NCBI GenBank assembly: GCA_965248265.1
Contig: CBDFJF010000002.1
Coordinates: forward strand, 1,472,001-1,536,000
Direction of reading: 5' to 3'
Source of the DNA: Candidatus Latescibacterota bacterium
GTDB lineage: Bacteria > Latescibacterota > UBA2968 > UBA8231
DNA: 64,000 bases
Part shown: piece by piece, positions 1 through 64,000 of the stretch
Numbering within the stretch: position 1 is the first letter of the stretch
Layout of the letters: every line of letters begins with the position of its first letter
Notes under the pieces: generated by a model
What the model was told of the DNA's origin: nothing
The model's input: the letters and a program-made list of their open reading frames with translations, nothing else
Database searches by the model: none
Program-made: the position numbers and the translations under genes

Positions 1-181
1 GGACGGTGACCTTGTTCTTGGCGAGCCCGATGGGACGGCGATCGCGCCGCTCGGGCGGCAGCCCCCGTATCTCGGCTATGGGGGCGTTACGCTTGCACAG
101 CAGAATGACCTCACCCCTGGCCAAGCGGTCGAGGTAACGGGACAGGTGGGTCTTGGCCTCGTGTATATTGAGTCTGATCAT
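1..181 (-). CDS. Type II TA antitoxin, Phd/YefM family (partial, runs off the window start)
   Basis: Not in the ORF track. Manual translation from ATG at 181 gives MIRLNIHEAKTHLSRYLDRLARGEVILLCKRNAPIAEI..., the Phd/YefM N-terminal signature (N.HEAK.HLS.....GE). Confidence 0.9.
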   Translation of the reverse strand, partial: MIRLNIHEAKTHLSRYLDRLARGEVILLCKRNAPIAEIRGLPPERRDRRPIGLAKNKVTV

Positions 182-217
182 GACTCATAATATGAACTTA
201 TAAGTGAACTAAGTCAA
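181..217 (-). promoter_or_regulatory. Sigma70-type promoter with overlapping operator-like repeats for the antitoxin gene, probably leaderless
   Basis: Minus strand TTGACT (217-212), 17 bp, CATATT (194-189), ending 7 nt before the ATG. Palindrome ACTTATAAGT at 196-205. Direct repeats TGAACTTA/TGAACTAA at 193 and 205. Confidence 0.6.
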
Positions 218-314
218 TGGTCGGGGTCTCAGATGGGCAAGTCTGTGCGGTGGTCGAGTTTGGCGATGACCGAAGTCGAGGATCAGGGTCACCTCGGGGG
301 CCATTAATAGGGTC

Positions 315-1514
315 TCATACCGCCCACTTCTCGATCTTGGCCTCATCCAGCTGCACCCCTAACCCCGGTCCGTCACTAGGTCTCAAGCGGCCTTCCCGGT
401 AGCGAAAAGGCTGCGTACAAACATCGTCGACAAGCAGGCCGGGACTGACGAGGTCTGAGGAGACCGAGATGTTGGGTGAGGCGACGGCCAGGTGAAGGAA
501 GGCGGCGGTGCCGGGTCCCAGTTCGATGGTACTGCCCAACAGCGCGGGTATGCCCGCGGTTTGGGCTGTGTGCACGAGCCGCTGGGCGCGCAGGAGCCCG
601 CCGCCCTGAGAGGGGATGACGTTGATGAAGTCGACGGCCCGGTGAGCGGCCAGGGCGGCACACAAGACGTCCCCGAGGTCGGCGACGTGCTCGATGATGT
701 CTACGGGGACCTGGGTGCGCACCCGCGCCAGCGAGCGGGCGGCCTCGTCGGCGTTGGCTTCGATTCGCTCGGGGTGGTCGTTGGCGATGCCACGGTTGAC
801 GGCGACAGTTGGAGTTTCGCAACCATTGATGCCGGCGGCAGCCATTTCCGTGATCTTGGTGATCGCCTCCGCCTCTTCCCATACCCCACTGGCGTCGACG
901 CGCAGGTAGGTGTCGGGACCGGCAATGGCGCGGAACAGGCGGATGCGTTCGAGGTCGCGCTGGTGATCGGTGCCGACCTTGAATTTGAAGGCACCGAATC
1001 CCTGGGACAGCTTCTCCCGAACCTCCGCTTCTAGGGCGTCGAGTTCCTCTTGTACTGAAACCTCCCCGCGCAGGAAGGCGACCCAGCAGACTTCGACACG
1101 CTCGCGGCAACGGCCTCCCAACAGCTCATAAAGGGGCGTTCCATACCGCTGTCCGACCAGGTCGAGTAAAGCGATTTCGGCGCCGAAGAGGGTCAGGTTT
1201 CGCAGCTCGGGGTGACAGACGGCCGGCTGCAGTTCGGCGACTCGCGTGTACATGGCACGCCAGCGGTTCAGATCCTGTCCAAGCATGGCTTCGACGAACA
1301 GGTCGCGGGTCTGCGCAGCGGAGGGCGGGTCCATACGCTTGGCGATATCGGAGATCTCTCCCAGACCGGTGAGTCCATTCTCCGTGTGGAGCTCGATGAT
1401 CTGATAGCGCGAGCGGCTGGGATCGGGGGGTGCGCTCTGCCCGGGCTCGGCGGTGTAGGTGTCGTAGATGCGAGGGATGGAGACTTCGCGGATGCGGATG
1501 TCGGTGATTTTCAT
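315..1514 (-). CDS. Mandelate racemase/muconate lactonizing enzyme family protein (enolase superfamily)
   Basis: MKITDI start, GLGE, EIALLDLVG..G.PLYELLGG capping domain, KxK (FKFKV), RVDA, C-terminal P.GPGLGV.LD. Confidence 0.9.
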   Translation of the reverse strand: MKITDIRIREVSIPRIYDTYTAEPGQSAPPDPSRSRYQIIELHTENGLTGLGEISDIAKRMDPPSAAQTRDLFVEAMLGQDLNRWRAMYTRVAELQPAVCHPELRNLTLFGAEIALLDLVGQRYGTPLYELLGGRCRERVEVCWVAFLRGEVSVQEELDALEAEVREKLSQGFGAFKFKVGTDHQRDLERIRLFRAIAGPDTYLRVDASGVWEEAEAITKITEMAAAGINGCETPTVAVNRGIANDHPERIEANADEAARSLARVRTQVPVDIIEHVADLGDVLCAALAAHRAVDFINVIPSQGGGLLRAQRLVHTAQTAGIPALLGSTIELGPGTAAFLHLAVASPNISVSSDLVSPGLLVDDVCTQPFRYREGRLRPSDGPGLGVQLDEAKIEKWAV

Positions 1515-2389
1515 AGGGTGGGTGTTTGCATGGGTTGATCATGTGTGGTTGGCCCCTGTGGCTTTCTCCCGATGAAAAGACACTCCTGGCGGATCTTACG
1601 CAGACCACCTTCGCGGCGAATCCGTTGGACGATCTCTTCCGATTCGTCCCGAGAAGCACCATCCTCCATGTGAGCACCGATGATCTCTTCATTGTCGTAC
1701 TCGTACTGATAGGCCCATCGATGGTACTCCGTTTCCGTAAACCCGCCCTCCAGCATACTCTCCACGGTGAGACCGAAACTATCTTCCCAAGCCCCGAAGA
1801 AATGCCATCCTCCCGGACGCAAATACTGCAGGATTCTGGCGTCCTTTTCTCGTTGGCTGACTCCCTTTGGACTGAAAGGAGCCAATCGCTGTACGATCGC
1901 ATCGAAGCAACCATCAGAAAATGGCATCGGGCCTCGGCCATTCGCTCGAAACACGTACACGGAATCCAATGCGGCTACGCGTGTCTGTATTTGGAACAAT
2001 GCCCGCCAAGAAAAATCGAAGCTGAAGATCGACGTGCCAGGATTACACGACTCCGCTAGCCATTGCGTGAAATGTCCTGTACCTGCTCCGATCTCTAGGA
2101 TTCGAAATCCTGGTCGGCTGACCTGGGCGACTCGCTGAATGAGATATGTTACACCACGCCATTCCCGATGTCGCAGGTATGCCATCTCTCGCCCAACCAT
2201 CGCTTCATGCTTGAGCCATTTGCGATTCGCATCGTCGTCGGGTACTCGACTCGATTCGTCCTCGATGTAGAAGTCAGGAATCCCGTCCTCAATCGTGAAC
2301 GTGTGGCCACCACCTTCGCTCAGTATCTGGTCAGATGACCATTTCAATGGCCGGCCGGTTAGAGGACAGCAAAATTGATCGATGGTCAC
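1511..2389 (-). CDS. Class I SAM-dependent methyltransferase with N-terminal Trm112-like segment
   Basis: ILEIGAGTG motif I and PFSDGCFDAI. N-terminus CPLTGRPL...FTIEDGIPDF. ATGA overlap with the downstream gene. Confidence 0.8.
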   Translation of the reverse strand: MTIDQFCCPLTGRPLKWSSDQILSEGGGHTFTIEDGIPDFYIEDESSRVPDDDANRKWLKHEAMVGREMAYLRHREWRGVTYLIQRVAQVSRPGFRILEIGAGTGHFTQWLAESCNPGTSIFSFDFSWRALFQIQTRVAALDSVYVFRANGRGPMPFSDGCFDAIVQRLAPFSPKGVSQREKDARILQYLRPGGWHFFGAWEDSFGLTVESMLEGGFTETEYHRWAYQYEYDNEEIIGAHMEDGASRDESEEIVQRIRREGGLRKIRQECLFIGRKPQGPTTHDQPMQTPTL

Positions 2390-2544
2390 AACGACACTAT
2401 CTGACGGTGATTAGAGGTGATGTGCGCAGTCAATCTCGGTGCGTCTACGCTTTTCGGGCTGCTCCGCGATGGTTGGTATCCCATTTCATCAGAATGTGCG
2501 TTTCGGTTTTGTCGAACCGCACCAGCCGTTTCCGTCTGATGCAC

Positions 2545-3312
2545 TCATTCGATATCATCTTGAAGTGCTCTAACGAATGTATCAACAATCCGGTTGTAGG
2601 AACCGTCCTCTCTCATAGCTCCAACAGCAGTATTGAATCTATCCAGAAGTTCCCTCCTGCCACTCTCTCTTGCAAAGACCAAGTATGCTTTGTTGACTGC
2701 AGCAGGCCGGGCCAACCTATCAACAACGCTCTGGAGATTCTCTCGATGGAGGATTTGAAGAGCGGACAGCTCATCAGCTATAAGGCAATCTATCCTACCC
2801 CTAACCAGCTTTCCAAAGTTTGCATGATTGTCCTCGGCTTCCTTCGCTTCAAAGACTTTTGCCTCTCTCGCCTCATCGAATTCTTGCCCATAACTCCATC
2901 CGCGATTGATACCAACCCGCTTTCCTCTCAGATCGCTCAATTCATCGAACTTGAACATTTCACCCTTTCTAACGAATACCACAAGCTTCTCCTCGAAAAG
3001 AGGATCAGAGTAATCGTAGATGAGCAGACGTTTCTCATTCTTGTAAATTCCACCAACAGCCTCCTCTCCACGCTCTCCCAGCAACAAGGCTCTTTTCCAG
3101 GGATATCCAGTGATCTCAACTTCCACTCTTATGCGCGCGAAGATCTCTCGCATCAGCGTTGGATACAATCCGTGAGCGCCTTCATCGTACATGTATGGGG
3201 GATAGGTCTCGTCAACTGCGATTCTGATTCTCTCCGATTGCGCATGAACCATCATCGAAGAGTCAGGCACCCCGAATAGCAGGAGCAGACAAGTGGTAAT
3301 TGCTCTTCTCAT
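2545..3312 (-). CDS. Orphan periplasmic solute-binding protein, family 3 (amino-acid type)
   Basis: Signal peptide MRRAITTCLLLL, YPPY, PWKRAL, DL.GKRVG..RGWSYG, M..DGSY..I. Start taken at ATG 3312 rather than 3378. Confidence 0.85.
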   Translation of the reverse strand: MRRAITTCLLLLFGVPDSSMMVHAQSERIRIAVDETYPPYMYDEGAHGLYPTLMREIFARIRVEVEITGYPWKRALLLGERGEEAVGGIYKNEKRLLIYDYSDPLFEEKLVVFVRKGEMFKFDELSDLRGKRVGINRGWSYGQEFDEAREAKVFEAKEAEDNHANFGKLVRGRIDCLIADELSALQILHRENLQSVVDRLARPAAVNKAYLVFARESGRRELLDRFNTAVGAMREDGSYNRIVDTFVRALQDDIE

Positions 3313-3625
3313 ATGAAATCCTTCGTGCAAGAGGCGTTCAAGCGGAGTCCTCAAAGCCAACAATTGATTATATGCCACGGCTGTCTTTCCGACGAACTCA
3401 AAACCGCCGGCCTATCGCTCGACTCATAACCCCTTGTCGCGGATAAGGAAGCGCGAGCCGGCACACCCGGTCAAGGGTTTTCTGAGACCGGGTTGCAGAC
3501 GGAGCTGTACGCATAATGCGGTGAACTGAATACCATGGTCGTAATGCGGTCGTAATGCGCTGTAATACTCGGATATGCGGCAAGCCATCTGACGCACCGT
3601 ATGAGGCACGATGAGCAGGCATTGC

Positions 3626-3653
3626 TTGACCCAGCGCTAACGTGCTCTATCCT
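3626..3653 (+). promoter_or_regulatory. Putative sigma70 promoter of the amidohydrolase gene
   Basis: TTGACC-16 bp-TATCCT, about 55 bp upstream of the start at 3708. Confidence 0.4.
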
Positions 3654-3707
3654 CACTGACGTATTGTTTCCTCAACCACCACCTCAACAGATGGAACTCA
3701 TGGACTT

Positions 3708-4949
3708 ATGAGCAGTTACGACTACCTGATCAAGAACGGCAGCGTAATCGACGCAGCCAACAATCTCGACGGCATCATGGACGTCGCCATCACCGCCGGC
3801 AAGATCGTCGCGGTCGAAGAAGACCTCCCTGCGGATCAAGCCCAACAGGTCTACGACGCCTCCGGCAAATTCGTAGTACCCGGTCTCATCGATATCCACA
3901 TGCATGGCTACAACCATGTCACGCCCCTGGGTATCGACACCGACTACTACTGCCTGGGGCGAGGTGTGACCACGGCCGTCGATGCCGGCAGCGCCGGTGG
4001 CTGCACTTATCCGGGTTTTCGCGTGTACGCGGTTGAGCCGGCGACGACCCGGTTGCTCGGGTTTCTCAACATCTCGCTGGCGGGGTTGGCTGTGGGCGGA
4101 AAGAGCGATGGCACCACAGCTGGCGAACTCGATGGGCGCGCCTTCATCAACGCTCCGACGTGCATCGAAACCATCGAGGCCAACCGAGATATTTTCGTCG
4201 GCGTCAAAGTCCGTCTCTCCCGCGCCATTGCTGAAGACGGCAAGAACGAACCGGAGGCTTATCGCGCGGCGCTGGAAGCAGCGGCGTCAGTGAAGCTGCC
4301 GCTGATGGTCCACCATGCCTTCTCCGTTGTGCCGCTGGAGGAATGTCCGGGCAAGATGGTGGCCGGCGATATCTACACCCACTGTTACCACGGTTTCGAG
4401 AGCACGATTGTGGATCCTGATACCCGCAAGATGAATGCATCGGTGATCGATGCACGCGAGCGCGGCGTCATCTACGACATCGGCCACGGCACCGGCGCCT
4501 TCAACTGGACGGTGGCCGAGATCTGCGCCGCCGAGGAGTTCTGGCCGGATGTCATCGGCACCGACCTGCACAGCCTGACCTGCGAGGGTCCCGGGTACGA
4601 CATGCCGACGGTTATGTCGAAGCTCTTGCACCTGGGTATGCCGCTGCCGGAACTGATCGAGGCTTCGACCCTGTCCGCGGCGGAAGCCATTGGCTGGGAG
4701 GACCGCATCGGAACGCTGGGAGTGGGGCGCGAGGCGGATGTGGCCGTGCTCTCTCTGGATGAAGTAGATGTCGAGCTCGAGGATTGTCAGGGTCAGATGC
4801 GCCGGATCGAGCGGCGTCTGTCCGCCAGCGCTGTGTGGCGGGCTGGTGTGCCGGGTCTGATCACGCACCCTCTCAAATGGCCCAACCCCGAGAAGCTGGA
4901 GGACCTGCGCAGTTTCATTCCGATGCTGAAGATCAGCGACCAAGGGTGA
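3708..4949 (+). CDS. Amidohydrolase/deacetylase (dihydroorotase-like, EF_0837-type) metallohydrolase
   Basis: PGLIDIHMH (HxH), GVTTAVDAGSAG, GVKVR, PLMVH, GDIYTHCY, DIGHG, GTDLH. Confidence 0.85.
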   Translation: MSSYDYLIKNGSVIDAANNLDGIMDVAITAGKIVAVEEDLPADQAQQVYDASGKFVVPGLIDIHMHGYNHVTPLGIDTDYYCLGRGVTTAVDAGSAGGCTYPGFRVYAVEPATTRLLGFLNISLAGLAVGGKSDGTTAGELDGRAFINAPTCIETIEANRDIFVGVKVRLSRAIAEDGKNEPEAYRAALEAAASVKLPLMVHHAFSVVPLEECPGKMVAGDIYTHCYHGFESTIVDPDTRKMNASVIDARERGVIYDIGHGTGAFNWTVAEICAAEEFWPDVIGTDLHSLTCEGPGYDMPTVMSKLLHLGMPLPELIEASTLSAAEAIGWEDRIGTLGVGREADVAVLSLDEVDVELEDCQGQMRRIERRLSASAVWRAGVPGLITHPLKWPNPEKLEDLRSFIPMLKISDQG

Positions 4950-5093
4950 GGCCTGAGCAGCGACCCAGTCTGGACAGTTTTTTCACACCGTGGGTGACAC
5001 CTTGGGCCTCCAGGCGTGTTCTATGAGGCGAATGGGCAAACAGCGCTAGCTCGACGCCCGAAGATGGAAACACGCCAATCGGAGGTACCCAAC

Positions 5094-6581
5094 ATGAACT
5101 CAATCACATGGATTCGGTCGGCCCTGTTCGGGGCCAGCCTGTTCCTCTTCGGCCTGGCCGCGTGCAGTGACAGCAGCGGCGACGGCAATCCCCTGGGGCC
5201 GGAAGGTTCGAACGCCGACCAGCAACTGACGGATGACACGTCCGGGGCGCCGGATGGCGATTCCGGGGCTGAGAACAGGGACAACGACGGCAACGGTAGT
5301 ATCGGCATCGTTCCGGACGATACCGACGAGCCCAGCGGTGAAGTCGTAAACCCAGTGCCGGGCGATCCGCCGATAATCCTGCCGTCCGAGACTGCTCTTA
5401 GTGACCTACTGGAGCGCATCCGCAGTCTCGAGGTCGAGGTCGAAGACACCGGTGACTTGATCGACCTGCCAAGGCTGGAAGGGCCCGGACACGTCGTCCT
5501 CATCGACCAGGACATGGTCCATTTTTTCGTCTACGAGAGTGCGGCCATCGCCAAGGATCAGGCCATTCAGCTGATGGGCGATAGCAGCCAGGTTGGCGAA
5601 ATGGCAGATCCCAATGCGTTGCCACGCCTGTACGCGCTCGATCGCTTCGTCGTCCTCTACATGGGTGACAGCGACAGCGTCATCGGCACGCTGGACCGGG
5701 TGTTCGGGGGACCGCTGTTCATCGATACGACGACCGGTCCCGTTGAAGACCCGTTTGAGCCACCAGATGATGTCATTGACGATCCGGGTCGGGTCGGAAT
5801 CGTCACGATCACCAATGAAGATGAGCTGGATCGCTTGCTGGGACTAGTCCAGGATGACGCGCTCATCGAGCGCCTGTCAGCCGTCGACTTCGAAGACGAC
5901 TTCATTCTGGCTGTATTGCGGGGAGAGATGCCGACGGCAGGCTACACTGTAACCATCGAAGATGTGCGCTACGCCGGTGAGATGGTGGATGTGTTCGTGT
6001 CCTTGACCAATCCGGGACCAGATGAGATGGTGGCCCAGGTCATCACCTATCCACTGGCGGTCCAGGTCATTTCCAGGTCCGATGTCCAGGAGCCCGGCAA
6101 ACACGGGTGGGCGGTGATATCAGCGGACGGGGAGGTCCTGGTGGAGATCAGTCCATCGGATTCAAGCTCCGGGGGGTCTACCGGTAGTACTGGCGGTGGC
6201 ACCCCGACGGACCCGGGCACAGAGCCTGAACCAGGCATAGACGTCGACGGTTCCGGGCAGATCGACGACCCGTTGGTCGATCCGGCACCGGATGTGGCAC
6301 CGCGGGGCTTCGACATCCGCGGCAGCATCACGACCTTCGAAGAGGGCAGTGACCGGTTGCTGGCGCGGTTGTTGATCAAGAGTGAATTCGACAACACCGC
6401 GTATGATCAGGCCTGGGTCGCGATCACGGACGAGACCCTGATCCACCTCAGTGGACAGGAAGCAGAGGAGACATTGGCTGCTCTCGAACCGGGCGTTCGA
6501 GTACAGGTCGTCTTCGACGGCCCCGTCGCCGAGTCCTATCCGGTTCAGGCGGTGGCGGGGTTCGTGGTAATCTTGGAATAG
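5094..6581 (+). CDS. Acidic lipoprotein with a PrcB C-terminal-like domain and a C-terminal YobA/DUF3221-like domain
   Basis: Lipobox LAAC after a hydrophobic stretch, with RBS GGAGG before ATG 5094. VDF.....LAV.RGEMPTAGY.VTI...AQVITYP is PrcB-like; G.RVQV.FDGPVAESYPVQA is YobA-like. Confidence 0.7.
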   Translation: MNSITWIRSALFGASLFLFGLAACSDSSGDGNPLGPEGSNADQQLTDDTSGAPDGDSGAENRDNDGNGSIGIVPDDTDEPSGEVVNPVPGDPPIILPSETALSDLLERIRSLEVEVEDTGDLIDLPRLEGPGHVVLIDQDMVHFFVYESAAIAKDQAIQLMGDSSQVGEMADPNALPRLYALDRFVVLYMGDSDSVIGTLDRVFGGPLFIDTTTGPVEDPFEPPDDVIDDPGRVGIVTITNEDELDRLLGLVQDDALIERLSAVDFEDDFILAVLRGEMPTAGYTVTIEDVRYAGEMVDVFVSLTNPGPDEMVAQVITYPLAVQVISRSDVQEPGKHGWAVISADGEVLVEISPSDSSSGGSTGSTGGGTPTDPGTEPEPGIDVDGSGQIDDPLVDPAPDVAPRGFDIRGSITTFEEGSDRLLARLLIKSEFDNTAYDQAWVAITDETLIHLSGQEAEETLAALEPGVRVQVVFDGPVAESYPVQAVAGFVVILE

Positions 6582-6613
6582 CTATCGCGAAGTTTGCCTT
6601 AAGCGATTCGTAC

Positions 6614-6652
6614 AGGTGGCCCGCTTCCTTCGGGAGGCGGGCCACCTTTTTT
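6614..6652 (+). terminator. Rho-independent terminator
   Basis: AGGTGGCCCGCTTCC-TTCG-GGAGGCGGGCCACCT hairpin (cUUCGg loop) followed by a T run. Confidence 0.9.
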
Positions 6653-6696
6653 GGAGTTCGCTGGCCTCTGCCCTAATCTATCGGGAGGAGAACACA

Positions 6697-7485
6697 ATGA
6701 ACCGAACCGCAGACGAATCCCTCATCGCCGTCTTCATCGACTTTGAAAACCTGGCCATCGGACTGCGCCCGCAGAAGTTCGACCCCGAAATCATCCTGCG
6801 GCGCCTGCTCGAGAAAGGCCGCATCGTCTACAAGCGGGCCTACTGCGACTGGAGCGGTTACCGCAAGGAGGTCGGAGACCTACACCGGCACGGTATCGAA
6901 CTCGTCGACATTCCGCAGACAAGAGCCAGCGGCAAGAACAGCGCCGACATCCGCATGGTCGTCGACGCCATGGACCTGTCCCACGCAAAAGAGCATATCG
7001 ACACCTTCGCTCTGGTTACCGGGGATAGTGACTTTTCACCACTGGCATCGAAGCTCAAGGAAAATGATCGTCGCGTATTGGGCTGCGGCGTCAGGAAATC
7101 AACCTCCGACCTGCTGGTAGGTGGTTGCGATGAGTTCATCTACTACGACGACCTGATACAGAAGGTCAAACAGCGTCGCGCGGCTCCGCCCAAGGCTACC
7201 GCCAAGAAAAAGCGCAAGACGAAAGAATCCTCACCCGTATCCGATGAACGAGAGGCCGCTCTGGATCGCCTCGTGCACATCGTCGCTTCACTGGAAGAGG
7301 ATTACGACCCTCTGTGGAGTTCCCTTGTCAAACAGACCGTGCGCCGTGTTGATCCCGGGTTCAACGAGAAGCGATTCGGTTTTCGCAACTTCAACGAGCT
7401 GCTGGCGGCCGCTGAGAAAGCCGGACTGATCGTTCTGGAGCACGACAAGGAGAGAGGCAACTACAAGGTCAGCCTCAGCAACTGA
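6697..7485 (+). CDS. NYN domain (LabA/DUF88) protein with C-terminal OST-HTH/LOTUS domain
   Basis: IAVFIDFEN, AYCDW, GKNSADIRMVVDAMD, LVTGDSDFSPL, DEFIYYD, then DPGFNEKRFGFRNF.ELL. RBS GGAGGAG before ATG 6697. Confidence 0.92.
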   Translation: MNRTADESLIAVFIDFENLAIGLRPQKFDPEIILRRLLEKGRIVYKRAYCDWSGYRKEVGDLHRHGIELVDIPQTRASGKNSADIRMVVDAMDLSHAKEHIDTFALVTGDSDFSPLASKLKENDRRVLGCGVRKSTSDLLVGGCDEFIYYDDLIQKVKQRRAAPPKATAKKKRKTKESSPVSDEREAALDRLVHIVASLEEDYDPLWSSLVKQTVRRVDPGFNEKRFGFRNFNELLAAAEKAGLIVLEHDKERGNYKVSLSN

Positions 7486-7506
7486 CACGTTGATGAAGGT
7501 CAGGGC

Positions 7507-8274
7507 ATGCGCGTCGTTACGTACAACGTATTGGGACTGCAGGGATATCCTCCAGGAGAAGCGCTGGAGGCTCTTGGGAGTTTTGGGGGTGACGCCCATA
7601 TTGACCACTTCGTGAAGGTGTTTGCCGAACTCGACGCCGACATCCTCGGCCTGGAGGAGGGCGTGACGGCGTCGATGATGAAGGGGATCGCGCAGAAGCT
7701 GGGGTATCATCTGGCGACCTTTGCTTCGCCGACGGCTTATCCCGGGCATGTGCTTTCGCGGTATCCGATTCTGCAGTCGCAGGTCTTCAGTCACTTTGAC
7801 CCGACGGCGGAAGTAGTGCCCTTCAGTCGCACTGCGGGGGCCGCGTTGCTGGATGTGAATGGCGAGCAGGTTTGGTTCGTCGTCATTCACCTGCATCCAC
7901 GGGAGGTGGCCATGCGGGAGCATGAAGCCGATCTGCTCAAGGCACATATAGAAGAATTGATGAAGATGTCGGAGCGGATGGTGGTAGTAGGGGACTTCAA
8001 CTGTGATCTGGAGGAGCGGGTGCACGGGCAACTCAAGGGGTTGGGTTTCGTCAACGCCATGGAAGGCGCCGGCGGTGGTGTCGAGTTAACGATGGATACG
8101 GTTGGGATCAAGCAACTGCAGATAGATCACATCTACGCCAGTGCGGCGCTAGCGGCGCGACTGCAGAGTGCCCAGGTGGTACGGAGCCCGGGTTTTCGCC
8201 ACGATGGGCCGCAGGTGGCCGGATTGTTTGTGCACTCCGATCACCTGCCAGTGGTGGCGGAGTTTGGCGGATAG
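7507..8274 (+). CDS. Endonuclease/exonuclease/phosphatase (EEP) family protein
   Basis: MRVVTYNV, DADILGLEE, VVVGDFN, IDHIY, SDHLPVVAEF. Confidence 0.9.
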   Translation: MRVVTYNVLGLQGYPPGEALEALGSFGGDAHIDHFVKVFAELDADILGLEEGVTASMMKGIAQKLGYHLATFASPTAYPGHVLSRYPILQSQVFSHFDPTAEVVPFSRTAGAALLDVNGEQVWFVVIHLHPREVAMREHEADLLKAHIEELMKMSERMVVVGDFNCDLEERVHGQLKGLGFVNAMEGAGGGVELTMDTVGIKQLQIDHIYASAALAARLQSAQVVRSPGFRHDGPQVAGLFVHSDHLPVVAEFGG

Positions 8275-8276
8275 CA

Positions 8277-9509
8277 ATGGCAAAACCAAAAGAAGTCGTC
8301 ATCGTCGGCGCCGGCATCGCGGGATTGAGCGCGGCGTTCCACCTGGCTGACAAGGGGGTCGAGCGGGTCATCCTCATCGACAAGGGTCGCGTGGGCTCGG
8401 GGTCGAGCAGCCGCTCGGGTGCGGTCAACACCATGATGATGGCGACCGAAAATGCTACCCGCGCCCGTGGTGTCAGCTTTGACATTTTCGAGCGCTTCGA
8501 CCGTCTCCTCGACGACTACGAGTTTCATCAGGACGGCTGCATGGGGATCTACGACTCCGAGCAACTCGCAGCGGCTTCCCAACTCCACGACATGCACCGG
8601 GCAGCCGGCGCCCGCTTCGAGATCCTCGATAGCAAACAGATCCAGAGCCGGTTTCCCGATCTCAACGTCAAAGCTGACGAATGTGGTGTCCTCGATCTTC
8701 GAGGTGGTTGGAGTGAACCCGACCGCTACATACCCGCCCTTACCGCCAAGATTCGGGAAATGGGTGTCGAGATCCGCGAACACCAGGCGATCGAGAGCTT
8801 TCTTTTTGACAATGGCGGGATCGCGGGGGTTCGCCTTCGAGGAGCGGGTGATCTGCGTGCCGACGCCACGGTCTGTACCGTCAACGCATGGGCGAACTCA
8901 CTGCTTGCCCAGGTTGACCAACCCTTGCCGGTGCGCAACTTCGTGCATGAGCGCTTCGTCACCAAACCCTTCGATCATCCGCCGCGTTTGCCCGCCGTCA
9001 ACTGCGACGCTGCTGGATTCTATTTTCGTCCCACCGAGAGCAATGGCCTGCTGCTGGGCGCCAACAACCTCGAGGCCGAGCAGGTTATCCCCGACGTCGA
9101 CTTCGACTTGGGCGAATTGACACCCGCCCCGACCAGTCTTCCATTCATTCTAAACGTCGCAGGTACTTACATCCCCCTCATGCAGGACGCGACCGTCGAC
9201 TACCATCGCGTCGGTCTGATCAGCTACCCGATTGACTTCATGCCCAATATCGGTCCCGTCGCGGCTTTGCCCGGTCTCTTCCTCGGCACCAACTTCTGCT
9301 CGGGCGGCTTCGGCCATCATCCAATGGCCGGCCAACTCATCGCCGAATACATCGTCGATGGCCAGACCTCCTTCGAAGGCAGTGATTTCGACCCTGACCG
9401 ATTCGCGGATTTCGACACCGAGAGCTTTCTTGTCAAAGAAATGTCGCACGAGGACATGGTTGAGGTCCATGCCGCCAACGCCAGAGGATTTGTCCGCAAG
9501 CGTCACTGA
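8277..9509 (+). CDS. FAD-dependent oxidoreductase, DAO/sarcosine oxidase beta-like
   Basis: VVIVGAGIAGLSAAFHL, GSSSRSG, YFRP, D..PNIGP, GGFG..P.AG. Confidence 0.88.
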   Translation: MAKPKEVVIVGAGIAGLSAAFHLADKGVERVILIDKGRVGSGSSSRSGAVNTMMMATENATRARGVSFDIFERFDRLLDDYEFHQDGCMGIYDSEQLAAASQLHDMHRAAGARFEILDSKQIQSRFPDLNVKADECGVLDLRGGWSEPDRYIPALTAKIREMGVEIREHQAIESFLFDNGGIAGVRLRGAGDLRADATVCTVNAWANSLLAQVDQPLPVRNFVHERFVTKPFDHPPRLPAVNCDAAGFYFRPTESNGLLLGANNLEAEQVIPDVDFDLGELTPAPTSLPFILNVAGTYIPLMQDATVDYHRVGLISYPIDFMPNIGPVAALPGLFLGTNFCSGGFGHHPMAGQLIAEYIVDGQTSFEGSDFDPDRFADFDTESFLVKEMSHEDMVEVHAANARGFVRKRH

Positions 9510-9559
9510 GTCAAGGAGATTCCAAGCTCTCTCACTCCAGTGGGGCAATACCTATGCCA

Positions 9560-9617
9560 CGTACCAACTCCGGTCAATGGTCTACTGTCGTCGTTGGCCG
9601 CGGCCGGAGTTGATACG
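9560..9617. terminator. Inverted repeat between convergent genes, possible bidirectional terminator
   Basis: CGTACCAACTCCGGTC ... GGCCGGAGTTGATACG (14/16 complementary); no clear U tract. Confidence 0.35.
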
Positions 9618-9659
9618 GGGAACATTGAACGCCGGTGCTTGAGTCGGCCCCCGTCTGCT

Positions 9660-11387
9660 TCAACCGTCGGGCGTCAACGAATCCAGGACGTCGCCGATGT
9701 CCAGTCCAATAGCTTCTGCTGGAAGCTTTATCCGGAAGGTCGTGCCTACGTCGACCTCGCTGTCGACCTCTACCTCGGCGTCGTAGGGTTTGAGAAGCTG
9801 CTGCACGGTGTACAACCCCAATCCGGTGCCCTCCTCGCCATCATCGACAGATTTCTTGGTAGTAAAGAACGGCTGAAAAAGCTTTGACATGTCGGTTTCG
9901 GCGATGCCACAGCCGGTATCCGTCACCTCGATGACGACGAAACCTGTTTCTGCCGCGGTAACCACACTGAGCTTTTTCGGTTCTCGATCACGCATGGCCT
10001 GCACCGCATTGCGCAGGAGATTGCCCACAGCCTGGGAAAGATCGGAATAGACGCACTCGACGGTGGGTATGTCGGGTGCCAGACGGATGTCCTGCTCGAC
10101 CTGGTGCTTGAAGGTCCGGTCCGCCCGTAGAAAATCCAACTCACGCTGCAACAAGTCGTTCACGCTCACGGCCTCGGGCGCCTTTTTCTGACGGCTCTTG
10201 GCCAGCACATCTTCGATCATTTGCGCCATCTGCTGCGCGGCTGAGAATATCTGCCCAACGTCGGTGATTTCGGGACGTTCACTCTGCATCAGCTCTGAGT
10301 GCCCGAGGACGACGGACAAGGGGTTTCTGAGATTGTGCACGATACCGGCGGTCACGATGCCGACGGAAGCCATGCGCTCTGACTGAATCAGATGCCGTTC
10401 CAGACTCCGGCGTTCGTCTTGTGCCCGCCTCTCCTCAGTAACGTCCCGGAACACGACCACGGCGCCGCCCGGCGCATCGGTTTCGCGGATCGGCGTGGCC
10501 ACGTAGTCGACGGGAAAGCTGGCACCGTCTCTTCTCCAAAACACTTCGTCACTGCGCCGCTCTTCCACTCCCTGCTTGCAGCTTGCCATGATGGGACATC
10601 CGCAATCAGCATCCGGCTGGGTATCCCCGTCGGAGTGGTGACAGAATTCGAGGTGTGACCGAGAGACCAGTTCCACTGCCGGCCAGCCCAACATGTCGGC
10701 TGCCGCAGGGTTGGCAAAGGTGAGACATCCCTCGGCGTCGAGTCCGAAGATGCCTTCACCGGCCGTGTTGAGAATCATCTGGTTCTGACGGTTGAGGCGT
10801 TTTGTCTCTTCTATCAGGCGGACGTTGTTGACGGCCACGGACGCCTGAGAGGCCAGCGAAACGGTCAGCTCCTCGTCATCGGCAGAGAACGACACCACCT
10901 CCCCCGAGTCGGGATCGAGCGCGTTGATCAGCTGCAGGACGCCGATGACGCGCTTCTCATGATCCTCCATCGGGACGACCAGCATGGACTTGGTGTGATA
11001 CCCGATCATCTGATCGTAGGTCTTGGGTGTAACAAACTCGTGTTTTTGATTGTCGTAGACATCGGCTATGTTCAGCACCTCGCCAGTCATCGCTGAATAG
11101 CCAGAAGCGCTGTTGCCGCTGATCGGTACCGGGGGAATGTCGTCGGTTTTCAGACCGTCTTCGGCGCTCGTATCCAGGCTGTCGTTATGAGCGACTTCGA
11201 ACGTGAGATGGTTGCCGCTTGCGAGGTATAGCGTGCCAGCATCGGCTCGCGTGAACCGCCTGGCTTCAGCCAGGATGCGATCCAGCAGGGCCGTGAGATT
11301 ATGCTCGAGCGAGAGCGCCACGCCAATCTCGTTCAGGCGTCGCAGGCGGCTCCTGAGCTCGCTATCACGCTGGTTGTTGGAGGTCAT
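9660..11387 (-). CDS. Cytoplasmic GAF-PAS sensor histidine kinase
   Basis: GAF (ADAGTLYL...SMLVVPM..VIGVLQLIN), PAS (GEGIFGLD..ANPAA), H-box IVHNLRNPL, N-box NLLRNAVQAM, DTGCGI, FQPFFTTK, GTGLGL. Confidence 0.92.
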   Translation of the reverse strand: MTSNNQRDSELRSRLRRLNEIGVALSLEHNLTALLDRILAEARRFTRADAGTLYLASGNHLTFEVAHNDSLDTSAEDGLKTDDIPPVPISGNSASGYSAMTGEVLNIADVYDNQKHEFVTPKTYDQMIGYHTKSMLVVPMEDHEKRVIGVLQLINALDPDSGEVVSFSADDEELTVSLASQASVAVNNVRLIEETKRLNRQNQMILNTAGEGIFGLDAEGCLTFANPAAADMLGWPAVELVSRSHLEFCHHSDGDTQPDADCGCPIMASCKQGVEERRSDEVFWRRDGASFPVDYVATPIRETDAPGGAVVVFRDVTEERRAQDERRSLERHLIQSERMASVGIVTAGIVHNLRNPLSVVLGHSELMQSERPEITDVGQIFSAAQQMAQMIEDVLAKSRQKKAPEAVSVNDLLQRELDFLRADRTFKHQVEQDIRLAPDIPTVECVYSDLSQAVGNLLRNAVQAMRDREPKKLSVVTAAETGFVVIEVTDTGCGIAETDMSKLFQPFFTTKKSVDDGEEGTGLGLYTVQQLLKPYDAEVEVDSEVDVGTTFRIKLPAEAIGLDIGDVLDSLTPDG

Positions 11388-11583
11388 TTCACCCCATCCC
11401 GGTTTGTGCTTCGACCCCTACGTTACGCAGTATTCGCGGGGTATCCAAGTACTGCGTGCGGATTGCTCTGAAGATGAGTATCACAGACTAATAACGCCGG
11501 AGGAAGGGAATGCTATGTACGTAGGCTGTCAGGCCATGATCCAGGCGGTCACCAACGAGTGCCGGTCCCTATATTGAACAGAA

Positions 11584-12591
11584 TCATTCGGCCAGGAATG
11601 CAACCACCGATGCACTCACATCCTTGGCGACACGCTCGTAGTACTTGTCGAACTGCAGCCCGGGTCGTGTCTCGTCGTCCATGGCCATTGGGAAGTCGTA
11701 ACGGTACTCCTCGACCCTGTTGTAGACCACGTTCTTCAATCTGTAGTCATACAGATCGACCTGGATCTGCATACTCACGTTCAGGACCCGTTCCTGTGTT
11801 GCTGCGGCGGATCCACGCCAGCGCGTACCAAACGTTAGGATGTCGAGGTGGAGGGCACAGTCTGGTTCGACTCGTGGCGTGGGCGCGATCACCACCCATT
11901 TGACGAGATTCGATGCCTCCATCTCGCGTCTCAAGTAATAAGCCATCGGGTCGGTCACGGCTTTTCGACCGAGCGGTGTGCCAGCTCCGACCCCTGCAGG
12001 AGGCAGATTGGAGTTTCCGTACAGAGGGCTCAGCTTGACGACGTCTGATTCTCCTGCACTGAAACTGCGCACCCTCAACATCATGCCTACGCGCTCCGGA
12101 AGCCCCGTGAAAACCGCTACCGTGTCGGGGTTGACGCCGATGGCTGAAAGCAGGATCGCTCGCGCCCGGTAGTCGGGCATATCGTCGGCGCGCTTCGCCG
12201 CGTCACTGAGGAGATCGGACAACGAGTAATCACCCTTCTTTTTCAGGATCTTGTCCGCTCTTTTTCTCAACTCCCTGATGAGCTTGTCGACGTTTTTCGG
12301 GGTCGCCCTGCGGCCTCCGAGCGAGATCAGCTCCATCCAGGCCGGCGACTTGCTCTTGCGTTGCGTTTGGAGCTGGTTCAGCAATGCTCGCAGGCGCGGT
12401 CGCAGATCGGCAACTTCAAGTCCGGTGTCGTTGCTCAGTCGATCGAGAAAAGCGTGAGATCGCTCGGGATCAGGCCTCTTTAGTTGGTCGCCGAGCGCCT
12501 CGAGAACCTGCTGCCGCAGGTCCACCTGCGCTGTCGTCACCGCCGGGATCGCCAGCAGGACAACCCAGGTCAGGATCCATGTGCGTGGCAT
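11584..12591 (-). CDS. Secreted hypothetical protein
   Basis: From ATG 12591 a signal-peptide-like MPRTWILTWVVLLAIPAVTTA-Q; long ORF with no recognised family. Confidence 0.65.
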   Translation of the reverse strand: MPRTWILTWVVLLAIPAVTTAQVDLRQQVLEALGDQLKRPDPERSHAFLDRLSNDTGLEVADLRPRLRALLNQLQTQRKSKSPAWMELISLGGRRATPKNVDKLIRELRKRADKILKKKGDYSLSDLLSDAAKRADDMPDYRARAILLSAIGVNPDTVAVFTGLPERVGMMLRVRSFSAGESDVVKLSPLYGNSNLPPAGVGAGTPLGRKAVTDPMAYYLRREMEASNLVKWVVIAPTPRVEPDCALHLDILTFGTRWRGSAAATQERVLNVSMQIQVDLYDYRLKNVVYNRVEEYRYDFPMAMDDETRPGLQFDKYYERVAKDVSASVVAFLAE

Positions 12592-12776
12592 TCGAATTTT
12601 CCGTGTATCGTAGATGACTGACCGCGAATGATACAGCGCGGAGTGTGGGTTGGCAACCTGCTCGTGATCGCAGTGGTGGGTTGCCCGGGTTGCACTCACC
12701 AAACACATTTACCTCACACGAATTGCTCCGTAGTTCAGCGGGCGAAACAGATATCCTGGATGGAGTCTACGAGACG

Positions 12777-13469
12777 ATGGCGAATAATCCGTATATCAGT
12801 CCGAAGCTATTCAAGTTTTTCCGCGACCTGAGGAAGAACAATGATCGTGAATGGTTCGAAGACAACAAGCAGCGCTACGAGGACGACGTGCGCGGACCCT
12901 TGCTCGCCTTCATAGACGACTTCGCCGAACCATTGTACAAAATCAGCCCCCACTTCCGTGCCGACGCACGCAAGGTAGGAGGATCCCTATTCCGCATCTT
13001 CCGCGATGTGCGGTTCTCGAAGGACAAGACGCCGTACAAGACCCATGCGGGCGTGCATTTCCGACATGAGAACGCGAAAGACGCCCACGCGCCGGGGTTC
13101 TACCTGCATCTGGAACCGCGGGAGGTCTTTATGGGCGCCGGCATCTGGCATCCGGAGACGGCGGTGGCCAGGCAGATCCGGGCGGCTATCCTCGAATACC
13201 CTGATACATGGAAGAAGGCAATGAAGAGCGCCGCGTTCGCCAAGAATGGGTTCACCCTCGATGGCGAATCCCTCAAACGCCCGCCGGCTGGTGTCGACGC
13301 CGATCACCCCATGATAGAGGATCTGAAGCGGAAGGACTTCATCGCGATCGCGGATCTGACGGAAAAGGAGGTCTGTGCCCCCGGTTTCCCGAAGGTCTTT
13401 GCCGAGCGGTGCAAGTCGACGTCTGCCTTCGTGGAGTTTCTGAGCCGGGCAGTGGAACAACCGTTCTAG
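12777..13469 (+). CDS. DUF2461 family protein
   Basis: F..L..NNDREWF, FRIFRDVRFSKDKTPYKT, PGFYLHLEP, LKRPP, DLKRKDF. Start at ATG 12777. Confidence 0.9.
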   Translation: MANNPYISPKLFKFFRDLRKNNDREWFEDNKQRYEDDVRGPLLAFIDDFAEPLYKISPHFRADARKVGGSLFRIFRDVRFSKDKTPYKTHAGVHFRHENAKDAHAPGFYLHLEPREVFMGAGIWHPETAVARQIRAAILEYPDTWKKAMKSAAFAKNGFTLDGESLKRPPAGVDADHPMIEDLKRKDFIAIADLTEKEVCAPGFPKVFAERCKSTSAFVEFLSRAVEQPF

Positions 13470-13678
13470 CCTAGCTGACATCCCGGACCAGCGTGTGCCG
13501 TCGACCGGGTGGGATCAAAGGGTGTTACGAGCGGAAATACAGAGGCAGTATCATTCCGGCGAGTGACAGCCAGCTCATCAGGATCAAGCCGTAAGTCCAG
13601 CGGAATTGGCTCGCTGTTCGTGCCTCCGACCGTTCGATTCGATCAGAGGTTTCCTGGCGGAGGGCTTGACGGCCGATA

Positions 13679-15526
13679 ATGTCGGAAACTTGGCCTCAGT
13701 GTATGACCGGGCTGCCGCAGCACTCCGGTATGCAGTTCGCCAACGGGAGAGTACCAGTGGTTGATGGAAATCCTTCTTCATCCGCACGCGCTGGGGAACT
13801 GGCACAGGGCCTGTACCCCCACCAGATAGAAGGTCTCGCTTTTCTACTGGGCCGGCGGCGCTCCATCCTGGCCGATGACATGGGGCTCGGCAAGACGCGG
13901 CAGTCGGTTCTCAGTATCGTCGAGGCTGAACCCGAGGGCCCGTACCTGGTGGTGTGTCCGGCGTCGATCAAGCACAACTGGGAGCGTGAGATCCACATGG
14001 TGCTGCCGCGTGCGGAGACGGCCATTGTCGGACCGGACAATCCTCCTGCTGCCGGCTATCGTGGATGGGTCATCATCAACTACGACATTCTGAAGAAGCA
14101 CATCGATGTCCTGGGGACACATCCGTGGACCGCTTTCGTCTTCGACGAGGCCCACTATCTGAAGAACCACCGTACCGTGCGCAGCCGACTCTCCACTCAG
14201 CTGGTAACCGAAGCAGCCGGAGATCCGGTCGTTCACGTGCTCACCGGTACGCCGCTGACGAACCGTCCGCGCGATCTTTTTCCGCTGCTGCAACTCGTCA
14301 GGCATTCACTGGGGCGCAGCTTTCTCGCGTTCAGCAAACGTTACTGCGACGGACAGCGCAATGACTACGGACACTGGGTTTCGGCCGGCTCCAGCAACAT
14401 CGAGGAGTTGGCGGTGCAGTTGCACGGCATCATGTTGCGACGCACCAAGGACGAGGTCCTCGATCTGCCGCCGAAGTTGCGCACCTGGATCGACGTCGAC
14501 ATCCACGAGCGCGCCCGGGAGAAACTCAACGAGGCCGTGCGATCCTTCCTTGGTTCACCGACCGAGGAGCCCGAGCGCGATCAGCGTGGCCGCCGCCGGG
14601 GGATCGGTCAGTTGTCCTCGGCGCGGCGCACCCTGGCCGCGGTGAAGGCCAAGCAGACCTGCGAATTTCTCGACGGTGTCGTGGATCAGGGCGAGAAGGT
14701 TCTCGTGTTCTCGGCCTTCATCAATCCGATCCAACGCTTCCGCAAGCACTTCGGAGAGCAAGCTGTGACCATCACCGGGGAGACGCCGGTGGGGCAGCGC
14801 CAGGGTCTGGTGGACCGCTTTCAGACGGACAACAGTGTCCGTGTTTACGTGGGCCAGATTCATGCCGGCGGCACCGGAGTCAACCTCACGGCGGCGCGGC
14901 AAGTCGTGTTCAACGATCTGGACTGGGTGCCAGCCAATCACTGGCAGGCGGAGGATCGCGCCTATCGCATCGGACAGACGGGCACGGTCAATGTCACCTA
15001 CATGGTGGCCAGGGGTACCATAGAGGAATTCGTCCGCACGGTGCTCGAAACCAAGGCGCGCATTGTTGATGATCTGGTGGAGGGCAAGGCGCTGGGCGCC
15101 GATCTCGACAGTGATGTCATGACCGAGCTGCGCCGGATGATTCGCCTGATAGACCGCCAGTTCGAGCAGGTGAACAAGCAGGTTGCTTCAGAAGAACAGC
15201 TGACTGAGATACTGCGCGCGGCCGGAGAAGCTTATCTGGACGATCAGGCGGAGCACCTGGGCAGGGCCACCCGGGAAGCGCTGATCCCGGTTTCCGAGGG
15301 GGCGATCAAGGCACTTGCCCAGGTTCTGGAAGGACCGCAACGAGCTATCTACCGGATCGCTAGCTCACGCGATGAGAGTGTTCACTACACACTCGAGGTT
15401 GTGGGTGGGGACATCACCTGCGACTGTAAGGGCTTCTCTTATCGGGGAGCATGCAATCACTCTCGCACATTGAAGGACAAGCTGGTGTCGGGGGAAAGTC
15501 TGCCCGAGTATGAAAAAGTAGAATGA
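13679..15526 (+). CDS. SNF2-family helicase/ATPase with C-terminal SWIM zinc finger
   Basis: LADDMGLGKT, DEAH, LTGTP, MLRRTK..VLDLPPK, QAEDRAYRIGQ, and C-terminal CDCKGFSYRGACNH. Confidence 0.9.
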   Translation: MSETWPQCMTGLPQHSGMQFANGRVPVVDGNPSSSARAGELAQGLYPHQIEGLAFLLGRRRSILADDMGLGKTRQSVLSIVEAEPEGPYLVVCPASIKHNWEREIHMVLPRAETAIVGPDNPPAAGYRGWVIINYDILKKHIDVLGTHPWTAFVFDEAHYLKNHRTVRSRLSTQLVTEAAGDPVVHVLTGTPLTNRPRDLFPLLQLVRHSLGRSFLAFSKRYCDGQRNDYGHWVSAGSSNIEELAVQLHGIMLRRTKDEVLDLPPKLRTWIDVDIHERAREKLNEAVRSFLGSPTEEPERDQRGRRRGIGQLSSARRTLAAVKAKQTCEFLDGVVDQGEKVLVFSAFINPIQRFRKHFGEQAVTITGETPVGQRQGLVDRFQTDNSVRVYVGQIHAGGTGVNLTAARQVVFNDLDWVPANHWQAEDRAYRIGQTGTVNVTYMVARGTIEEFVRTVLETKARIVDDLVEGKALGADLDSDVMTELRRMIRLIDRQFEQVNKQVASEEQLTEILRAAGEAYLDDQAEHLGRATREALIPVSEGAIKALAQVLEGPQRAIYRIASSRDESVHYTLEVVGGDITCDCKGFSYRGACNHSRTLKDKLVSGESLPEYEKVE

Positions 15527-15544
15527 GCACCGTTGCGAGGTGGT

Positions 15545-18302
15545 TCAATCCGCGCTTACCAGCACAAGCCGCAGCCCAGTGATTCGCACGCGCACGCTGT
15601 CGAGCCCATCGGCCAACGCCGACAGTTCCGCGCGCGCGGCCTCGATTTCCGTTTGACCAACCGCCGCATTGACGCGTGACAATTCGATCAAGCGCTGCAC
15701 TGCCGGCTCCAATACACCTCGCATGCGCTCCCGCGCTGCTGCCGCGATCTCGATGCCGCGGTCGGAGGCGACGTCGCGCGCATTCTCCAGCAATCCCGGC
15801 AACAGCGAGCCTACCTGCGGCAAGTCGAGGACGGAGCCATCCAGCCCTTCCAGGCGGTCGCGCATGTCGATCTCATCGACGCTCTCGCCTTCCATGTTGA
15901 CGACGACGCGAATCGGGGTGGGAGGCAGGAAGCGATCGGCCCGCAGGTGCTGGTCCAGGGTGGTGTCGGCAACGTAGAGTGCTTCGAGCAGCAGCCCGGG
16001 GTCGCCGCCGTTAAGCCTGGCGACTGCGGCGTTGCCGATTTCGTGCTTCCAGCAGGCTATCGACGGTGTCGCGAACCATAGGGTGGTCCCAGGTCAGCAG
16101 GACGCGATCCGGATGGTCGAGGGCGGTCGGACGATCGAAGGTCACGCCCATCTCATGGCCGACGAAGCCAGGGAAAGGGCGATGGTAGTTCATGCCGGTG
16201 CGCACGGCGTAACTGCGAGGTCCGGTAACCTCGACATCGAGATCGTGGCGTTCAAAGGCGTCGACCATAAAAGATTCTAGCTCGTCACCACTCTCCATTC
16301 TGCTGATGGTTTGCTGCAACTGATGACCAGCCTGGACATCGAACGAAGTCAGTTCGAGCAAGCGGTCCCGTCCCGATTCCAACTCCTCGATAATCTCCTC
16401 GTTGCGCGCCGCACCGCGTTCGACCAACTGCTCGATCGCCGTCCCATCCTGGGACAGCAGCGCTTCCATCAATTCGTCGCCAAACTCGCGCTCGATGGCA
16501 GGCGAACCGTGCCAGGGCCGATCGAAGATATGCAGGGCTTCAGCGTACCACCGTCGCAACCGGGCCTGCGGCGTGCCTGTCATCACGAGCGGATAGAGGT
16601 GCACTTCGTTTCCCTGGCCGATGCGGTCGACACGGCCAATGGCCTGCTCCAGTCGATCGGCGCTGGTTGGCAAATCGAACAGAACCAGATGTCTGGCTAC
16701 CTGAAAGTTGCGCCCCTCTGCGCCGACGGCGGAACTGACTACCACCTGCGGACCTTCGCTGTCGAGAAACCAGGCCGCCTGGCGATCGCGTTCAATGTTG
16801 CCCATGCCCTCGTGGAAACGCGCGACCTTGCGCTGGGGAGTCTCCAATGCCCGCGCCAGTGCCTCGACCTTCAAACGGTTCGAACACAGCACCAACACCT
16901 TTTGGCTCGCATGAGTTGTCAGGAATTCGCCCAGCCAGACAACACGAACGTCCTGCGCCGTTGCGGCAAAGCGAAAACTCTCGTCGCGACCGATATCAGC
17001 GAGAAATTCACGGTGCACGCGCTCGGAATCGCCTTCCTCAAGTTCGATCACGTGTGGCACGCGACGTGGAAAGCCGGGGATGCGCGCGCGGACGTTGCGA
17101 AACATTACTCGCCCAAGGCCATGCAAATCGAGGAGGCGGGCAAGTAGCAGGTGCTGACTCCGGGGGTCACCGGAGACCAGCAGTTCGTCGATGTCGTCGC
17201 CGGCCAGACGCTCCTTCACCAGGGCGCGATCATCACCGTCGAGCGGGTCGCCCCGTTGCAGACGCTCCGCCACGTTGGCCAGCTGACGATAGTTCTGAGC
17301 GTCCCGGTAGTAAGCATCGATATCGTGGAATCGAGCTGGATCGAGCAGAGCGAGGCGGCCGAAATGGGCCTCCTCTCCGTCGCGGTCGGGGGTTGCGCTC
17401 AACAGCACGACATGCTCGGTGCGCTCGGCGAGCTGTGTGACGAGGGCCAGCTCGGCGCTGTCCGGCTGCAAATGATGAGCCTCGTCGACGATGACGATAT
17501 CCCACGGGGTCTCCATGAAGAGATCGCCGACTTCGACACCGAGGGGGCAGATGAACAGCTGCGATGAGAGCAGTTGATCGGGCAACTCCTCACTCTCGAC
17601 GTTGATGGTGCCACCGCCGTGAGTGTCCTCGCCCATGACACTGAGAACCAGGTTGAAACGCAGGTAGGCTTCGGCCAACCACTGATGCACCAGCGCGGGC
17701 GGAACCAGGATGAGAACATTCTCCACACGCCCCGTGAGCAGCAGGTTGTGGAGGATCAGCAGGGCTTCGATCGTCTTCCCAAGGCCGACTTCGTCAGCGA
17801 GCAAGACTCGTATCCGGTGGCGCTCGCAGACATCGCGGGCGATGGACAGCTGGTGATCGAAAAGACGGATGCGCCCGCCGACGAAGCCGCGCGCCGGCGA
17901 GGCCAGCATCTGGTGGCGGACGAGAAGGGCATCGTGGCGCAGGTCGAAGAGACGGAAGTCATCGACCTGACCGCTGCGCAGGCGATTTTCGGGGGTAGCG
18001 ACATCCACTTCGGCATGAAGCTCAGATTCGCTGAGCTCGCGACCCTCGCCCCGGTAGAGCAGGAGCGAGTCAACCTCGAGGACCTCCTCGACGTTGAAGC
18101 TGTGGCCATCGCGATCGCGCGCCTGCTGGCCTTCGGTCAGGCGTGATCGAGCCAGAGGGGGGTCGCCTGTGGCATAGCGGCGCACGACATCTCGCGCGGG
18201 AAATGCCATGATGACCTGTCGACCTTCTACCGCCTCGACGAGGCCGAGACCGAGTTCGGGTTCGGTCAGGCTGTGCCAACGTTGGCCGGGAGTGAAATCC
18301 AC
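15545..18302 (-). pseudogene. rapA: RNA polymerase-associated ATPase RapA/HepA, split by a frameshift near 16050 (pseudogene or sequence error)
   Basis: PGQRW.S.TEPELGLG N-terminus, LLADEVGLGKTIEA, DEAHHL, EGRNFQ, LTWDHPMV. The RapA C-terminal domain (GNAAVARL...LLLEALYV...RFLPPTPIRVVV) continues in another frame to 15545. Confidence 0.85.
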
Positions 18303-18332
18303 TGAGGTCCTACCGATGGGTGTGCTACCGAT

Positions 18333-19325
18333 CTACGAGCCAGCCGCTCTCTCTTTTTCTAGTCGTGCTTGCTCGTACACCCGCGCCGGCACCTTGTTCA
18401 ACTCCCAAATTATCCCCAACCACGACATGATCTTCAAGCCGTAGTAGGTCAAATCGTACTCCCACCAGTAGAATCCCTGACGCACCGCTCCAGGGAAGTG
18501 GTGGTGGTTGTTGTGCCAGCCCTCTCCGAAAGTGATCAGCGCCAGCAGCGGGTTGTTGCGGCTGCTCTCGGCCGTGTCAAAGCGACGCCCGCCAAAGAGG
18601 TGCGAAAGCGAATTGATGGTGCAGGTGCCGTGGAAGAGGACGATGGTTGAGATGAAAAACCCCCAGACGAGCATCTGCCAGCCATTGGTACCCAAACCGG
18701 GGGCAAAGGTTTCCAGCACAACCCCCAGGCCGTACATGGCTGAGCCCAGAAGAATGGGAACCAGGATGTCAAAACGGTCCAGGAAAACCAGCTCGGGATA
18801 CTTGGCGAGATCTTTCACTTCCTTCAGGCCGGTAGCGAAATTTTCTCTGGAAGTGATCCACAGCATATGACTCCAGATGAAGCCGTGCTGCTCGGGGGAG
18901 TGCGGGTCCTCGAACTTATCCGAGTGACGATGATGCTGCCGGTGGTGTGCTGCCCACCAGAGTGGACCGCGCTGTACGGCGGAATTTCCGAACAGCGCGA
19001 AAAGGAACTGGGTGAAGCGTGCAGTATTGAAGGTTCGGTGGAAAAAATAGCGGTGGTAGAAACCGGTAATGGCAAACATTCGCACCACGTAACCTGCGAC
19101 AGCCACTCCAACCGCCACCCAGCTCCACCCGACCCAAAACACGGCCAGGCAGGCAACGTGCAAGGCGATGAACGGGAGAACCCTCACCCAATCCACCTTC
19201 TTGGCCGTCGTCTGGACATCATGAATGATCCCGGGGTTGGCCCCAGGTTTGACCGCATACGAATCGAACCACCGCACCAGGCTGGATGTCCAGGGGGTTC
19301 GCCGCTCAATTGACTCTGATTTCAC
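18333..19325 (-). CDS. Acyl-CoA (delta-9 type) fatty acid desaturase
   Basis: His boxes YHRYFFH, HHRQHH, GEGWHNNHH, plus INSLSH. Likely start GTG 19325 after GGAAGAG. Confidence 0.92.
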   Translation of the reverse strand: MKSESIERRTPWTSSLVRWFDSYAVKPGANPGIIHDVQTTAKKVDWVRVLPFIALHVACLAVFWVGWSWVAVGVAVAGYVVRMFAITGFYHRYFFHRTFNTARFTQFLFALFGNSAVQRGPLWWAAHHRQHHRHSDKFEDPHSPEQHGFIWSHMLWITSRENFATGLKEVKDLAKYPELVFLDRFDILVPILLGSAMYGLGVVLETFAPGLGTNGWQMLVWGFFISTIVLFHGTCTINSLSHLFGGRRFDTAESSRNNPLLALITFGEGWHNNHHHFPGAVRQGFYWWEYDLTYYGLKIMSWLGIIWELNKVPARVYEQARLEKERAAGS

Positions 19326-19350
19326 ACACACTCTTCCATTCAAAGGCTGC

Positions 19351-19391
19351 AAAAAAAGCCGCCCCGCCGACACGTCTCCGGCAAGGCGACT
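19351..19391 (-). terminator. Intrinsic terminator-like hairpin plus U7 just upstream of the desaturase start
   Basis: Minus strand AGTCGCCTTGCCGG-agacgtg-TCGGCGGGGCGGCT-TTTTTT, with several G-U pairs. Confidence 0.75.
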
Positions 19392-19403
19392 ATCGTGCAG
19401 ACA

Positions 19404-19432
19404 AAGGTACCGGTACCTGGCGAAAAACTCAA
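19404..19432 (-). promoter_or_regulatory. Putative sigma70 promoter with an overlapping perfect 14-bp palindrome
   Basis: Minus strand TTGAGT-17 bp-TACCTT; palindrome AGGTACCGGTACCT at 19405-19418. Confidence 0.45.
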
Positions 19433-19491
19433 GAGTTACAGAAACCGGACTAGTGCCCGATGTTTCAAAAGGACTGCCGGGATCATCGGTT

Positions 19492-20421
19492 TCACGTCGC
19501 TTGCTCCTGCTTGCGAGCCGGCTTAGTGCCCGGGATATCCGGGCGGTATGACTGCCGTTTGCCCGTCGTCCAGGCAGCGTCCTCCGGGCAATGCAGGGCG
19601 AGCCAGTCTCGCAGCGGCGTGTCGCCTTTGTCCGGAGTATAGGTGCCGTTGTTGCTCGGGTTGTCGCGCAGGAGTTGCCGGCGGATCGGATCGAGACCGG
19701 GATAGAGGTGCTCGACGGTCATGTCGTCTTTGGGCAACAGCCAGCGGAAGCTGTAGTCCATGAACAGCATCTTGCGGGTCTGGTGCCAATCATTGATGCT
19801 GCGGCTGTGCCAGATGCGGCGGTCGATGATGACGGCCGCGCCCGCGGGAACGCAGATCGGAATGGCACCCGCTGGGCTGGAGCAGCCATCCTCGGGAACG
19901 GTGACTTCGTCGAGCAGGTGAGACCCAGGCACGATCAGGGTGTTGGCGCGTCCAGGTTCTGACATGTCGCTGACGAAGAAGAACACCTTGATCGACAGTC
20001 GTGGCCGGGGACTCACTTCGATTTCGTCGTTCACTCGCATGCTGTCCTGATGCCAGGCCACACTGGCTTCCGACGCGGGTCGTTTCGGGTCGACCGGGGG
20101 TGTCACCAGCAGACCGGAATGATAGATGCAACTGTTCCAGCCCAGTATGCCCCAAGCCTTTGGGAAAGTCGTTTCGCAGTCGATGAGATCCAGAAAAAGC
20201 GGATCTCTGCCGATGATGTCGGCGATATCCACGGGGTCATGTGGCCCCAGGCCATCGGCCTGCCGTTTTTCCGCGATCAGGCGATCACAGGCGTGAACGA
20301 GAGGCTCGAGGCGCTCAGGAGCCAGCGCGTTTTCCACTATCAAATAACCATGCTCGTCGAACTGACTGCGTTCGGAGTCTGTCAGGCGATGTTCAAGGCA
20401 GTTCGTATTCATCAGTCTCAT
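19492..20421 (-). CDS. Phytanoyl-CoA dioxygenase (PhyH) family Fe(II)/2OG oxygenase
   Basis: F.EHGYLIVENAL, WHQD (HxD), IVPGSH, AG.AVIIDRRIWH, R. Confidence 0.88.
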   Translation of the reverse strand: MRLMNTNCLEHRLTDSERSQFDEHGYLIVENALAPERLEPLVHACDRLIAEKRQADGLGPHDPVDIADIIGRDPLFLDLIDCETTFPKAWGILGWNSCIYHSGLLVTPPVDPKRPASEASVAWHQDSMRVNDEIEVSPRPRLSIKVFFFVSDMSEPGRANTLIVPGSHLLDEVTVPEDGCSSPAGAIPICVPAGAAVIIDRRIWHSRSINDWHQTRKMLFMDYSFRWLLPKDDMTVEHLYPGLDPIRRQLLRDNPSNNGTYTPDKGDTPLRDWLALHCPEDAAWTTGKRQSYRPDIPGTKPARKQEQAT

Positions 20422-20563
20422 ACTCCCACGGCTTGGGCCAGTCCCCTCATGTGACCGACGGCATAGGACCAGTACTGGTGCCCCCAGTCACTGTCGCTAT
20501 CGATGTGCAGTATGTGATCCGGCGACGGAGCCAACGTTCAAGAATGATTTCACGCTATCTGAC

Positions 20564-22063
20564 CTATTTCATTTGTTCCGGATCGAGGAAGTCCATCTCC
20601 GGCCTGAGATCCCAGCGGTAGTGATCAGCCGGGGTGGTGTTGCTGGCCCACTCTCTGAGAATACTCCCGTCGGCCCGCATGCGCGCCATTTGCAGTGCGA
20701 TAGTGTCAGGATCCCAACCATCGAGTACTTCTGCGGTCAACGCGGCGACAATTTCAGTGCACGATTCGTCCTGTGACCGATCGATCAACTCCTTCGGGTC
20801 CTCCTCCAGATTGAACAACTGGCAGGGATAGCCGTGGTAGTAGATCAGCTTCCATGGGCCACGGCGCAACATTCGCTGACGAACGCCGTCCTCCGGAAAG
20901 GGCCCGCCGCTCCCGGCCAGGTCCAGGCAGAACTCGGAGTAGGCGACGTCCTCCCAGGGCGCATTCGCATCTGCGATAAGCGGCAGCACGCTGCGTCCGG
21001 GTGAGTTCGGGAGCGGGGGACAGTCGAGGGCATCCAAGATAGTGGCGTTCAAATCGAGCTGACTGATGACACGCTCGCACCGCGAACCCTGCGGCAATCT
21101 ACCCGGCCACGACATGATGAGGGGGACGCGGACCGATCCTTCGTAAAAGGTCTGCTTCCACCACAATCCATGTTCGCCCACCTGCTCTCCGTGGTCGGAG
21201 GAATAGATGATGAGGGTGTTGTCGGCGAGGTCGTTATCGCGCAACGATTGCAGAATCTGGCCGATCATGATATCCATCCGCGCGACGAGGGCCCAATAAG
21301 CAGCTCGCGCTCTCCTGGTCTCCTCCGGCGTGACCTCGATGATCTCGCACGACTCACGCCATTGCCTGATATAAGGATGGATGCTGTCGGACATCGGCTC
21401 CGGTGTCTGCGGTGGCGTCATGTTCTCGAAGTAGTACTCGTAGTCTTCCCGGCGGGCGACGAAGGGCTGGTGAGGGAGCATGAGGCCGACAGACAGGCTG
21501 AACGGCTCAGTATCCTCTCCACTTCGTCGCCGGGCGGCCAGTTGCTTCAGATACTCAACCGTTGCCGTCGTCACGTCCTCGTCGTGGACCTGGTACGCAC
21601 TCTGGCCATGACCGGATTTCTCCAGGCTGACTCTGAACGGACCGGCCGTTCCAGTGAGCTCCCCATGGTCGACCCCGACCCCGCCGGTGTGGTTGGGGCC
21701 ATGATCGCCGACGAGTCGCTCCGTATAGCCGTGCAACTGATCGGGCCCGTTCGAGTGCATGCGGCCGACAAGCACCGGCCTGTAGCCTCCAGCGCCCATG
21801 GCGTGAGCGAAGGTGGGGATGCCGGAATCCAGAATGTGGGTGTTGGTCCAGACCTGGTTCTGGTACGGATGGCGGCCTGTCAACATCGACATCCGTGACG
21901 GCGTACAAATCGGGGAAGGGCAGTAGGTGCTGTCGAAGGTGACGCCCTCTCTGGCAAGCTGGTCCAGGTGAGGTGTCCGCACGAGTGGATCCCCATAGCA
22001 CCCGGTGACGGCCGGATTGTGCTGATCGGAGTGGATGTAGAGGAGGTTCGGTTGCTGCGGCAT
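20564..22063 (-). CDS. Cys-type sulfatase (choline-sulfatase-like), no signal peptide
   Basis: PNLLYIHSDQH, CTPSR (CxPxR), GRMH, PHQPF, SDHGE..GEHGLWWKQTFYE. Confidence 0.92.
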   Translation of the reverse strand: MPQQPNLLYIHSDQHNPAVTGCYGDPLVRTPHLDQLAREGVTFDSTYCPSPICTPSRMSMLTGRHPYQNQVWTNTHILDSGIPTFAHAMGAGGYRPVLVGRMHSNGPDQLHGYTERLVGDHGPNHTGGVGVDHGELTGTAGPFRVSLEKSGHGQSAYQVHDEDVTTATVEYLKQLAARRRSGEDTEPFSLSVGLMLPHQPFVARREDYEYYFENMTPPQTPEPMSDSIHPYIRQWRESCEIIEVTPEETRRARAAYWALVARMDIMIGQILQSLRDNDLADNTLIIYSSDHGEQVGEHGLWWKQTFYEGSVRVPLIMSWPGRLPQGSRCERVISQLDLNATILDALDCPPLPNSPGRSVLPLIADANAPWEDVAYSEFCLDLAGSGGPFPEDGVRQRMLRRGPWKLIYYHGYPCQLFNLEEDPKELIDRSQDESCTEIVAALTAEVLDGWDPDTIALQMARMRADGSILREWASNTTPADHYRWDLRPEMDFLDPEQMK

Positions 22064-22136
22064 TGCCTCTGCTCTTCTTTAAGGTGTCGGGAGGATAGTA
22101 ATATACCGGATGTCATCATAGAGAGGAACACGGCTG

Positions 22137-23033
22137 ATGAGCACTCCAGATCGATCGCGAGCGCTGTACGACCTACATCTTCACAGCTATTGGAGCTATG
22201 ATGCCTTTGCCGCCGTCGAGGCTCATTTCATACGAGCGCGCGAACTCGGCGTACGCTATATCGCCATCACCGACCATCACGTCATGGACGCGTCGAACCA
22301 GGTGCTGGAATGCGCCGGGTGGTATCCGGAGGTAACGGCCATTCTGTCGTCGGAGATAACGGTTGCGACGTCCGTGGGCAGCATAGACCTGCTGTGCTAC
22401 GGATTTCCGATTGAGCTGACGCCACAACTACAGGAAGTCTCGGATTTTCATCACGTCTGGCAGCGGGCAACCGGCGCCGCCTGGTCCAACGGACTGCAGG
22501 CTCTCGGGCATCCATTCAGCGCTGCCGACCGCCTGGCCCTGCTCGAGTCGTACAGGCCTGCGGAAGTGATCGCGGTGCAGGGAAACACACACGTCAAGAA
22601 CGGGTTGCTCTCCGATTATTGTGTCGATCACGGATTCATCCCCAGTTCAGAAGGGTATTGGGACTTGAAGGTCCGCATGCGAGAAGAAGTGCCCTCACCG
22701 CCCTATCCTCCGGTTGACGAGGTACTGCCGATCCTGAAGGCTGCCGGCATCCAGGTTGCCATCGCCCACCCACATGGGTACTTCAACCAGGGCGATAGAG
22801 GCCGGATGGATCTGCTGCGAGAGGAGTGTCAACTGGACGGCATCGAGTGCGCCCATCGCCAGGTGCCTCCCGAGTTCACGCCGGTTTACCGCGACTATTG
22901 TGTCGAGCACGGACTCTTTTCAGTGGGTGGGTCCGATTCACACATCGACAGCGACATCCAGGAGCACTTTGCCGGACACGGCGGCGCCGACGAGTGGCTG
23001 GATGAGTTTCTTCCGGCGTTAGGGGTGCAGTGA
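22137..23033 (+). CDS. PHP-domain metallophosphoesterase
   Basis: DLHLHS..S.D, IAITDH, IAHP, DGIEC, GGSDSH. Confidence 0.88.
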   Translation: MSTPDRSRALYDLHLHSYWSYDAFAAVEAHFIRARELGVRYIAITDHHVMDASNQVLECAGWYPEVTAILSSEITVATSVGSIDLLCYGFPIELTPQLQEVSDFHHVWQRATGAAWSNGLQALGHPFSAADRLALLESYRPAEVIAVQGNTHVKNGLLSDYCVDHGFIPSSEGYWDLKVRMREEVPSPPYPPVDEVLPILKAAGIQVAIAHPHGYFNQGDRGRMDLLREECQLDGIECAHRQVPPEFTPVYRDYCVEHGLFSVGGSDSHIDSDIQEHFAGHGGADEWLDEFLPALGVQ

Positions 23034-23185
23034 AAAGGTGTCTGCGGATCGCACGGCACCTGACGGCGCACATAGGGTAAGCTCTCCGTGCGCATGTCAG
23101 CGGCCCCGGGGGGATCAACAGTGTTGAGAATTCAACGTCTGTTTTTCGGTAGTGCCGATCACTGGCCGTGGCCACATTTAATTCC

Positions 23186-24277
23186 ATGAAAAGACCTGAT
23201 CAACTGCCACCCGCAAATAATGAGCTTCCCACTGAGGCTGTGATGATGCAGGCTTTCCTGCAAGGCGATGCCTCGTTCGATGGCATCTTCATCACTGCCG
23301 TGCGTACCACCGGTATCTTCTGTCGACCGACGTGCACGGCGAAGAAGCCGCGACCAGAGAACGTCCAGTTTTACGGCACCCCTCGCGAGGCCTTGCTGTC
23401 GGGTTATCGTCCTTGTAAGCGTTGTCGACCCCTCGAGGCAGCCGGTGAAACGCCGGCCTGGCTGCACCCACTGCTGGCGGATCTCGATCAGGAGCCGACG
23501 CGCCGGTGGCGGGACGGTGACCTGCGCGAGCGGGGTCTGAGCCCGGAGCGTGTGCGTCGATGGTTCCAGACCAATCACGGCATGACCTTTCACGCTTACA
23601 GTCGCGCTCGGCGCCTTTGTTCAGCCCTGGGGCAGGTACAGGACGGTTCGCAGGTGATCCGCGCCGCCTTCGAGAGCGGTTACGGGTCGTTGTCCGGATT
23701 TAACGAGGCCTTCCAACGTTACTTCGGGGCCAGTCCGACTGATGTGGAAGGTTCCACCACGATTCGGGTCGATCGTTTTACCACGCCACTGGGTCCGATG
23801 CTGGTGGGTGCCACCGATTCCAGGTTATGCCTGTTGGAGTTCGTCGATCGGCGCATGTTGCCGACCCAGGTGCAGCGCCTGCGCCGGCGTCTGGGGGCCG
23901 TCTTCGTTCCCGATCGCAACAACATTATCGACCAGACTGAACGCGAGATCGGCGATTACTTTGAGGGCAGGCGAAGAGACTTCACGGTTCCCATTGTCAC
24001 CCCGGGCACCGAGTTCCAGGAGGCTGTGTGGTCGGCCTTGGGTCGCATTCCCTATGGACAGACCGTCAGCTACCGTGATCTGGCCGAGGAAGTCGGCCGT
24101 CCAGGTGCAGTACGGGCAGTGGGAACGACGAATGGCCTCAACGCACTGGCCATCATCGTGCCCTGTCACCGGGTGATCGGCGCCGACGGTAAGCTCGTCG
24201 GGTATGGCGGGGGGCTCTGGCGCAAGATGCGCCTGCTGGAACTGGAGACCGGTGTGGCGGCCGCACAACCCGGGTAG
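23186..24277 (+). CDS. ada: Bifunctional Ada transcriptional activator / O6-methylguanine-DNA methyltransferase
   Basis: Zn site TGIFCRPTC...RPCKRC, AraC HTH (AAFESGYGSLSGF), GTEFQ..VW, IPYG, PCHRV active site. Confidence 0.93.
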   Translation: MKRPDQLPPANNELPTEAVMMQAFLQGDASFDGIFITAVRTTGIFCRPTCTAKKPRPENVQFYGTPREALLSGYRPCKRCRPLEAAGETPAWLHPLLADLDQEPTRRWRDGDLRERGLSPERVRRWFQTNHGMTFHAYSRARRLCSALGQVQDGSQVIRAAFESGYGSLSGFNEAFQRYFGASPTDVEGSTTIRVDRFTTPLGPMLVGATDSRLCLLEFVDRRMLPTQVQRLRRRLGAVFVPDRNNIIDQTEREIGDYFEGRRRDFTVPIVTPGTEFQEAVWSALGRIPYGQTVSYRDLAEEVGRPGAVRAVGTTNGLNALAIIVPCHRVIGADGKLVGYGGGLWRKMRLLELETGVAAAQPG

Positions 24278-24465
24278 AGACCGCGTGCTTGGAAAGTGGC
24301 ACCACATGTCAACCTGCAGGATGGACCGTCACCGCCCGCATTGAGCGGCACCTCCATGCCGAACGGGCTTGTGCCGAATCGGCCAGATTCGTGTGGTACA
24401 TGAATCGACTTATACCGCTGAGATTCCATTCGACACTAGTTCGAACCGATCTCGAGGTGGTGTGG

Positions 24466-25839
24466 TCAACCGCGGCCCAGCGCCATCTTCGGAAACCAGG
24501 TGACCAGTTCCGGAAATAGAATGACGATGACGAGCCCGATAAGCTGCAAGATCACGAAGGGGATGATGCCGCGGTAGAGATGGTCGAGCTGCACGTTCGC
24601 CGGGGCCACCCCCTTGAGATAGAACAGGGCGAACCCGAAGGGGGGCGTGAGGAACGAGGTCTGAAGGTTGATGGCGACCAGCATGGCGAACCACAAGGTC
24701 TGATCACCCACCGTGGCAAACATCGGTCCGAAATCGAGCTTGCCGACGATGGGGCCGAACACGGGAAGCACGATCAGGGTAATCTCGATCCAGTCGAAGA
24801 AGAACCCAAGCAGGAACACGGTGCTCATCAGCACGAACAGAATGCCCCAGGAGCCAAAGGGCAAACCGAGCAACGCGGCCTCGATCACGTCCTCGCCACC
24901 CAGCGATCGGAACACGTAGCTGAAGGCCGTGGCGCCCACCACGATCATGAACACCATGGCCGTGATCTTGGCAGTGCGCTGAGTGACGTCCACGACCGTC
25001 TCCCTGTTCAAGCGCCGGTTGAACCACGCCAGCAACACCGACCCGAAGGCGCCTACGCCGGCTGCCTCGGTGGGTGTGGCCCAGCCCACGAAGATCGATC
25101 CCAGTACGATCACGATCAGAAACAGCGGCGGCAGCAGGGTTCGCAGCACGCGGCCTGCAAGGGCTGCCAGGGGGATCTGCAGCTCCTCCCTCGGCATCAA
25201 CGGCGCCAGATTGGGACGCATGTACGACAGAATACCGATGTAGAGGATGTACAACCCCGAAAGGACCAGTCCGGGGAAGACCGCGCCGAGGAACAGATCG
25301 CCCACCGAGATCGACAGCAGGTCACCCATGATGACGAGCATGATGCTGGGCGGGATCAGGATGCCCAGCGTCGCTGAGGCGGCGATGGTGCCAACAGATA
25401 ATTCGACCTGATAGCCGCGCTTGAGCATCGGCGACAGGGCCAGGATGCCCATCATGACGACGGAAGCACCGATGATGCCCGTAGAGGCAGCCAGGATCGT
25501 GCCCATCACGGTTACGGCCATGGCCAGGCCGCCGCGGATGCGGCCGAGGAGGATCTGCATCGTACTGAGCAGATCCTCAGCCACCCCCGAGCGTTCGAGC
25601 ATGATCCCCATATAGATGAACATCGGAACAGCAACCAGCAACAGATTGGAGGCGGCCCCGCCCCAGGCCCTGAGGACGATGTTGTAGAACTCGATCGCGG
25701 AGAAGTGGCCGAGCATCATGCCCAAGCCTCCGAACCCAAGAGCCACGCCCGGTAGTACGAAGGCAACCGGATAACCAGAGAACAGCAGCAGCGCCAGAGC
25801 CAGGAACATCAGCAGGGCGAGGACTTCCTCAACGTACAT
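24466..25839 (-). CDS. dctM: TRAP transporter large permease
   Basis: AVPMFIYMG..LERSG, GTIAASATLGILIPPSIML, ATPTEAA, NLQTSFLTPPFG. Confidence 0.92.
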   Translation of the reverse strand: MYVEEVLALLMFLALALLLFSGYPVAFVLPGVALGFGGLGMMLGHFSAIEFYNIVLRAWGGAASNLLLVAVPMFIYMGIMLERSGVAEDLLSTMQILLGRIRGGLAMAVTVMGTILAASTGIIGASVVMMGILALSPMLKRGYQVELSVGTIAASATLGILIPPSIMLVIMGDLLSISVGDLFLGAVFPGLVLSGLYILYIGILSYMRPNLAPLMPREELQIPLAALAGRVLRTLLPPLFLIVIVLGSIFVGWATPTEAAGVGAFGSVLLAWFNRRLNRETVVDVTQRTAKITAMVFMIVVGATAFSYVFRSLGGEDVIEAALLGLPFGSWGILFVLMSTVFLLGFFFDWIEITLIVLPVFGPIVGKLDFGPMFATVGDQTLWFAMLVAINLQTSFLTPPFGFALFYLKGVAPANVQLDHLYRGIIPFVILQLIGLVIVILFPELVTWFPKMALGRG

Positions 25840-26362
25840 CGACCCCTGCCTTTTGTTCACGATGTTTCAGAATCAGGATCTGCTTTGCGACGGTGGAAAC
25901 GCCCTGCATTGCGAGCAACAGAAATCCGATCGGCAGAGCCGACTTGATGATGAACCGGTAGGGCAGGCCGCCTGGCGCATCGGAGACCTCATTGAGCAGG
26001 TAGGAGTCGATGACGAACTGCGATCCGAGAACGACCATGACAATCGAGTAGGGGGTGAGGAAGAGCGCGGCGCCGATCAGCTCGATCCAGGCCCTAGGCG
26101 TAGGGCCGAGGCGGGCGCGGAAGATATCCACCCGCACGTGGGTGTCGTCGATGTAGGCGTAGGCGGCACACAGCAGAAACAGGACGGCGTGCAGATGCCA
26201 CTCCAGTTCCTGCAGGGTCACCGAGCCCAGCGTGAAAAACCGCCGCGTGACCACGTCGAGGATGACGACGGTGATGATCGGAATCGACAACCAGGCGGCG
26301 GCCCGGCCCACGGAGGCGTTGATCCAGTCCAGCCGCGCGCTCAGCTGTCGGAGTAGCTCCAT
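25829..26362 (-). CDS. dctQ: TRAP transporter small permease
   Basis: Four TM segments, QELEWHL, HVRVDIF, SDAPGGLP; lies between dctP and dctM. Confidence 0.9.
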   Translation of the reverse strand: MELLRQLSARLDWINASVGRAAAWLSIPIITVVILDVVTRRFFTLGSVTLQELEWHLHAVLFLLCAAYAYIDDTHVRVDIFRARLGPTPRAWIELIGAALFLTPYSIVMVVLGSQFVIDSYLLNEVSDAPGGLPYRFIIKSALPIGFLLLAMQGVSTVAKQILILKHREQKAGVDVR

Positions 26363-26365
26363 CGA

Positions 26366-27469
26366 TCAGTTGCCGGCAGCGGCAGCGGAAAAACCGGTGG
26401 GGATGCGGGACAGGGCAGCCCACTCGGCATATCGGGCGCGGAATGCCTTGTAGGACTCGTACACCCTGGCGAACATGGGGTCATTGGCGGCCTCTTCCTC
26501 CATCACCTCATCGGTGGCCGCCTTGTAAGCCGCCATGATTTCCGGCGGCCAGGTGTGCACCTGGACGCCCTGCGCCTTCATGTTGGCCAACGCCTGACCC
26601 TGCTGCACTTCGCCCAGTGTGAGACCGCGGATGATGGTGTCCCTGCAGCAGAGTTTGATCAGTTCCTGATCCTGGGAGGACAACTCGTTCCAGCGTTCCA
26701 GATTGATCATCAGCTCGGCGATGGAGGACTGCTGATGCCAGCCAGGAAAGTAGTAGTGCTTGGCGATTTTGTGGAAGCCGTAGCGCTCGTCGATGCTGGG
26801 CATGGAGAACTCGGTGGCATCCAGAACACCCCGCTCCAGAGCCGGAAAAATGTCGCCGGCGGCGAGCATCTGCACCGAGGCGCCCAGCTTCTGGATCGCT
26901 TTGCCGCCCAGGCCGAAGAATCGAATCTTCATCCCCCGGAGCTGGTCGACGGACTCGATCGGCTCCCGAAACCATCCCGAGGCTTCCGGCGGAATCATTA
27001 TGCAGGGAGTGACCCAGAGGTTGTTCTCGGCGTACATCTCCTGCCACAGCTCAAGGCCGCCGCCCTCGTAAATCCAGGCCATGTATTCCATGGCGTTGGG
27101 ACCGAACGGCACGGCGGAGAACAGGGCGGCCGCAGGCAGTTTGCCGATCCAGTATCCGGCCGACGCCCAGCCGGCGTCCACCGCGCCCTTGCTCACCGAA
27201 TCGAAGATCTCCATGACCGGTACCAACTTGCCCGGATCGAAATACTTGATCTTGATGCGGCCTCCTGATACGTCTTCCAGCTTTGCCGTCCACAGAGGTC
27301 CCGCATCGCCAACGATCGGCGTCGTGGTGGAGTAGGCACCGGCCAACTTCCAGTTCACGCTCTTCTGGGTGGCGCCGCCGCCCGCACCCTGGTCTCGCTG
27401 CTTACAGGTGACGATGGTGAGGGCGACTGCGATCGCCATGATTGTGATTCCACGTGCGTTCCAGTGCAT
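26366..27469 (-). CDS. dctP: TRAP substrate-binding protein (DctP, TakP-like)
   Basis: FDSVSKGAVD, YW.GK.PA, VPFG, GWFR, KIRFFGLG, ALERGVLDATEF, YYFPGWH. RBS GGAGGAGG before ATG 27469. Confidence 0.9.
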   Translation of the reverse strand: MHWNARGITIMAIAVALTIVTCKQRDQGAGGGATQKSVNWKLAGAYSTTTPIVGDAGPLWTAKLEDVSGGRIKIKYFDPGKLVPVMEIFDSVSKGAVDAGWASAGYWIGKLPAAALFSAVPFGPNAMEYMAWIYEGGGLELWQEMYAENNLWVTPCIMIPPEASGWFREPIESVDQLRGMKIRFFGLGGKAIQKLGASVQMLAAGDIFPALERGVLDATEFSMPSIDERYGFHKIAKHYYFPGWHQQSSIAELMINLERWNELSSQDQELIKLCCRDTIIRGLTLGEVQQGQALANMKAQGVQVHTWPPEIMAAYKAATDEVMEEEAANDPMFARVYESYKAFRARYAEWAALSRIPTGFSAAAAGN

Positions 27470-27674
27470 GAACCTCCTCCTTGCCGGTAGACGTCGCGAG
27501 TGACCTTCGACGTGCTGCACGAGTATGAGTCCAAGGACGGGTCGTGTCGAGGACACTTGGTGGGGTGCGGGCTTCTACGTCCCCACAACGGTGGAGGAGC
27601 GATACGAAGGAGGCGAAATTACGTGAATTCTTGCACCCACACGTGTGCAGGAATCTTCACACATTCCCCCTGAG

Positions 27675-28556
27675 TCAGGCCTGACGGTTCCACCGGCTGG
27701 CGTCGATTCCCGGCGCTTCCGCCTTCATCCCCTTCGGTTTGTTTTCAAGCTCCCAAGTACCTCCGGTAGTATTGAGGCTCTGCAGGAAAGGTTTGGCCTC
27801 TTCGGGAGCTGCGGCCACGAGTTCGGGATCCCAATCTTCCATCGGTTGAATCGGTCCTGCCCACGCGGGACGATAACCAAACTGAATCAGTTCGCGCGCT
27901 TGCGGATCCCCGTTCGGGTGAGTTCCGTGAAACAGATCCTTCGGAAGCAGGATGGCCGAGCCTGCTTTCACGCACAGGGTGATCTCTTCGGGATGGGACT
28001 TGTAGCGCAGGTACGGGTTGGCGTCGGCGTGGAACGACAGGTGGGAGCGTGGCACCAGGCGGAACGGGGCTCGCTCGGGCGTCAGATCCTGCAGGTAGTA
28101 GAGGACCCGCACGAGGCGTGGTGAGCTGCCTTCGAAGGTGAAAATCGAGGAGCCGAAGGGCTGACCGTCCGTATGCATGGAGATGCCAGGTGATCCCTGG
28201 TGGGTGCGTTGGAATGCCCCCAACGTGTAAACGATGTCGTCTCCCATCAGTGCTCGTAGGAACTCGATGACCGGCGGGTTGGCGATCAGTTCGGCCACGG
28301 CCCGGCTCTGCCACTGCGGCGGCTCCGTCGACACGGTCTGGTGGATGCTGTAATCCTTGTGCCGCATCGGAATGCCGGCCAGCTCGTTCCCTAAACGCTC
28401 GACCTGCTCTGGCGGGATGACATTGGGTAGTACCACATACCCTTCGACCTCGAAGTGGCGGATTTGCTCTCCGAGCGAAAAGCTGGAAAAGTCAGTCTCG
28501 TCGATGTTCATGAAGCCGATTTCTTCTTCAGGATCGGTCAAGATACTCTCTCCCAT
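27675..28556 (-). CDS. PhyH family Fe(II)/2OG dioxygenase
   Basis: FEVEGYVVLPNV, MHTD, LVPRSH, KAGSAIL..DLFHG. Confidence 0.85.
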   Translation of the reverse strand: MGESILTDPEEEIGFMNIDETDFSSFSLGEQIRHFEVEGYVVLPNVIPPEQVERLGNELAGIPMRHKDYSIHQTVSTEPPQWQSRAVAELIANPPVIEFLRALMGDDIVYTLGAFQRTHQGSPGISMHTDGQPFGSSIFTFEGSSPRLVRVLYYLQDLTPERAPFRLVPRSHLSFHADANPYLRYKSHPEEITLCVKAGSAILLPKDLFHGTHPNGDPQARELIQFGYRPAWAGPIQPMEDWDPELVAAAPEEAKPFLQSLNTTGGTWELENKPKGMKAEAPGIDASRWNRQA

Positions 28557-28559
28557 GTG

Positions 28560-30689
28560 TCACGGATGGCTCAGCTTCACCGCCCGCAGCTTGTTGTTCC
28601 AGTGGTCGCTGATCAGCAGGATGTCCTCACCATAGAGGCGAAGGGAGTAGGGATAGTTGAGGGTGGCATTGGTAGCCGGGCCACCGTCTCCGGAATCGCC
28701 GCCGTCATCGCTACCGGCGATGGTGCGCAACAAGCCATCGGGACCAACACAACGTACCTGGAAATTCTCCGTATCGGAGACGTAGATGATGCTGCCGTCT
28801 GGTGAAATCTCGACGCCATGTGGGGTGCCCAGGCTGGCTTGCAGCGCAGGCGTGCCGTCCGGAGAATGTCCTTCACCATCACCGGAGCCGATGACTGTGG
28901 TGATGATTCCTGATTCTGCATCGACACGCCGGACCACGTTATGGCCGATATCGCAGAAATACAGATTGCCAGACGTGTCGAAGCGGACGGACATAGGTCT
29001 GCCGATACGGGCCTGAACCGCCGGTCCCCCATCTCCGGTACGGCCATCGAGACCGTTGCCGGCGGCGGTGGTGATGATACCAGTTGTCGCATTCACCTTG
29101 CGGATACGGTGGGCGGAGGCGTCGGCGATGTAGAGATCGCCGTTGGGGGCGTGCTCGACGCCGGCGGGGTATATCAAATTGGCGCTGATTGAAGGACCAC
29201 CGTCACCCTTGTCCCACGGAAAGGCAGCCCCGGCAACGTTGTGGATCACTCCATCGGCATCGACGCGGCGCACATGGCCGTGGCGAGTGTCGGCGATGAT
29301 GAGGGTGCCATCCGGGCTCACCGAGACATCACCGGGATTGCCGAGAAAGGCTTCGGTGGCTTGCCCCCCGTCACCGCCATAGGCGCGCGCGCCCTCGCCG
29401 GCGACCGTGCGGATGACGCCGGTCTCAGCGTCGATGGCGCGAATCCGCTGGTTCCAGGAGTCGGCGAAGTAGATGTCACCGTTGGCGGCGATGGAAATAC
29501 CGTAGGGCCCGCGCAGGAATGCACTGGTCGCGGGCTCCCCGTCGTGAATGGTAGTCCCGCCCAGTGCGGTGGTAACGATTCCGGTCTTGCCGTCATAACG
29601 ACGCAGGCGTCCGGAAGAGTCGCCCCAGAACACGGTACCGTCCGGATCGGCCCATATTCCCGCCTCGATGGAATTGATGCGGCTCTCGGGACCAGGCAAG
29701 CCCTCATCGCCCCAGCCGGCCTGGCCATTGCCGGCCAGCGTGGACACCCGCCCCGTCTTGCCGTCCAGCTTGCGCAGCCGGAAGCCGTACTTTTCACCGA
29801 CGTAGAGGTTGTCATCCGGATCGAAGCAGAGGGCGTCAGGCATCAGGATGGCGGCCTCGGTACCGAGCTCACCGTCGCCGCTGGATGCCCGCTGACCATT
29901 GCCGAGAACGGTACTGATGATGCCCGTCTTCATGTCGATCTTGCGGATGCGGTCGTTGGAATTGTCGCAGATGAAGAGGTCGCCGTGTGAGTCGAAGGCC
30001 AGATGCTCGGGATGATGAAGGCCGGCATGTTCCTTCGGCCCGCCATCGCCCGAGTACCCACCCAGGTTCAGCCAGGGACCGGAGAACGGCCTGCTGCTTC
30101 CACGCTCGAGATCGTGATGCCGCTGCTCGATACCGGCGAAGATGTCGATGATGCTGGTCTTGGCGTCCACCCGGCGCACCACGTTCGACCACTCGCAGCA
30201 GATGAAGATGTTTCCGTCATCATCGACGGCAATGCCGGAATCATTGTCGAGCTCGCATTCCAGTGCGGGGCCGCCGTTGCCGCCCCAACCAGCCTTTCCG
30301 CAACCGATTACAGGCGTCACGACGCCGGTTCCTGCATCGATGCGGCGTACGACACGGGTACGCATTTCGGTCAGGTAGAGATTGTCATCCTTGTCCTTGT
30401 TGAGGTCGTGGGGATGATTGAAGCGCGCCTTGGATGCAGGACCGTCGTTACCGCTATACCCGGGTACCCCGTCACCGCCAAAGGTGTGGAGGATGCCGTC
30501 GGGGTCGATACGCCAGATGCGGTGTGCCCACATGTCGACGATAATGAGGTCGCCGCTGGCGATGCGGACAACACCCTGGGGCGCGCCTGCGGGCGCGTCG
30601 CGAGCTGGGATGCCTTCGAGGTAGCCGACGCCGGCGATGGTGGTGATGGCTCCGGGTTCGAGGTCGGCGAGCTGCTTCTTGAGACTCAT
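28560..30689 (-). CDS. NHL-repeat beta-propeller protein
   Basis: About 12 repeats of I.T.AG.G..G..GDGGPA..A.L..P..V...G.LYI.D..N.RIR. Start at ATG 30689 overlapping the upstream stop. Confidence 0.88.
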   Translation of the reverse strand: MSLKKQLADLEPGAITTIAGVGYLEGIPARDAPAGAPQGVVRIASGDLIIVDMWAHRIWRIDPDGILHTFGGDGVPGYSGNDGPASKARFNHPHDLNKDKDDNLYLTEMRTRVVRRIDAGTGVVTPVIGCGKAGWGGNGGPALECELDNDSGIAVDDDGNIFICCEWSNVVRRVDAKTSIIDIFAGIEQRHHDLERGSSRPFSGPWLNLGGYSGDGGPKEHAGLHHPEHLAFDSHGDLFICDNSNDRIRKIDMKTGIISTVLGNGQRASSGDGELGTEAAILMPDALCFDPDDNLYVGEKYGFRLRKLDGKTGRVSTLAGNGQAGWGDEGLPGPESRINSIEAGIWADPDGTVFWGDSSGRLRRYDGKTGIVTTALGGTTIHDGEPATSAFLRGPYGISIAANGDIYFADSWNQRIRAIDAETGVIRTVAGEGARAYGGDGGQATEAFLGNPGDVSVSPDGTLIIADTRHGHVRRVDADGVIHNVAGAAFPWDKGDGGPSISANLIYPAGVEHAPNGDLYIADASAHRIRKVNATTGIITTAAGNGLDGRTGDGGPAVQARIGRPMSVRFDTSGNLYFCDIGHNVVRRVDAESGIITTVIGSGDGEGHSPDGTPALQASLGTPHGVEISPDGSIIYVSDTENFQVRCVGPDGLLRTIAGSDDGGDSGDGGPATNATLNYPYSLRLYGEDILLISDHWNNKLRAVKLSHP

Positions 30690-30860
30690 TTGGTTGGCTC
30701 TCCTTCCGTCACTGCGCTGGCGATCAGCCAATTGCCGTCACGACCGCACGCGGCGTAATACATCCGGTAGCGACCATCGTCGGTCTCGGTCACGGACATG
30801 TCCTCGGCATGAACACCCTCAATGTCGTCGGATTCGTAGCCGGAACCGTGATCCAACTCA
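30686..30860 (-). pseudogene. 3' remnant of a beta-propeller (glycoside-hydrolase-like) gene
   Basis: HAEDMSVTETDDGRYRMYYAACGRDGNWLIASAV resembles the final blade of a five-bladed propeller. Its stop overlaps the NHL start and no plausible 5' part is present. Confidence 0.55.
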
Positions 30861-31016
30861 TTGAGGATACTCCTTGATTGGCTCCGGGCAGAGGCCCCCG
30901 CCATACCGGCAGCACAGCTGCTGGTGATTGAGGGGCAAAAACGCTCGCGCCGTTGCCCGTGTTGATGCAAATTAGTGACATCAAGCCACGCCTGACACGA
31001 GCAGGGGGAGGCGATT

Positions 31017-31382
31017 TTGGTTGAAGATACCCAGACCGTCCTTATCGTCGATGACGACCATGTTATTCTCGATTTCCTCGAGGATGTACTGCAAAGGTCG
31101 TACACCGTGATTCGCGCCGACAATGGCAGGGCCGCGGTGGACGTCTTTCGCGCCGTTGATCACATCGACCTCGTCCTGCTCGATCTCGCCATGCCCGAGA
31201 TGTCCGGTTACGAAGCCCTGGCCGAATTCCAGATCGTCGAACCCGACGTCAAGGTTGTCGTGATCACGGGAATGAGTCCCGAGCACGATCAACTACCGGG
31301 AATTCTCGGGGTTCTGACCAAACCTTTCCAGGCCGAGCAGATTACCTCCGTTGTCGAGGATGTTCTGGCGGCCTATTCCTGA
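31017..31382 (+). CDS. Single-domain response regulator (REC)
   Basis: VLIVDDD, DLVLLDLAMPEMSG, VVITG, LTKPF. Confidence 0.88.
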   Translation: MVEDTQTVLIVDDDHVILDFLEDVLQRSYTVIRADNGRAAVDVFRAVDHIDLVLLDLAMPEMSGYEALAEFQIVEPDVKVVVITGMSPEHDQLPGILGVLTKPFQAEQITSVVEDVLAAYS

Positions 31383-32566
31383 GCCGGCGGCCATGGATCC
31401 AGGCACGCCCCGGTCGGACGCGGCTCGGTCGTGCGCCAGGGCAGTTGTTCGCAGGTACTGTAGGTTACGTCCAACCAATCGGTCTCAATGCGCCGGTGTC
31501 CCTCGTGTCGCGAAGTAAGGGCCGCCTCGAGCACGCCGCTCGTCAACAGGGTGCGCTCCACGGGATAGCTGGGTTTTCCAGTGAGAAACATCTCTTCAAT
31601 GTTTAAGCCCAGATAGCTGAAGTGGGCGTGGGGTCCCCGCTGCCCTCCGTGACTCTGGCAGTAAAACTCGGTCGCGCGGATGTCGCCTCTCCCACTGCGG
31701 CAGGCGTAGCCCAACCCCGTCACGTAGCCGTTCAGCATCAGTGCCGATCCCTTGAGTCCATCACGGTATTCTACGACAAACAAAGCCGGGTTTTCACAAT
31801 GCTCCTCCATGGAGCCGTCCTCCTTGTCGACGATGACATCACAGGCTGCCTCGCCGAGTTCTCGCGACCAGAGCCCTTCGTCGGCGGCACGCCAGACGTC
31901 GTCACCTTCCAGGCAGGTCACTGCTCGCACTCCAGTCTCGTTGCCGAGACGGCGCTCCACCATGCACTGCAGCGTTTCCAGGGTGTGGAACCCGTAGATG
32001 TCCAGTCCCGAAAAGCCGACGGCGAGGGCCTCGGAGATCTCTTCGCCCATGTCGTGCTCAAACCAGGGAGACCGCCAGGTCACTGGCAGAGACGAGCCGG
32101 CCATGAAAGGGGCCTGAAGCGAGCTCGCGCGGTCGCACATCCACTTTGCGTCATGCCAGTTGTAGGAGAGGTGCTTGTCGTTGAACACCGGGACGCCCCG
32201 GCCACTGGTCGCCATCACACCGCATATCTGTTCCATGAAATAGCGCCGCGGAAACAAATGTTGCTCCTTCTCGTTCCAGGCGTAATCGCCGTGCTCGCCG
32301 ATTAGGAGAACACCATCAACATCCAGGTCGGCTCCACCGCGCTTCAAGGCGTGGGGGATGCTGTGGTAGATGGGGATGTCGTGCTCGGCAGCGAACTGGC
32401 GGCCGATATCGGTTTCGGGAAATTGATCGATGTAGAGAGAAACGATCTCCACGCGGGGCGTGCGGAAGCCCTCATCGGTGGGAAAACCCATCACGAACTT
32501 CGGGACCAGGACATCGGCGTGGGAGCCGCGGAAGAAAACCGTGATGATGGCGGCGATCCTTTTCAC
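31373..32566 (-). CDS. Conserved hypothetical protein, possibly a divergent Gfo/Idh/MocA-like oxidoreductase
   Basis: Long ORF coupled to the upstream gene; VDGVLLIGEHG, VFNDKHL, FMAGSS, YGFH.LE, YPVERTLLTSG. Confidence 0.65.
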   Translation of the reverse strand: MKRIAAIITVFFRGSHADVLVPKFVMGFPTDEGFRTPRVEIVSLYIDQFPETDIGRQFAAEHDIPIYHSIPHALKRGGADLDVDGVLLIGEHGDYAWNEKEQHLFPRRYFMEQICGVMATSGRGVPVFNDKHLSYNWHDAKWMCDRASSLQAPFMAGSSLPVTWRSPWFEHDMGEEISEALAVGFSGLDIYGFHTLETLQCMVERRLGNETGVRAVTCLEGDDVWRAADEGLWSRELGEAACDVIVDKEDGSMEEHCENPALFVVEYRDGLKGSALMLNGYVTGLGYACRSGRGDIRATEFYCQSHGGQRGPHAHFSYLGLNIEEMFLTGKPSYPVERTLLTSGVLEAALTSRHEGHRRIETDWLDVTYSTCEQLPWRTTEPRPTGACLDPWPPAQE

Positions 32567-33774
32567 TCCGACACCTGCGCTCTCAGCGCCTCACCCAACG
32601 CCGTGGCTGAGCTGTCGTCCAGATGCAGCGGATTGACTGACAGCTGGCCCTGGCTGAGCAGACCGTGTCCCAGATATACCGGGGGAGTGCCGTTGCGCAG
32701 GTTGCGGCAGATTTCCAGGGCACTCTTGCCCGCTTTTTTTTCGTCCACCGCAACGATCAGCAGTGGCAGCTTGGCCTTCAGCGGATCCTCATTGATCTCA
32801 CATTCGACGGCGCGGTGGTCGAGTATGGTAGCGATGGAACGCAGTAAATCCATTGAGATGTCATACTGGCCGTCGTAGGCCCCGTCGTTGAAAAGACGCA
32901 GAGCGGTCAACAGCGCCACGATCTCCTCCTTCGATACCTTGAATCCACGCCCGATACCATGGCGCGGCAGGCCGGAGAGCTTTGACTTGTCAATCAGATT
33001 CGGCGGCGGATCCCAGAGTTCCCAATGGTCGTCCATATCCAGCATCTGCAAAGCGGCGGCACCTACGAGGTCACCCCTGCCACAGAGAATGCCGGTGGAT
33101 TGACTGCTGCGAATCGACTTGCCACCGCTGAAGGCGACGAGGTCGGCGCCCGTTGCCGCGATGGCCTGCAGGTTGGATCGCGGCAACAGCTCCCCAGCAG
33201 CGTCCACGAGTACGGGCAGTCCGTGGCGATGGGCGACATGGACCACCTCGCTCAGAGCCGGAGCGGACTCTCTGCCAAACACATAGTGCACGCCGGCCGT
33301 GTTGGGCCCGATAGCGGCCTCGTACTCCCAGGCTTCGGTGCGGCGCACTCCGGCATTGGCGACAATTTCATTCATGCCAACCTCGACAAAGCGAGCGCCG
33401 GCAGCGCGCACCGCGTGGTCGTAGCCGTTGCGCTGCTCCCGCGAGATGATGAACTCGTCAGCCATGCCGTCGGCCCCATCGTCAGTCTGGGGCAGCCGTT
33501 CCATTTTGCCAATGTCGAGCCCGGTGAGTATGGCCGCAGCGCCCAGGGTCAGGGAGGCGGCGGCGCCTGCGGTGACCATAGCCGACTCCGTCCCGGTTAA
33601 TTCGCTGATGATGGAGCAAGCCTTTCCCTGCAACTGCTCGAGCGGCACGCACTCGGCGGCAGCGGCGGCGTAGGCGTCGAGCACGGCTTGCGGCATCGGC
33701 GCCCCGCCCAGGCGGGTCACGGCTCCTGAAGCGTTTATGATCGGGGAGAGTCCAAGATCCGCGTAGATGCTCAT
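32563..33774 (-). CDS. SelA-related PLP-dependent enzyme (DgaE-like)
   Basis: IINASG..TRLGG, VLVDAAGE, GADLVAFSGGK (PLP Lys), IGRGFKVSKEEIV. Start at ATG 33774. Confidence 0.85.
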   Translation of the reverse strand: MSIYADLGLSPIINASGAVTRLGGAPMPQAVLDAYAAAAAECVPLEQLQGKACSIISELTGTESAMVTAGAAASLTLGAAAILTGLDIGKMERLPQTDDGADGMADEFIISREQRNGYDHAVRAAGARFVEVGMNEIVANAGVRRTEAWEYEAAIGPNTAGVHYVFGRESAPALSEVVHVAHRHGLPVLVDAAGELLPRSNLQAIAATGADLVAFSGGKSIRSSQSTGILCGRGDLVGAAALQMLDMDDHWELWDPPPNLIDKSKLSGLPRHGIGRGFKVSKEEIVALLTALRLFNDGAYDGQYDISMDLLRSIATILDHRAVECEINEDPLKAKLPLLIVAVDEKKAGKSALEICRNLRNGTPPVYLGHGLLSQGQLSVNPLHLDDSSATALGEALRAQVSE

Positions 33775-33851
33775 TCCGGGAAGGCTCCTTTGACTGCACC
33801 CGTTGACAACTGGGGCTGTGACACTGATTGATCGATGACGACGGAGTGAAA

Positions 33852-34631
33852 TCATCCGCCTGCCGCAAGCAGGCCACCGTCCACGGGCAGAGAGACTCCG
33901 GTTATGCACCCGGCGGCTGGTGAACACAGGAAGGCAACCGCCCGGCCGATGTCCTCCGGGGTGCCGCGCCGGCGCAGAGGCACCTTTTCCGCGAGCTTGC
34001 CTTCTATATCGCCGATCCTGGGAGGAGGTGTATCGAACACGTGTTTGGTGTTCATGTGGCCGGGCAAAACGGCGTTACACCGTATGCCATGCTCGCCCAG
34101 ATCGTTGGCCATACTCTCCGTCATGCGCAGGATGCCGGCCTTTGCCGTACCGTAGGCCGTGTCACCCGTCCATACCCGCCGGCCATGTACGGAGGAGGTG
34201 CTGACGATGCTGCCGCCATCGCCTTGAGCCACCATGGCGCGGGCTGCCTGCTGGCTGCACAGGAAGAATCCCTTGAGGCCGATGTCCAGGTTGAGGTCCC
34301 AGTTCTCTTCCGTAAGCTCCAAGAAATTCTGTCCGGTGCCGCCGTAGGGATTGTTGGCCAGAATGTCGATTTGACCGAAGCGCTCCAAGAAGGCTGCAAA
34401 CATCTGTTCGACCTGCGCGCTATCCGAGATGTCACCGGGAAAAAACTCGGCCTCCTTGCCCATGTCGCGGATCAGTCCAAGGGTCTGTTCTGCGTCTGCA
34501 TCCAGTTCCAGATCATTGATACCGACGTCACAGCCGTCTTCGGCCAGGGCCAGAGCAATGCCTCGGCCGATGTTGCGTTTGCCGCCGGTGACGAAGGCTT
34601 TCTTGCCCGCGAGCGAATGTGCGTTGGACAT
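33852..34631 (-). CDS. Short-chain dehydrogenase/reductase
   Basis: VTGGKRNIGRGIA, YGTAK (YxxxK), NAVLPG, G..LPVDGG. Confidence 0.92.
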   Translation of the reverse strand: MSNAHSLAGKKAFVTGGKRNIGRGIALALAEDGCDVGINDLELDADAEQTLGLIRDMGKEAEFFPGDISDSAQVEQMFAAFLERFGQIDILANNPYGGTGQNFLELTEENWDLNLDIGLKGFFLCSQQAARAMVAQGDGGSIVSTSSVHGRRVWTGDTAYGTAKAGILRMTESMANDLGEHGIRCNAVLPGHMNTKHVFDTPPPRIGDIEGKLAEKVPLRRRGTPEDIGRAVAFLCSPAAGCITGVSLPVDGGLLAAGG

Positions 34632-34939
34632 ATCAGTTTTCCTTTGTCTGTTGAGGTGTCTTCGCCGATGATACTGGGGCAGTCGCACATCAGCCACAGT
34701 GCACAATCAGAGGTACATAAGCAGAGTACACAAGGGCTAATCGCCGGAATGGTCAAGCGAGCCGGCTGTCACGCCGGTGTATCGTGGCCGGCCATGGCAG
34801 CAGTCGAAGCGGTCCAGGGCGGTCAGACACTGATGCGGCAGGGGCCAGGTTGAGGACTGGCTTTAGGGATAATAGAGCCTACCGATTGTCGTGGTGGAGT
34901 GGTAGGTGTGGGCAGGATGCCTCGACTATATTGTCCACC

Positions 34940-35797
34940 ATGCCATTGACAGTGAATCGTCTGAGTCCCGCACTCGGGGCCGAGATCACCGGTCTGGACG
35001 TCACCGCGCCGATGAGCGACGAGGTCTTTGCCGAGATACGCAAGGCTTTGTGCGACAACGATGGCGTGCTGGTTCTGCGCGATCAGCATCTCACGCCAGA
35101 TCAGCACATCGCCTTCAGTCGCCGCTTCGGTGAGCTGTTCGGGGATCGGGAGCAGCTGCAGGATTCGGTGACCAAGTATCTGTTGCCGGGCTACCCGCAG
35201 ATCTTCCGGGCATCAAACAAGATCGTCGATGGTCAGCAGCAGGGCCGCTCACGGGCAGGCAACTACTGGCATTCGGACGTGTCGTTCAGGCCGCGTTCGG
35301 CCATGGTGTCGTTGCTGTACGCGATCGAGATTCCGCCCAGTGGTGGGGACACTCTGTTCGCGAACATGTACAGGGCCTACGAGGGGCTTTCGCCGTCGAT
35401 GCAGCAGTTTCTCGGTGGATTGCGGGCTCGGCACGACTTTGCCGTCAACACCAACATCGGTTTCGCGCACGAGACGATAGAGCAGCAGGACCTGGAAGGT
35501 GCCAACACCTGCGTTCATCCAGTGGTGCGGACCCATGATGAATCAGGTCGCAAGTGTCTCTTCGTCAACCCGGGCAATACCGCACAGATCAAAGGCTTGA
35601 ACCCTGGAGAGAGCATGGCGTTGCTTGAGTTCCTCTACGAACACAGCGTTCAACCAGAGTTCATCTACCGGCACCAGTGGGTGGCGCGGGATTTAATGAT
35701 CTGGGACAATCGCTGCACCATGCACTACGCGGTCGTCGACTACGAAGGTGATCGCTACATGCACCGGACAACTGTCATCGGCGAACGACCCGTCTAA
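34940..35797 (+). CDS. TauD/TfdA family dioxygenase
   Basis: LGAEITG.D, WHSD, GGDTLF, HPVVRTH..SGRK.LFVN, WDNRCTMH, R.MHR. Confidence 0.92.
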   Translation: MPLTVNRLSPALGAEITGLDVTAPMSDEVFAEIRKALCDNDGVLVLRDQHLTPDQHIAFSRRFGELFGDREQLQDSVTKYLLPGYPQIFRASNKIVDGQQQGRSRAGNYWHSDVSFRPRSAMVSLLYAIEIPPSGGDTLFANMYRAYEGLSPSMQQFLGGLRARHDFAVNTNIGFAHETIEQQDLEGANTCVHPVVRTHDESGRKCLFVNPGNTAQIKGLNPGESMALLEFLYEHSVQPEFIYRHQWVARDLMIWDNRCTMHYAVVDYEGDRYMHRTTVIGERPV

Positions 35798-35805
35798 GGG
35801 CTGGC

Positions 35806-37485
35806 TCAGGTCTTCAGCGCTTGAGCTCTGAGCTCTGACAGTGTCGTCGTCGGCAGTATCGCCTCCGGATCGATGACGAGTTCGATCAATGCCGGACCAT
35901 CCGAGGCGCGGGCGCGCTCGAAGGCGTGCGCGAAGTCGGCCGTTTTGGTCACCGTTTCCCCGTGGGCCCCATAGGCTCGCGCCAGCGCGGCGAAATCCGG
36001 GTTCACCAGGTTGGTTCCCGATACCCGCCCCGGATAATTGCGTTCCTGGTGCATGCGGATGGTCGCGTACATGCCGTTGGTGACGACGATGAAGATGACC
36101 CTGGCGTTTTCCTGCACCGCGGTGCCAATCTCCTGGCCGTTCATCTGAAAGCAGCCGTCGCCGTTGAAGGAAACGACGACCCGGTCCGGATGACGGATGG
36201 CGGCCGCGACGCCGGCCGGCACACTGTACCCCATGGCCCCAGACTGAGGTCCGAGCTGAGTACCATACTGCTTGTGGCAGAAAAATCTGTGTACCCAGAC
36301 GGAGTAATTGCCGGCGCCGTTGGTGATGATGGCATCCTCCGGCAGGTTGTCACTGAGCCAGGCGACAATCTCAGCGTAGTTGACGTCGCCCGGCATGGAC
36401 TTCGGCGTCGAAAACGCGAGGTAGTCGGCATGGGCGGTTTCGGTTTCCGCTCTCCACGACGGCGTCACCGGCTCCATGGTCCGCGCGGCCGCACAGAACT
36501 CGGCCATGCCAGAGTTTATCCCCAGATCGAACTGGTGGACCTTACCGAGTTCGTCGACACCGGCGCTTATGTGGACGAGGCGCTGCTGCGGTTTGGGGAA
36601 GTCGAAGTAGGTGTAGCCACCTGAGACGATTTCTCCCAGCTGCGGGCCAATCACAATCAACAAGTCGGTGTCAGCGATGCGGGCTTTCAACTTGGGATCA
36701 ATGCCCAGCCCGACGACGCCGGCGTAGTTGGAATGGCGGTTGTCGAGCAGGTCCTGGCGGCGGAACGTCACCGCGACGGGCAGGTCGTTGGCCTCGGCGA
36801 AGGCTCTGAGGTCATCGCACGCGCTCGTCGACCAGCTGCATCCGCCTGCCAACACCAACGGCCGGCTCGCGGCCTCCAGCATATCCCGCAGCCTGCCCAT
36901 GTCGTGAGCACCGGGAGAAGCTTGTGTCGTCTGATAGGGTTGACCGTCATCGACGTCGGCGAGCTGGCTCTGCATATCCTCCGGGATGGCGAGGACGACC
37001 GGGCCGGGACGTCCGGAGGTGGCTACGTGAAAGGCGCGGCTGACCAGTTCCGGTATGCGCGCCGGGTCGTCGATCTGTGCTACCCACTTGGTCATCTGGC
37101 CGAACATCCGGCGGAAGTCTACCTCCTGGAAGGCCTCGCGCTCGATCATGTCGCGGGCAACCTGGCCGACGAACACGATAAGGGGGGTTGAATCCTGATG
37201 GGCAGTATGGATACCGATGGACGCGTTCGACGCGCCCGGGCCGCGAGTGACGAAGGCGATGCCCGGTTTGCCGGTCAGTTTGCCCCAGGCTTCGGCCATG
37301 TTGGTAACGCCGCCTTCCTGACGGCAGACGACCAGATGCAGGTTGTCGCTAACATCATAGAGTGCGTCGAGGGATCCCAGGAAGCTCTCGCCGGGAACGC
37401 AAAATGCGGTATCGACGCCATGCAAACGCAGGCAGTCGACGAGGATCTGTCCACCGGGACGAGAGGTCGATGAGTTATCAGGCAC
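35806..37485 (-). CDS. Thiamine-diphosphate-dependent enzyme (acetolactate synthase-like)
   Basis: VPGESF, CRQEGG, TRGPGASNA, GRPGPV, GAMGY, GDGCFQM...N ThDP motif. Confidence 0.9.
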   Translation of the reverse strand: MPDNSSTSRPGGQILVDCLRLHGVDTAFCVPGESFLGSLDALYDVSDNLHLVVCRQEGGVTNMAEAWGKLTGKPGIAFVTRGPGASNASIGIHTAHQDSTPLIVFVGQVARDMIEREAFQEVDFRRMFGQMTKWVAQIDDPARIPELVSRAFHVATSGRPGPVVLAIPEDMQSQLADVDDGQPYQTTQASPGAHDMGRLRDMLEAASRPLVLAGGCSWSTSACDDLRAFAEANDLPVAVTFRRQDLLDNRHSNYAGVVGLGIDPKLKARIADTDLLIVIGPQLGEIVSGGYTYFDFPKPQQRLVHISAGVDELGKVHQFDLGINSGMAEFCAAARTMEPVTPSWRAETETAHADYLAFSTPKSMPGDVNYAEIVAWLSDNLPEDAIITNGAGNYSVWVHRFFCHKQYGTQLGPQSGAMGYSVPAGVAAAIRHPDRVVVSFNGDGCFQMNGQEIGTAVQENARVIFIVVTNGMYATIRMHQERNYPGRVSGTNLVNPDFAALARAYGAHGETVTKTADFAHAFERARASDGPALIELVIDPEAILPTTTLSELRAQALKT

Positions 37486-37594
37486 TATGCTGTCTCAGTC
37501 AGAGGATATTTACGTAGCTGTTTCGATAGTATAGTTCATCGCCATGGCTGTCGAGGGGCACGGATCGAATCAATTCACCATCTTCTTCACCACA

Positions 37595-37840
37595 ATGAAA
37601 CCTGCCGACAAAGAGAGTACTCCCGAGAGTACTGCCGAGAGTACTGCCGAGAGCACTGCCCGAGCCAGTGTCAGTCTGTTATCCGGCAGCATGGAGGAAC
37701 GTCGCCGGATCCTGCGGGCCTTCGCCTGGACCAACGATCCGGTGGTTTCCGGTAGCGTCAGTCTCGCCATCTTGAACGACATCCTGTCCTTGCTCATCTA
37801 TTTCAGCATCGCCCTGTTCGCCCTCAGCCAATGGCGTTGA
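37595..37840 (+). pseudogene. Internally deleted MgtE-like magnesium transporter remnant
   Basis: C-terminus DPVVSGSVSLAILNDILSLLIYFSIA resembles the MgtE TM5 motif (DPA..S.P......D......YF..A). Only about 80 codons long; stop overlaps the MFS start. Confidence 0.55.
37613..37660 (+). repeat. 12-bp tandem repeat, four copies (GAGAGTACTGCC)
   Basis: gagagtactccc gagagtactgcc gagagtactgcc gagagcactgcc, encoding ESTP-ESTA-ESTA-ESTA. Confidence 0.9.
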
Positions 37841-39084
37841 CGGTTCTCGGTGGTGAGCAGGATGCCGAGCCCCGACGTTGGCACTCCCTTCGAGCATTCC
37901 GCAACGGTGCCTTCCGGCATCTGTGGGCTGGCATCATCGTCAACGGGTTCGCCGTCTGGATAGGCCGTTTGACGGTGGGATGGTTCGTCTTCGACCAGAC
38001 CGATTCGGCGCTGCTGACGGCCGTTTCCTTCACCATGCAATCCGCGCCCGGATTGGTGGTAGCGCCCTTCGGCGGGGCCATCGCCGACCGGATCGACCGA
38101 CGTTACGTCCTGGCCGGGGCGGCACTGGTGAAAGGGATAACGGCTCTGGGACTGGCGTTCGTCGCCGTGGATGGTATTGACTCGGTGTGGCCCGTCATCG
38201 CTCTGCTGGCGGTGGCCGGCGCCATGACCAGCTTCGAGCTTCCGTCTTCTCAGGCATTGATTCCCGATGTGATCGGTCCCAAGGATGCGATGAACGGCAT
38301 CGCCGTCTGCTCGGTCGGTCTCAGAGCGATCAGCGCCTTCGGAGCGCTGACCGGAGGGTTTCTGCTCGAACTCTACGGAGCGCCGGTTGCATTCCTGACT
38401 TCAGCCCTACTGCACTGGGTCGCCGCCACTATCGTGATACGGCTGCGGGTGCCATCCAGGCCCATACACCCGGATACGCCACGCCGGTCGTTTGTCGCCG
38501 ACACCAAGGAGGGGTTGCGTATCATGGCCAGCTTACCCACGGTGAGGGCCTTGCTGGTCATGACCCTGCTGGTCGAAGTGCTGTGCTTTTCACACGCCTC
38601 GGTGCTGCCAGTGCTCGCCCGGGATCGGCTCGGACTGGATGAGTCCGACCTGGGTACGTTGACCGCCATGGGTGGGTTCGGGTCGTTCCTGGGCGCGCTT
38701 TGTCTGGCCGGCATGAGCGAGTACCGGCGGAAGGGTCTGATGGTCATCGTCGTCGCCGCGCTCTACGGCGCCAGCATACTGGCGCTCGGCCTGTCCGACC
38801 TGTTCATGTTGTCGATCGTCGTAATCACCATCGTAGGTATGATGGCGGCCATGTTCGACGCGCTGCAGTGGGGTCTATTGCAGGCGAACGTGCCTGATGC
38901 GATGCGGGGGAGGGTACTTGGCGGCTGGATGCTGGCCGTCGCCTTCGGATGGATAGGCCACGGGGAGCTGGGGATCGTCAGCGATGCCATCGGGGTGCAC
39001 TGGGCATACGTCATCAACGGCGGTCTCATCATCGCCGTGGCCGTCGTGGCTCTGCTGGCAGTAAAGTCACTGAGGAGGGCATAG
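37831..39084 (+). CDS. MFS transporter
   Basis: GGAIADRIDRR motif A, about 12 TM segments, Q.NVPD.MRGRV. Confidence 0.9.
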   Translation: MALTVLGGEQDAEPRRWHSLRAFRNGAFRHLWAGIIVNGFAVWIGRLTVGWFVFDQTDSALLTAVSFTMQSAPGLVVAPFGGAIADRIDRRYVLAGAALVKGITALGLAFVAVDGIDSVWPVIALLAVAGAMTSFELPSSQALIPDVIGPKDAMNGIAVCSVGLRAISAFGALTGGFLLELYGAPVAFLTSALLHWVAATIVIRLRVPSRPIHPDTPRRSFVADTKEGLRIMASLPTVRALLVMTLLVEVLCFSHASVLPVLARDRLGLDESDLGTLTAMGGFGSFLGALCLAGMSEYRRKGLMVIVVAALYGASILALGLSDLFMLSIVVITIVGMMAAMFDALQWGLLQANVPDAMRGRVLGGWMLAVAFGWIGHGELGIVSDAIGVHWAYVINGGLIIAVAVVALLAVKSLRRA

Positions 39085-39085
39085 G

Positions 39086-40630
39086 GTGAGTGCGCACGAC
39101 GACTACGACGTCGTTGTCCTGGGTGGTGGGCACAATGGTCTGGTCGCTGCCGGGTATCTTGCGCGCGCCGGCCTCAAGGTAATCGTGCTGGAACGGCGCG
39201 ACATCGTAGGCGGTGCCTGCATGACGGAGGAGCTGTTCCCCGGATATCGTTTCTCAGCCTGTTCCTACATCTGTTACCTGTTGCAGAGCCAGGTTATCGA
39301 AGACCTCGAGTTACGCGAACACGGATTCGACGTCTACGCCCATGATCCGACACGCTTTCAGCCATTCCCGGACGGCAGCCGCCTTTTACTGTGGGAAGAC
39401 GTCTCGCGGACCCAGGAGGAGATTGCCCGGATTTCTCGCAGAGATGCCGACCGCTATCCGGAGTGGCTCGCGTTCTGGGAGCGAGCCGCCGGCATCATAC
39501 ATCCATTCTTCTTGACGGCCGCGCCCACAGTAGACGAGATCGCTGAAGGCCTACGCGGTACTCGTGATGAAGCCTTTTTCCAGCGCCTGCTCACCGTCAG
39601 CATGAAGGAGTTGCTGACCGAACTGTTCGAGTCGACCCAGGTGCGCGCCGCATTCACCCACGCTCACGATGTCGGTGACCTGACAGCCCCCGGAAGTGCC
39701 TGGTGTTACGCCCATATCAAGACCAGCGTCAAGAACAAGCCGGAGGATGTCGGACTCGTGCATGGAGGCATGGGCGGGATTACACAGGCGATGGCGAGAT
39801 CGGCACAGAGTGTGGGGGTGACCGTGAAGACAGGTGCTGAGGTCGATCACATTCTGGTGGATGATGGCGAGGCTCGCGGTGTAGCTCTCAAGGATGGCAC
39901 TCAGGTGTGCAGTCGCACGGTGATTTCGAACGCCGATCCCAAGCGCACCTTTCTCAAGCTGATAAAGCAGGAGCACATTGATGCCGACTTCACCCAGCGA
40001 ATTGGCGAGTTGAAGACGGATGCGGCATACCTGAAATTCCACGCGTCGCTGCGGGGACTGCCCGACTTCTCCGCGTACTTCGACGGAGAGTTCGATCCCC
40101 GTTGGCTGTCCGAGATCAAGATCTGCCCGTCGATGGAGTACTTCGAAAGCAGCTGGCGTGATGCCACCGAGGGGATTCCGTCACGTACGCCGATGATGGA
40201 GGTGCAGATTCCGTCCGTCTACGACCCCACGATGGCTCCACCCGGCCATCATGTCATGTCCGTCTGGTCTTGCTACGCACCGGTACGGCTGCGTGAGGGC
40301 AGTTGGGAGGACAGGCGCCGTGAGGTCGGCGAACATTTGATCGACACCCTTGCCGAATACGCTCCGAACATCCGCGAGGTGATCATCGACTGGTCACTGT
40401 TCACGCCGCAGGACATCGAACGGCGGGTCGGCCTCACGGACGGTAACATTCGCCAACTCGACATCATCCCCGGCCAGTTCATGGCCCAACGACCGATGGC
40501 TGGATGGTCCGACTACCGCACCCCGATATCGCATCTCTATCTGTGCGGTGGCGGAACGCACCCGGGAGGCGAAGTCACCGGGGCACCCGGCCACAACGCG
40601 GCGGCGGCCGTCCTCGCCGACTGGGGATAG
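39086..40630 (+). CDS. Phytoene desaturase-family FAD oxidoreductase
   Basis: GGGHNGLVAAGYLARAG..V.VLERR..VGGAC, GGMG.I, YRTPI..LYLCGGGTHPGG.VTGAPG.NAA. Confidence 0.88.
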   Translation: MSAHDDYDVVVLGGGHNGLVAAGYLARAGLKVIVLERRDIVGGACMTEELFPGYRFSACSYICYLLQSQVIEDLELREHGFDVYAHDPTRFQPFPDGSRLLLWEDVSRTQEEIARISRRDADRYPEWLAFWERAAGIIHPFFLTAAPTVDEIAEGLRGTRDEAFFQRLLTVSMKELLTELFESTQVRAAFTHAHDVGDLTAPGSAWCYAHIKTSVKNKPEDVGLVHGGMGGITQAMARSAQSVGVTVKTGAEVDHILVDDGEARGVALKDGTQVCSRTVISNADPKRTFLKLIKQEHIDADFTQRIGELKTDAAYLKFHASLRGLPDFSAYFDGEFDPRWLSEIKICPSMEYFESSWRDATEGIPSRTPMMEVQIPSVYDPTMAPPGHHVMSVWSCYAPVRLREGSWEDRRREVGEHLIDTLAEYAPNIREVIIDWSLFTPQDIERRVGLTDGNIRQLDIIPGQFMAQRPMAGWSDYRTPISHLYLCGGGTHPGGEVTGAPGHNAAAAVLADWG

Positions 40631-40733
40631 CAGCACAGGGATGCGAATTCGACACCTGAGGACGACTACGCTCTCGACAACGCCGGGTCTCTCCGGTACC
40701 CTTATTCTACCGGCTACTTGATAGGACACTGAG

Positions 40734-41744
40734 TCAGAACCGAGTCTCTTCGAAAACCTCGTAACCGCATTCGACTTCAACACGGGCGGCCAGGGCTTCG
40801 AGTTGCTGGCGGTGTTCGTCTCCCAGAGCGATGGCACCTCGCTGCCGGTTTTCACGCTCCCACTGCCACTCCATGCCACCGGGCAGTTCGGCGCGATCGA
40901 GCCCGGGGAAGGGTTGCATTTGTCTGACTTTGCCTACGAAACGGTCCATGTCGTCACGGAAGTCGTCTGCCTCCATAAAACAGGAGACGTCCCACGCACA
41001 AAGGAACGCGCCCTGGTTCGAGGCCCATTCAGAGGAGAGCGGTTCCGGTTTCTGGACGCCTGCGAGGACGCTGGCAAAGGTCTGAGTGGCGGCAGAAATT
41101 CCGAGTGCCTTGAAGACCCCGTTGGGAATCTGCGCCATCAGATCTTCTCGCGGGGGTAGAATATGTCCTCCCATGTCGATGACGAAGGGCGGCTGATCGC
41201 CGGCGGGAAAGCCGATGCTCAAGGGGGATGAGGTCACGACCCCCATCACCATCTGTGCCGGGTCGAGCATTCGCCGATGGTCAGACATCGCCATGCCGAT
41301 GAAGCCCTCCTCCACGGCCATACGGGTCCAGATGCCGGCCGAGCCGATGTGGAAGTGATTGCGCGTGGTGGCCGCGCCCATGCCCAGAGCCCGGGTCTTC
41401 TCCAGCACCTGTTTCATGGCGACCCGGCAGGCGAAGTAGCCCATGCCGCCATCCCCGTCGACGACGGCCGTTGCTCCATAGTCTGAGATCACCCTGACTT
41501 CGGGCTCGTGATTGATCAACCCCTCGCTGAAGGACTCCAGGTAATGGTCCAGCAGGCGACTGCCATGACTATAGAGACAGCGCAGTTCATTGGTTGCCAG
41601 CAGATCGGCTAGGTAATCCGCGTCGGACGGGCGCATCGGCGTGGATCCCAAAAGAGCACGGATCACGGATCGATGGTGATCGATCGGCACTATGATGCCG
41701 TGTTCGGGCGGGTAGTTTCTGGATTGCAGAATCGGGGAAGACAT
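40734..41744 (-). CDS. Ldh_2 family (malate/L-lactate/sulfolactate dehydrogenase-like) oxidoreductase
   Basis: SHG, VVDGDGGMG, RNHFHIG, PLSIGFP, VIDM, LPG..E. Confidence 0.82.
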   Translation of the reverse strand: MSSPILQSRNYPPEHGIIVPIDHHRSVIRALLGSTPMRPSDADYLADLLATNELRCLYSHGSRLLDHYLESFSEGLINHEPEVRVISDYGATAVVDGDGGMGYFACRVAMKQVLEKTRALGMGAATTRNHFHIGSAGIWTRMAVEEGFIGMAMSDHRRMLDPAQMVMGVVTSSPLSIGFPAGDQPPFVIDMGGHILPPREDLMAQIPNGVFKALGISAATQTFASVLAGVQKPEPLSSEWASNQGAFLCAWDVSCFMEADDFRDDMDRFVGKVRQMQPFPGLDRAELPGGMEWQWERENRQRGAIALGDEHRQQLEALAARVEVECGYEVFEETRF

Positions 41745-41748
41745 ATCC

Positions 41749-42480
41749 TTATGCCTCACGCGCCATCAGAGCCCCGGCGATGGAGATCGCGGCGATGACG
41801 GCCGTTTCCGTGCGCAGCGGCCGCGTTCCCAGGTGAGCAAACAGAAAGTCCGACTGTCTGAACAACTCGCGCTCGGCTGCCGTCCAGCCGCGCTCTGAGC
41901 CTACACACAAGAGAATTTCTCGATCCATTACGGCAGGCGGTTTCAGGTGCGCGGCCAGAGCACACGGCGACTCGTAGTTGTCGAGGACGATTCTCAGCGC
42001 GCCATCCGGGCATTGGCTAACTGACTGCTCGAGGTCATCACCGAACTCGACTTTGGGCAAACGCGTCGTAAATGCCTGGGCAGCACCTGCAACGAGGTGT
42101 CGGCGCCACTCTCCCGTGGACCACAGCCGCGACTTGGCATAGGATGCCTCTCCCCGTTCCGTTTTGACGAAGCTCATGCTGCGCACACCCAGAGCGGTCG
42201 CTTCCTGCAGGATCTTGCGATTCGTCTGCGGGCGCGACAGGCCGACGACAAGATTGATCGGCGGCAAGGGTGGTTCTGCCTGACCCCATTCAAATTCGAG
42301 CTCCAGTCCCTCGGCATCTACGGAGACCAGCGTTGCTTTTCCCCTGGTACCGTCGATGATGCCGGCATCGAAGGTGTCACCAGCAGCCCTGTGCAAAACA
42401 CTGAGGATGTGCTGAGCACGCTCATCCGCCAGCGGAAGTCTCTGGTCGATCTCATCACGCTCGAACAGGACGATGTTCAT
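41749..42480 (-). CDS. rsmE: 16S rRNA m3U1498 methyltransferase
   Basis: HI..VL, ILQEATALGV, AQA....P, VGSERGW, HLG.RPLRTETA SPOUT motif. Confidence 0.88.
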   Translation of the reverse strand: MNIVLFERDEIDQRLPLADERAQHILSVLHRAAGDTFDAGIIDGTRGKATLVSVDAEGLELEFEWGQAEPPLPPINLVVGLSRPQTNRKILQEATALGVRSMSFVKTERGEASYAKSRLWSTGEWRRHLVAGAAQAFTTRLPKVEFGDDLEQSVSQCPDGALRIVLDNYESPCALAAHLKPPAVMDREILLCVGSERGWTAAERELFRQSDFLFAHLGTRPLRTETAVIAAISIAGALMAREA

Positions 42481-42637
42481 CGATTATTACCTGTCACCGC
42501 TGCCGAGGTTGATGTGACTGGATTGACGTGATCATGATTGCGTGATGATGTGGGGTGCGTGAATGATGAAAGGTAGGACTGATGCGGACAGGCATCCACC
42601 GAACGAGTGGGACCCGATCGATGAGCGACGGCGTCGC

Positions 42638-45600
42638 TTAGCGGGCGACGAGGAAGGGCGCTCGATGCTCGACCGCAGATCCGGCGTCGTCGCGAGCCCG
42701 GATGCGATATAGGTACGTGCCGTTAGCCAGCTGACTCCCGCCGCTGTCACGCCCGTTCCACTTCGTCTGGGAAAAGCCTGGTGGCTGGCGATGAGGGTCG
42801 AGACGCCTGATCAAGCGGCCATTTAAGGAAAACAGCTCCACCGTCACTACAGCTTCGTGTGAGAGCACGTAAGTGAAGGAAGCCGGTCCGGTGACTGGGT
42901 TGGGATAGACCAGTGGATTGGCCAGGGTCAGGTCATCGGTGACTAAGAGGCGAATTTCCGACTGATAGCGTTTCTCTCCGATGTGCAGACTGACTCGCAA
43001 AAGATGGTCTCCTCGGTCCGCGCTCGGGCGGTAGAGAACGCGCCCACCGCTCAACAGCGAATCGGCCTCTGCGGGTTGCCCGTCGACGACAAGCTCGATC
43101 TCTCCCTCATCCACACCGGTCGCCGCGATAATGAGGCCCTGTCCCGCCAGGATCGGATCCCCGGACACAAAAGGACGACCCTCCGGCCACAGGCTGAAGG
43201 CGAATGCAGGCAACACAGTCTGGGATAGCTCAATTTCGAACACATTGTCGCCCGGGTCCGCGTCAGGGATTGGGATCTCGAGGTGGGCAAACAATCGACG
43301 GCCGGTCAGCGGCCTGGGTATGGAATCCAGCGAAACAACATGGGTTTCTCCGCGAAGAAGCACCGGTACGGTGGTCGAGACCAATTCCACGCCATCGTCC
43401 GTTCGGGCGACCACCCGGACCCCGGCGACGGCGAATGGCGAGAGATTGCGGATCGTCACCAGCGCCCGCAGGCCATCATCCCCGTCGGCGTGTTCGACAG
43501 CGGCAATCCGTAACGACGGATTCGCTCTGAAACGGACCTGTAACGCCGAGAGTGTCGGAGCGAGCGTGTTCCGCTGGCGCAGTGATGCGCGCAATCGCAA
43601 CCGCGGGTGCCGGGTTGCATCGATGGCGTTCAAGTCGATGCGCTGCGCCTCCATGTCCCGGTATTCCTCGAGCGGTCGCCATTCGCCACTGCTCTCATTT
43701 TCGCTCAGCAGATCAATGCGCAGATCGCCAGTGGTCGCTGTTGCCTCGATATCGAGACTCGACCAGGTGTGAGCCGGTCCGATAGGGTCTGTTGTGAGTG
43801 TGCCTGAACTCAGCTGGCTCAAACCCGTATACCGATACACGTCGGAGCCCAAAAGATCCCCGAGCCAGACCTTGTTGTTGACCCAGTCGTACTGACCGGA
43901 TACCGAATGAGTCGTTTCCTGCTCAGACACCCACTCGTCCAGAAAACGCCCATCGAAGGCATCTATCATGCGAATGCGGTAGCTGTCGTCGAATTCGAGC
44001 AGGTAGAGTCGCTCGCCATCCGCCAACAGGCCATCCGTCCACATGTAGGTGAAGCCGGTTTCCGTTGGCTCCGAGGTGAATTCGCGCACAATGCGCCAGC
44101 CGTCGGCCGGGTCGAACACCCGCACGCCCCACCCGGTGCGAACCCCCGACACCGAGCTCATCGAGGCGTTGTAGATGTAGCGGCCGTCAGAGGCGATCAG
44201 AAAGTGCCCGTCCTCGACAAGGCCGGATCGCCATTCGAGCATTCCCTCAGTAACCGCGATCGTGTCCAGCAGGCCGGATTCGGTCGAGATGCGCTCGAGC
44301 TCGAAGGCGTTCCCGTTTTCGTTGTAGATGAAGCCATCGCTGTGATAGGTCGCCGAGATACCCGCCGTTGACGGGCCGGAAAGGAACTCGTACAGGCGTC
44401 CGGCCTCGGTGCCGTTGAATCCGGTGCCGATGCGGGCGAACTCATCCACTCCCGGATAGACCGTCGACCCGTCATTGAACCAGCGCTTGGCGTAGAGGTA
44501 GGTACCGTCGGTACAGACGATCCCGGCACCTTCCAGGCCGGTCACGGCGAAGTTGTCTTCGCGCTGCGTGCCGTCGGGATGAAACGAGAGGGCCGCCGCC
44601 GAGATCTGCAACTGACGCGCCTCGTCGAGGATGAGATTGCCGGCATCGCCTCCCAGCAGCTGCGGTCCCTGCTGCCGCCACAAACGCTCATCGTCCGGGG
44701 CATCGGCACCGATGCCGTCCGCGAGCAGGGCGAATCCCTGGCTGTCACTCCAGGGACCTGACGTCGCGCCGTCGACGACACGAGCACGCCAAATGAGGTC
44801 GGCTCCTGATTGCGCTGAATCGACCACGGCAGGGCTCACCCCCGGGGAATAGATCGCGATGCCGTTGTCGGTAGCCACCGGCATCGAAGCCGCCAGAGCC
44901 GACTCCGGAGTGAGGGGACGCTGTGTTCCGAGCAGGAATTCTACGGAGTAGGTATTTCCCCCCGCATCATCAGCCAGCGGTACGACGGCTTCGAGGGTGA
45001 AATCGGGAGACGACACCACTCCACCAGCCGGTGGGAAGATCGGCGTGGCCACCGTTGACTCGAGAATCTCGACGTCTACGGACAGCTGGTTGTTAAACTC
45101 GTCGATCTCGGCGACGCGACCGTGCGGGTCGACGACGACCTCAAGACGGTACGGCCCGGCGCTATGTTCGATTGCCCAGTCCAGGTTGAGCGTGTCTGAG
45201 CCGACGAAAGAGGGATACACCAGATGGGCAATCGTGTCCGGTTCGGCGTCGCCGCGGCTGAAGCCGAACAGAGCGATAGCCAGGCTATCCGCTGTGAGCC
45301 TGGCGTTGTTCCGCACCACCAGTTCGATCTGGGTATTGAATCCATGCATCAGAGGCGCTGATTGAGCGCGTAACGACACCGGGGTGTAATCGGCAAGAAC
45401 CGGCAAGGCCAGTTCCTGCGCAGGGTCGCCGAACAGCTGCATCGTGAGAGCGGCCTCGACAAAGGAGGAGCGCTCAGTCAGCACAGCGACCTTGGCGGCG
45501 TTGAGTGTCGGGCCAAAAGCGAGCAAGCCGTCCTCGAATATCTGACGGTACATATGGTCGGACAGCAGATCGTTCTGGGCGACGAAACTGATAGCACTGG

Positions 45601-48256
45601 AAGAGATGTAGGCGATAGCACCGCCGTCCTCTAGCCTCGTGAATACCTCGCCGACGCTGTCGACCGTTGGGTTCACAGACATGCCGTTTAGGCACGACAG
45701 AGCCAGAACCAGCGGGAGTTTGCGGCCGTTGTTGATGTGACCGGCGTATCCCCAATCAGGTATCAGGCCTATGACGAACTGCATGAAGTTGGCGCTGCCG
45801 TGGCCGGCAAAGTTTACGAGCAGGGCTCCCCGATTCAACGCGTTGAGAAAGGCCTGACCGGTCACGTTTGGTACTGGAGTGTTGTCCGGGTTGTAGATCT
45901 TGACCGACTCGAGTCCAAACGGTTCGGTATAGGTCCGCGCGAGTGCGTCGCTCGGTTCTGTAAAGCTCCCTTTAGCGTGGTAGTTGGCCAGATAAATGAC
46001 TCGACTGCGCCAATCGCCGCCCTCGGGATCCGTGTCGTAGCGGATGATGCGATCGACGGTCTCATCCGCCTGCTCCGTGCCCTCTACGGCGAGGCGGCCC
46101 AGGGCGAGGTCCGGCAGCAGGTCGTCGCCGTCGACGAGCGTGTACAGGTAATCACTGGGGGAGTGCCCGCGATTGCGCGCCTGGTAATACTGCGAGGGCA
46201 CGTAGCTCGGTCTACCGCCGCCAATGATGTTGCGGTAGTCGTAGGTGGCGTCGCCCATCAACAAGACGTAGGCGGGGGCAGGTTGCCAGTTGTCGTAGGT
46301 GTACTGTATGAAGTCGGCGATCGCGTTGCGCTGGATCTGACCACCGGAAAACTCGTCGTAAACGTCTGTCACGTTGACGACCTCGACGTCCAACCCGCTC
46401 TGCCGGCGATGGTCGGCCAATCGGTTCGAGGCGTTGACGAACAGGTCATGAGTGATGATGACGTAGTCGGCCCCGTTTGCCGGTGAGCGCCAATCAGAGG
46501 CCATGTCGACGAATCCTCGCGGGACGAGTATGCTGAGGCTGTCGGCGGCCACGTAAAACGGCTCATGGGAGGGTGCGTCTTCGAAGGTGGCTACGAAAAG
46601 CCCATCGGGTGACGGTTCTACCAGCGCGTCCGTGATGCGGACACTGCTGGCTACATCAAACAGGAAGACGTTCGGATGGGAGAGTTTGCGCAAGGTGATG
46701 CGTCTGCCAACGGAGGGGGTCTGAGGGAAAGCCAGATGCCCCGGGAAGGTGTCGTAACGCCGGCGGTACTGGAGCTCGAACCAGTTGAAATAGACGCGGT
46801 CAAAGGGGGCCTGGTCGGCAAAAACCTGCACGGTCACGCGATTGGTCGGTTCGTCCTCATTGATGTAGGTAGATGGGATTTCCTCATCGACCAGCAACCC
46901 GACCTGACCCTCCCAAATAGTGTCGTCGACTATGTGTTCGTTAAATTTCAAAACGGTATGGTGTCCAAGTTGGCTCCAACCATGCAAGGAAACCCGCAGG
47001 CGGGTGAGGTATTCCTCTTCGAGAAAAGGCGCGGAGATCTCTCCCCTCACCACAGTCGATCCGATTTTGCCTGGTTGGTCTGCTTTGATCCGCGGATTGA
47101 ACCAGTGGTCACCCTCGTTGTCGACGACGAACTCGAGCTGGTCGAACCAGAGATCGCTTTCAAAATGGGAGGTCGCCCAATACCACTCCGAGGCCGGGTA
47201 ATCGTTGATCGGAGCCCCCGACTGTGAACCAAAGCGCTTGCCTGGCTCGCCGCCCCAGGAGAACCAGTAGATATTCTTCTTGCCATAGAGGCTGTCGTGG
47301 TCTCTCTCCACTCCCTGTGCGTCCCGAAATCGCCGCTTGCGCCCGAAAAACAGGCAGAAGTCGGCTTCGTCGAACGAACCGTCCTCTCCTCCCTCCACGT
47401 AGAGGGGCTGCTCCTCGCCATCCAGAAACAGGCGAAACGTCCGGGGGTCGATACCGTCCGCTTCGAGGAAGCGGCGCTCGAGCCAACCTCTGTCAATCTT
47501 GTGGATGCTCTCCTCCACGACGAGGATTTTGACCCACTTTTTCGCAGGGTCGTACCAACCGCCGTCAACACCCCCCTGCGTCGTTTTTCTTACCGCGATG
47601 GGTGACCGTTGGAAACGAGGAGGGTTCAGGAACGGGGCGTATAGGGCTGCGGTGGGCCCCACAGACGCCGTCGCGGGAAACGGTTTGCCGCGAAAGCCGC
47701 CTTCGAAGCGGAGGGCCAGGACCATCCGCTCATAGACCCGGAGGGTGCGTCCCTGCGCATGGTAAGCGACCGGGTACAGGCGTAGCGCGTGCGCAGGCAC
47801 GCCTCTGATGGAGCCTATCTGCTCCAGTCTGGCTCTCGCCTGCGGCCACAACAGGCCAGGTTCGTAAGGCAACTGTTGATCGAGGTCGTTGGGCTCTTGG
47901 CCTTGAGCGACGGCGTAGTCAACTCCCTCGTATTCGACGAATTCCGCTTCAAGCACCTCGACTGATACCGTGGCATTTGGAGGCGCGGCCACGAGCTCGG
48001 CAAAGAAAGGAAGGGCCGGCAAACCCGAGCTCTGCAGGCGTGGCACCGCGCCGGGTAGCATCAACTCCTGGTGTTGGCCACTCTCCGTGGCGGAGAGGAG
48101 CGCAGTCGGCATCACAAACTCGACGAGCAATCGGTCGGCGGACTCGTCCACAATCCGCAATGGCGAAGCCTCAGCGCCGATACACCAGATGAACACAAGC
48201 ACGATGCAGAAGAGCATCCTCAAGCAGCCGGTCAGTACCGAGATACAGCTAGCCAT
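42638..48256 (-). CDS. Large secreted C25 family (gingipain/PorU-like) cysteine peptidase with CARDB-like domain and T9SS-A/FlgD-Ig C-terminal domain
   Basis: Signal peptide, propeptide-like region, ADYVIITH, VYDEFSGG, YVLLMGDATYD, LALGRL, FAGHG (His), LSCLNG (Cys), GGAIA, LFGDPA, VDP...V.EIDEFNN, YPNP...WNGRD..G..LANGTYLYRI. Confidence 0.88.
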   Translation of the reverse strand: MASCISVLTGCLRMLFCIVLVFIWCIGAEASPLRIVDESADRLLVEFVMPTALLSATESGQHQELMLPGAVPRLQSSGLPALPFFAELVAAPPNATVSVEVLEAEFVEYEGVDYAVAQGQEPNDLDQQLPYEPGLLWPQARARLEQIGSIRGVPAHALRLYPVAYHAQGRTLRVYERMVLALRFEGGFRGKPFPATASVGPTAALYAPFLNPPRFQRSPIAVRKTTQGGVDGGWYDPAKKWVKILVVEESIHKIDRGWLERRFLEADGIDPRTFRLFLDGEEQPLYVEGGEDGSFDEADFCLFFGRKRRFRDAQGVERDHDSLYGKKNIYWFSWGGEPGKRFGSQSGAPINDYPASEWYWATSHFESDLWFDQLEFVVDNEGDHWFNPRIKADQPGKIGSTVVRGEISAPFLEEEYLTRLRVSLHGWSQLGHHTVLKFNEHIVDDTIWEGQVGLLVDEEIPSTYINEDEPTNRVTVQVFADQAPFDRVYFNWFELQYRRRYDTFPGHLAFPQTPSVGRRITLRKLSHPNVFLFDVASSVRITDALVEPSPDGLFVATFEDAPSHEPFYVAADSLSILVPRGFVDMASDWRSPANGADYVIITHDLFVNASNRLADHRRQSGLDVEVVNVTDVYDEFSGGQIQRNAIADFIQYTYDNWQPAPAYVLLMGDATYDYRNIIGGGRPSYVPSQYYQARNRGHSPSDYLYTLVDGDDLLPDLALGRLAVEGTEQADETVDRIIRYDTDPEGGDWRSRVIYLANYHAKGSFTEPSDALARTYTEPFGLESVKIYNPDNTPVPNVTGQAFLNALNRGALLVNFAGHGSANFMQFVIGLIPDWGYAGHINNGRKLPLVLALSCLNGMSVNPTVDSVGEVFTRLEDGGAIAYISSSAISFVAQNDLLSDHMYRQIFEDGLLAFGPTLNAAKVAVLTERSSFVEAALTMQLFGDPAQELALPVLADYTPVSLRAQSAPLMHGFNTQIELVVRNNARLTADSLAIALFGFSRGDAEPDTIAHLVYPSFVGSDTLNLDWAIEHSAGPYRLEVVVDPHGRVAEIDEFNNQLSVDVEILESTVATPIFPPAGGVVSSPDFTLEAVVPLADDAGGNTYSVEFLLGTQRPLTPESALAASMPVATDNGIAIYSPGVSPAVVDSAQSGADLIWRARVVDGATSGPWSDSQGFALLADGIGADAPDDERLWRQQGPQLLGGDAGNLILDEARQLQISAAALSFHPDGTQREDNFAVTGLEGAGIVCTDGTYLYAKRWFNDGSTVYPGVDEFARIGTGFNGTEAGRLYEFLSGPSTAGISATYHSDGFIYNENGNAFELERISTESGLLDTIAVTEGMLEWRSGLVEDGHFLIASDGRYIYNASMSSVSGVRTGWGVRVFDPADGWRIVREFTSEPTETGFTYMWTDGLLADGERLYLLEFDDSYRIRMIDAFDGRFLDEWVSEQETTHSVSGQYDWVNNKVWLGDLLGSDVYRYTGLSQLSSGTLTTDPIGPAHTWSSLDIEATATTGDLRIDLLSENESSGEWRPLEEYRDMEAQRIDLNAIDATRHPRLRLRASLRQRNTLAPTLSALQVRFRANPSLRIAAVEHADGDDGLRALVTIRNLSPFAVAGVRVVARTDDGVELVSTTVPVLLRGETHVVSLDSIPRPLTGRRLFAHLEIPIPDADPGDNVFEIELSQTVLPAFAFSLWPEGRPFVSGDPILAGQGLIIAATGVDEGEIELVVDGQPAEADSLLSGGRVLYRPSADRGDHLLRVSLHIGEKRYQSEIRLLVTDDLTLANPLVYPNPVTGPASFTYVLSHEAVVTVELFSLNGRLIRRLDPHRQPPGFSQTKWNGRDSGGSQLANGTYLYRIRARDDAGSAVEHRAPFLVAR

Positions 48257-48435
48257 GCGACGGTCAGGTAACAACGCGGTCCGTAAATACTGGGGGTAGT
48301 GTTATACAGTTCGATGAGGGACAAGACCATTTCCGGGGTATGCGTAACGTACGGATTGGGCGTCTGGTGTCCATGGTCTGACCATCACAATCGGTAAATA
48401 GTTCCGGCGGCAGCGATCCGACTCGATCATGTCAC

Positions 48436-49572
48436 TTACTTCACAAATTCTCCGTCGGGATTCAGCAGGAAATCATAAATCGACTTGGCTACAACCCGAT
48501 TCCCCTCCGGGGTGTGGTGGCAGTGGTCGAAGAAGAGAGGCGTCGATGAGGCGTGGGCCTCACGCAATACGGGAAGCAAGTCGAGGAAGGGAACACCGAG
48601 CACTCCGGTGAGCTCCGTAAGTCGCCTCTGTGGATAGTCTTCGACGAACGCGGCTTCAACCTGAGCGCGGACAGGAAACCCCACGACACGGAGTTGAAAT
48701 CCGTTCTCATCCGCGAGACGCTTCATTTGCTCGAAGCAGGAAGATACGAGCGGCCAGGTGCGTGGACTCCAGGCGCCTCCCCAATCGCGGAACGCTCCGA
48801 GCACCTGATCATCGAACTGCCTCAAATCTTCGCGACCCCTATGACGTGAGGCGAGTTCAGCCTCGAATTCACTTCGGGCAGCTCGCGTGTCGAGGCGTCG
48901 CGAAACGGACGCCTTCACACGGTGGTAGGTCCACCACGTGTGCGAGGCGAGCCGACTCCCGTCAAGGGGGTAAGGCAGTGGTTTGATCCGAACCCCAGGG
49001 GACTCGTGAAAGTCGTTCAGATACCAGCAGACAATCACGACGTCAGGCTCTACGGAGATGCCCGTTTCCATCAGGACGGCGAGTTCATTCTCGATTCCAA
49101 TCGCTCCGATGCCGGCGTTGATGGTCTCCCACGCGAGGCCGTCAGATCGAGCCCTTTCTTCGACGACTCTCACGAAGGTTTCCGCTTCGGGCAAGTAGTC
49201 GCCGAAGGTGATCGAATCTCCGAGGAACAGGATACGGCTGCCACGCTTCTTTGCGATCTCACGGTTGCGGTAGCCTAGGCTGTTCGTTGAGATTTCGACT
49301 TTGCGGCCACTGAGCAGGTGATTTTCGATCGTGACCTGCGTGTTGGGACGGAGCCTGCCGCCGGTCGGCGTGTGCACGTAAATCGAAGATTGTCCAGGGT
49401 GGTTCGCGACGCTGTGTCGCGGTACAGGCGCCAACGGGTTGTAGCCCTGAGTTCTGACTCGGACGTGTAGAGGCTCGGGCAAGATAATCCGCGCCAGCCC
49501 TTCCGTGACGAGGAGAGATATCAGGACAGAGGCGCCGGCCAGTGTGAGCTTGTGGCGTGTTTCCTGTCTCAC
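48436..49572 (-). CDS. Membrane-anchored SGNH/GDSL hydrolase
   Basis: N-terminal TM, TNSLGYR, FLGDSITFG, INAG, YLND, DHCH (DxxH). Confidence 0.88.
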   Translation of the reverse strand: MRQETRHKLTLAGASVLISLLVTEGLARIILPEPLHVRVRTQGYNPLAPVPRHSVANHPGQSSIYVHTPTGGRLRPNTQVTIENHLLSGRKVEISTNSLGYRNREIAKKRGSRILFLGDSITFGDYLPEAETFVRVVEERARSDGLAWETINAGIGAIGIENELAVLMETGISVEPDVVIVCWYLNDFHESPGVRIKPLPYPLDGSRLASHTWWTYHRVKASVSRRLDTRAARSEFEAELASRHRGREDLRQFDDQVLGAFRDWGGAWSPRTWPLVSSCFEQMKRLADENGFQLRVVGFPVRAQVEAAFVEDYPQRRLTELTGVLGVPFLDLLPVLREAHASSTPLFFDHCHHTPEGNRVVAKSIYDFLLNPDGEFVK

Positions 49573-49807
49573 CTTGTCGCGTCTCGTTCCTCGCCCCCCG
49601 TCGTCGCGCCGTTCCAGAAGACGTCATTCGTCCCCGCGGCTCGTGGCCAAGTCGTGGGAGTCCCATTACCGTAGAATCTACATCAGAATCTGCATCGCCG
49701 TCGTCGGCAGCTCAGCAGTGGGCACCTGAATATGTTAAAGTAGAGTCACGACCGCTATTGATAAACTTACAACCCAATCCACCCAGATCGACAGCGGCAG
49801 CTCTTTC

Positions 49808-50345
49808 TTGACGACGGGGTGGTACTGGGGGTATACCACGCTGACGGAAGCCTCCCATTCCCTCTATGCCACTTCACCAGATGGGATCAATTGGGAGCGT
49901 TCCAATCTCGGACTCTTTGAGTGGAATGGCAGCAAAGCGAACAAAATCGCCTTCGACTCAGCTGATTGGAACCTCTCTCACGTAATTCGCGACGAGGGCG
50001 ACCCCGACCCACAGCTCCGCTACAAGGCGCTGTTCAGCGATGCGGCACACCTGATCGCCATCCCGGTTTTTCACCCGATGGTTTCGAGTAACTTTCCCGG
50101 ATGTGCTACCCATCCCGAGTCAGGAAACCTCCCAGCTCGCTCATGACCGGTCCGCCAATCGCTATCCGGCCACGGTGAAGCATCGGACCCAGTGGGGTCG
50201 ATCAGCGTGGTTAGTGGAGAGCACGGACTTCGTCCACTGGACCGATCCCGAACTGGTCATGCACTCCGACGAAATCGACCAGGAGAACCGGCGCGGACGG
50301 ATACAGGACGTCGTCGACGATCCGGCCTATCTGTCACCACAGCGG
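49808..50345 (+). pseudogene. Frameshifted, truncated remnant of a beta-propeller glycosidase-like gene
   Basis: YATSPDGINWERSNLGLFEWNGSKAN...DPDPQLRYKAL, then in other frames GFSPDGFE(stop) and GRSAWLVESTDFVHWTDPELV (S.D...W blade motifs). Confidence 0.65.
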
Positions 50346-50474
50346 CCAACGCCAGCACAAGCATTGGGGGGCTTCGTGGCCCTGTACATGCCACCTTCTA
50401 CGTTACGTAACTTCTCTTGTTCAAAGGAGTTAGATGCTATATCCTAATGGTTTACGAAGACGGGATAACGGACA

Positions 50475-51629
50475 ATGGCGGAAACAGACTCTGTAGAGTT
50501 ACACATTGGCACCCAAAAGCCACGCGGCAAATGGTGTACGGACGGCTCTATCGAGTTGTCGGAGCGTGATTTGCAGCCTGACGCTCGAGTTGGAGACAGG
50601 CTTGTAACGGCACCAGCCGGCGCGATTCGAGCCGGGATAAACACGCGCTCAGAGACCACCAGCACCGGCGAGGAATTTCACGCCACAACCGACGGAAACG
50701 TGCAAATCGACAAGAACGAGATAAGGATCGTGCCTCTTCTGGCCGTCGACACCGATATCGGATACGACACCGGCAATCTGGATTTTGAGGGGGATGTCTT
50801 CGTCAAGGGTGGCATCGGACGAGGATACTCAGTCAAGGCTGGTGGCAGTGTGGTCGTCGCCGGCAGCGTCGCCGAGGGATCATCGGTGATGGCAAAGGGC
50901 GATGTCATCGTGTGCCAAGGGATCGAAGGCCGCAAGACCAAGGTGATTGCCGTCGGTGACGTGCGCACACTGCACGTTTTGGAGGCGACCGTCCATTGCG
51001 CCGGCGACCTTACGGTCGGCAATCACGTCAAGGATGCCCATCTGCGCTGCGGCGGCCTGCTGACGGTCGACAAGGGCGAGGGCAATCTGGGTGGCAGCAT
51101 CGCCGGTGGGCAGTCCTGGGGCCGCAAAGGAGTGGAAGTGCACCAAGCGGGTAGTCCGACCGGAGCGTCGACGGCCCTGAATGCCGGTCTGCAGCCGGAC
51201 CAGGCCGGTCAACTCGACGCGCTGCAAAAGAAGATGAGCGAGCTCGGAAAGCAGATCGATCGGCACCTGTCACGCTTCCAACTGGAAGTCGTTGATGTGC
51301 CGCAGATTCAGAAAATGATAGCCGCCTCGACGGGGCCGCAGCGGAAGTTACTGGCGCGCGCAGCCAAGCAGCTGGGCGAATTATTGCAGATGAACCAGCG
51401 GCTACTAGATGAGCGTGGCGAGATCGAGAACAAGATGACCCGGTCGCTTTCGGGTGCCAAGATCAGGATAGCCGAGAAGGTGTACCCGGGCGTTGAGGTG
51501 CGTCTGGGTGACCACAAGCGGCGGCTGAAGGAAGCAGCGGAGGCGCTCTTGTTCTATGTGGAAGGCGAAGAACTGCGGGAAACGGCGCCAACCGGTGGCG
51601 GCAATTTGCAGACTGAGGCGGAGTCATGA
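50475..51629 (+). CDS. FapA/DUF342 family protein (short paralogue)
   Basis: DGSI, D.DIGYDTGNLDFEGDVFVKG.I..GYSVKAGG, GI.G....V.A.G, I.GG, coiled-coil insert, KVYPGVEVRLG. Confidence 0.88.
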   Translation: MAETDSVELHIGTQKPRGKWCTDGSIELSERDLQPDARVGDRLVTAPAGAIRAGINTRSETTSTGEEFHATTDGNVQIDKNEIRIVPLLAVDTDIGYDTGNLDFEGDVFVKGGIGRGYSVKAGGSVVVAGSVAEGSSVMAKGDVIVCQGIEGRKTKVIAVGDVRTLHVLEATVHCAGDLTVGNHVKDAHLRCGGLLTVDKGEGNLGGSIAGGQSWGRKGVEVHQAGSPTGASTALNAGLQPDQAGQLDALQKKMSELGKQIDRHLSRFQLEVVDVPQIQKMIAASTGPQRKLLARAAKQLGELLQMNQRLLDERGEIENKMTRSLSGAKIRIAEKVYPGVEVRLGDHKRRLKEAAEALLFYVEGEELRETAPTGGGNLQTEAES

Positions 51630-53080
51630 GAGTGGTTGCAGCCATGCTGTGGCTGTGCGCCGTCCTGCCAGCCGACAGTACGCAGCGACTGGTGTTTGCC
51701 GCTGCCCAGACAACGGACGCCTACGCTGCCGCAGCGGTTCTGGAAGAAGCGTACGGCCGCTTGGGAATCGACATCGAGGTCGATTATCTCCCCGGACTTA
51801 CCGCACTGACCCAGGCTAACGCGGGGATGTATGACGGTGACGTCCAGCGGGTCGCCGGCCTGGAGCGCCAGTACCACAACCTGGCTCAATTGTCGATCCC
51901 GGTGAACTACCTGCACGGCGCGGCTTTCTCGAAACGACGCGATGTGGTGGTTGCCGGATGGTATAGTCTGCGACCCTACCGAATAGGGATAGTCAGCGGA
52001 ATCAAGTTTGCAGAGGCAGGGACGCGCGGAATGGATGTGCGTGTCGGCGATTCGTACGTCGACCTGCTGGCATGGGTCGAGGCCGACCAGATCGACTTCG
52101 CGATCATGCCAGTCATCAACGGTCTTGTAGCCTTGAAGTCCCTCGAGGATTCTCGAATTCAGCAAGCCGGCGTCGTGCTCGAGACCTTGTTTCTCTACCA
52201 CTATGTCAACAAGAAGCACCAGGAACTCGTGCCGAGGCTAGAAAAAGTTTTGAACCAGATGTTGACGGAGCGGGCAACCAAGCGCATACGGGACGAGCTC
52301 TACGCAGATCTACTGGGCATCGAAGTAGCGGATCTGGAGCGCGCGGGGACTCCCTCTCGTCAGTCGGTCGACTCATCGGCTCCTATTGCTGCTCGTCAGC
52401 CAGGTAACGAATCTCGGCAGGGAGCCACCAAGCGTCTCGAATTCTCCACGAGCGCTGAGTCTCGTGAGACGGAAGCCGCTGCCGCGGTTCTGCGAGAGGC
52501 GTACCGACGGCTCGGTTACGAGATCGAGCTCCGCAAGTATGAGGGGCACTCCGGGTTGAGCCAGGCGAACGCAGGTTTGGTCGACGGAGAGCTCATGCGC
52601 ATCGATGGACTCAGCCGACGCTATGACAATCTGGTGCAGATTTCGATTCCATTGAACTACGCCCCCATGGTCGTGTTCGCGCGAGACGCAGACTTTAACG
52701 TCGGGGGCTGGAATAGCCTGCAACCGTACCGAATCGGAATTGTCCAAGGAGTTCTCCTGAGTGAACAGGGAACGCGCGGCATGGACACGCGCCCCGCCGA
52801 TTCGTTTGACCAACTGGTTCGATGGTTGGCCAACGGCAAGATCGATGTTGCCGTAACGCTGCGCGTGAGCGGTCTGATGACCCTGCGGGACTATCCTGAC
52901 TCCGGTGTCCGGGAGCTACCGGGTATGCTGGAAACGATATTTCTCTACCACTACCTGCATTCGAAAAACACCGGCCTCGTCCGTGACGTGGAGCGGGTGT
53001 TGAAGAGCATGCTCCTCGATGGCACGCTGAGGAATATTCACGAGCAATCATACGCCACTCTGCTCGGGACGAAATCCTGA
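51626..53080 (+). CDS. Tandem (two-domain) periplasmic solute-binding protein, family 3-like
   Basis: Signal peptide; two clearly homologous halves, each AAAAVL.EAY.RLG...QANAG..DG...W.SL.PYRIGIV.G...GTRGMD...LET.FLYHY. Confidence 0.85.
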   Translation: MRVVAAMLWLCAVLPADSTQRLVFAAAQTTDAYAAAAVLEEAYGRLGIDIEVDYLPGLTALTQANAGMYDGDVQRVAGLERQYHNLAQLSIPVNYLHGAAFSKRRDVVVAGWYSLRPYRIGIVSGIKFAEAGTRGMDVRVGDSYVDLLAWVEADQIDFAIMPVINGLVALKSLEDSRIQQAGVVLETLFLYHYVNKKHQELVPRLEKVLNQMLTERATKRIRDELYADLLGIEVADLERAGTPSRQSVDSSAPIAARQPGNESRQGATKRLEFSTSAESRETEAAAAVLREAYRRLGYEIELRKYEGHSGLSQANAGLVDGELMRIDGLSRRYDNLVQISIPLNYAPMVVFARDADFNVGGWNSLQPYRIGIVQGVLLSEQGTRGMDTRPADSFDQLVRWLANGKIDVAVTLRVSGLMTLRDYPDSGVRELPGMLETIFLYHYLHSKNTGLVRDVERVLKSMLLDGTLRNIHEQSYATLLGTKS

Positions 53081-53084
53081 CGCC

Positions 53085-56000
53085 ATGGAAAAGCCAGTAA
53101 CACAGGGCCAAATCCAGGTTCGCTCGATCGTCATATTGATCGCCGTTGTGTTGACGGTGACCGCGTGTGGTTTCTATGTGGTGTACCAACAAACGCTTGA
53201 GGGGCGCAAGGTGCAGCTGCAGGAGCTTGTTCGCTCTCAGGCGCGACTGATGGAAGCGGTCGGCAAGTTTGACGCCTTCTTCCACAGCGGCTTGGAAGCG
53301 GGCGCGAGCATGGCGGCCACTCTCAGCCAGTTCAAGGAGGCGCATCGCAAGTACACGGGCTTCGGTGAAACCGGCGAGCTGGTGCTGGGGCAAAGGAGAG
53401 AACATCAGATCGAGTTCCTGCTTCCGGTGCGAAGCCGCGACTTCCAGATTCCGCCTCCGGTACCATGGGACGGAGAGCTAGCAGGGCCGATGCGGTTGGC
53501 GCTTTCCGGCCAGTCAGGTGTGGTGGAAGCCCTCGACCACTCGTCGAACAACGTGTTGGCCGCCTACGAGTACCTCCCGTTTCTGGAACTAGGGCTCGTT
53601 GCCAAGATCGATAAGTCCGAGATCCTCACACCCTTCAAACGCGCGGCTGAGGCTTCAGGCATCATCGCCTTAATCGCCATAGGCATCGCGACGCTGCTCA
53701 ATGTTCGCAGCGTGGGACCATTGATCCGCAGTGTTACTGAGCGTGAACAGAACATTCGCACCCTCCTGGAGTCGACGCCGGACGGGATGGTGATCGTGGG
53801 CACCGATGGCCTGATCACGATGGTCAATGGCCGCACTGAAGTGTTGTTTGGGTACCATCGAACCGAGCTGATCGGTCAGCCCGTGGAGATGCTGGTGCCG
53901 GAGCGTTTCAAGGATCAACATCCCTCTCATCGGTCCGACTATCACGACCACCCAAGCTTGCGGGAAATGGGAGCAGGCATGGAACTCCTGGGATGCCGCA
54001 AGGATGGCAGCGAGTTTCCTGTCGAGATCAACCTGAGCCACATCAGCTCCGGCGGACAGACGCAGGTACTGTCAGTAGTCCGCGATATTACCGCTCGAAA
54101 GGAAGCAGAGAGAGAGCTTAAGAAGCTATCCCGTGCCGTTGAGGAGAGCCCGGCAGCCGTGTTCGTGACCGATCGCGACGGACGAATCGAATATGTCAAC
54201 AAGGTGTTCACCGACATCACTGGATATTCATTGGACGATGTCGTCGGCCAAAACCCGAGGCTGCTCAAATCCGGCGACCAGTCACCAGAGTTCTATCAGG
54301 AACTCTGGGACACGATCCTCGCCGGTCGGGCCTGGAGCGGGGAGATGGTCAACCACACCAAGGATGGGCACGACTTCTGGGCCAGTGAGCTAATTTCTCC
54401 ACTCACCGATGACGGTGAGGTGACCCACTTCGTCGCCGTTATGGAGGACATAAGCGCACGCAAGAAAGCAGAGGCACACGAGCACATTATCCACAGGGCC
54501 TCGCAGATGGCAGCAGAGACTGATTCGTTCGAGGCTTCCCTTCAGATGTGCGTCGATATCATCTGCGAGATGACCGGGTGGCCCGTCGGTCACGCCTACC
54601 TGGCCCCGAATGAGGAAACCGGCGGCGAGCGCCTGCAACCGACTGAAATCTGGCATTGTGACAGTCAGCGTCACGCCGAGTTCAAGGAAGTGACTGAGCG
54701 CACCGAATTTGCCAGTGGCGAGGGACTGCCCGGTCGCATCTGGGAATCGGGGGAGGCCGCCTGGGTCGTCGATGTTCAGAAAGACCCGAACTTTCCTCGC
54801 GCCAAACTGTGCGAAGAAATCGGTGTGTGCGGGGCTTTCGGATTCCCGATCAAGATTCGGGAAGAGACGGTCGCTATCCTCGAATTTTTCGCCGAGAGGG
54901 AGATGTCCTCCGACGAGGATCTGCTGCGAACGGTGGAAACAGTCGGGGAGCAGGTGGGGCGCGTGCTAGAGCGTCGCCGTGCGGAGAAGGCGATCAGGGA
55001 GAGCAAGAACTTCCTCCTCAGCGTCATCGACAACACTTCGGCGGCCATCTACGCCAAGGACCTGGATGGAGGGTACCTATTGGTCAACCGAACTCTGGCT
55101 GACATGGTCGGTGTTGAGCCGTCGGCAATGGTCGGCAGGACGCCCTTCGACTTTTTTCCGCCTGCTGTCGCCGAGCAGCATCTGGCCAACGACCGCCGAG
55201 TCGTCGAGGCAGGACAATCTTTGATCGAGGAGGAGCAAGCCGTCGTCGATGGGGTCGAGCGGACATTCCTCTCCATAAAGTTCCCGATCGTTGATTCGGG
55301 TGGTGATGTGAGCGCCATATGTGGCATGTCCACGGACATTTCAGAGCGCAAGCAAATGGAGCGGGATTTAGTGCTCGCCAAAGAGCAGGCCGAGTCCGCC
55401 ATGCAGGCGGCAGACGACGCCAATGCTTCCAAGAGCTTGTTCGTGGCCAATATGTCGCATGAGATCCGCACACCCATGAATGCGATCCTCGGGTTCTCGG
55501 AGATTCTTGGGGGGCTGGTTCGCGATGCACAGCAACGGCAATTCTTGGCGTCGATTCAGTCGAGCGGAAAATCCCTGCTGGGATTGATCAACGACATCCT
55601 GGACCTGTCCAAAGTGGAGGCAGGGAAGCTGGACCTCGATTACCGAGCTTTCGACGTCGCGGCTGTGTTTCGTGAGATGGAAGCCATATTTGCGCAGAAG
55701 ATCGCCGAGAAAGGGATTGACTTCGTCATCGAAATCGATCCGTCCGTGCCGAAGGCGCTGATACTGGATGAAACTCGTTTGCGGCAGATCCTGCTCAACA
55801 TCATCGGCAATGCGATCAAGTTCACGGACGAGGGTCACGTTGCACTGACCGCATTGAAGACGAATCCGGAGGCAGATGGCAGCAAGGTCGATCTCGTGTT
55901 TTCGATTCAGGACACCGGTGTCGGCATTCCCGAGGACCAGCAGGACAAGATCTTCGGGGCCTTCGAGCAGACGAAGGGGCAGAGCTACACCAAGTTCGGG

Positions 56001-56897
56001 GGCACCGGCCTCGGCCTGGCGATCACGAAGAGGCTGATCGAGATGATGAATGGCGACGTCACGGTGACGAGCCAACTCGGGGTGGGAAGCACCTTTCAGG
56101 TCGCGTTGCGAGGCGTGGATGTCGCTGCCATCGATGAACTGGCTGACGATGACGACCGTGCCAGTATTCAAGGGCTCGCGTTCGCCAGATCCAAGATCTT
56201 GCTCGTAGACGACATCGAGACCAACCGACAGCTGGTGTTGGCCTATCTACAGGAATATGACTTCGAAATGCTGGAGGCGACTAACGGTCAGGAAGCCGTT
56301 GATCAGGCAAAGAGGTATCATCCCGACCTTGTCTTGATGGATATGCGCATGCCGGTGATGAGCGGGTACGACGCTACTATCGCAATCAAAGATGATGACA
56401 AGACCAAGGATGTTCCAGTGGTGGCGTTGACCGCCTCTGTGATGAAGCACGACGAGGGCAAGGTTCGCGAGGTGTGCGACGGGTACCTGCACAAACCGGT
56501 GACCAAAGCACAGCTGGTCATGGAGTTGACGCGGTTCCTTCAACACACGCAGTCTGCGGCAGCGGCTGAGATGGCAGACCAGGTCTCCGCGGGCGCCCAG
56601 TGGGCACCGGAATCGCTGGACGACTCAGCGCGCGACAAAATTGGCGGGCTGGTGAAACAGCTTGAAGAACAACGTGCTGCGTGGGAGGATATCAGTGCCA
56701 CGCTGACGATCAATGACATCGAGGCATTCGCGGGGGGTATGCGGGAACGGGCCGCAGAGTTTGACTACCCACCTCTGCAGGAATGGGCACAGCGGCTGGC
56801 AGATCAAGCGAGCCAATTCGACCTGGCGGCGATGCCGGCAACGCTGGGGGAATTCCCCACCGTAATCGAGCAGGCCCAGAAGGTGGCGAAGGGATAG
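53085..56897 (+). CDS. Hybrid sensor kinase: TM/Cache-like-PAS-PAS-GAF-PAS-HisKA-HATPase-REC-helical tail
   Basis: Two TM segments, three PAS repeats, GAF (GEGLPGRIW), ANMSHEIRTPMNAILG, NIIGNAIKFT, DTGVGI, GGTGLGL, LVDD..DMRMP..KP. Confidence 0.93.
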   Translation: MEKPVTQGQIQVRSIVILIAVVLTVTACGFYVVYQQTLEGRKVQLQELVRSQARLMEAVGKFDAFFHSGLEAGASMAATLSQFKEAHRKYTGFGETGELVLGQRREHQIEFLLPVRSRDFQIPPPVPWDGELAGPMRLALSGQSGVVEALDHSSNNVLAAYEYLPFLELGLVAKIDKSEILTPFKRAAEASGIIALIAIGIATLLNVRSVGPLIRSVTEREQNIRTLLESTPDGMVIVGTDGLITMVNGRTEVLFGYHRTELIGQPVEMLVPERFKDQHPSHRSDYHDHPSLREMGAGMELLGCRKDGSEFPVEINLSHISSGGQTQVLSVVRDITARKEAERELKKLSRAVEESPAAVFVTDRDGRIEYVNKVFTDITGYSLDDVVGQNPRLLKSGDQSPEFYQELWDTILAGRAWSGEMVNHTKDGHDFWASELISPLTDDGEVTHFVAVMEDISARKKAEAHEHIIHRASQMAAETDSFEASLQMCVDIICEMTGWPVGHAYLAPNEETGGERLQPTEIWHCDSQRHAEFKEVTERTEFASGEGLPGRIWESGEAAWVVDVQKDPNFPRAKLCEEIGVCGAFGFPIKIREETVAILEFFAEREMSSDEDLLRTVETVGEQVGRVLERRRAEKAIRESKNFLLSVIDNTSAAIYAKDLDGGYLLVNRTLADMVGVEPSAMVGRTPFDFFPPAVAEQHLANDRRVVEAGQSLIEEEQAVVDGVERTFLSIKFPIVDSGGDVSAICGMSTDISERKQMERDLVLAKEQAESAMQAADDANASKSLFVANMSHEIRTPMNAILGFSEILGGLVRDAQQRQFLASIQSSGKSLLGLINDILDLSKVEAGKLDLDYRAFDVAAVFREMEAIFAQKIAEKGIDFVIEIDPSVPKALILDETRLRQILLNIIGNAIKFTDEGHVALTALKTNPEADGSKVDLVFSIQDTGVGIPEDQQDKIFGAFEQTKGQSYTKFGGTGLGLAITKRLIEMMNGDVTVTSQLGVGSTFQVALRGVDVAAIDELADDDDRASIQGLAFARSKILLVDDIETNRQLVLAYLQEYDFEMLEATNGQEAVDQAKRYHPDLVLMDMRMPVMSGYDATIAIKDDDKTKDVPVVALTASVMKHDEGKVREVCDGYLHKPVTKAQLVMELTRFLQHTQSAAAAEMADQVSAGAQWAPESLDDSARDKIGGLVKQLEEQRAAWEDISATLTINDIEAFAGGMRERAAEFDYPPLQEWAQRLADQASQFDLAAMPATLGEFPTVIEQAQKVAKG

Positions 56898-56901
56898 CCC
56901 C

Positions 56902-57330
56902 ATGAAACAATCAAACTGCGTCTACTGGCACGTCCCGCTCGGGAAGTGGTGTGCGATCGCAGCCATTTTCGCATTTCTGGCTGAGGCCGGGGCTCAAGAG
57001 GAATGGTTTCCGCACATGAAGGACGCCTACTGGCTGGCCGTCAACTACGGCATTGCCGATGAAGCCCAACGGCTGGGCGTGCGCATGGATTCGAAAGAAG
57101 CAGGGGGGTACGAAAACCTCGATGCCCAGATCGCCCAGGTACAGGAGTGTGCGACCGGCGGAGCGGACGGAGTGATTCTGGCCGCGATCTCGTACACCGG
57201 TTTGGACAGCATCGTAGCTGCTCTGGCCGAGCAGGGCATCCCTGTGGTGGACAATATCAACGGCATGGCGTCGGAACGCATTGCGGCCAAGTCTCTGGTC
57301 TCTTTTGGCGAGATGGGGTATAAGGCTGGA
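56902..57330 (+). pseudogene. torT: Truncated TorT-like periplasmic sensor protein
   Basis: FPHMKDAYWLAVNYG..EA.RLGV....EAGGY.NL..Q..Q..C...MGYKAG matches the TorT N-lobe. The C-lobe is absent. Confidence 0.75.
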
Positions 57331-57467
57331 CATGACTGTTTGCCCGTTGGCAATGGGGCGACCGTGTCGTCGACGCGGCTGGCATGTTCGACATGGTCGA
57401 GATATCGCGCAACCTGGTCTGCTACAGTGACGTCATCCACCAACTGGCAATGAAGGAGCGCGCATGA
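57331..57467 (+). pseudogene. C-terminal remnant of a third hybrid kinase
   Basis: An alternative frame reads QWGDRVVDAAGMFDMVEISRNLVCYSDVIHQLAMKERA*, aligning with the tails of both flanking kinases. Its TGA overlaps ATG 57464. Confidence 0.65.
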
Positions 57468-60196
57468 CGCCGGGCCATTCTTCCAATGCCAACGGCCGGG
57501 TCTACCGCCTGGTTCACCAAAAGCCGCTGCTTGTTTTCGGGGTAATCCTCGTGATCGGGTTTGCGGCCGTGACCTACCATGCCACCCGCCTGTCCAGCAG
57601 TCTGCTGGAGTCCAGCGCTGTCAGCAACGCGAGACGGTACACTGAAGTCATTGCGGAGTTCCGCTCGCTCTACACCTCGGAAGTCGTCAACCGGCTGCAG
57701 GCCCACGCGGTGGACGTCACGCACGACTACGAGTCGACGGATGGAGCCATTCCGTTGCCTGCTACCCTCAGTATGTTGTTGGGTGAGCAGATCGGCGTTG
57801 GCGGTAGCGGCACCGAGTTTCATCTGTACAGTCCGTACCCCTTCCCATGGCGAGAGCATTCGGCAGGATTGAGCGACCGTTTTCGCAAGGAGGCGTGGAG
57901 CGCGTTGAGCGTAGACCCAGGAAAGCCCTTCTACCGATTCGACCAGTACGGAGGCAGGTCCTCGTTGCGTTATGCCACCGCAGATCTGATGCGCGCTGAG
58001 TGTGTCAGTTGCCACAACTCTCACCCGGATACTCCAAAAAACGATTGGCGCGCCGGAGATGTCCGTGGCGTGCTCGAAGTCGTGATGCCGCTCGAAGCGG
58101 TCAAGGAAGAGAGCAGAGCGGGTCTATGGGGGACTATCGCTTTGCTCACAGGCATGGGACTGCTGAGCCTGGTCTGCGTAGCCCTGGCAATACGTCAACT
58201 AAAGAGCGGCGCGCGTCGGCTGGAAAGTGAAGTCGAGGTGAGGACGGCTGATCTCCAGGACGAGATCCGCGAAAGAGAGGAGGCGGAGCGAGAACTCCGG
58301 ACGAGCGAGCTGCACAAAGGTGCTGTGCTGGATTCGGCCCTCGACTGCGTCATCGGCATGGATCACCGCGGCAAGATCACGGAATTCAATCCCGCGGCGG
58401 AGCGCACGTTCGGCTACCGGCGCGAGGATGTACTCGGTGAGGAACTGTCCGACAAGATCATCCCCCCCGATTTTCGGGAGAAGCACAAGAGCGGTTTGGC
58501 GCACTACCTGGCAACTGGCGTAGGGCCGGTACTCGGCCAACGCATCGAGATCACGGCCATGCGCCGCGATGGAACAGAGTTTCCGGTCGAGCTCGCCATA
58601 GTGCCGATCGACGTGGATGAGACGCCGCTCTTCACCGCCTACCTGCGGGACATTACGGAACGACAGCAGGCAGAAGAAGGCCTTCGCGAGGCGGTGGGGC
58701 GGGCTGAGTCCGCCAACAGTGCTAAGACCACATTTCTGGCGAACATGTCACACGAAATCCGCACGCCGCTCAACGCCATCCTGGGATTTACGGAGATTCT
58801 GAGTGGTCGAATCCAGGAACCACGTCAGAAAGAGTACCTGGATTCGATCCAGGCAAGTGGCATGGCGCTGGTGACGCTGATCGATGACATCCTGGACCTG
58901 TCGAAAGTCGAGGCTGGCATCCTGGAAGTGAAACCGAGTCCTACCGATGTGCGCGCCATCCTACAAGACACCGAGCGAATTTTCTCTCAAAAAGCTCGGG
59001 ACAAGGGGGTGAGACTCGATGTCGAGATCGATCCGGGCATGCCCGACGTGTTGGTACTGGACGGCGGCCGCACGAGACAGATGTTGACCAACCTGGTTGA
59101 TAACGCGCTCAAATTCACCCACCAGGGACATGTCCGGGTGACGGCTGCGGGGTCGCGCAAGACGGATGATGCCGCACATGTGGACCTGGTTTTGGCGGTT
59201 GCCGATACTGGCATCGGAATCCCGGACAACCAGCGCGAACGAATCTTTGGCGTCTTTGCACAGCAGGAAGATCAGAGCATCAACGAGTATGGCGGTGTGG
59301 GCAGGGGGTTGGCGCTGATCAAGGCGATTATTGATCGGACCCACGGGGAAATTTCGGTGGATAGCCAGGTGGGGGTAGGCAGCACGTTCACGGTAACCTT
59401 CCGGAATGTCGAGGTGGCCTCGGTGGAACAGATCGCCATGGCCGAGGCGGAAGATCTCGACCCGGACTCTGTCTCTTTCGATTCCGGCACCGTTCTGATT
59501 GCCGATGATGTCAGCGCCAACCGCGAACTGGTCAAAGGATTTCTGGATGGTCAACCGCTCAGCTTCATCGAGGCAGAAAACGGCGAAGAAGCGATCGAGA
59601 TGACCAAACGGCAACGGCCCTCCCTGATTCTGATGGACATTAAGATGCCGGTGTTGGACGGTTTCTCGGCGTCTCAGCGTCTGAAAGGGGATGAGCAGCT
59701 GCGGCAGACTCCGATCATCGCATTGACAGGCTCCGTGTTGCGCGAAAGCGAGGAGGAGATCCTGCGGGTGTGTGACGGATTTCTGCGCAAGCCGGTGACC
59801 CGGCAGGATCTGATTCGGGCGATGAGCCGCTTGATTTCCCATACTATAGAAAGGCAAGATGAGCCAACCTCCACAGATGCGGACAGCGAAAATGCAGTAG
59901 AGTGGTCAGTCGAGCTGCTCACATCCGTAGTCCGAGGGCGGCTCCCGGGACTGATTTCTGAACTCGAGGGCCAGCGGGGTACGTGGGAGGAAGTAGCCGC
60001 AACGTTGACGATCGACGAGGTCGACAGTTTCGCATCGCGGATGGTCGTGTTGGGCAAAGAGTTTGAGTACCCGCCGCTTTCCGGGTGGGGGCGGCAACTG
60101 GCCTCCCAGGTCGGTGCGTTTGACATGAATGGCATACGGGAAACGCTCTCGGGGTTTCCCGGGATGATAGAGGAGATCAAGTCGATCTCTGTTTAA
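57464..60196 (+). CDS. Hybrid sensor kinase with DUF3365 (Tll0287-like) heme-c periplasmic domain, PAS, HisKA, HATPase, REC and helical tail
   Basis: IPLPATL, YSPYPFPWR, LRYA.AD.M...CVSCHNSHP..PK.DW..GDVRGVLEV, SHEIRTPLNAILG, NALKFT, DIKMP. Confidence 0.92.
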   Translation: MTPGHSSNANGRVYRLVHQKPLLVFGVILVIGFAAVTYHATRLSSSLLESSAVSNARRYTEVIAEFRSLYTSEVVNRLQAHAVDVTHDYESTDGAIPLPATLSMLLGEQIGVGGSGTEFHLYSPYPFPWREHSAGLSDRFRKEAWSALSVDPGKPFYRFDQYGGRSSLRYATADLMRAECVSCHNSHPDTPKNDWRAGDVRGVLEVVMPLEAVKEESRAGLWGTIALLTGMGLLSLVCVALAIRQLKSGARRLESEVEVRTADLQDEIREREEAERELRTSELHKGAVLDSALDCVIGMDHRGKITEFNPAAERTFGYRREDVLGEELSDKIIPPDFREKHKSGLAHYLATGVGPVLGQRIEITAMRRDGTEFPVELAIVPIDVDETPLFTAYLRDITERQQAEEGLREAVGRAESANSAKTTFLANMSHEIRTPLNAILGFTEILSGRIQEPRQKEYLDSIQASGMALVTLIDDILDLSKVEAGILEVKPSPTDVRAILQDTERIFSQKARDKGVRLDVEIDPGMPDVLVLDGGRTRQMLTNLVDNALKFTHQGHVRVTAAGSRKTDDAAHVDLVLAVADTGIGIPDNQRERIFGVFAQQEDQSINEYGGVGRGLALIKAIIDRTHGEISVDSQVGVGSTFTVTFRNVEVASVEQIAMAEAEDLDPDSVSFDSGTVLIADDVSANRELVKGFLDGQPLSFIEAENGEEAIEMTKRQRPSLILMDIKMPVLDGFSASQRLKGDEQLRQTPIIALTGSVLRESEEEILRVCDGFLRKPVTRQDLIRAMSRLISHTIERQDEPTSTDADSENAVEWSVELLTSVVRGRLPGLISELEGQRGTWEEVAATLTIDEVDSFASRMVVLGKEFEYPPLSGWGRQLASQVGAFDMNGIRETLSGFPGMIEEIKSISV

Positions 60197-60216
60197 CCAA
60201 CCACAAGGGAATTGAG

Positions 60217-61215
60217 ATGGCTGAAGACAAGGGTCCGAGAGTTCTGATCGTCGACGACACGGTGCAGAACATCCAAGTGTTGGGCACGGTGCTGCGTGAG
60301 CAGAACTACCAGATCAACGTCGCCCAAAACGGGCTGCAGGCGCTGGAGTCGGTCGAAAAGGTTCGCCCCGATCTGATTCTCCTCGACGTGATGATGCCGG
60401 AAATGGACGGCTTCGAGGCCTGCAAGCGGCTGAAGGCAAACGACGAAACCAAAGACATCCCCATCATTTTTCTCACCGCGAAGGTCGAGACCGAGGATGT
60501 CGTGCACGGGTTCGATCTGGGGGCCGTCGACTACGTGACGAAGCCATTCAACGCGACCGAGCTGCTGGCGCGAGTGCACACCCATCTGGAGCTGCAACGG
60601 CTTCGTCGGGAGCTCGAGGAGTACAATCAGATGCTCGAGCAGAAGGTACAGGAGCGCACGGCCGAACTGCAGGTGGCACACAAGAAGCTGCAGTTGCAGG
60701 TGAAGGAGTTGGATGGCCGCGACAAACTCGGGCACGCGCAGACCTCGTGCGGGTCGATTGGTGAAGGCTACGAACGAATTCTCGAGGTGTTGCAGGAGGT
60801 GCTCGAAGTCGGCAAGGCGCGGATCTATCGCGAAGATGAGTCGGGGGCTCAACTCGCTGTTGTGGCCGGACTCGGGCTATCGGGACCCGGAGTGCTGCAG
60901 CAGGCAGAGGATCTGGGAGAGGAACCGTCGGTGGCTGCCGGGTCAGATTCCCCGGTTGCGCAGGCATTCGCCGATGGGAAACCACTTTCGGGGGACGAGG
61001 GAGAAGCCGTGGTACCGATCGCCTATGGTGACCACACACTCGGTGTGGTCAGCGTCGAGGGCATGGTCAGTGAGGATCATGAGCAGAGTGTCCTGCAGGA
61101 GGTGCTCTGGAGATTGAGCAGAGAGGCGGGTACCCTGTGCCACGCACTCGAGCTGAACAAGGATCTCGAAGCCGGCGATATCGATGTCGCAGCGCTGCTC
61201 GACATAGAGGAATAG
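60217..61215 (+). CDS. Response regulator: REC, coiled coil and GAF-like domain, with no recognisable output domain
   Basis: VLIVDDT..N, PDLILLDVMMPEMDGFE, FLTA, DYVTKPF, LEQKVQERTAEL, then GAF-like (VVPI.YG..TLGVV.V). Confidence 0.88.
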   Translation: MAEDKGPRVLIVDDTVQNIQVLGTVLREQNYQINVAQNGLQALESVEKVRPDLILLDVMMPEMDGFEACKRLKANDETKDIPIIFLTAKVETEDVVHGFDLGAVDYVTKPFNATELLARVHTHLELQRLRRELEEYNQMLEQKVQERTAELQVAHKKLQLQVKELDGRDKLGHAQTSCGSIGEGYERILEVLQEVLEVGKARIYREDESGAQLAVVAGLGLSGPGVLQQAEDLGEEPSVAAGSDSPVAQAFADGKPLSGDEGEAVVPIAYGDHTLGVVSVEGMVSEDHEQSVLQEVLWRLSREAGTLCHALELNKDLEAGDIDVAALLDIEE

Positions 61216-61250
61216 TCCCACTGCAATAACGGGCCGAACACTGAGAACGT

Positions 61251-63470
61251 ATGGCTGAAGAGAATACAACAGAGGAACAGGCTGCTGTCGATCCGGGTGG
61301 CGAAGGCGAGGGGGAGGCTGCTGCCGAACCGCTGTCAGCAGTCAATGCCGCGCTCGAGGATTCCGGAGGCGAGCTGGTTACGCCCGAAGAGGACAAGCGG
61401 CTGCACTGGATCGCCAGAGGGCTCGACCGTGAGCTCGAGCACGCCGTACTGCGCAAGGCGGGTGACGAGGCGGGCGCCGACGCGGGCCAGTGGTTCTATC
61501 AGCTCGATTTCACTGAGTGCACGCTGGCGATTCGGGCCGATTGCATGAAAGCGTACCTCGCCAGTGTATCGAAACTCGCCAGTATGTCCCGCGTTTCCGA
61601 TATCGTCGGGCAATCGAATTTTCGGCAGCTGAAGGAGCCGTCGAGCAAGGAGATCCGAAAGTCGTTGATGAGCTCACCCGTACGCTGGTTGCCGTTGTGC
61701 GACGGAGAGTCGCCGCAGGCGGCGGGGGCTACGACGCTGTGCATCCGTGGCGACACCGAGAGCGTGATCGCACGTGAGACGCTGGAATCGTTGTCCTCAG
61801 ATCTGAAGCAATTGTTCGACGCTGATTTCGCCAGCGAGGAATCAGCCCAAGACTACCGTGCCATCGTTGCCAGCGCCGATGACGTGATCGCCCGCGTAAA
61901 CCCGGATCAGGAGGAACGCGAAGGCGAGGATGTCTTCGGCCGGCCCATCACTCCTGACCACCGTACGGCCCAACCGGAAGTGGGCCTACACGTAGAGCGT
62001 GACGGGGACGAGTACAGGGCAAAGCGCTACGGCTATGTGGCGCTGTTGAAGAACAAACTCTCAGTAGTGTCGCCGCTGTTCACCGATTGTTACGTGACCT
62101 CCGTCCACTGGTGTGTGCTGGATCACCGCTCGGCGGAGGTTTCTGCCGCACACATAGACGAGTGGCTGACCGATCTGGGCGTCGTCGAGGGAGTCGAACG
62201 CACGGCCATAGAGCACATGGCGCAGCAGATCACTGCTGGCGAACACCGTCTCGGATTGCATCTGATTGCCAGCGGCACGCCTCCCGTCAACGGCAAAGAC
62301 GCCGAGGTCCAAATTCTGCTGGACCTACGGTCGCGCTCTGGTGAGCAACAAGACGATGGATCGACCGATTTCAAACGTGTGAATTTCAAACCAAACGTGG
62401 GCGAAAGGCAGGAGATCGCGCGTCTGACGCCGGCGACAAAGGGTACTGATGGTCGCGACGTCATGGGCAACGCCGTGTCATGCGTCGACGGCAAGCATCA
62501 CGCGCTCAAAGTGGGGGTCGGGGTGCAATCTACCAAGGATGAATACAGGGTTGAACACTACTACGGTGCGATCGAGGGGGCGTTGAAGTACACGAGGAAG
62601 GAAATCGCCGTTGTCGATACCCTGGTCATCGAGGGAGACGTAGGGTTCGAGACCGGCAATCTGGAGTTCAAGGGAGAGGTAATCGTCAAAGGATCCATTG
62701 GTCAGGGTTTCTCCGTCAAGGCGACCGGGGATGTGGTGGTTTTCGACAAGGTCGACGCGGGTGCCACCATAGCCTTGGGGGGTAATGTCCGAGTCGGCCG
62801 CGGTGTCATGGGCCGCAAGACGAAGATCATGGCTCTCGGGGACGTGCATGCCCAGTTCATTCACGACGCGCAGGTTCGGAGCTCGGGAGATATTCTCGTC
62901 GGCGATTTCATTCATCATGCAACCTTGAGGGCCGATGGTACTGTCGCCGTCGCCAAGAGTACCGGGCAGCGAGGGGGTATCCTCTGTGGTGGGCAGGTGT
63001 GGAGCCGGAAGGGCATCGCCTTTCACGTCGCCGGCAGCTCCAATGCCATGACCACGGAGCTGGCAGCGGGGGTCGATCCGGAGCAGGCAAAGGAGCTCGA
63101 TCTGCTGTCTCGCAAAATCGACGAGAGCAATAAACATATATCCAGGCAACTGTCTCGCTTTCATCTGAAGACCGTCGATGTGGCGGCTATCACAAAATTG
63201 CTCAGTGCTTCGACTGGCCCCCAGAAGAAGGTATTGGCGCGAGCGGCGAAACAGCTCGGTCAAATGGTTCAGCTTCACCAGAAGCTGGCGGTGTCGAAGA
63301 AGGAGATCGAGGACGCCATGGCCCGGGGACTCGATATGGCCTATATCGCCGCCGAGGAGCTTGTCTATCCCGGCGTTCAGGTCCGTATCGGCGACCACAC
63401 TCGAAAGATCACCGACGAGATGAAGAAGCCGTTTTTTAGCCTGTTTCAGAATCAATTGATGGATCACTAG
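61251..63470 (+). CDS. FapA/DUF342 family protein (long paralogue)
   Basis: IASGTPPVNGKDA, DGSTDFK, G.DG.DV.G, GDVGFETGNLEFKGEV.VKG, GFSVKATG, VYPGVQVRIG. Confidence 0.9.
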   Translation: MAEENTTEEQAAVDPGGEGEGEAAAEPLSAVNAALEDSGGELVTPEEDKRLHWIARGLDRELEHAVLRKAGDEAGADAGQWFYQLDFTECTLAIRADCMKAYLASVSKLASMSRVSDIVGQSNFRQLKEPSSKEIRKSLMSSPVRWLPLCDGESPQAAGATTLCIRGDTESVIARETLESLSSDLKQLFDADFASEESAQDYRAIVASADDVIARVNPDQEEREGEDVFGRPITPDHRTAQPEVGLHVERDGDEYRAKRYGYVALLKNKLSVVSPLFTDCYVTSVHWCVLDHRSAEVSAAHIDEWLTDLGVVEGVERTAIEHMAQQITAGEHRLGLHLIASGTPPVNGKDAEVQILLDLRSRSGEQQDDGSTDFKRVNFKPNVGERQEIARLTPATKGTDGRDVMGNAVSCVDGKHHALKVGVGVQSTKDEYRVEHYYGAIEGALKYTRKEIAVVDTLVIEGDVGFETGNLEFKGEVIVKGSIGQGFSVKATGDVVVFDKVDAGATIALGGNVRVGRGVMGRKTKIMALGDVHAQFIHDAQVRSSGDILVGDFIHHATLRADGTVAVAKSTGQRGGILCGGQVWSRKGIAFHVAGSSNAMTTELAAGVDPEQAKELDLLSRKIDESNKHISRQLSRFHLKTVDVAAITKLLSASTGPQKKVLARAAKQLGQMVQLHQKLAVSKKEIEDAMARGLDMAYIAAEELVYPGVQVRIGDHTRKITDEMKKPFFSLFQNQLMDH

Positions 63471-63489
63471 CACGGGAGTCGTCAACTCT

Positions 63490-63810
63490 ATGGCATGGGT
63501 CTACACCGCGGTCGCCCTCGGCATGCTGGGGATATTGCTTGAAATCGGTCGCTCTTATAGCAAGACGAGCAAGCAGTTGATTCTCGAGCAGAAGGACCTG
63601 TACCGGGAAATCGGGAATCACCGAAATTCGATCAACGTGCTGGAACGTGATAGGAAGACCGGCGAAGACTCAGTGGCGCGCTTGACGATGGAGAAGGGAG
63701 AGGTCTCGAAAGAGCTCAACTGGCAGCGTCAGAATCTGGACGATCTCTTGCGCAGAGACGCTGGCACTCGCCTGGGCCGCCCCAAGATCGATCGGGACGA
63801 GAAGGAATAG
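63490..63810 (+). CDS. Small N-terminally membrane-anchored coiled-coil protein
   Basis: Hydrophobic N-terminus (WVYTAVALGMLGILL) followed by a charged heptad-like region. Confidence 0.7.
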   Translation: MAWVYTAVALGMLGILLEIGRSYSKTSKQLILEQKDLYREIGNHRNSINVLERDRKTGEDSVARLTMEKGEVSKELNWQRQNLDDLLRRDAGTRLGRPKIDRDEKE

Positions 63811-63822
63811 GGTAGAAGGTCG

Positions 63823-64000
63823 ATGGAAACCGCCGCCCTGATTGCCGCACTACTGCTGGCTCTGATTAGTGGGGTAGCCAAGTTCAGCAGCAGTTTGCAT
63901 CTGAGCAGGCTGCGCCGACAGAACACCGAGCTGATGAATGAGCGTGATCTCCTGCAGGGACAACGCTCGGCGCTGGAGACGGCACTGGTGGACGTACAGA
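63823..64000 (+). CDS. Second membrane-anchored coiled-coil protein (partial)
   Basis: Not in the ORF track. Manual translation METAALIAALLLALISGVAKFSSSLHLSRLRRQNTELMNERDLLQGQRSALETALVDVQ..., open to the window end. Confidence 0.7.
   Translation, partial: METAALIAALLLALISGVAKFSSSLHLSRLRRQNTELMNERDLLQGQRSALETALVDVQ

Follow-up and report, generated by a model that had tools for sequence, protein, structure and literature searches.

Small cytoplasmic signalling proteins which act directly on the rotor or the stator are known in the form of YcgR with c-di-GMP, EpsE and CheY; to our knowledge none of these brakes and clutches uses a REC-GAF regulator or a FapA protein. For FapA itself three described systems come closest. 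The FapA protein of Borrelia burgdorferi (BB0267) is a proposed stator clutch which holds the stators disengaged; its solenoid-plus-coiled-coil domain is reported to bind all five MotA subunits and to mask the surface facing the rotor, and the authors describe the upstream control as unknown (bioRxiv 10.64898/2026.10.14.759253). In Helicobacter FapA is reported to bind the cage protein PilM and to limit migration, while the two-hybrid assays described gave no FapA-MotA or FapA-FliG signal (bioRxiv 10.64898/2026.10.23.761471), a result which counts against a stator as the target of the protein discussed below. In Vibrio FapA is described as binding only the dephosphorylated form of EIIA-Glc, i.e., its partner is dependent on the state of phosphorylation (PMC6877527). 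In other bacteria the fapA gene is, according to the survey cited, usually found within a flagellar sub-module together with sigma-28 and FlgV (PMC11607428).

The context of fapA is different in the locus reported here, which occupies positions 50475-64000 of the window, this being the whole 64-kb stretch of DNA analysed. The ORF coordinates define nine co-directional ORFs on the + strand, with junctions ranging from a 4-nt overlap to a gap of 35 nt, in the following order:

50475..51629, + strand: FapA-short, 384 aa, matching PF03961 only (residues 88-366)
51626..53080, + strand: periplasmic tandem solute-binding protein, with a signal-like N-terminus and a weak SBP_bac_3 match
53085..56897, + strand: HK1, membrane hybrid histidine kinase, 1270 aa, from Pfam matches and TM-like segments
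56902..57453, + strand: broken TorT-like gene with a kinase remnant, 183-aa ORF, covering positions 6-111 of 258 only of Peripla_BP_4
57464..60196, + strand: HK2, membrane hybrid histidine kinase, 910 aa, from Pfam matches and TM-like segments
60217..61215, + strand: REC-GAF response regulator, from Pfam, an AlphaFold2 model and Foldseek
61251..63470, + strand: FapA-long, 739 aa, FapA_N and FapA domains by Pfam
63490..63810, + strand: small protein of 106 aa, 19 nt after FapA-long, with a hydrophobic segment at residues 1-20 and 43% charged residues
63823..64000, + strand, cut by the window end: second small membrane-helix protein, with a hydrophobic segment at residues 1-25 followed by a charged stretch

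The operon structure is thus established, and the gene order and tight spacing given in the initial annotation were found again, with all of the named ORFs in place on the + strand. Terminator-like sites are not in excess within the operon (5 observed against 10.2 expected), and chance is not an issue here because the objects are genes and not a statistical pattern. Pfam searches of the operon ORFs returned neither a DNA-binding nor a nucleotide-cyclase output, as had been claimed; the lack of any cyclic-nucleotide enzyme in the operon sets it apart from YcgR with c-di-GMP. The further claim that there is no DNA-binding regulator holds for the operon but not for the window as a whole, which carries an Ada/AraC-type gene at 23168-24277. 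This gene lies 26 kb away from the operon and is unrelated to it. Scanning of the large ORFs of the 64-kb window for fla, che and mot families identified none, again as annotated. The window ends 530 nt past FapA-long, and on the upstream side no fla/che gene or DNA-binding regulator adjoins the operon. A PorU-like gene with a weak type IX sorting tail (299 bits, below the curated cut-off of 420) is located 2.2 kb upstream on the opposite strand; it is not retained next to the operon in three of the related loci described below (L001, L002 and L004).

Both FapA proteins are well supported by their Pfam scores. FapA-long scores 109.8 bits with FapA_N (PF20250; cut-off 27) and 181.9 bits with FapA (PF03961; cut-off 31), the latter over profile positions 1-267 of 272, and is composed of an unconserved N-terminus (1-40), an extra FapA_N-like repeat (about 112-273), the FapA_N domain (296-445) and a beta-solenoid with hairpin (456-731). 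The extra repeat was detected by hhalign of residues 40-295 against 296-455 (probability 93%, E 2.5e-7). FapA-short, with 167.7 bits against the PF03961 cut-off of 31 over profile positions 2-271 of 272, consists of the beta-solenoid and helical hairpin without the FapA_N region (PF20250); it is 44% identical to residues 418-736 of FapA-long, nests within the long-FapA clade on the tree, has orthologues in 10 protein clusters, and at its 3' end overlaps the following gene by 4 nt. By these comparisons FapA-short is a derived, lineage-specific, solenoid-only paralogue. The two-FapA layout of the initial annotation is accordingly not general, as in the syntenic locus L004 an oxidoreductase takes the place of FapA-short.

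With the Borrelia protein, as far as it is described, FapA-long has in common small N-terminal domains and a C-terminal triangular beta-solenoid with a two-helix coiled coil (PF20250 and PF03961); it differs in that it has the extra FapA_N-like repeat, in that Jag_N is carried by relatives of Borrelia FapA, and in that its gene stands behind kinases and REC-GAF, whereas the Borrelia gene is reported from a flagellar operon (PMC11607428). Helicobacter pylori FapA is similar to what is proposed here in being a cytoplasmic FapA that limits motility through motor contacts, but the published account describes a divergent, PilM-binding subgroup which is missed by PF03961 and mentions no linked kinase or regulator. 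The FapA of Vibrio vulnificus and V. cholerae (with EIIA-Glc and HubP as partners) offers the precedent for post-translational control by a phosphorylation-dependent partner; in those reports the partner is a component of the sugar phosphotransferase system, while the candidate partner in our operon is a two-component receiver and the inputs would be membrane kinases rather than sugar uptake.

This candidate partner, the REC-GAF protein, has a receiver (8-112) that is joined by one helix of 65 residues (113-177) to a GAF-like domain (181-319); its acidic C-terminal motif is conserved but modelled with low confidence. It has a phospho-acceptor set: D13, D14, T87 and K109 do not vary among 41 sequences, and the conservation of D57 is at least 90%. 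The protein lacks any domain for DNA binding or catalysis, Pfam giving only REC and GAF-type families in 41/41 members. At E<=1e-3 (n = 41) the receiver is matched in all 41 members, GAF_3 in 19, GAF_2 in 14 and GAF in 13, while the protein of the window scores 24.1 with GAF_3, below the Pfam cut-off of 27. The assignment of its last domain as GAF, already made in the initial annotation, is based on orthologues and on the modelled fold, both of which support it. The fold is established by the AlphaFold2 model (pLDDT 87.2), which shows the receiver, the 65-residue helix and an alpha/beta domain; the best Foldseek matches were 6oap, 6oaq and 6ob8 (E 3e-15 over about 344 aligned columns, 16-17% identity), with a TM-score of only 0.36, this low value arising because the domains hinge. 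We take these structures to be the REC-helix-GAF sensor module of a dual-sensor histidine kinase in which the GAF domain binds bilin. The three-part architecture is common to both, but in the solved structures it forms the input part of a kinase, whereas REC-GAF is free-standing with nothing downstream in the chain. The signature motif of the family is ELxGRDRL, and the acidic C-terminal motif is a further feature of it.

The domain content of the two kinases is likewise established. HK1 has the order TM, periplasmic part of about 150 aa, TM, PAS, PAS, GAF, PAS, HisKA, HATPase, REC and a tail domain (56532-56894), and HK2 has a Tll0287-like domain between two TM-like segments followed by PAS, HisKA, HATPase, REC and a tail domain (59831-60193). 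In both kinases HisKA, HATPase_c and Response_reg are matched by Pfam, and the SHEIRTP box and the receiver residues DD...D...T...K are visible. HK2 carries the heme-c motif CVSCH at residue 180, which is kept as CVNCH in the orthologues of L004 and L001. An HK1 orthologue is present in L004, as is an orthologue of the tandem binding protein (54% identical, at the equivalent position). This binding protein is made up of two SBP_bac_3-like halves, 45% identical to each other, with weak matches to the solved structures YckB and AncQR, and is the probable ligand receptor for HK1. The unannotated C-terminal tail aligns in all eight kinases of the Latescibacterota-type operons; it comprises about 100 residues, has no family model and is found in approximately 3000 protein clusters.

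Between the two kinases lies the remnant of a further sensor. In a tblastn comparison with L002, where the binding protein is intact (362 aa), positions 57007-57333 align with residues 68-176 of this protein at 67% identity, and positions 57342-57434, in a different frame, match the final 31 residues of the kinase which follows it, although weakly (E 0.002 in a 1-kb search space); with respect to the intact pair about 2.4 kb have been deleted. These matches bear out the earlier description of a TorT-like fragment with a remnant of a third kinase. Among the solved relatives of the intact L002 protein TorT ranks second (E 2e-50), and a further likeness to TorT/TorS is that the gene for the periplasmic binding protein immediately precedes that of a membrane kinase. 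The intact binding protein-kinase pair that such a sensor requires is present in L002 and absent from the window, where the copy is broken. TorS signals to a DNA-binding regulator and contains a genuine phosphotransfer domain, whereas the kinases here have the unannotated tail and no Hpt domain.

Conservation was analysed across 11 related loci (L001-L011) chosen by one solenoid motif, a small and biased sample labelled as Latescibacterota, as Desulfobulbia/Desulfobacterota and, in one case, as "Gemmatimonadetes". Loci L005-L010 are close kin (regulators 81-89% identical), and L001 is placed near L004 on the tree; counting the window, the set represents about five independent lineages. REC-GAF lies directly upstream of the long FapA in 10/11 loci. 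The distance from the end of REC-GAF to FapA is 4-49 nt in the eight operons measured (the window, L001-L005, L007 and L009), and the tblastn matches of the two genes are adjacent in L006, L008 and L010. A histidine kinase was directly upstream of REC-GAF in all seven loci whose upstream DNA extends to 800 nt or more (L001, L002, L004, L005, L006, L007 and L009). Locus L011 contains a related FapA without an adjoining REC-GAF, and the FapA proteins which are linked to REC-GAF group together on the tree of solenoid domains (30 rows, SH-aLRT 92). Recurrence of the core neighbourhood in relatives, a check set beforehand, is thereby established for the triad of kinase, REC-GAF and FapA, and the conserved core, i.e., kinase(s), REC-GAF and the long FapA, is smaller than initially proposed. 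Among the Latescibacterota-type loci REC-GAF and FapA are constant and the kinases vary, which supports the suggestion that several inputs converge; the sensor variants are the heme-c Tll0287 type, PAS/GAF with the tandem binding protein, TorT-like protein with kinase, a Reg_prop/Y_Y_Y propeller kinase, and a YfiR/DUF4154 kinase which is found beside a TonB-dependent receptor. In the Desulfobulbia loci the kinase is not hybrid, and the REC-GAF/FapA pair is about 25-27% identical to that of the window. The flagellar neighbourhood typical of the FapA family is also missing around the related loci, where the 81 flanking ORFs of those scanned contained a single fla/che/mot-type gene, a chemoreceptor about 4 kb upstream in L005.

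We tentatively propose, at somewhat less than even odds and by analogy with the described FapA systems, that the module is a two-component system with many sensors and one output, in which the output regulator would act on FapA by contact and the flagellar stator or pole would be the target. That the kinases, REC-GAF and FapA-long form one pathway is likely; granted this, a flagellar target for FapA is, again by analogy, fairly probable. The regulator, a stand-alone REC-helix-GAF protein, would be phosphorylated by the two membrane hybrid kinases that are intact and, in the past, by a third. HK1 probably senses a ligand by way of the tandem binding protein in the periplasm, and HK2 probably responds to redox or a gas by means of its periplasmic heme-c domain; the lost kinase would have been TorT/TorS-like. 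Phosphorylation would change the REC-GAF dimer through the long helix and so alter its binding to FapA-long, which is encoded 35 nt downstream; as a result the FapA beta-solenoid would bind its target or let it go. On the Borrelia example this target would most probably be the flagellar MotA stator at its cytoplasmic face, or alternatively the pole or cage as in Vibrio and Helicobacter, and motility would thus be tuned post-translationally. FapA-short, which as a solenoid-only protein lacks the N-terminal part that would be regulated, may act on this target too, as competitor or partner. The operon in this reading suggests a new way of switching the flagellar motor.

The target and the phosphotransfer step are where other readings diverge. 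The same signalling core could serve a non-flagellar target, either another MotA-type ion-driven motor (PorLM/GldLM of type IX secretion, ExbBD or TolQR) or a MinC-like polar or division scaffold. To this the missing flagellar genes in the window and the lone chemoreceptor in the locus flanks would lend weight, as would the FCB-group affiliation of the relatives of this organism, the resemblance of the FapA solenoid to the C-terminal domain of MinC, and the PorU-like gene upstream, even if the latter scores below the curated cut-offs. We nevertheless consider it distinctly unlikely, as every FapA studied so far in the reports cited is flagellar, flagellar genes are reported for Latescibacteria, whose single-cell genomes encode flagella according to the published account (PMC4454575), L001, L002 and L004 lack the PorU-like gene next to the operon, and FapA is not known to act on another motor. 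A still more speculative version, to which we give only a very slim chance, is that in an FCB-group bacterium with type IX secretion genes the phospho-controlled FapA pair caps a non-flagellar MotA-type 5:2 motor (PorLM/GldLM, ExbBD or TolQR), with FapA as a general clutch for ion-driven stators and the kinase tail as a docking domain which lets thousands of hybrid kinases reach a regulator without Hpt.

In the textbook scheme a hybrid kinase passes its phosphate on to a second receiver by way of a histidine phosphotransfer (Hpt) domain. Of the parts of a multistep phosphorelay, the operon has those of the hybrid kinases and the phospho-acceptor residues of the terminal regulator; Pfam found no Hpt domain in any operon protein, and a 14-domain profile, run against the window and 10 other loci translated in six frames, gave no match except a domain of L001 which is itself among the 14 profile members. 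The kinase tail has no conserved histidine in the alignment and does not fit Hpt (hhalign probability 0.1%); an Hpt protein may be encoded in another part of the genome. By textbook logic these kinases cannot feed a second receiver, and REC-GAF might then serve as a sink for phosphate or modulate the hybrid kinases by sensing a ligand, FapA being merely co-transcribed and the output lying elsewhere, for instance in cyclase, HD-GYP or kinase regulators with a nearly identical receiver; receivers 70-78% identical to that of REC-GAF are indeed fused to adenylate/guanylate cyclase, HD-GYP and kinase outputs. What makes such co-location without a direct link unlikely is that the 4-49 nt spacing is kept in distant lineages, including Desulfobulbia with their non-hybrid kinase and low identity, and that a sink would need neither a conserved GAF domain nor the C-terminal motif. 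The model of the initial annotation, in which the two small coiled-coil proteins would anchor a pair of FapA scaffolds at the membrane as an integrating platform for the kinases, finds some agreement in the placing of the small genes after FapA-long (19 and 12 nt apart), in their hydrophobic N-terminus and charged remainder, and in the translational coupling of FapA-short to the first sensor gene. It appears quite improbable, since neither small protein has a homologue in the 11 fetched loci, the operons of L001, L002 and L004 stop at FapA-long and are followed by a convergent unrelated gene, FapA-short is missing from L004, and the second small gene, cut by the window end, may open another unit. 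The protein at 63490-63810 has a highly charged remainder after its hydrophobic segment and reaches the cut-off of no Pfam or NCBIfam family; it is either restricted to this lineage or has no relation to the core. For the second small protein the sole match, to LapA_dom, stays below threshold (15.6 bits, cut-off 28).

Returning to the two-component reading, an operon found in about five lineages with labels from up to three phyla is a testable candidate for the missing upstream control of FapA. If the proposal is true, environmental signals would lead via phosphorylation to altered motor engagement without transcription or cyclic nucleotides; the finding gains interest if the organism proves to be non-flagellated. 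Three parts are singled out by this work, namely the REC-helix-GAF family with its ELxGRDRL motif, the FapA subfamily with a doubled N-terminal module, and the kinase tail of about 100 residues. Closer relatives exist in which REC-GAF is 90-91% identical to that of the window, and REC-GAF and FapA-long matches occur on same-size contigs (897378, 101410, 13483 and 56363) in four further assemblies. Some of the near-identical receivers fused to cyclase, HD-GYP or kinase outputs are likewise found on same-size contigs as REC-GAF orthologues.

The operon at 50475-64000 on the + strand consists of nine ORFs, with an inter-gene spacing ranging from a 4-nt overlap to 35 nt, and its initial annotation proved accurate with respect to ORFs, domains and neighbours. 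Domain assignments are from Pfam unless another source is named.

Genes of the operon at 50475-64000, all on the + strand
FapA-short, 384 aa: PF03961 solenoid alone (Pfam)
Tandem periplasmic binding protein: two halves with a mutual identity of 45%
HK1, 1270 aa, hybrid histidine kinase: two membrane segments, three PAS, GAF, HisKA, HATPase, REC
183-aa ORF: Peripla_BP_4 protein reduced to its first lobe
HK2, 910 aa, hybrid histidine kinase: Tll0287-like periplasmic domain with CVSCH, then PAS, HisKA, HATPase, REC
REC-GAF, 332 aa, receiver protein: GAF match weak
FapA-long, 739 aa: FapA_N and FapA
Two small proteins: a hydrophobic segment at the N-terminus of each, the second running off the window end

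Conservation of this neighbourhood was analyzed by one scan of species-representative genomes with an alignment of 12 FapA-long relatives as query, which returned 11 loci (L001 to L011); as all of them were found via one solenoid motif, the sample is biased to the FapA-long subfamily. REC-GAF lies directly upstream of FapA in ten of the 11 loci; the gap was measured in eight operons (the window, L001-L005, L007, and L009) and is 4-49 nt there. The exception is L011, where a more distant FapA is preceded by a CBS-domain gene. A histidine kinase is found directly upstream of REC-GAF in all seven loci whose upstream DNA extends to 800 nt or more, a count outside which fall L003, L008, and L010, each cut by a contig end. 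The Desulfobulbia loci have a single, non-hybrid kinase. L005-L010 are close kin (regulators 81-89% identical), and the tree places L001 near L004; the triad of kinase or kinases, REC-GAF and FapA-long is thus present in about five independent lineages including the window, and not in eleven. Equal-sized contigs, which do not prove adjacency, suggest that REC-GAF and FapA-long co-occur in four further assemblies. The core of the neighbourhood, initially interpreted as one signalling system, is conserved, whereas its accessory genes are not.

The fetched loci of highest identity and the named relatives are labelled Candidatus Latescibacterota, a lineage of the FCB group, and the closest relatives of FapA-long, REC-GAF and FapA-short are metagenome proteins. 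The best relatives are 90-91% identical for REC-GAF, 81-94% for FapA-short, many of whose relatives are truncated, and only 56% for FapA-long, a gene which may be fragmented in those assemblies below the length window of the search or may evolve much faster.

For the two small membrane proteins, initially included in the system, no counterpart was detected by tblastn in any fetched locus even at E 10, except for a 22-residue chance match, and in L001, L002, and L004 FapA-long is followed by an unrelated gene in convergent orientation (sulfatase or glutamyl-tRNA synthetase). No family could be assigned to them, matches to Rz-like LysB and to LapA being far below the cut-offs. FapA-short aligns with residues 418-736 of FapA-long at 44% identity, has 10 orthologous clusters, all of the solenoid-only form, and nests within the Latescibacterota long-FapA clade (25 rows, SH-aLRT 96) of a quick-search tree of 64 solenoid domains, from which 11 rows with too short a solenoid match were excluded. 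Together with its absence from L004, which is syntenic with the window in its tandem binding protein, HK1-like and HK2-like kinases, REC-GAF and FapA-long, this makes FapA-short a derived, recurrent, non-universal accessory, and the two-FapA layout does not hold as a general feature. One of the FapA-short clusters comes from a contig equal in length (897378) to that of a FapA-long and of a REC-GAF orthologue, and another from a contig of 9217 nt, a length also found for a REC-GAF.

The TorT-like branch is also missing from L004. L002 combines a Reg_prop/Y_Y_Y kinase with a TorT-like pair, which at the matching position comprises a binding protein of 362 aa, intact here, and after it a kinase of 660 aa. 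Window positions 57007-57333 are 67% identical to residues 68-176 of this binding protein, and positions 57342-57434, in another frame, match the last 31 residues of the kinase (E 0.002 in a 1-kb target, weak alone); about 2.4 kb have therefore been lost in the window. The initial label of this fragment as TorT-like is borne out, since among solved structures TorT ranks second as a relative of the intact L002 protein (E 2e-50). No solved relatives were found for the heme-c domain of HK2 or the periplasmic part of HK1. L001 carries an HK2-like kinase and, at 3265-8902, a TonB-dependent receptor gene directly followed by a kinase with a YfiR/DUF4154 periplasmic domain, all ahead of REC-GAF and FapA; this second kinase has two receivers, a true Hpt (histidine phosphotransfer) domain and the tail described below. 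At two places in L001, 646-2980 and 18500-20620, kinase genes have their matches spread over three frames or are broken into two ORFs, and represent either frameshifted genes or long-read assembly indel errors.

All eight kinases ahead of REC-GAF in the window, L001, L002, and L004 have in common a C-terminal tail of about 100 residues, which is found in none of seven other kinases of the same DNA (one at 9660-11387 of the window, one in L003, two further downstream in L001, and those of the Desulfobulbia loci L005, L007, and L009).

Unannotated C-terminal domain of histidine kinases (tail)
Window 56532-56894
Window 59831-60193
Also in L001, L002, and L004

Its consensus is RLPEL...TLTINE.E.FA...YPPL..WG.RL..QA..FD. 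Searched against 1.84 billion representatives, the tail profile retrieved 2961 proteins at E<=1e-3, of which 790 reached E<=1e-10, and in all 150 matches listed the tail ends no more than 25 residues from the C-terminus. The 48 long tail proteins scanned have sensors of many kinds, and contain HATPase_c (48/48), HisKA (47/48), a receiver (37/48) and, in three cases, Hpt. No Pfam or NCBIfam model matched the tail, a profile search gave no relative among solved structures (PDB), and the alignment has no conserved histidine. That the tail is a degenerate Hpt domain is not supported, the trimmed alignment giving an hhalign probability of 0.1% (E 0.56) against 14 Hpt domains; with the untrimmed alignment a probability of 67% (E 5e-5) was obtained only over receiver-fragment columns, and the match to one single Hpt domain was likewise confined to the receiver fragment. 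The Desulfobulbia modules do without the tail, which is therefore not essential to the triad; it may serve as a docking site, for which the regulator, an Hpt protein and FapA are the candidate partners.

In an alignment of 41 REC-GAF sequences D13, D14, T87, and K109 never vary and D57 is kept in at least 90%, the linker ends in the signature ELxGRDRL with E164 and L165 invariant, and the C-terminus carries a conserved acidic motif. The AlphaFold2 model (mean pLDDT 87.2, pTM 0.58) comprises a receiver (8-112), one 65-residue helix (113-177) and an alpha/beta domain (181-319), and Foldseek ranks the REC-helix-GAF modules 6oap, 6oaq, and 6ob8 first (E 3e-15), ahead of receiver-only matches. The C-terminal motif has low confidence in this model, as would be expected of a docking peptide. 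DNA-binding or enzyme families were found in none of the 41 members, so that the output must be protein contact or ligand binding.

Receivers 70-78% identical to that of REC-GAF occur fused to adenylate/guanylate cyclase, HD-GYP or kinase outputs (e.g., P0133, P0148, P0110, P0128, and P0119), some of them on contigs equal in length to those with REC-GAF orthologues. That a single receiver type is joined to different outputs may point to a common set of kinases and to second-messenger branches running in parallel. Three Desulfobulbia loci retain a receiver-HD-GYP regulator at a distance of 3-4.5 kb downstream from the kinase/REC-GAF/FapA module; in L005 a zinc-binding chemoreceptor is present as well, about 4 kb upstream.

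Receiver-HD-GYP regulators (- strand; receiver 37-40% identical to the window's)
L005 14480-16033
L007 14518-16071
L009 8604-10157

A further FapA_N-like module, divergent in sequence, occupies residues 112-273 of FapA-long (hhalign probability 93%, E 2.5e-7), which explains the approximately 200 extra residues of this subfamily; the Desulfobulbia FapA proteins have two FapA_N stretches as well. The only solved sequence relatives of FapA-long are MinC C-domains. No receiver-FapA fusion was present in the five longest FapA homologues examined, and the DUF4388 and fumarase labels on P0038 were rejected as fusion evidence, no aligned stretch being behind either.

The evidence best supports a two-component module of the many-to-one kind, with a FapA regulated by contact at its end; the parts of the module, their order and their conservation are observed directly. 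Several sensor kinases would act by phosphotransfer on one REC-GAF, which in turn would act on FapA by contact. The target of FapA is presumed by analogy with other bacteria: the Borrelia FapA solenoid is reported to mask the rotor-facing side of MotA (bioRxiv 10.64898/2026.10.14.759253), Helicobacter FapA to bind PilM at the motor (bioRxiv 10.64898/2026.10.23.761471), and Vibrio FapA to bind only dephospho-EIIA-Glc (PMC6877527). This reading is weakened in two respects: no flagellar genes are in view within the window, none of the large ORFs of the 64 kb matching fla, che or mot families, and two hybrid kinases are accompanied by no Hpt domain in the operon or the 10 other loci, bar the one in L001. 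The initial interpretation is partly supported, and the target may or may not be flagellar. A search covering subscription journals thinly turned up no publication that connects FapA with a two-component regulator; the preprint supplements, including FapA homologue figures, may already show REC-GAF-linked homologues.

No RNA families were found in window positions 48000-64000, promoter-like and terminator-like sites did not exceed shuffles, and sigma-28 and sigma-54 motifs had no strict match in the window. Near the operon the single candidate is a very loose sigma-28-like string, TAAAG, 16 bases, TTGATAA (49736-49764, + strand). A DNA-binding protein does occur in the window, an Ada-type methyltransferase with an AraC-type helix-turn-helix (23168-24277, + strand), but it is unrelated to the operon. 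Upstream of the operon, about 0.9 kb of decayed ORF pieces separate it from opposite-strand genes; two of these pieces (49800-50450, + strand), in different frames and without a family (sole match GH32-like, E 0.11), are probably a decayed gene immediately upstream. The opposite-strand genes are a GDSL-type gene and a 1878-aa C25 peptidase (42638-48274, - strand), which resembles PorU, the sortase of type IX secretion (score 299 bits, cut-off 420), and has a weak type IX sorting tail, suggesting that the organism has type IX secretion.
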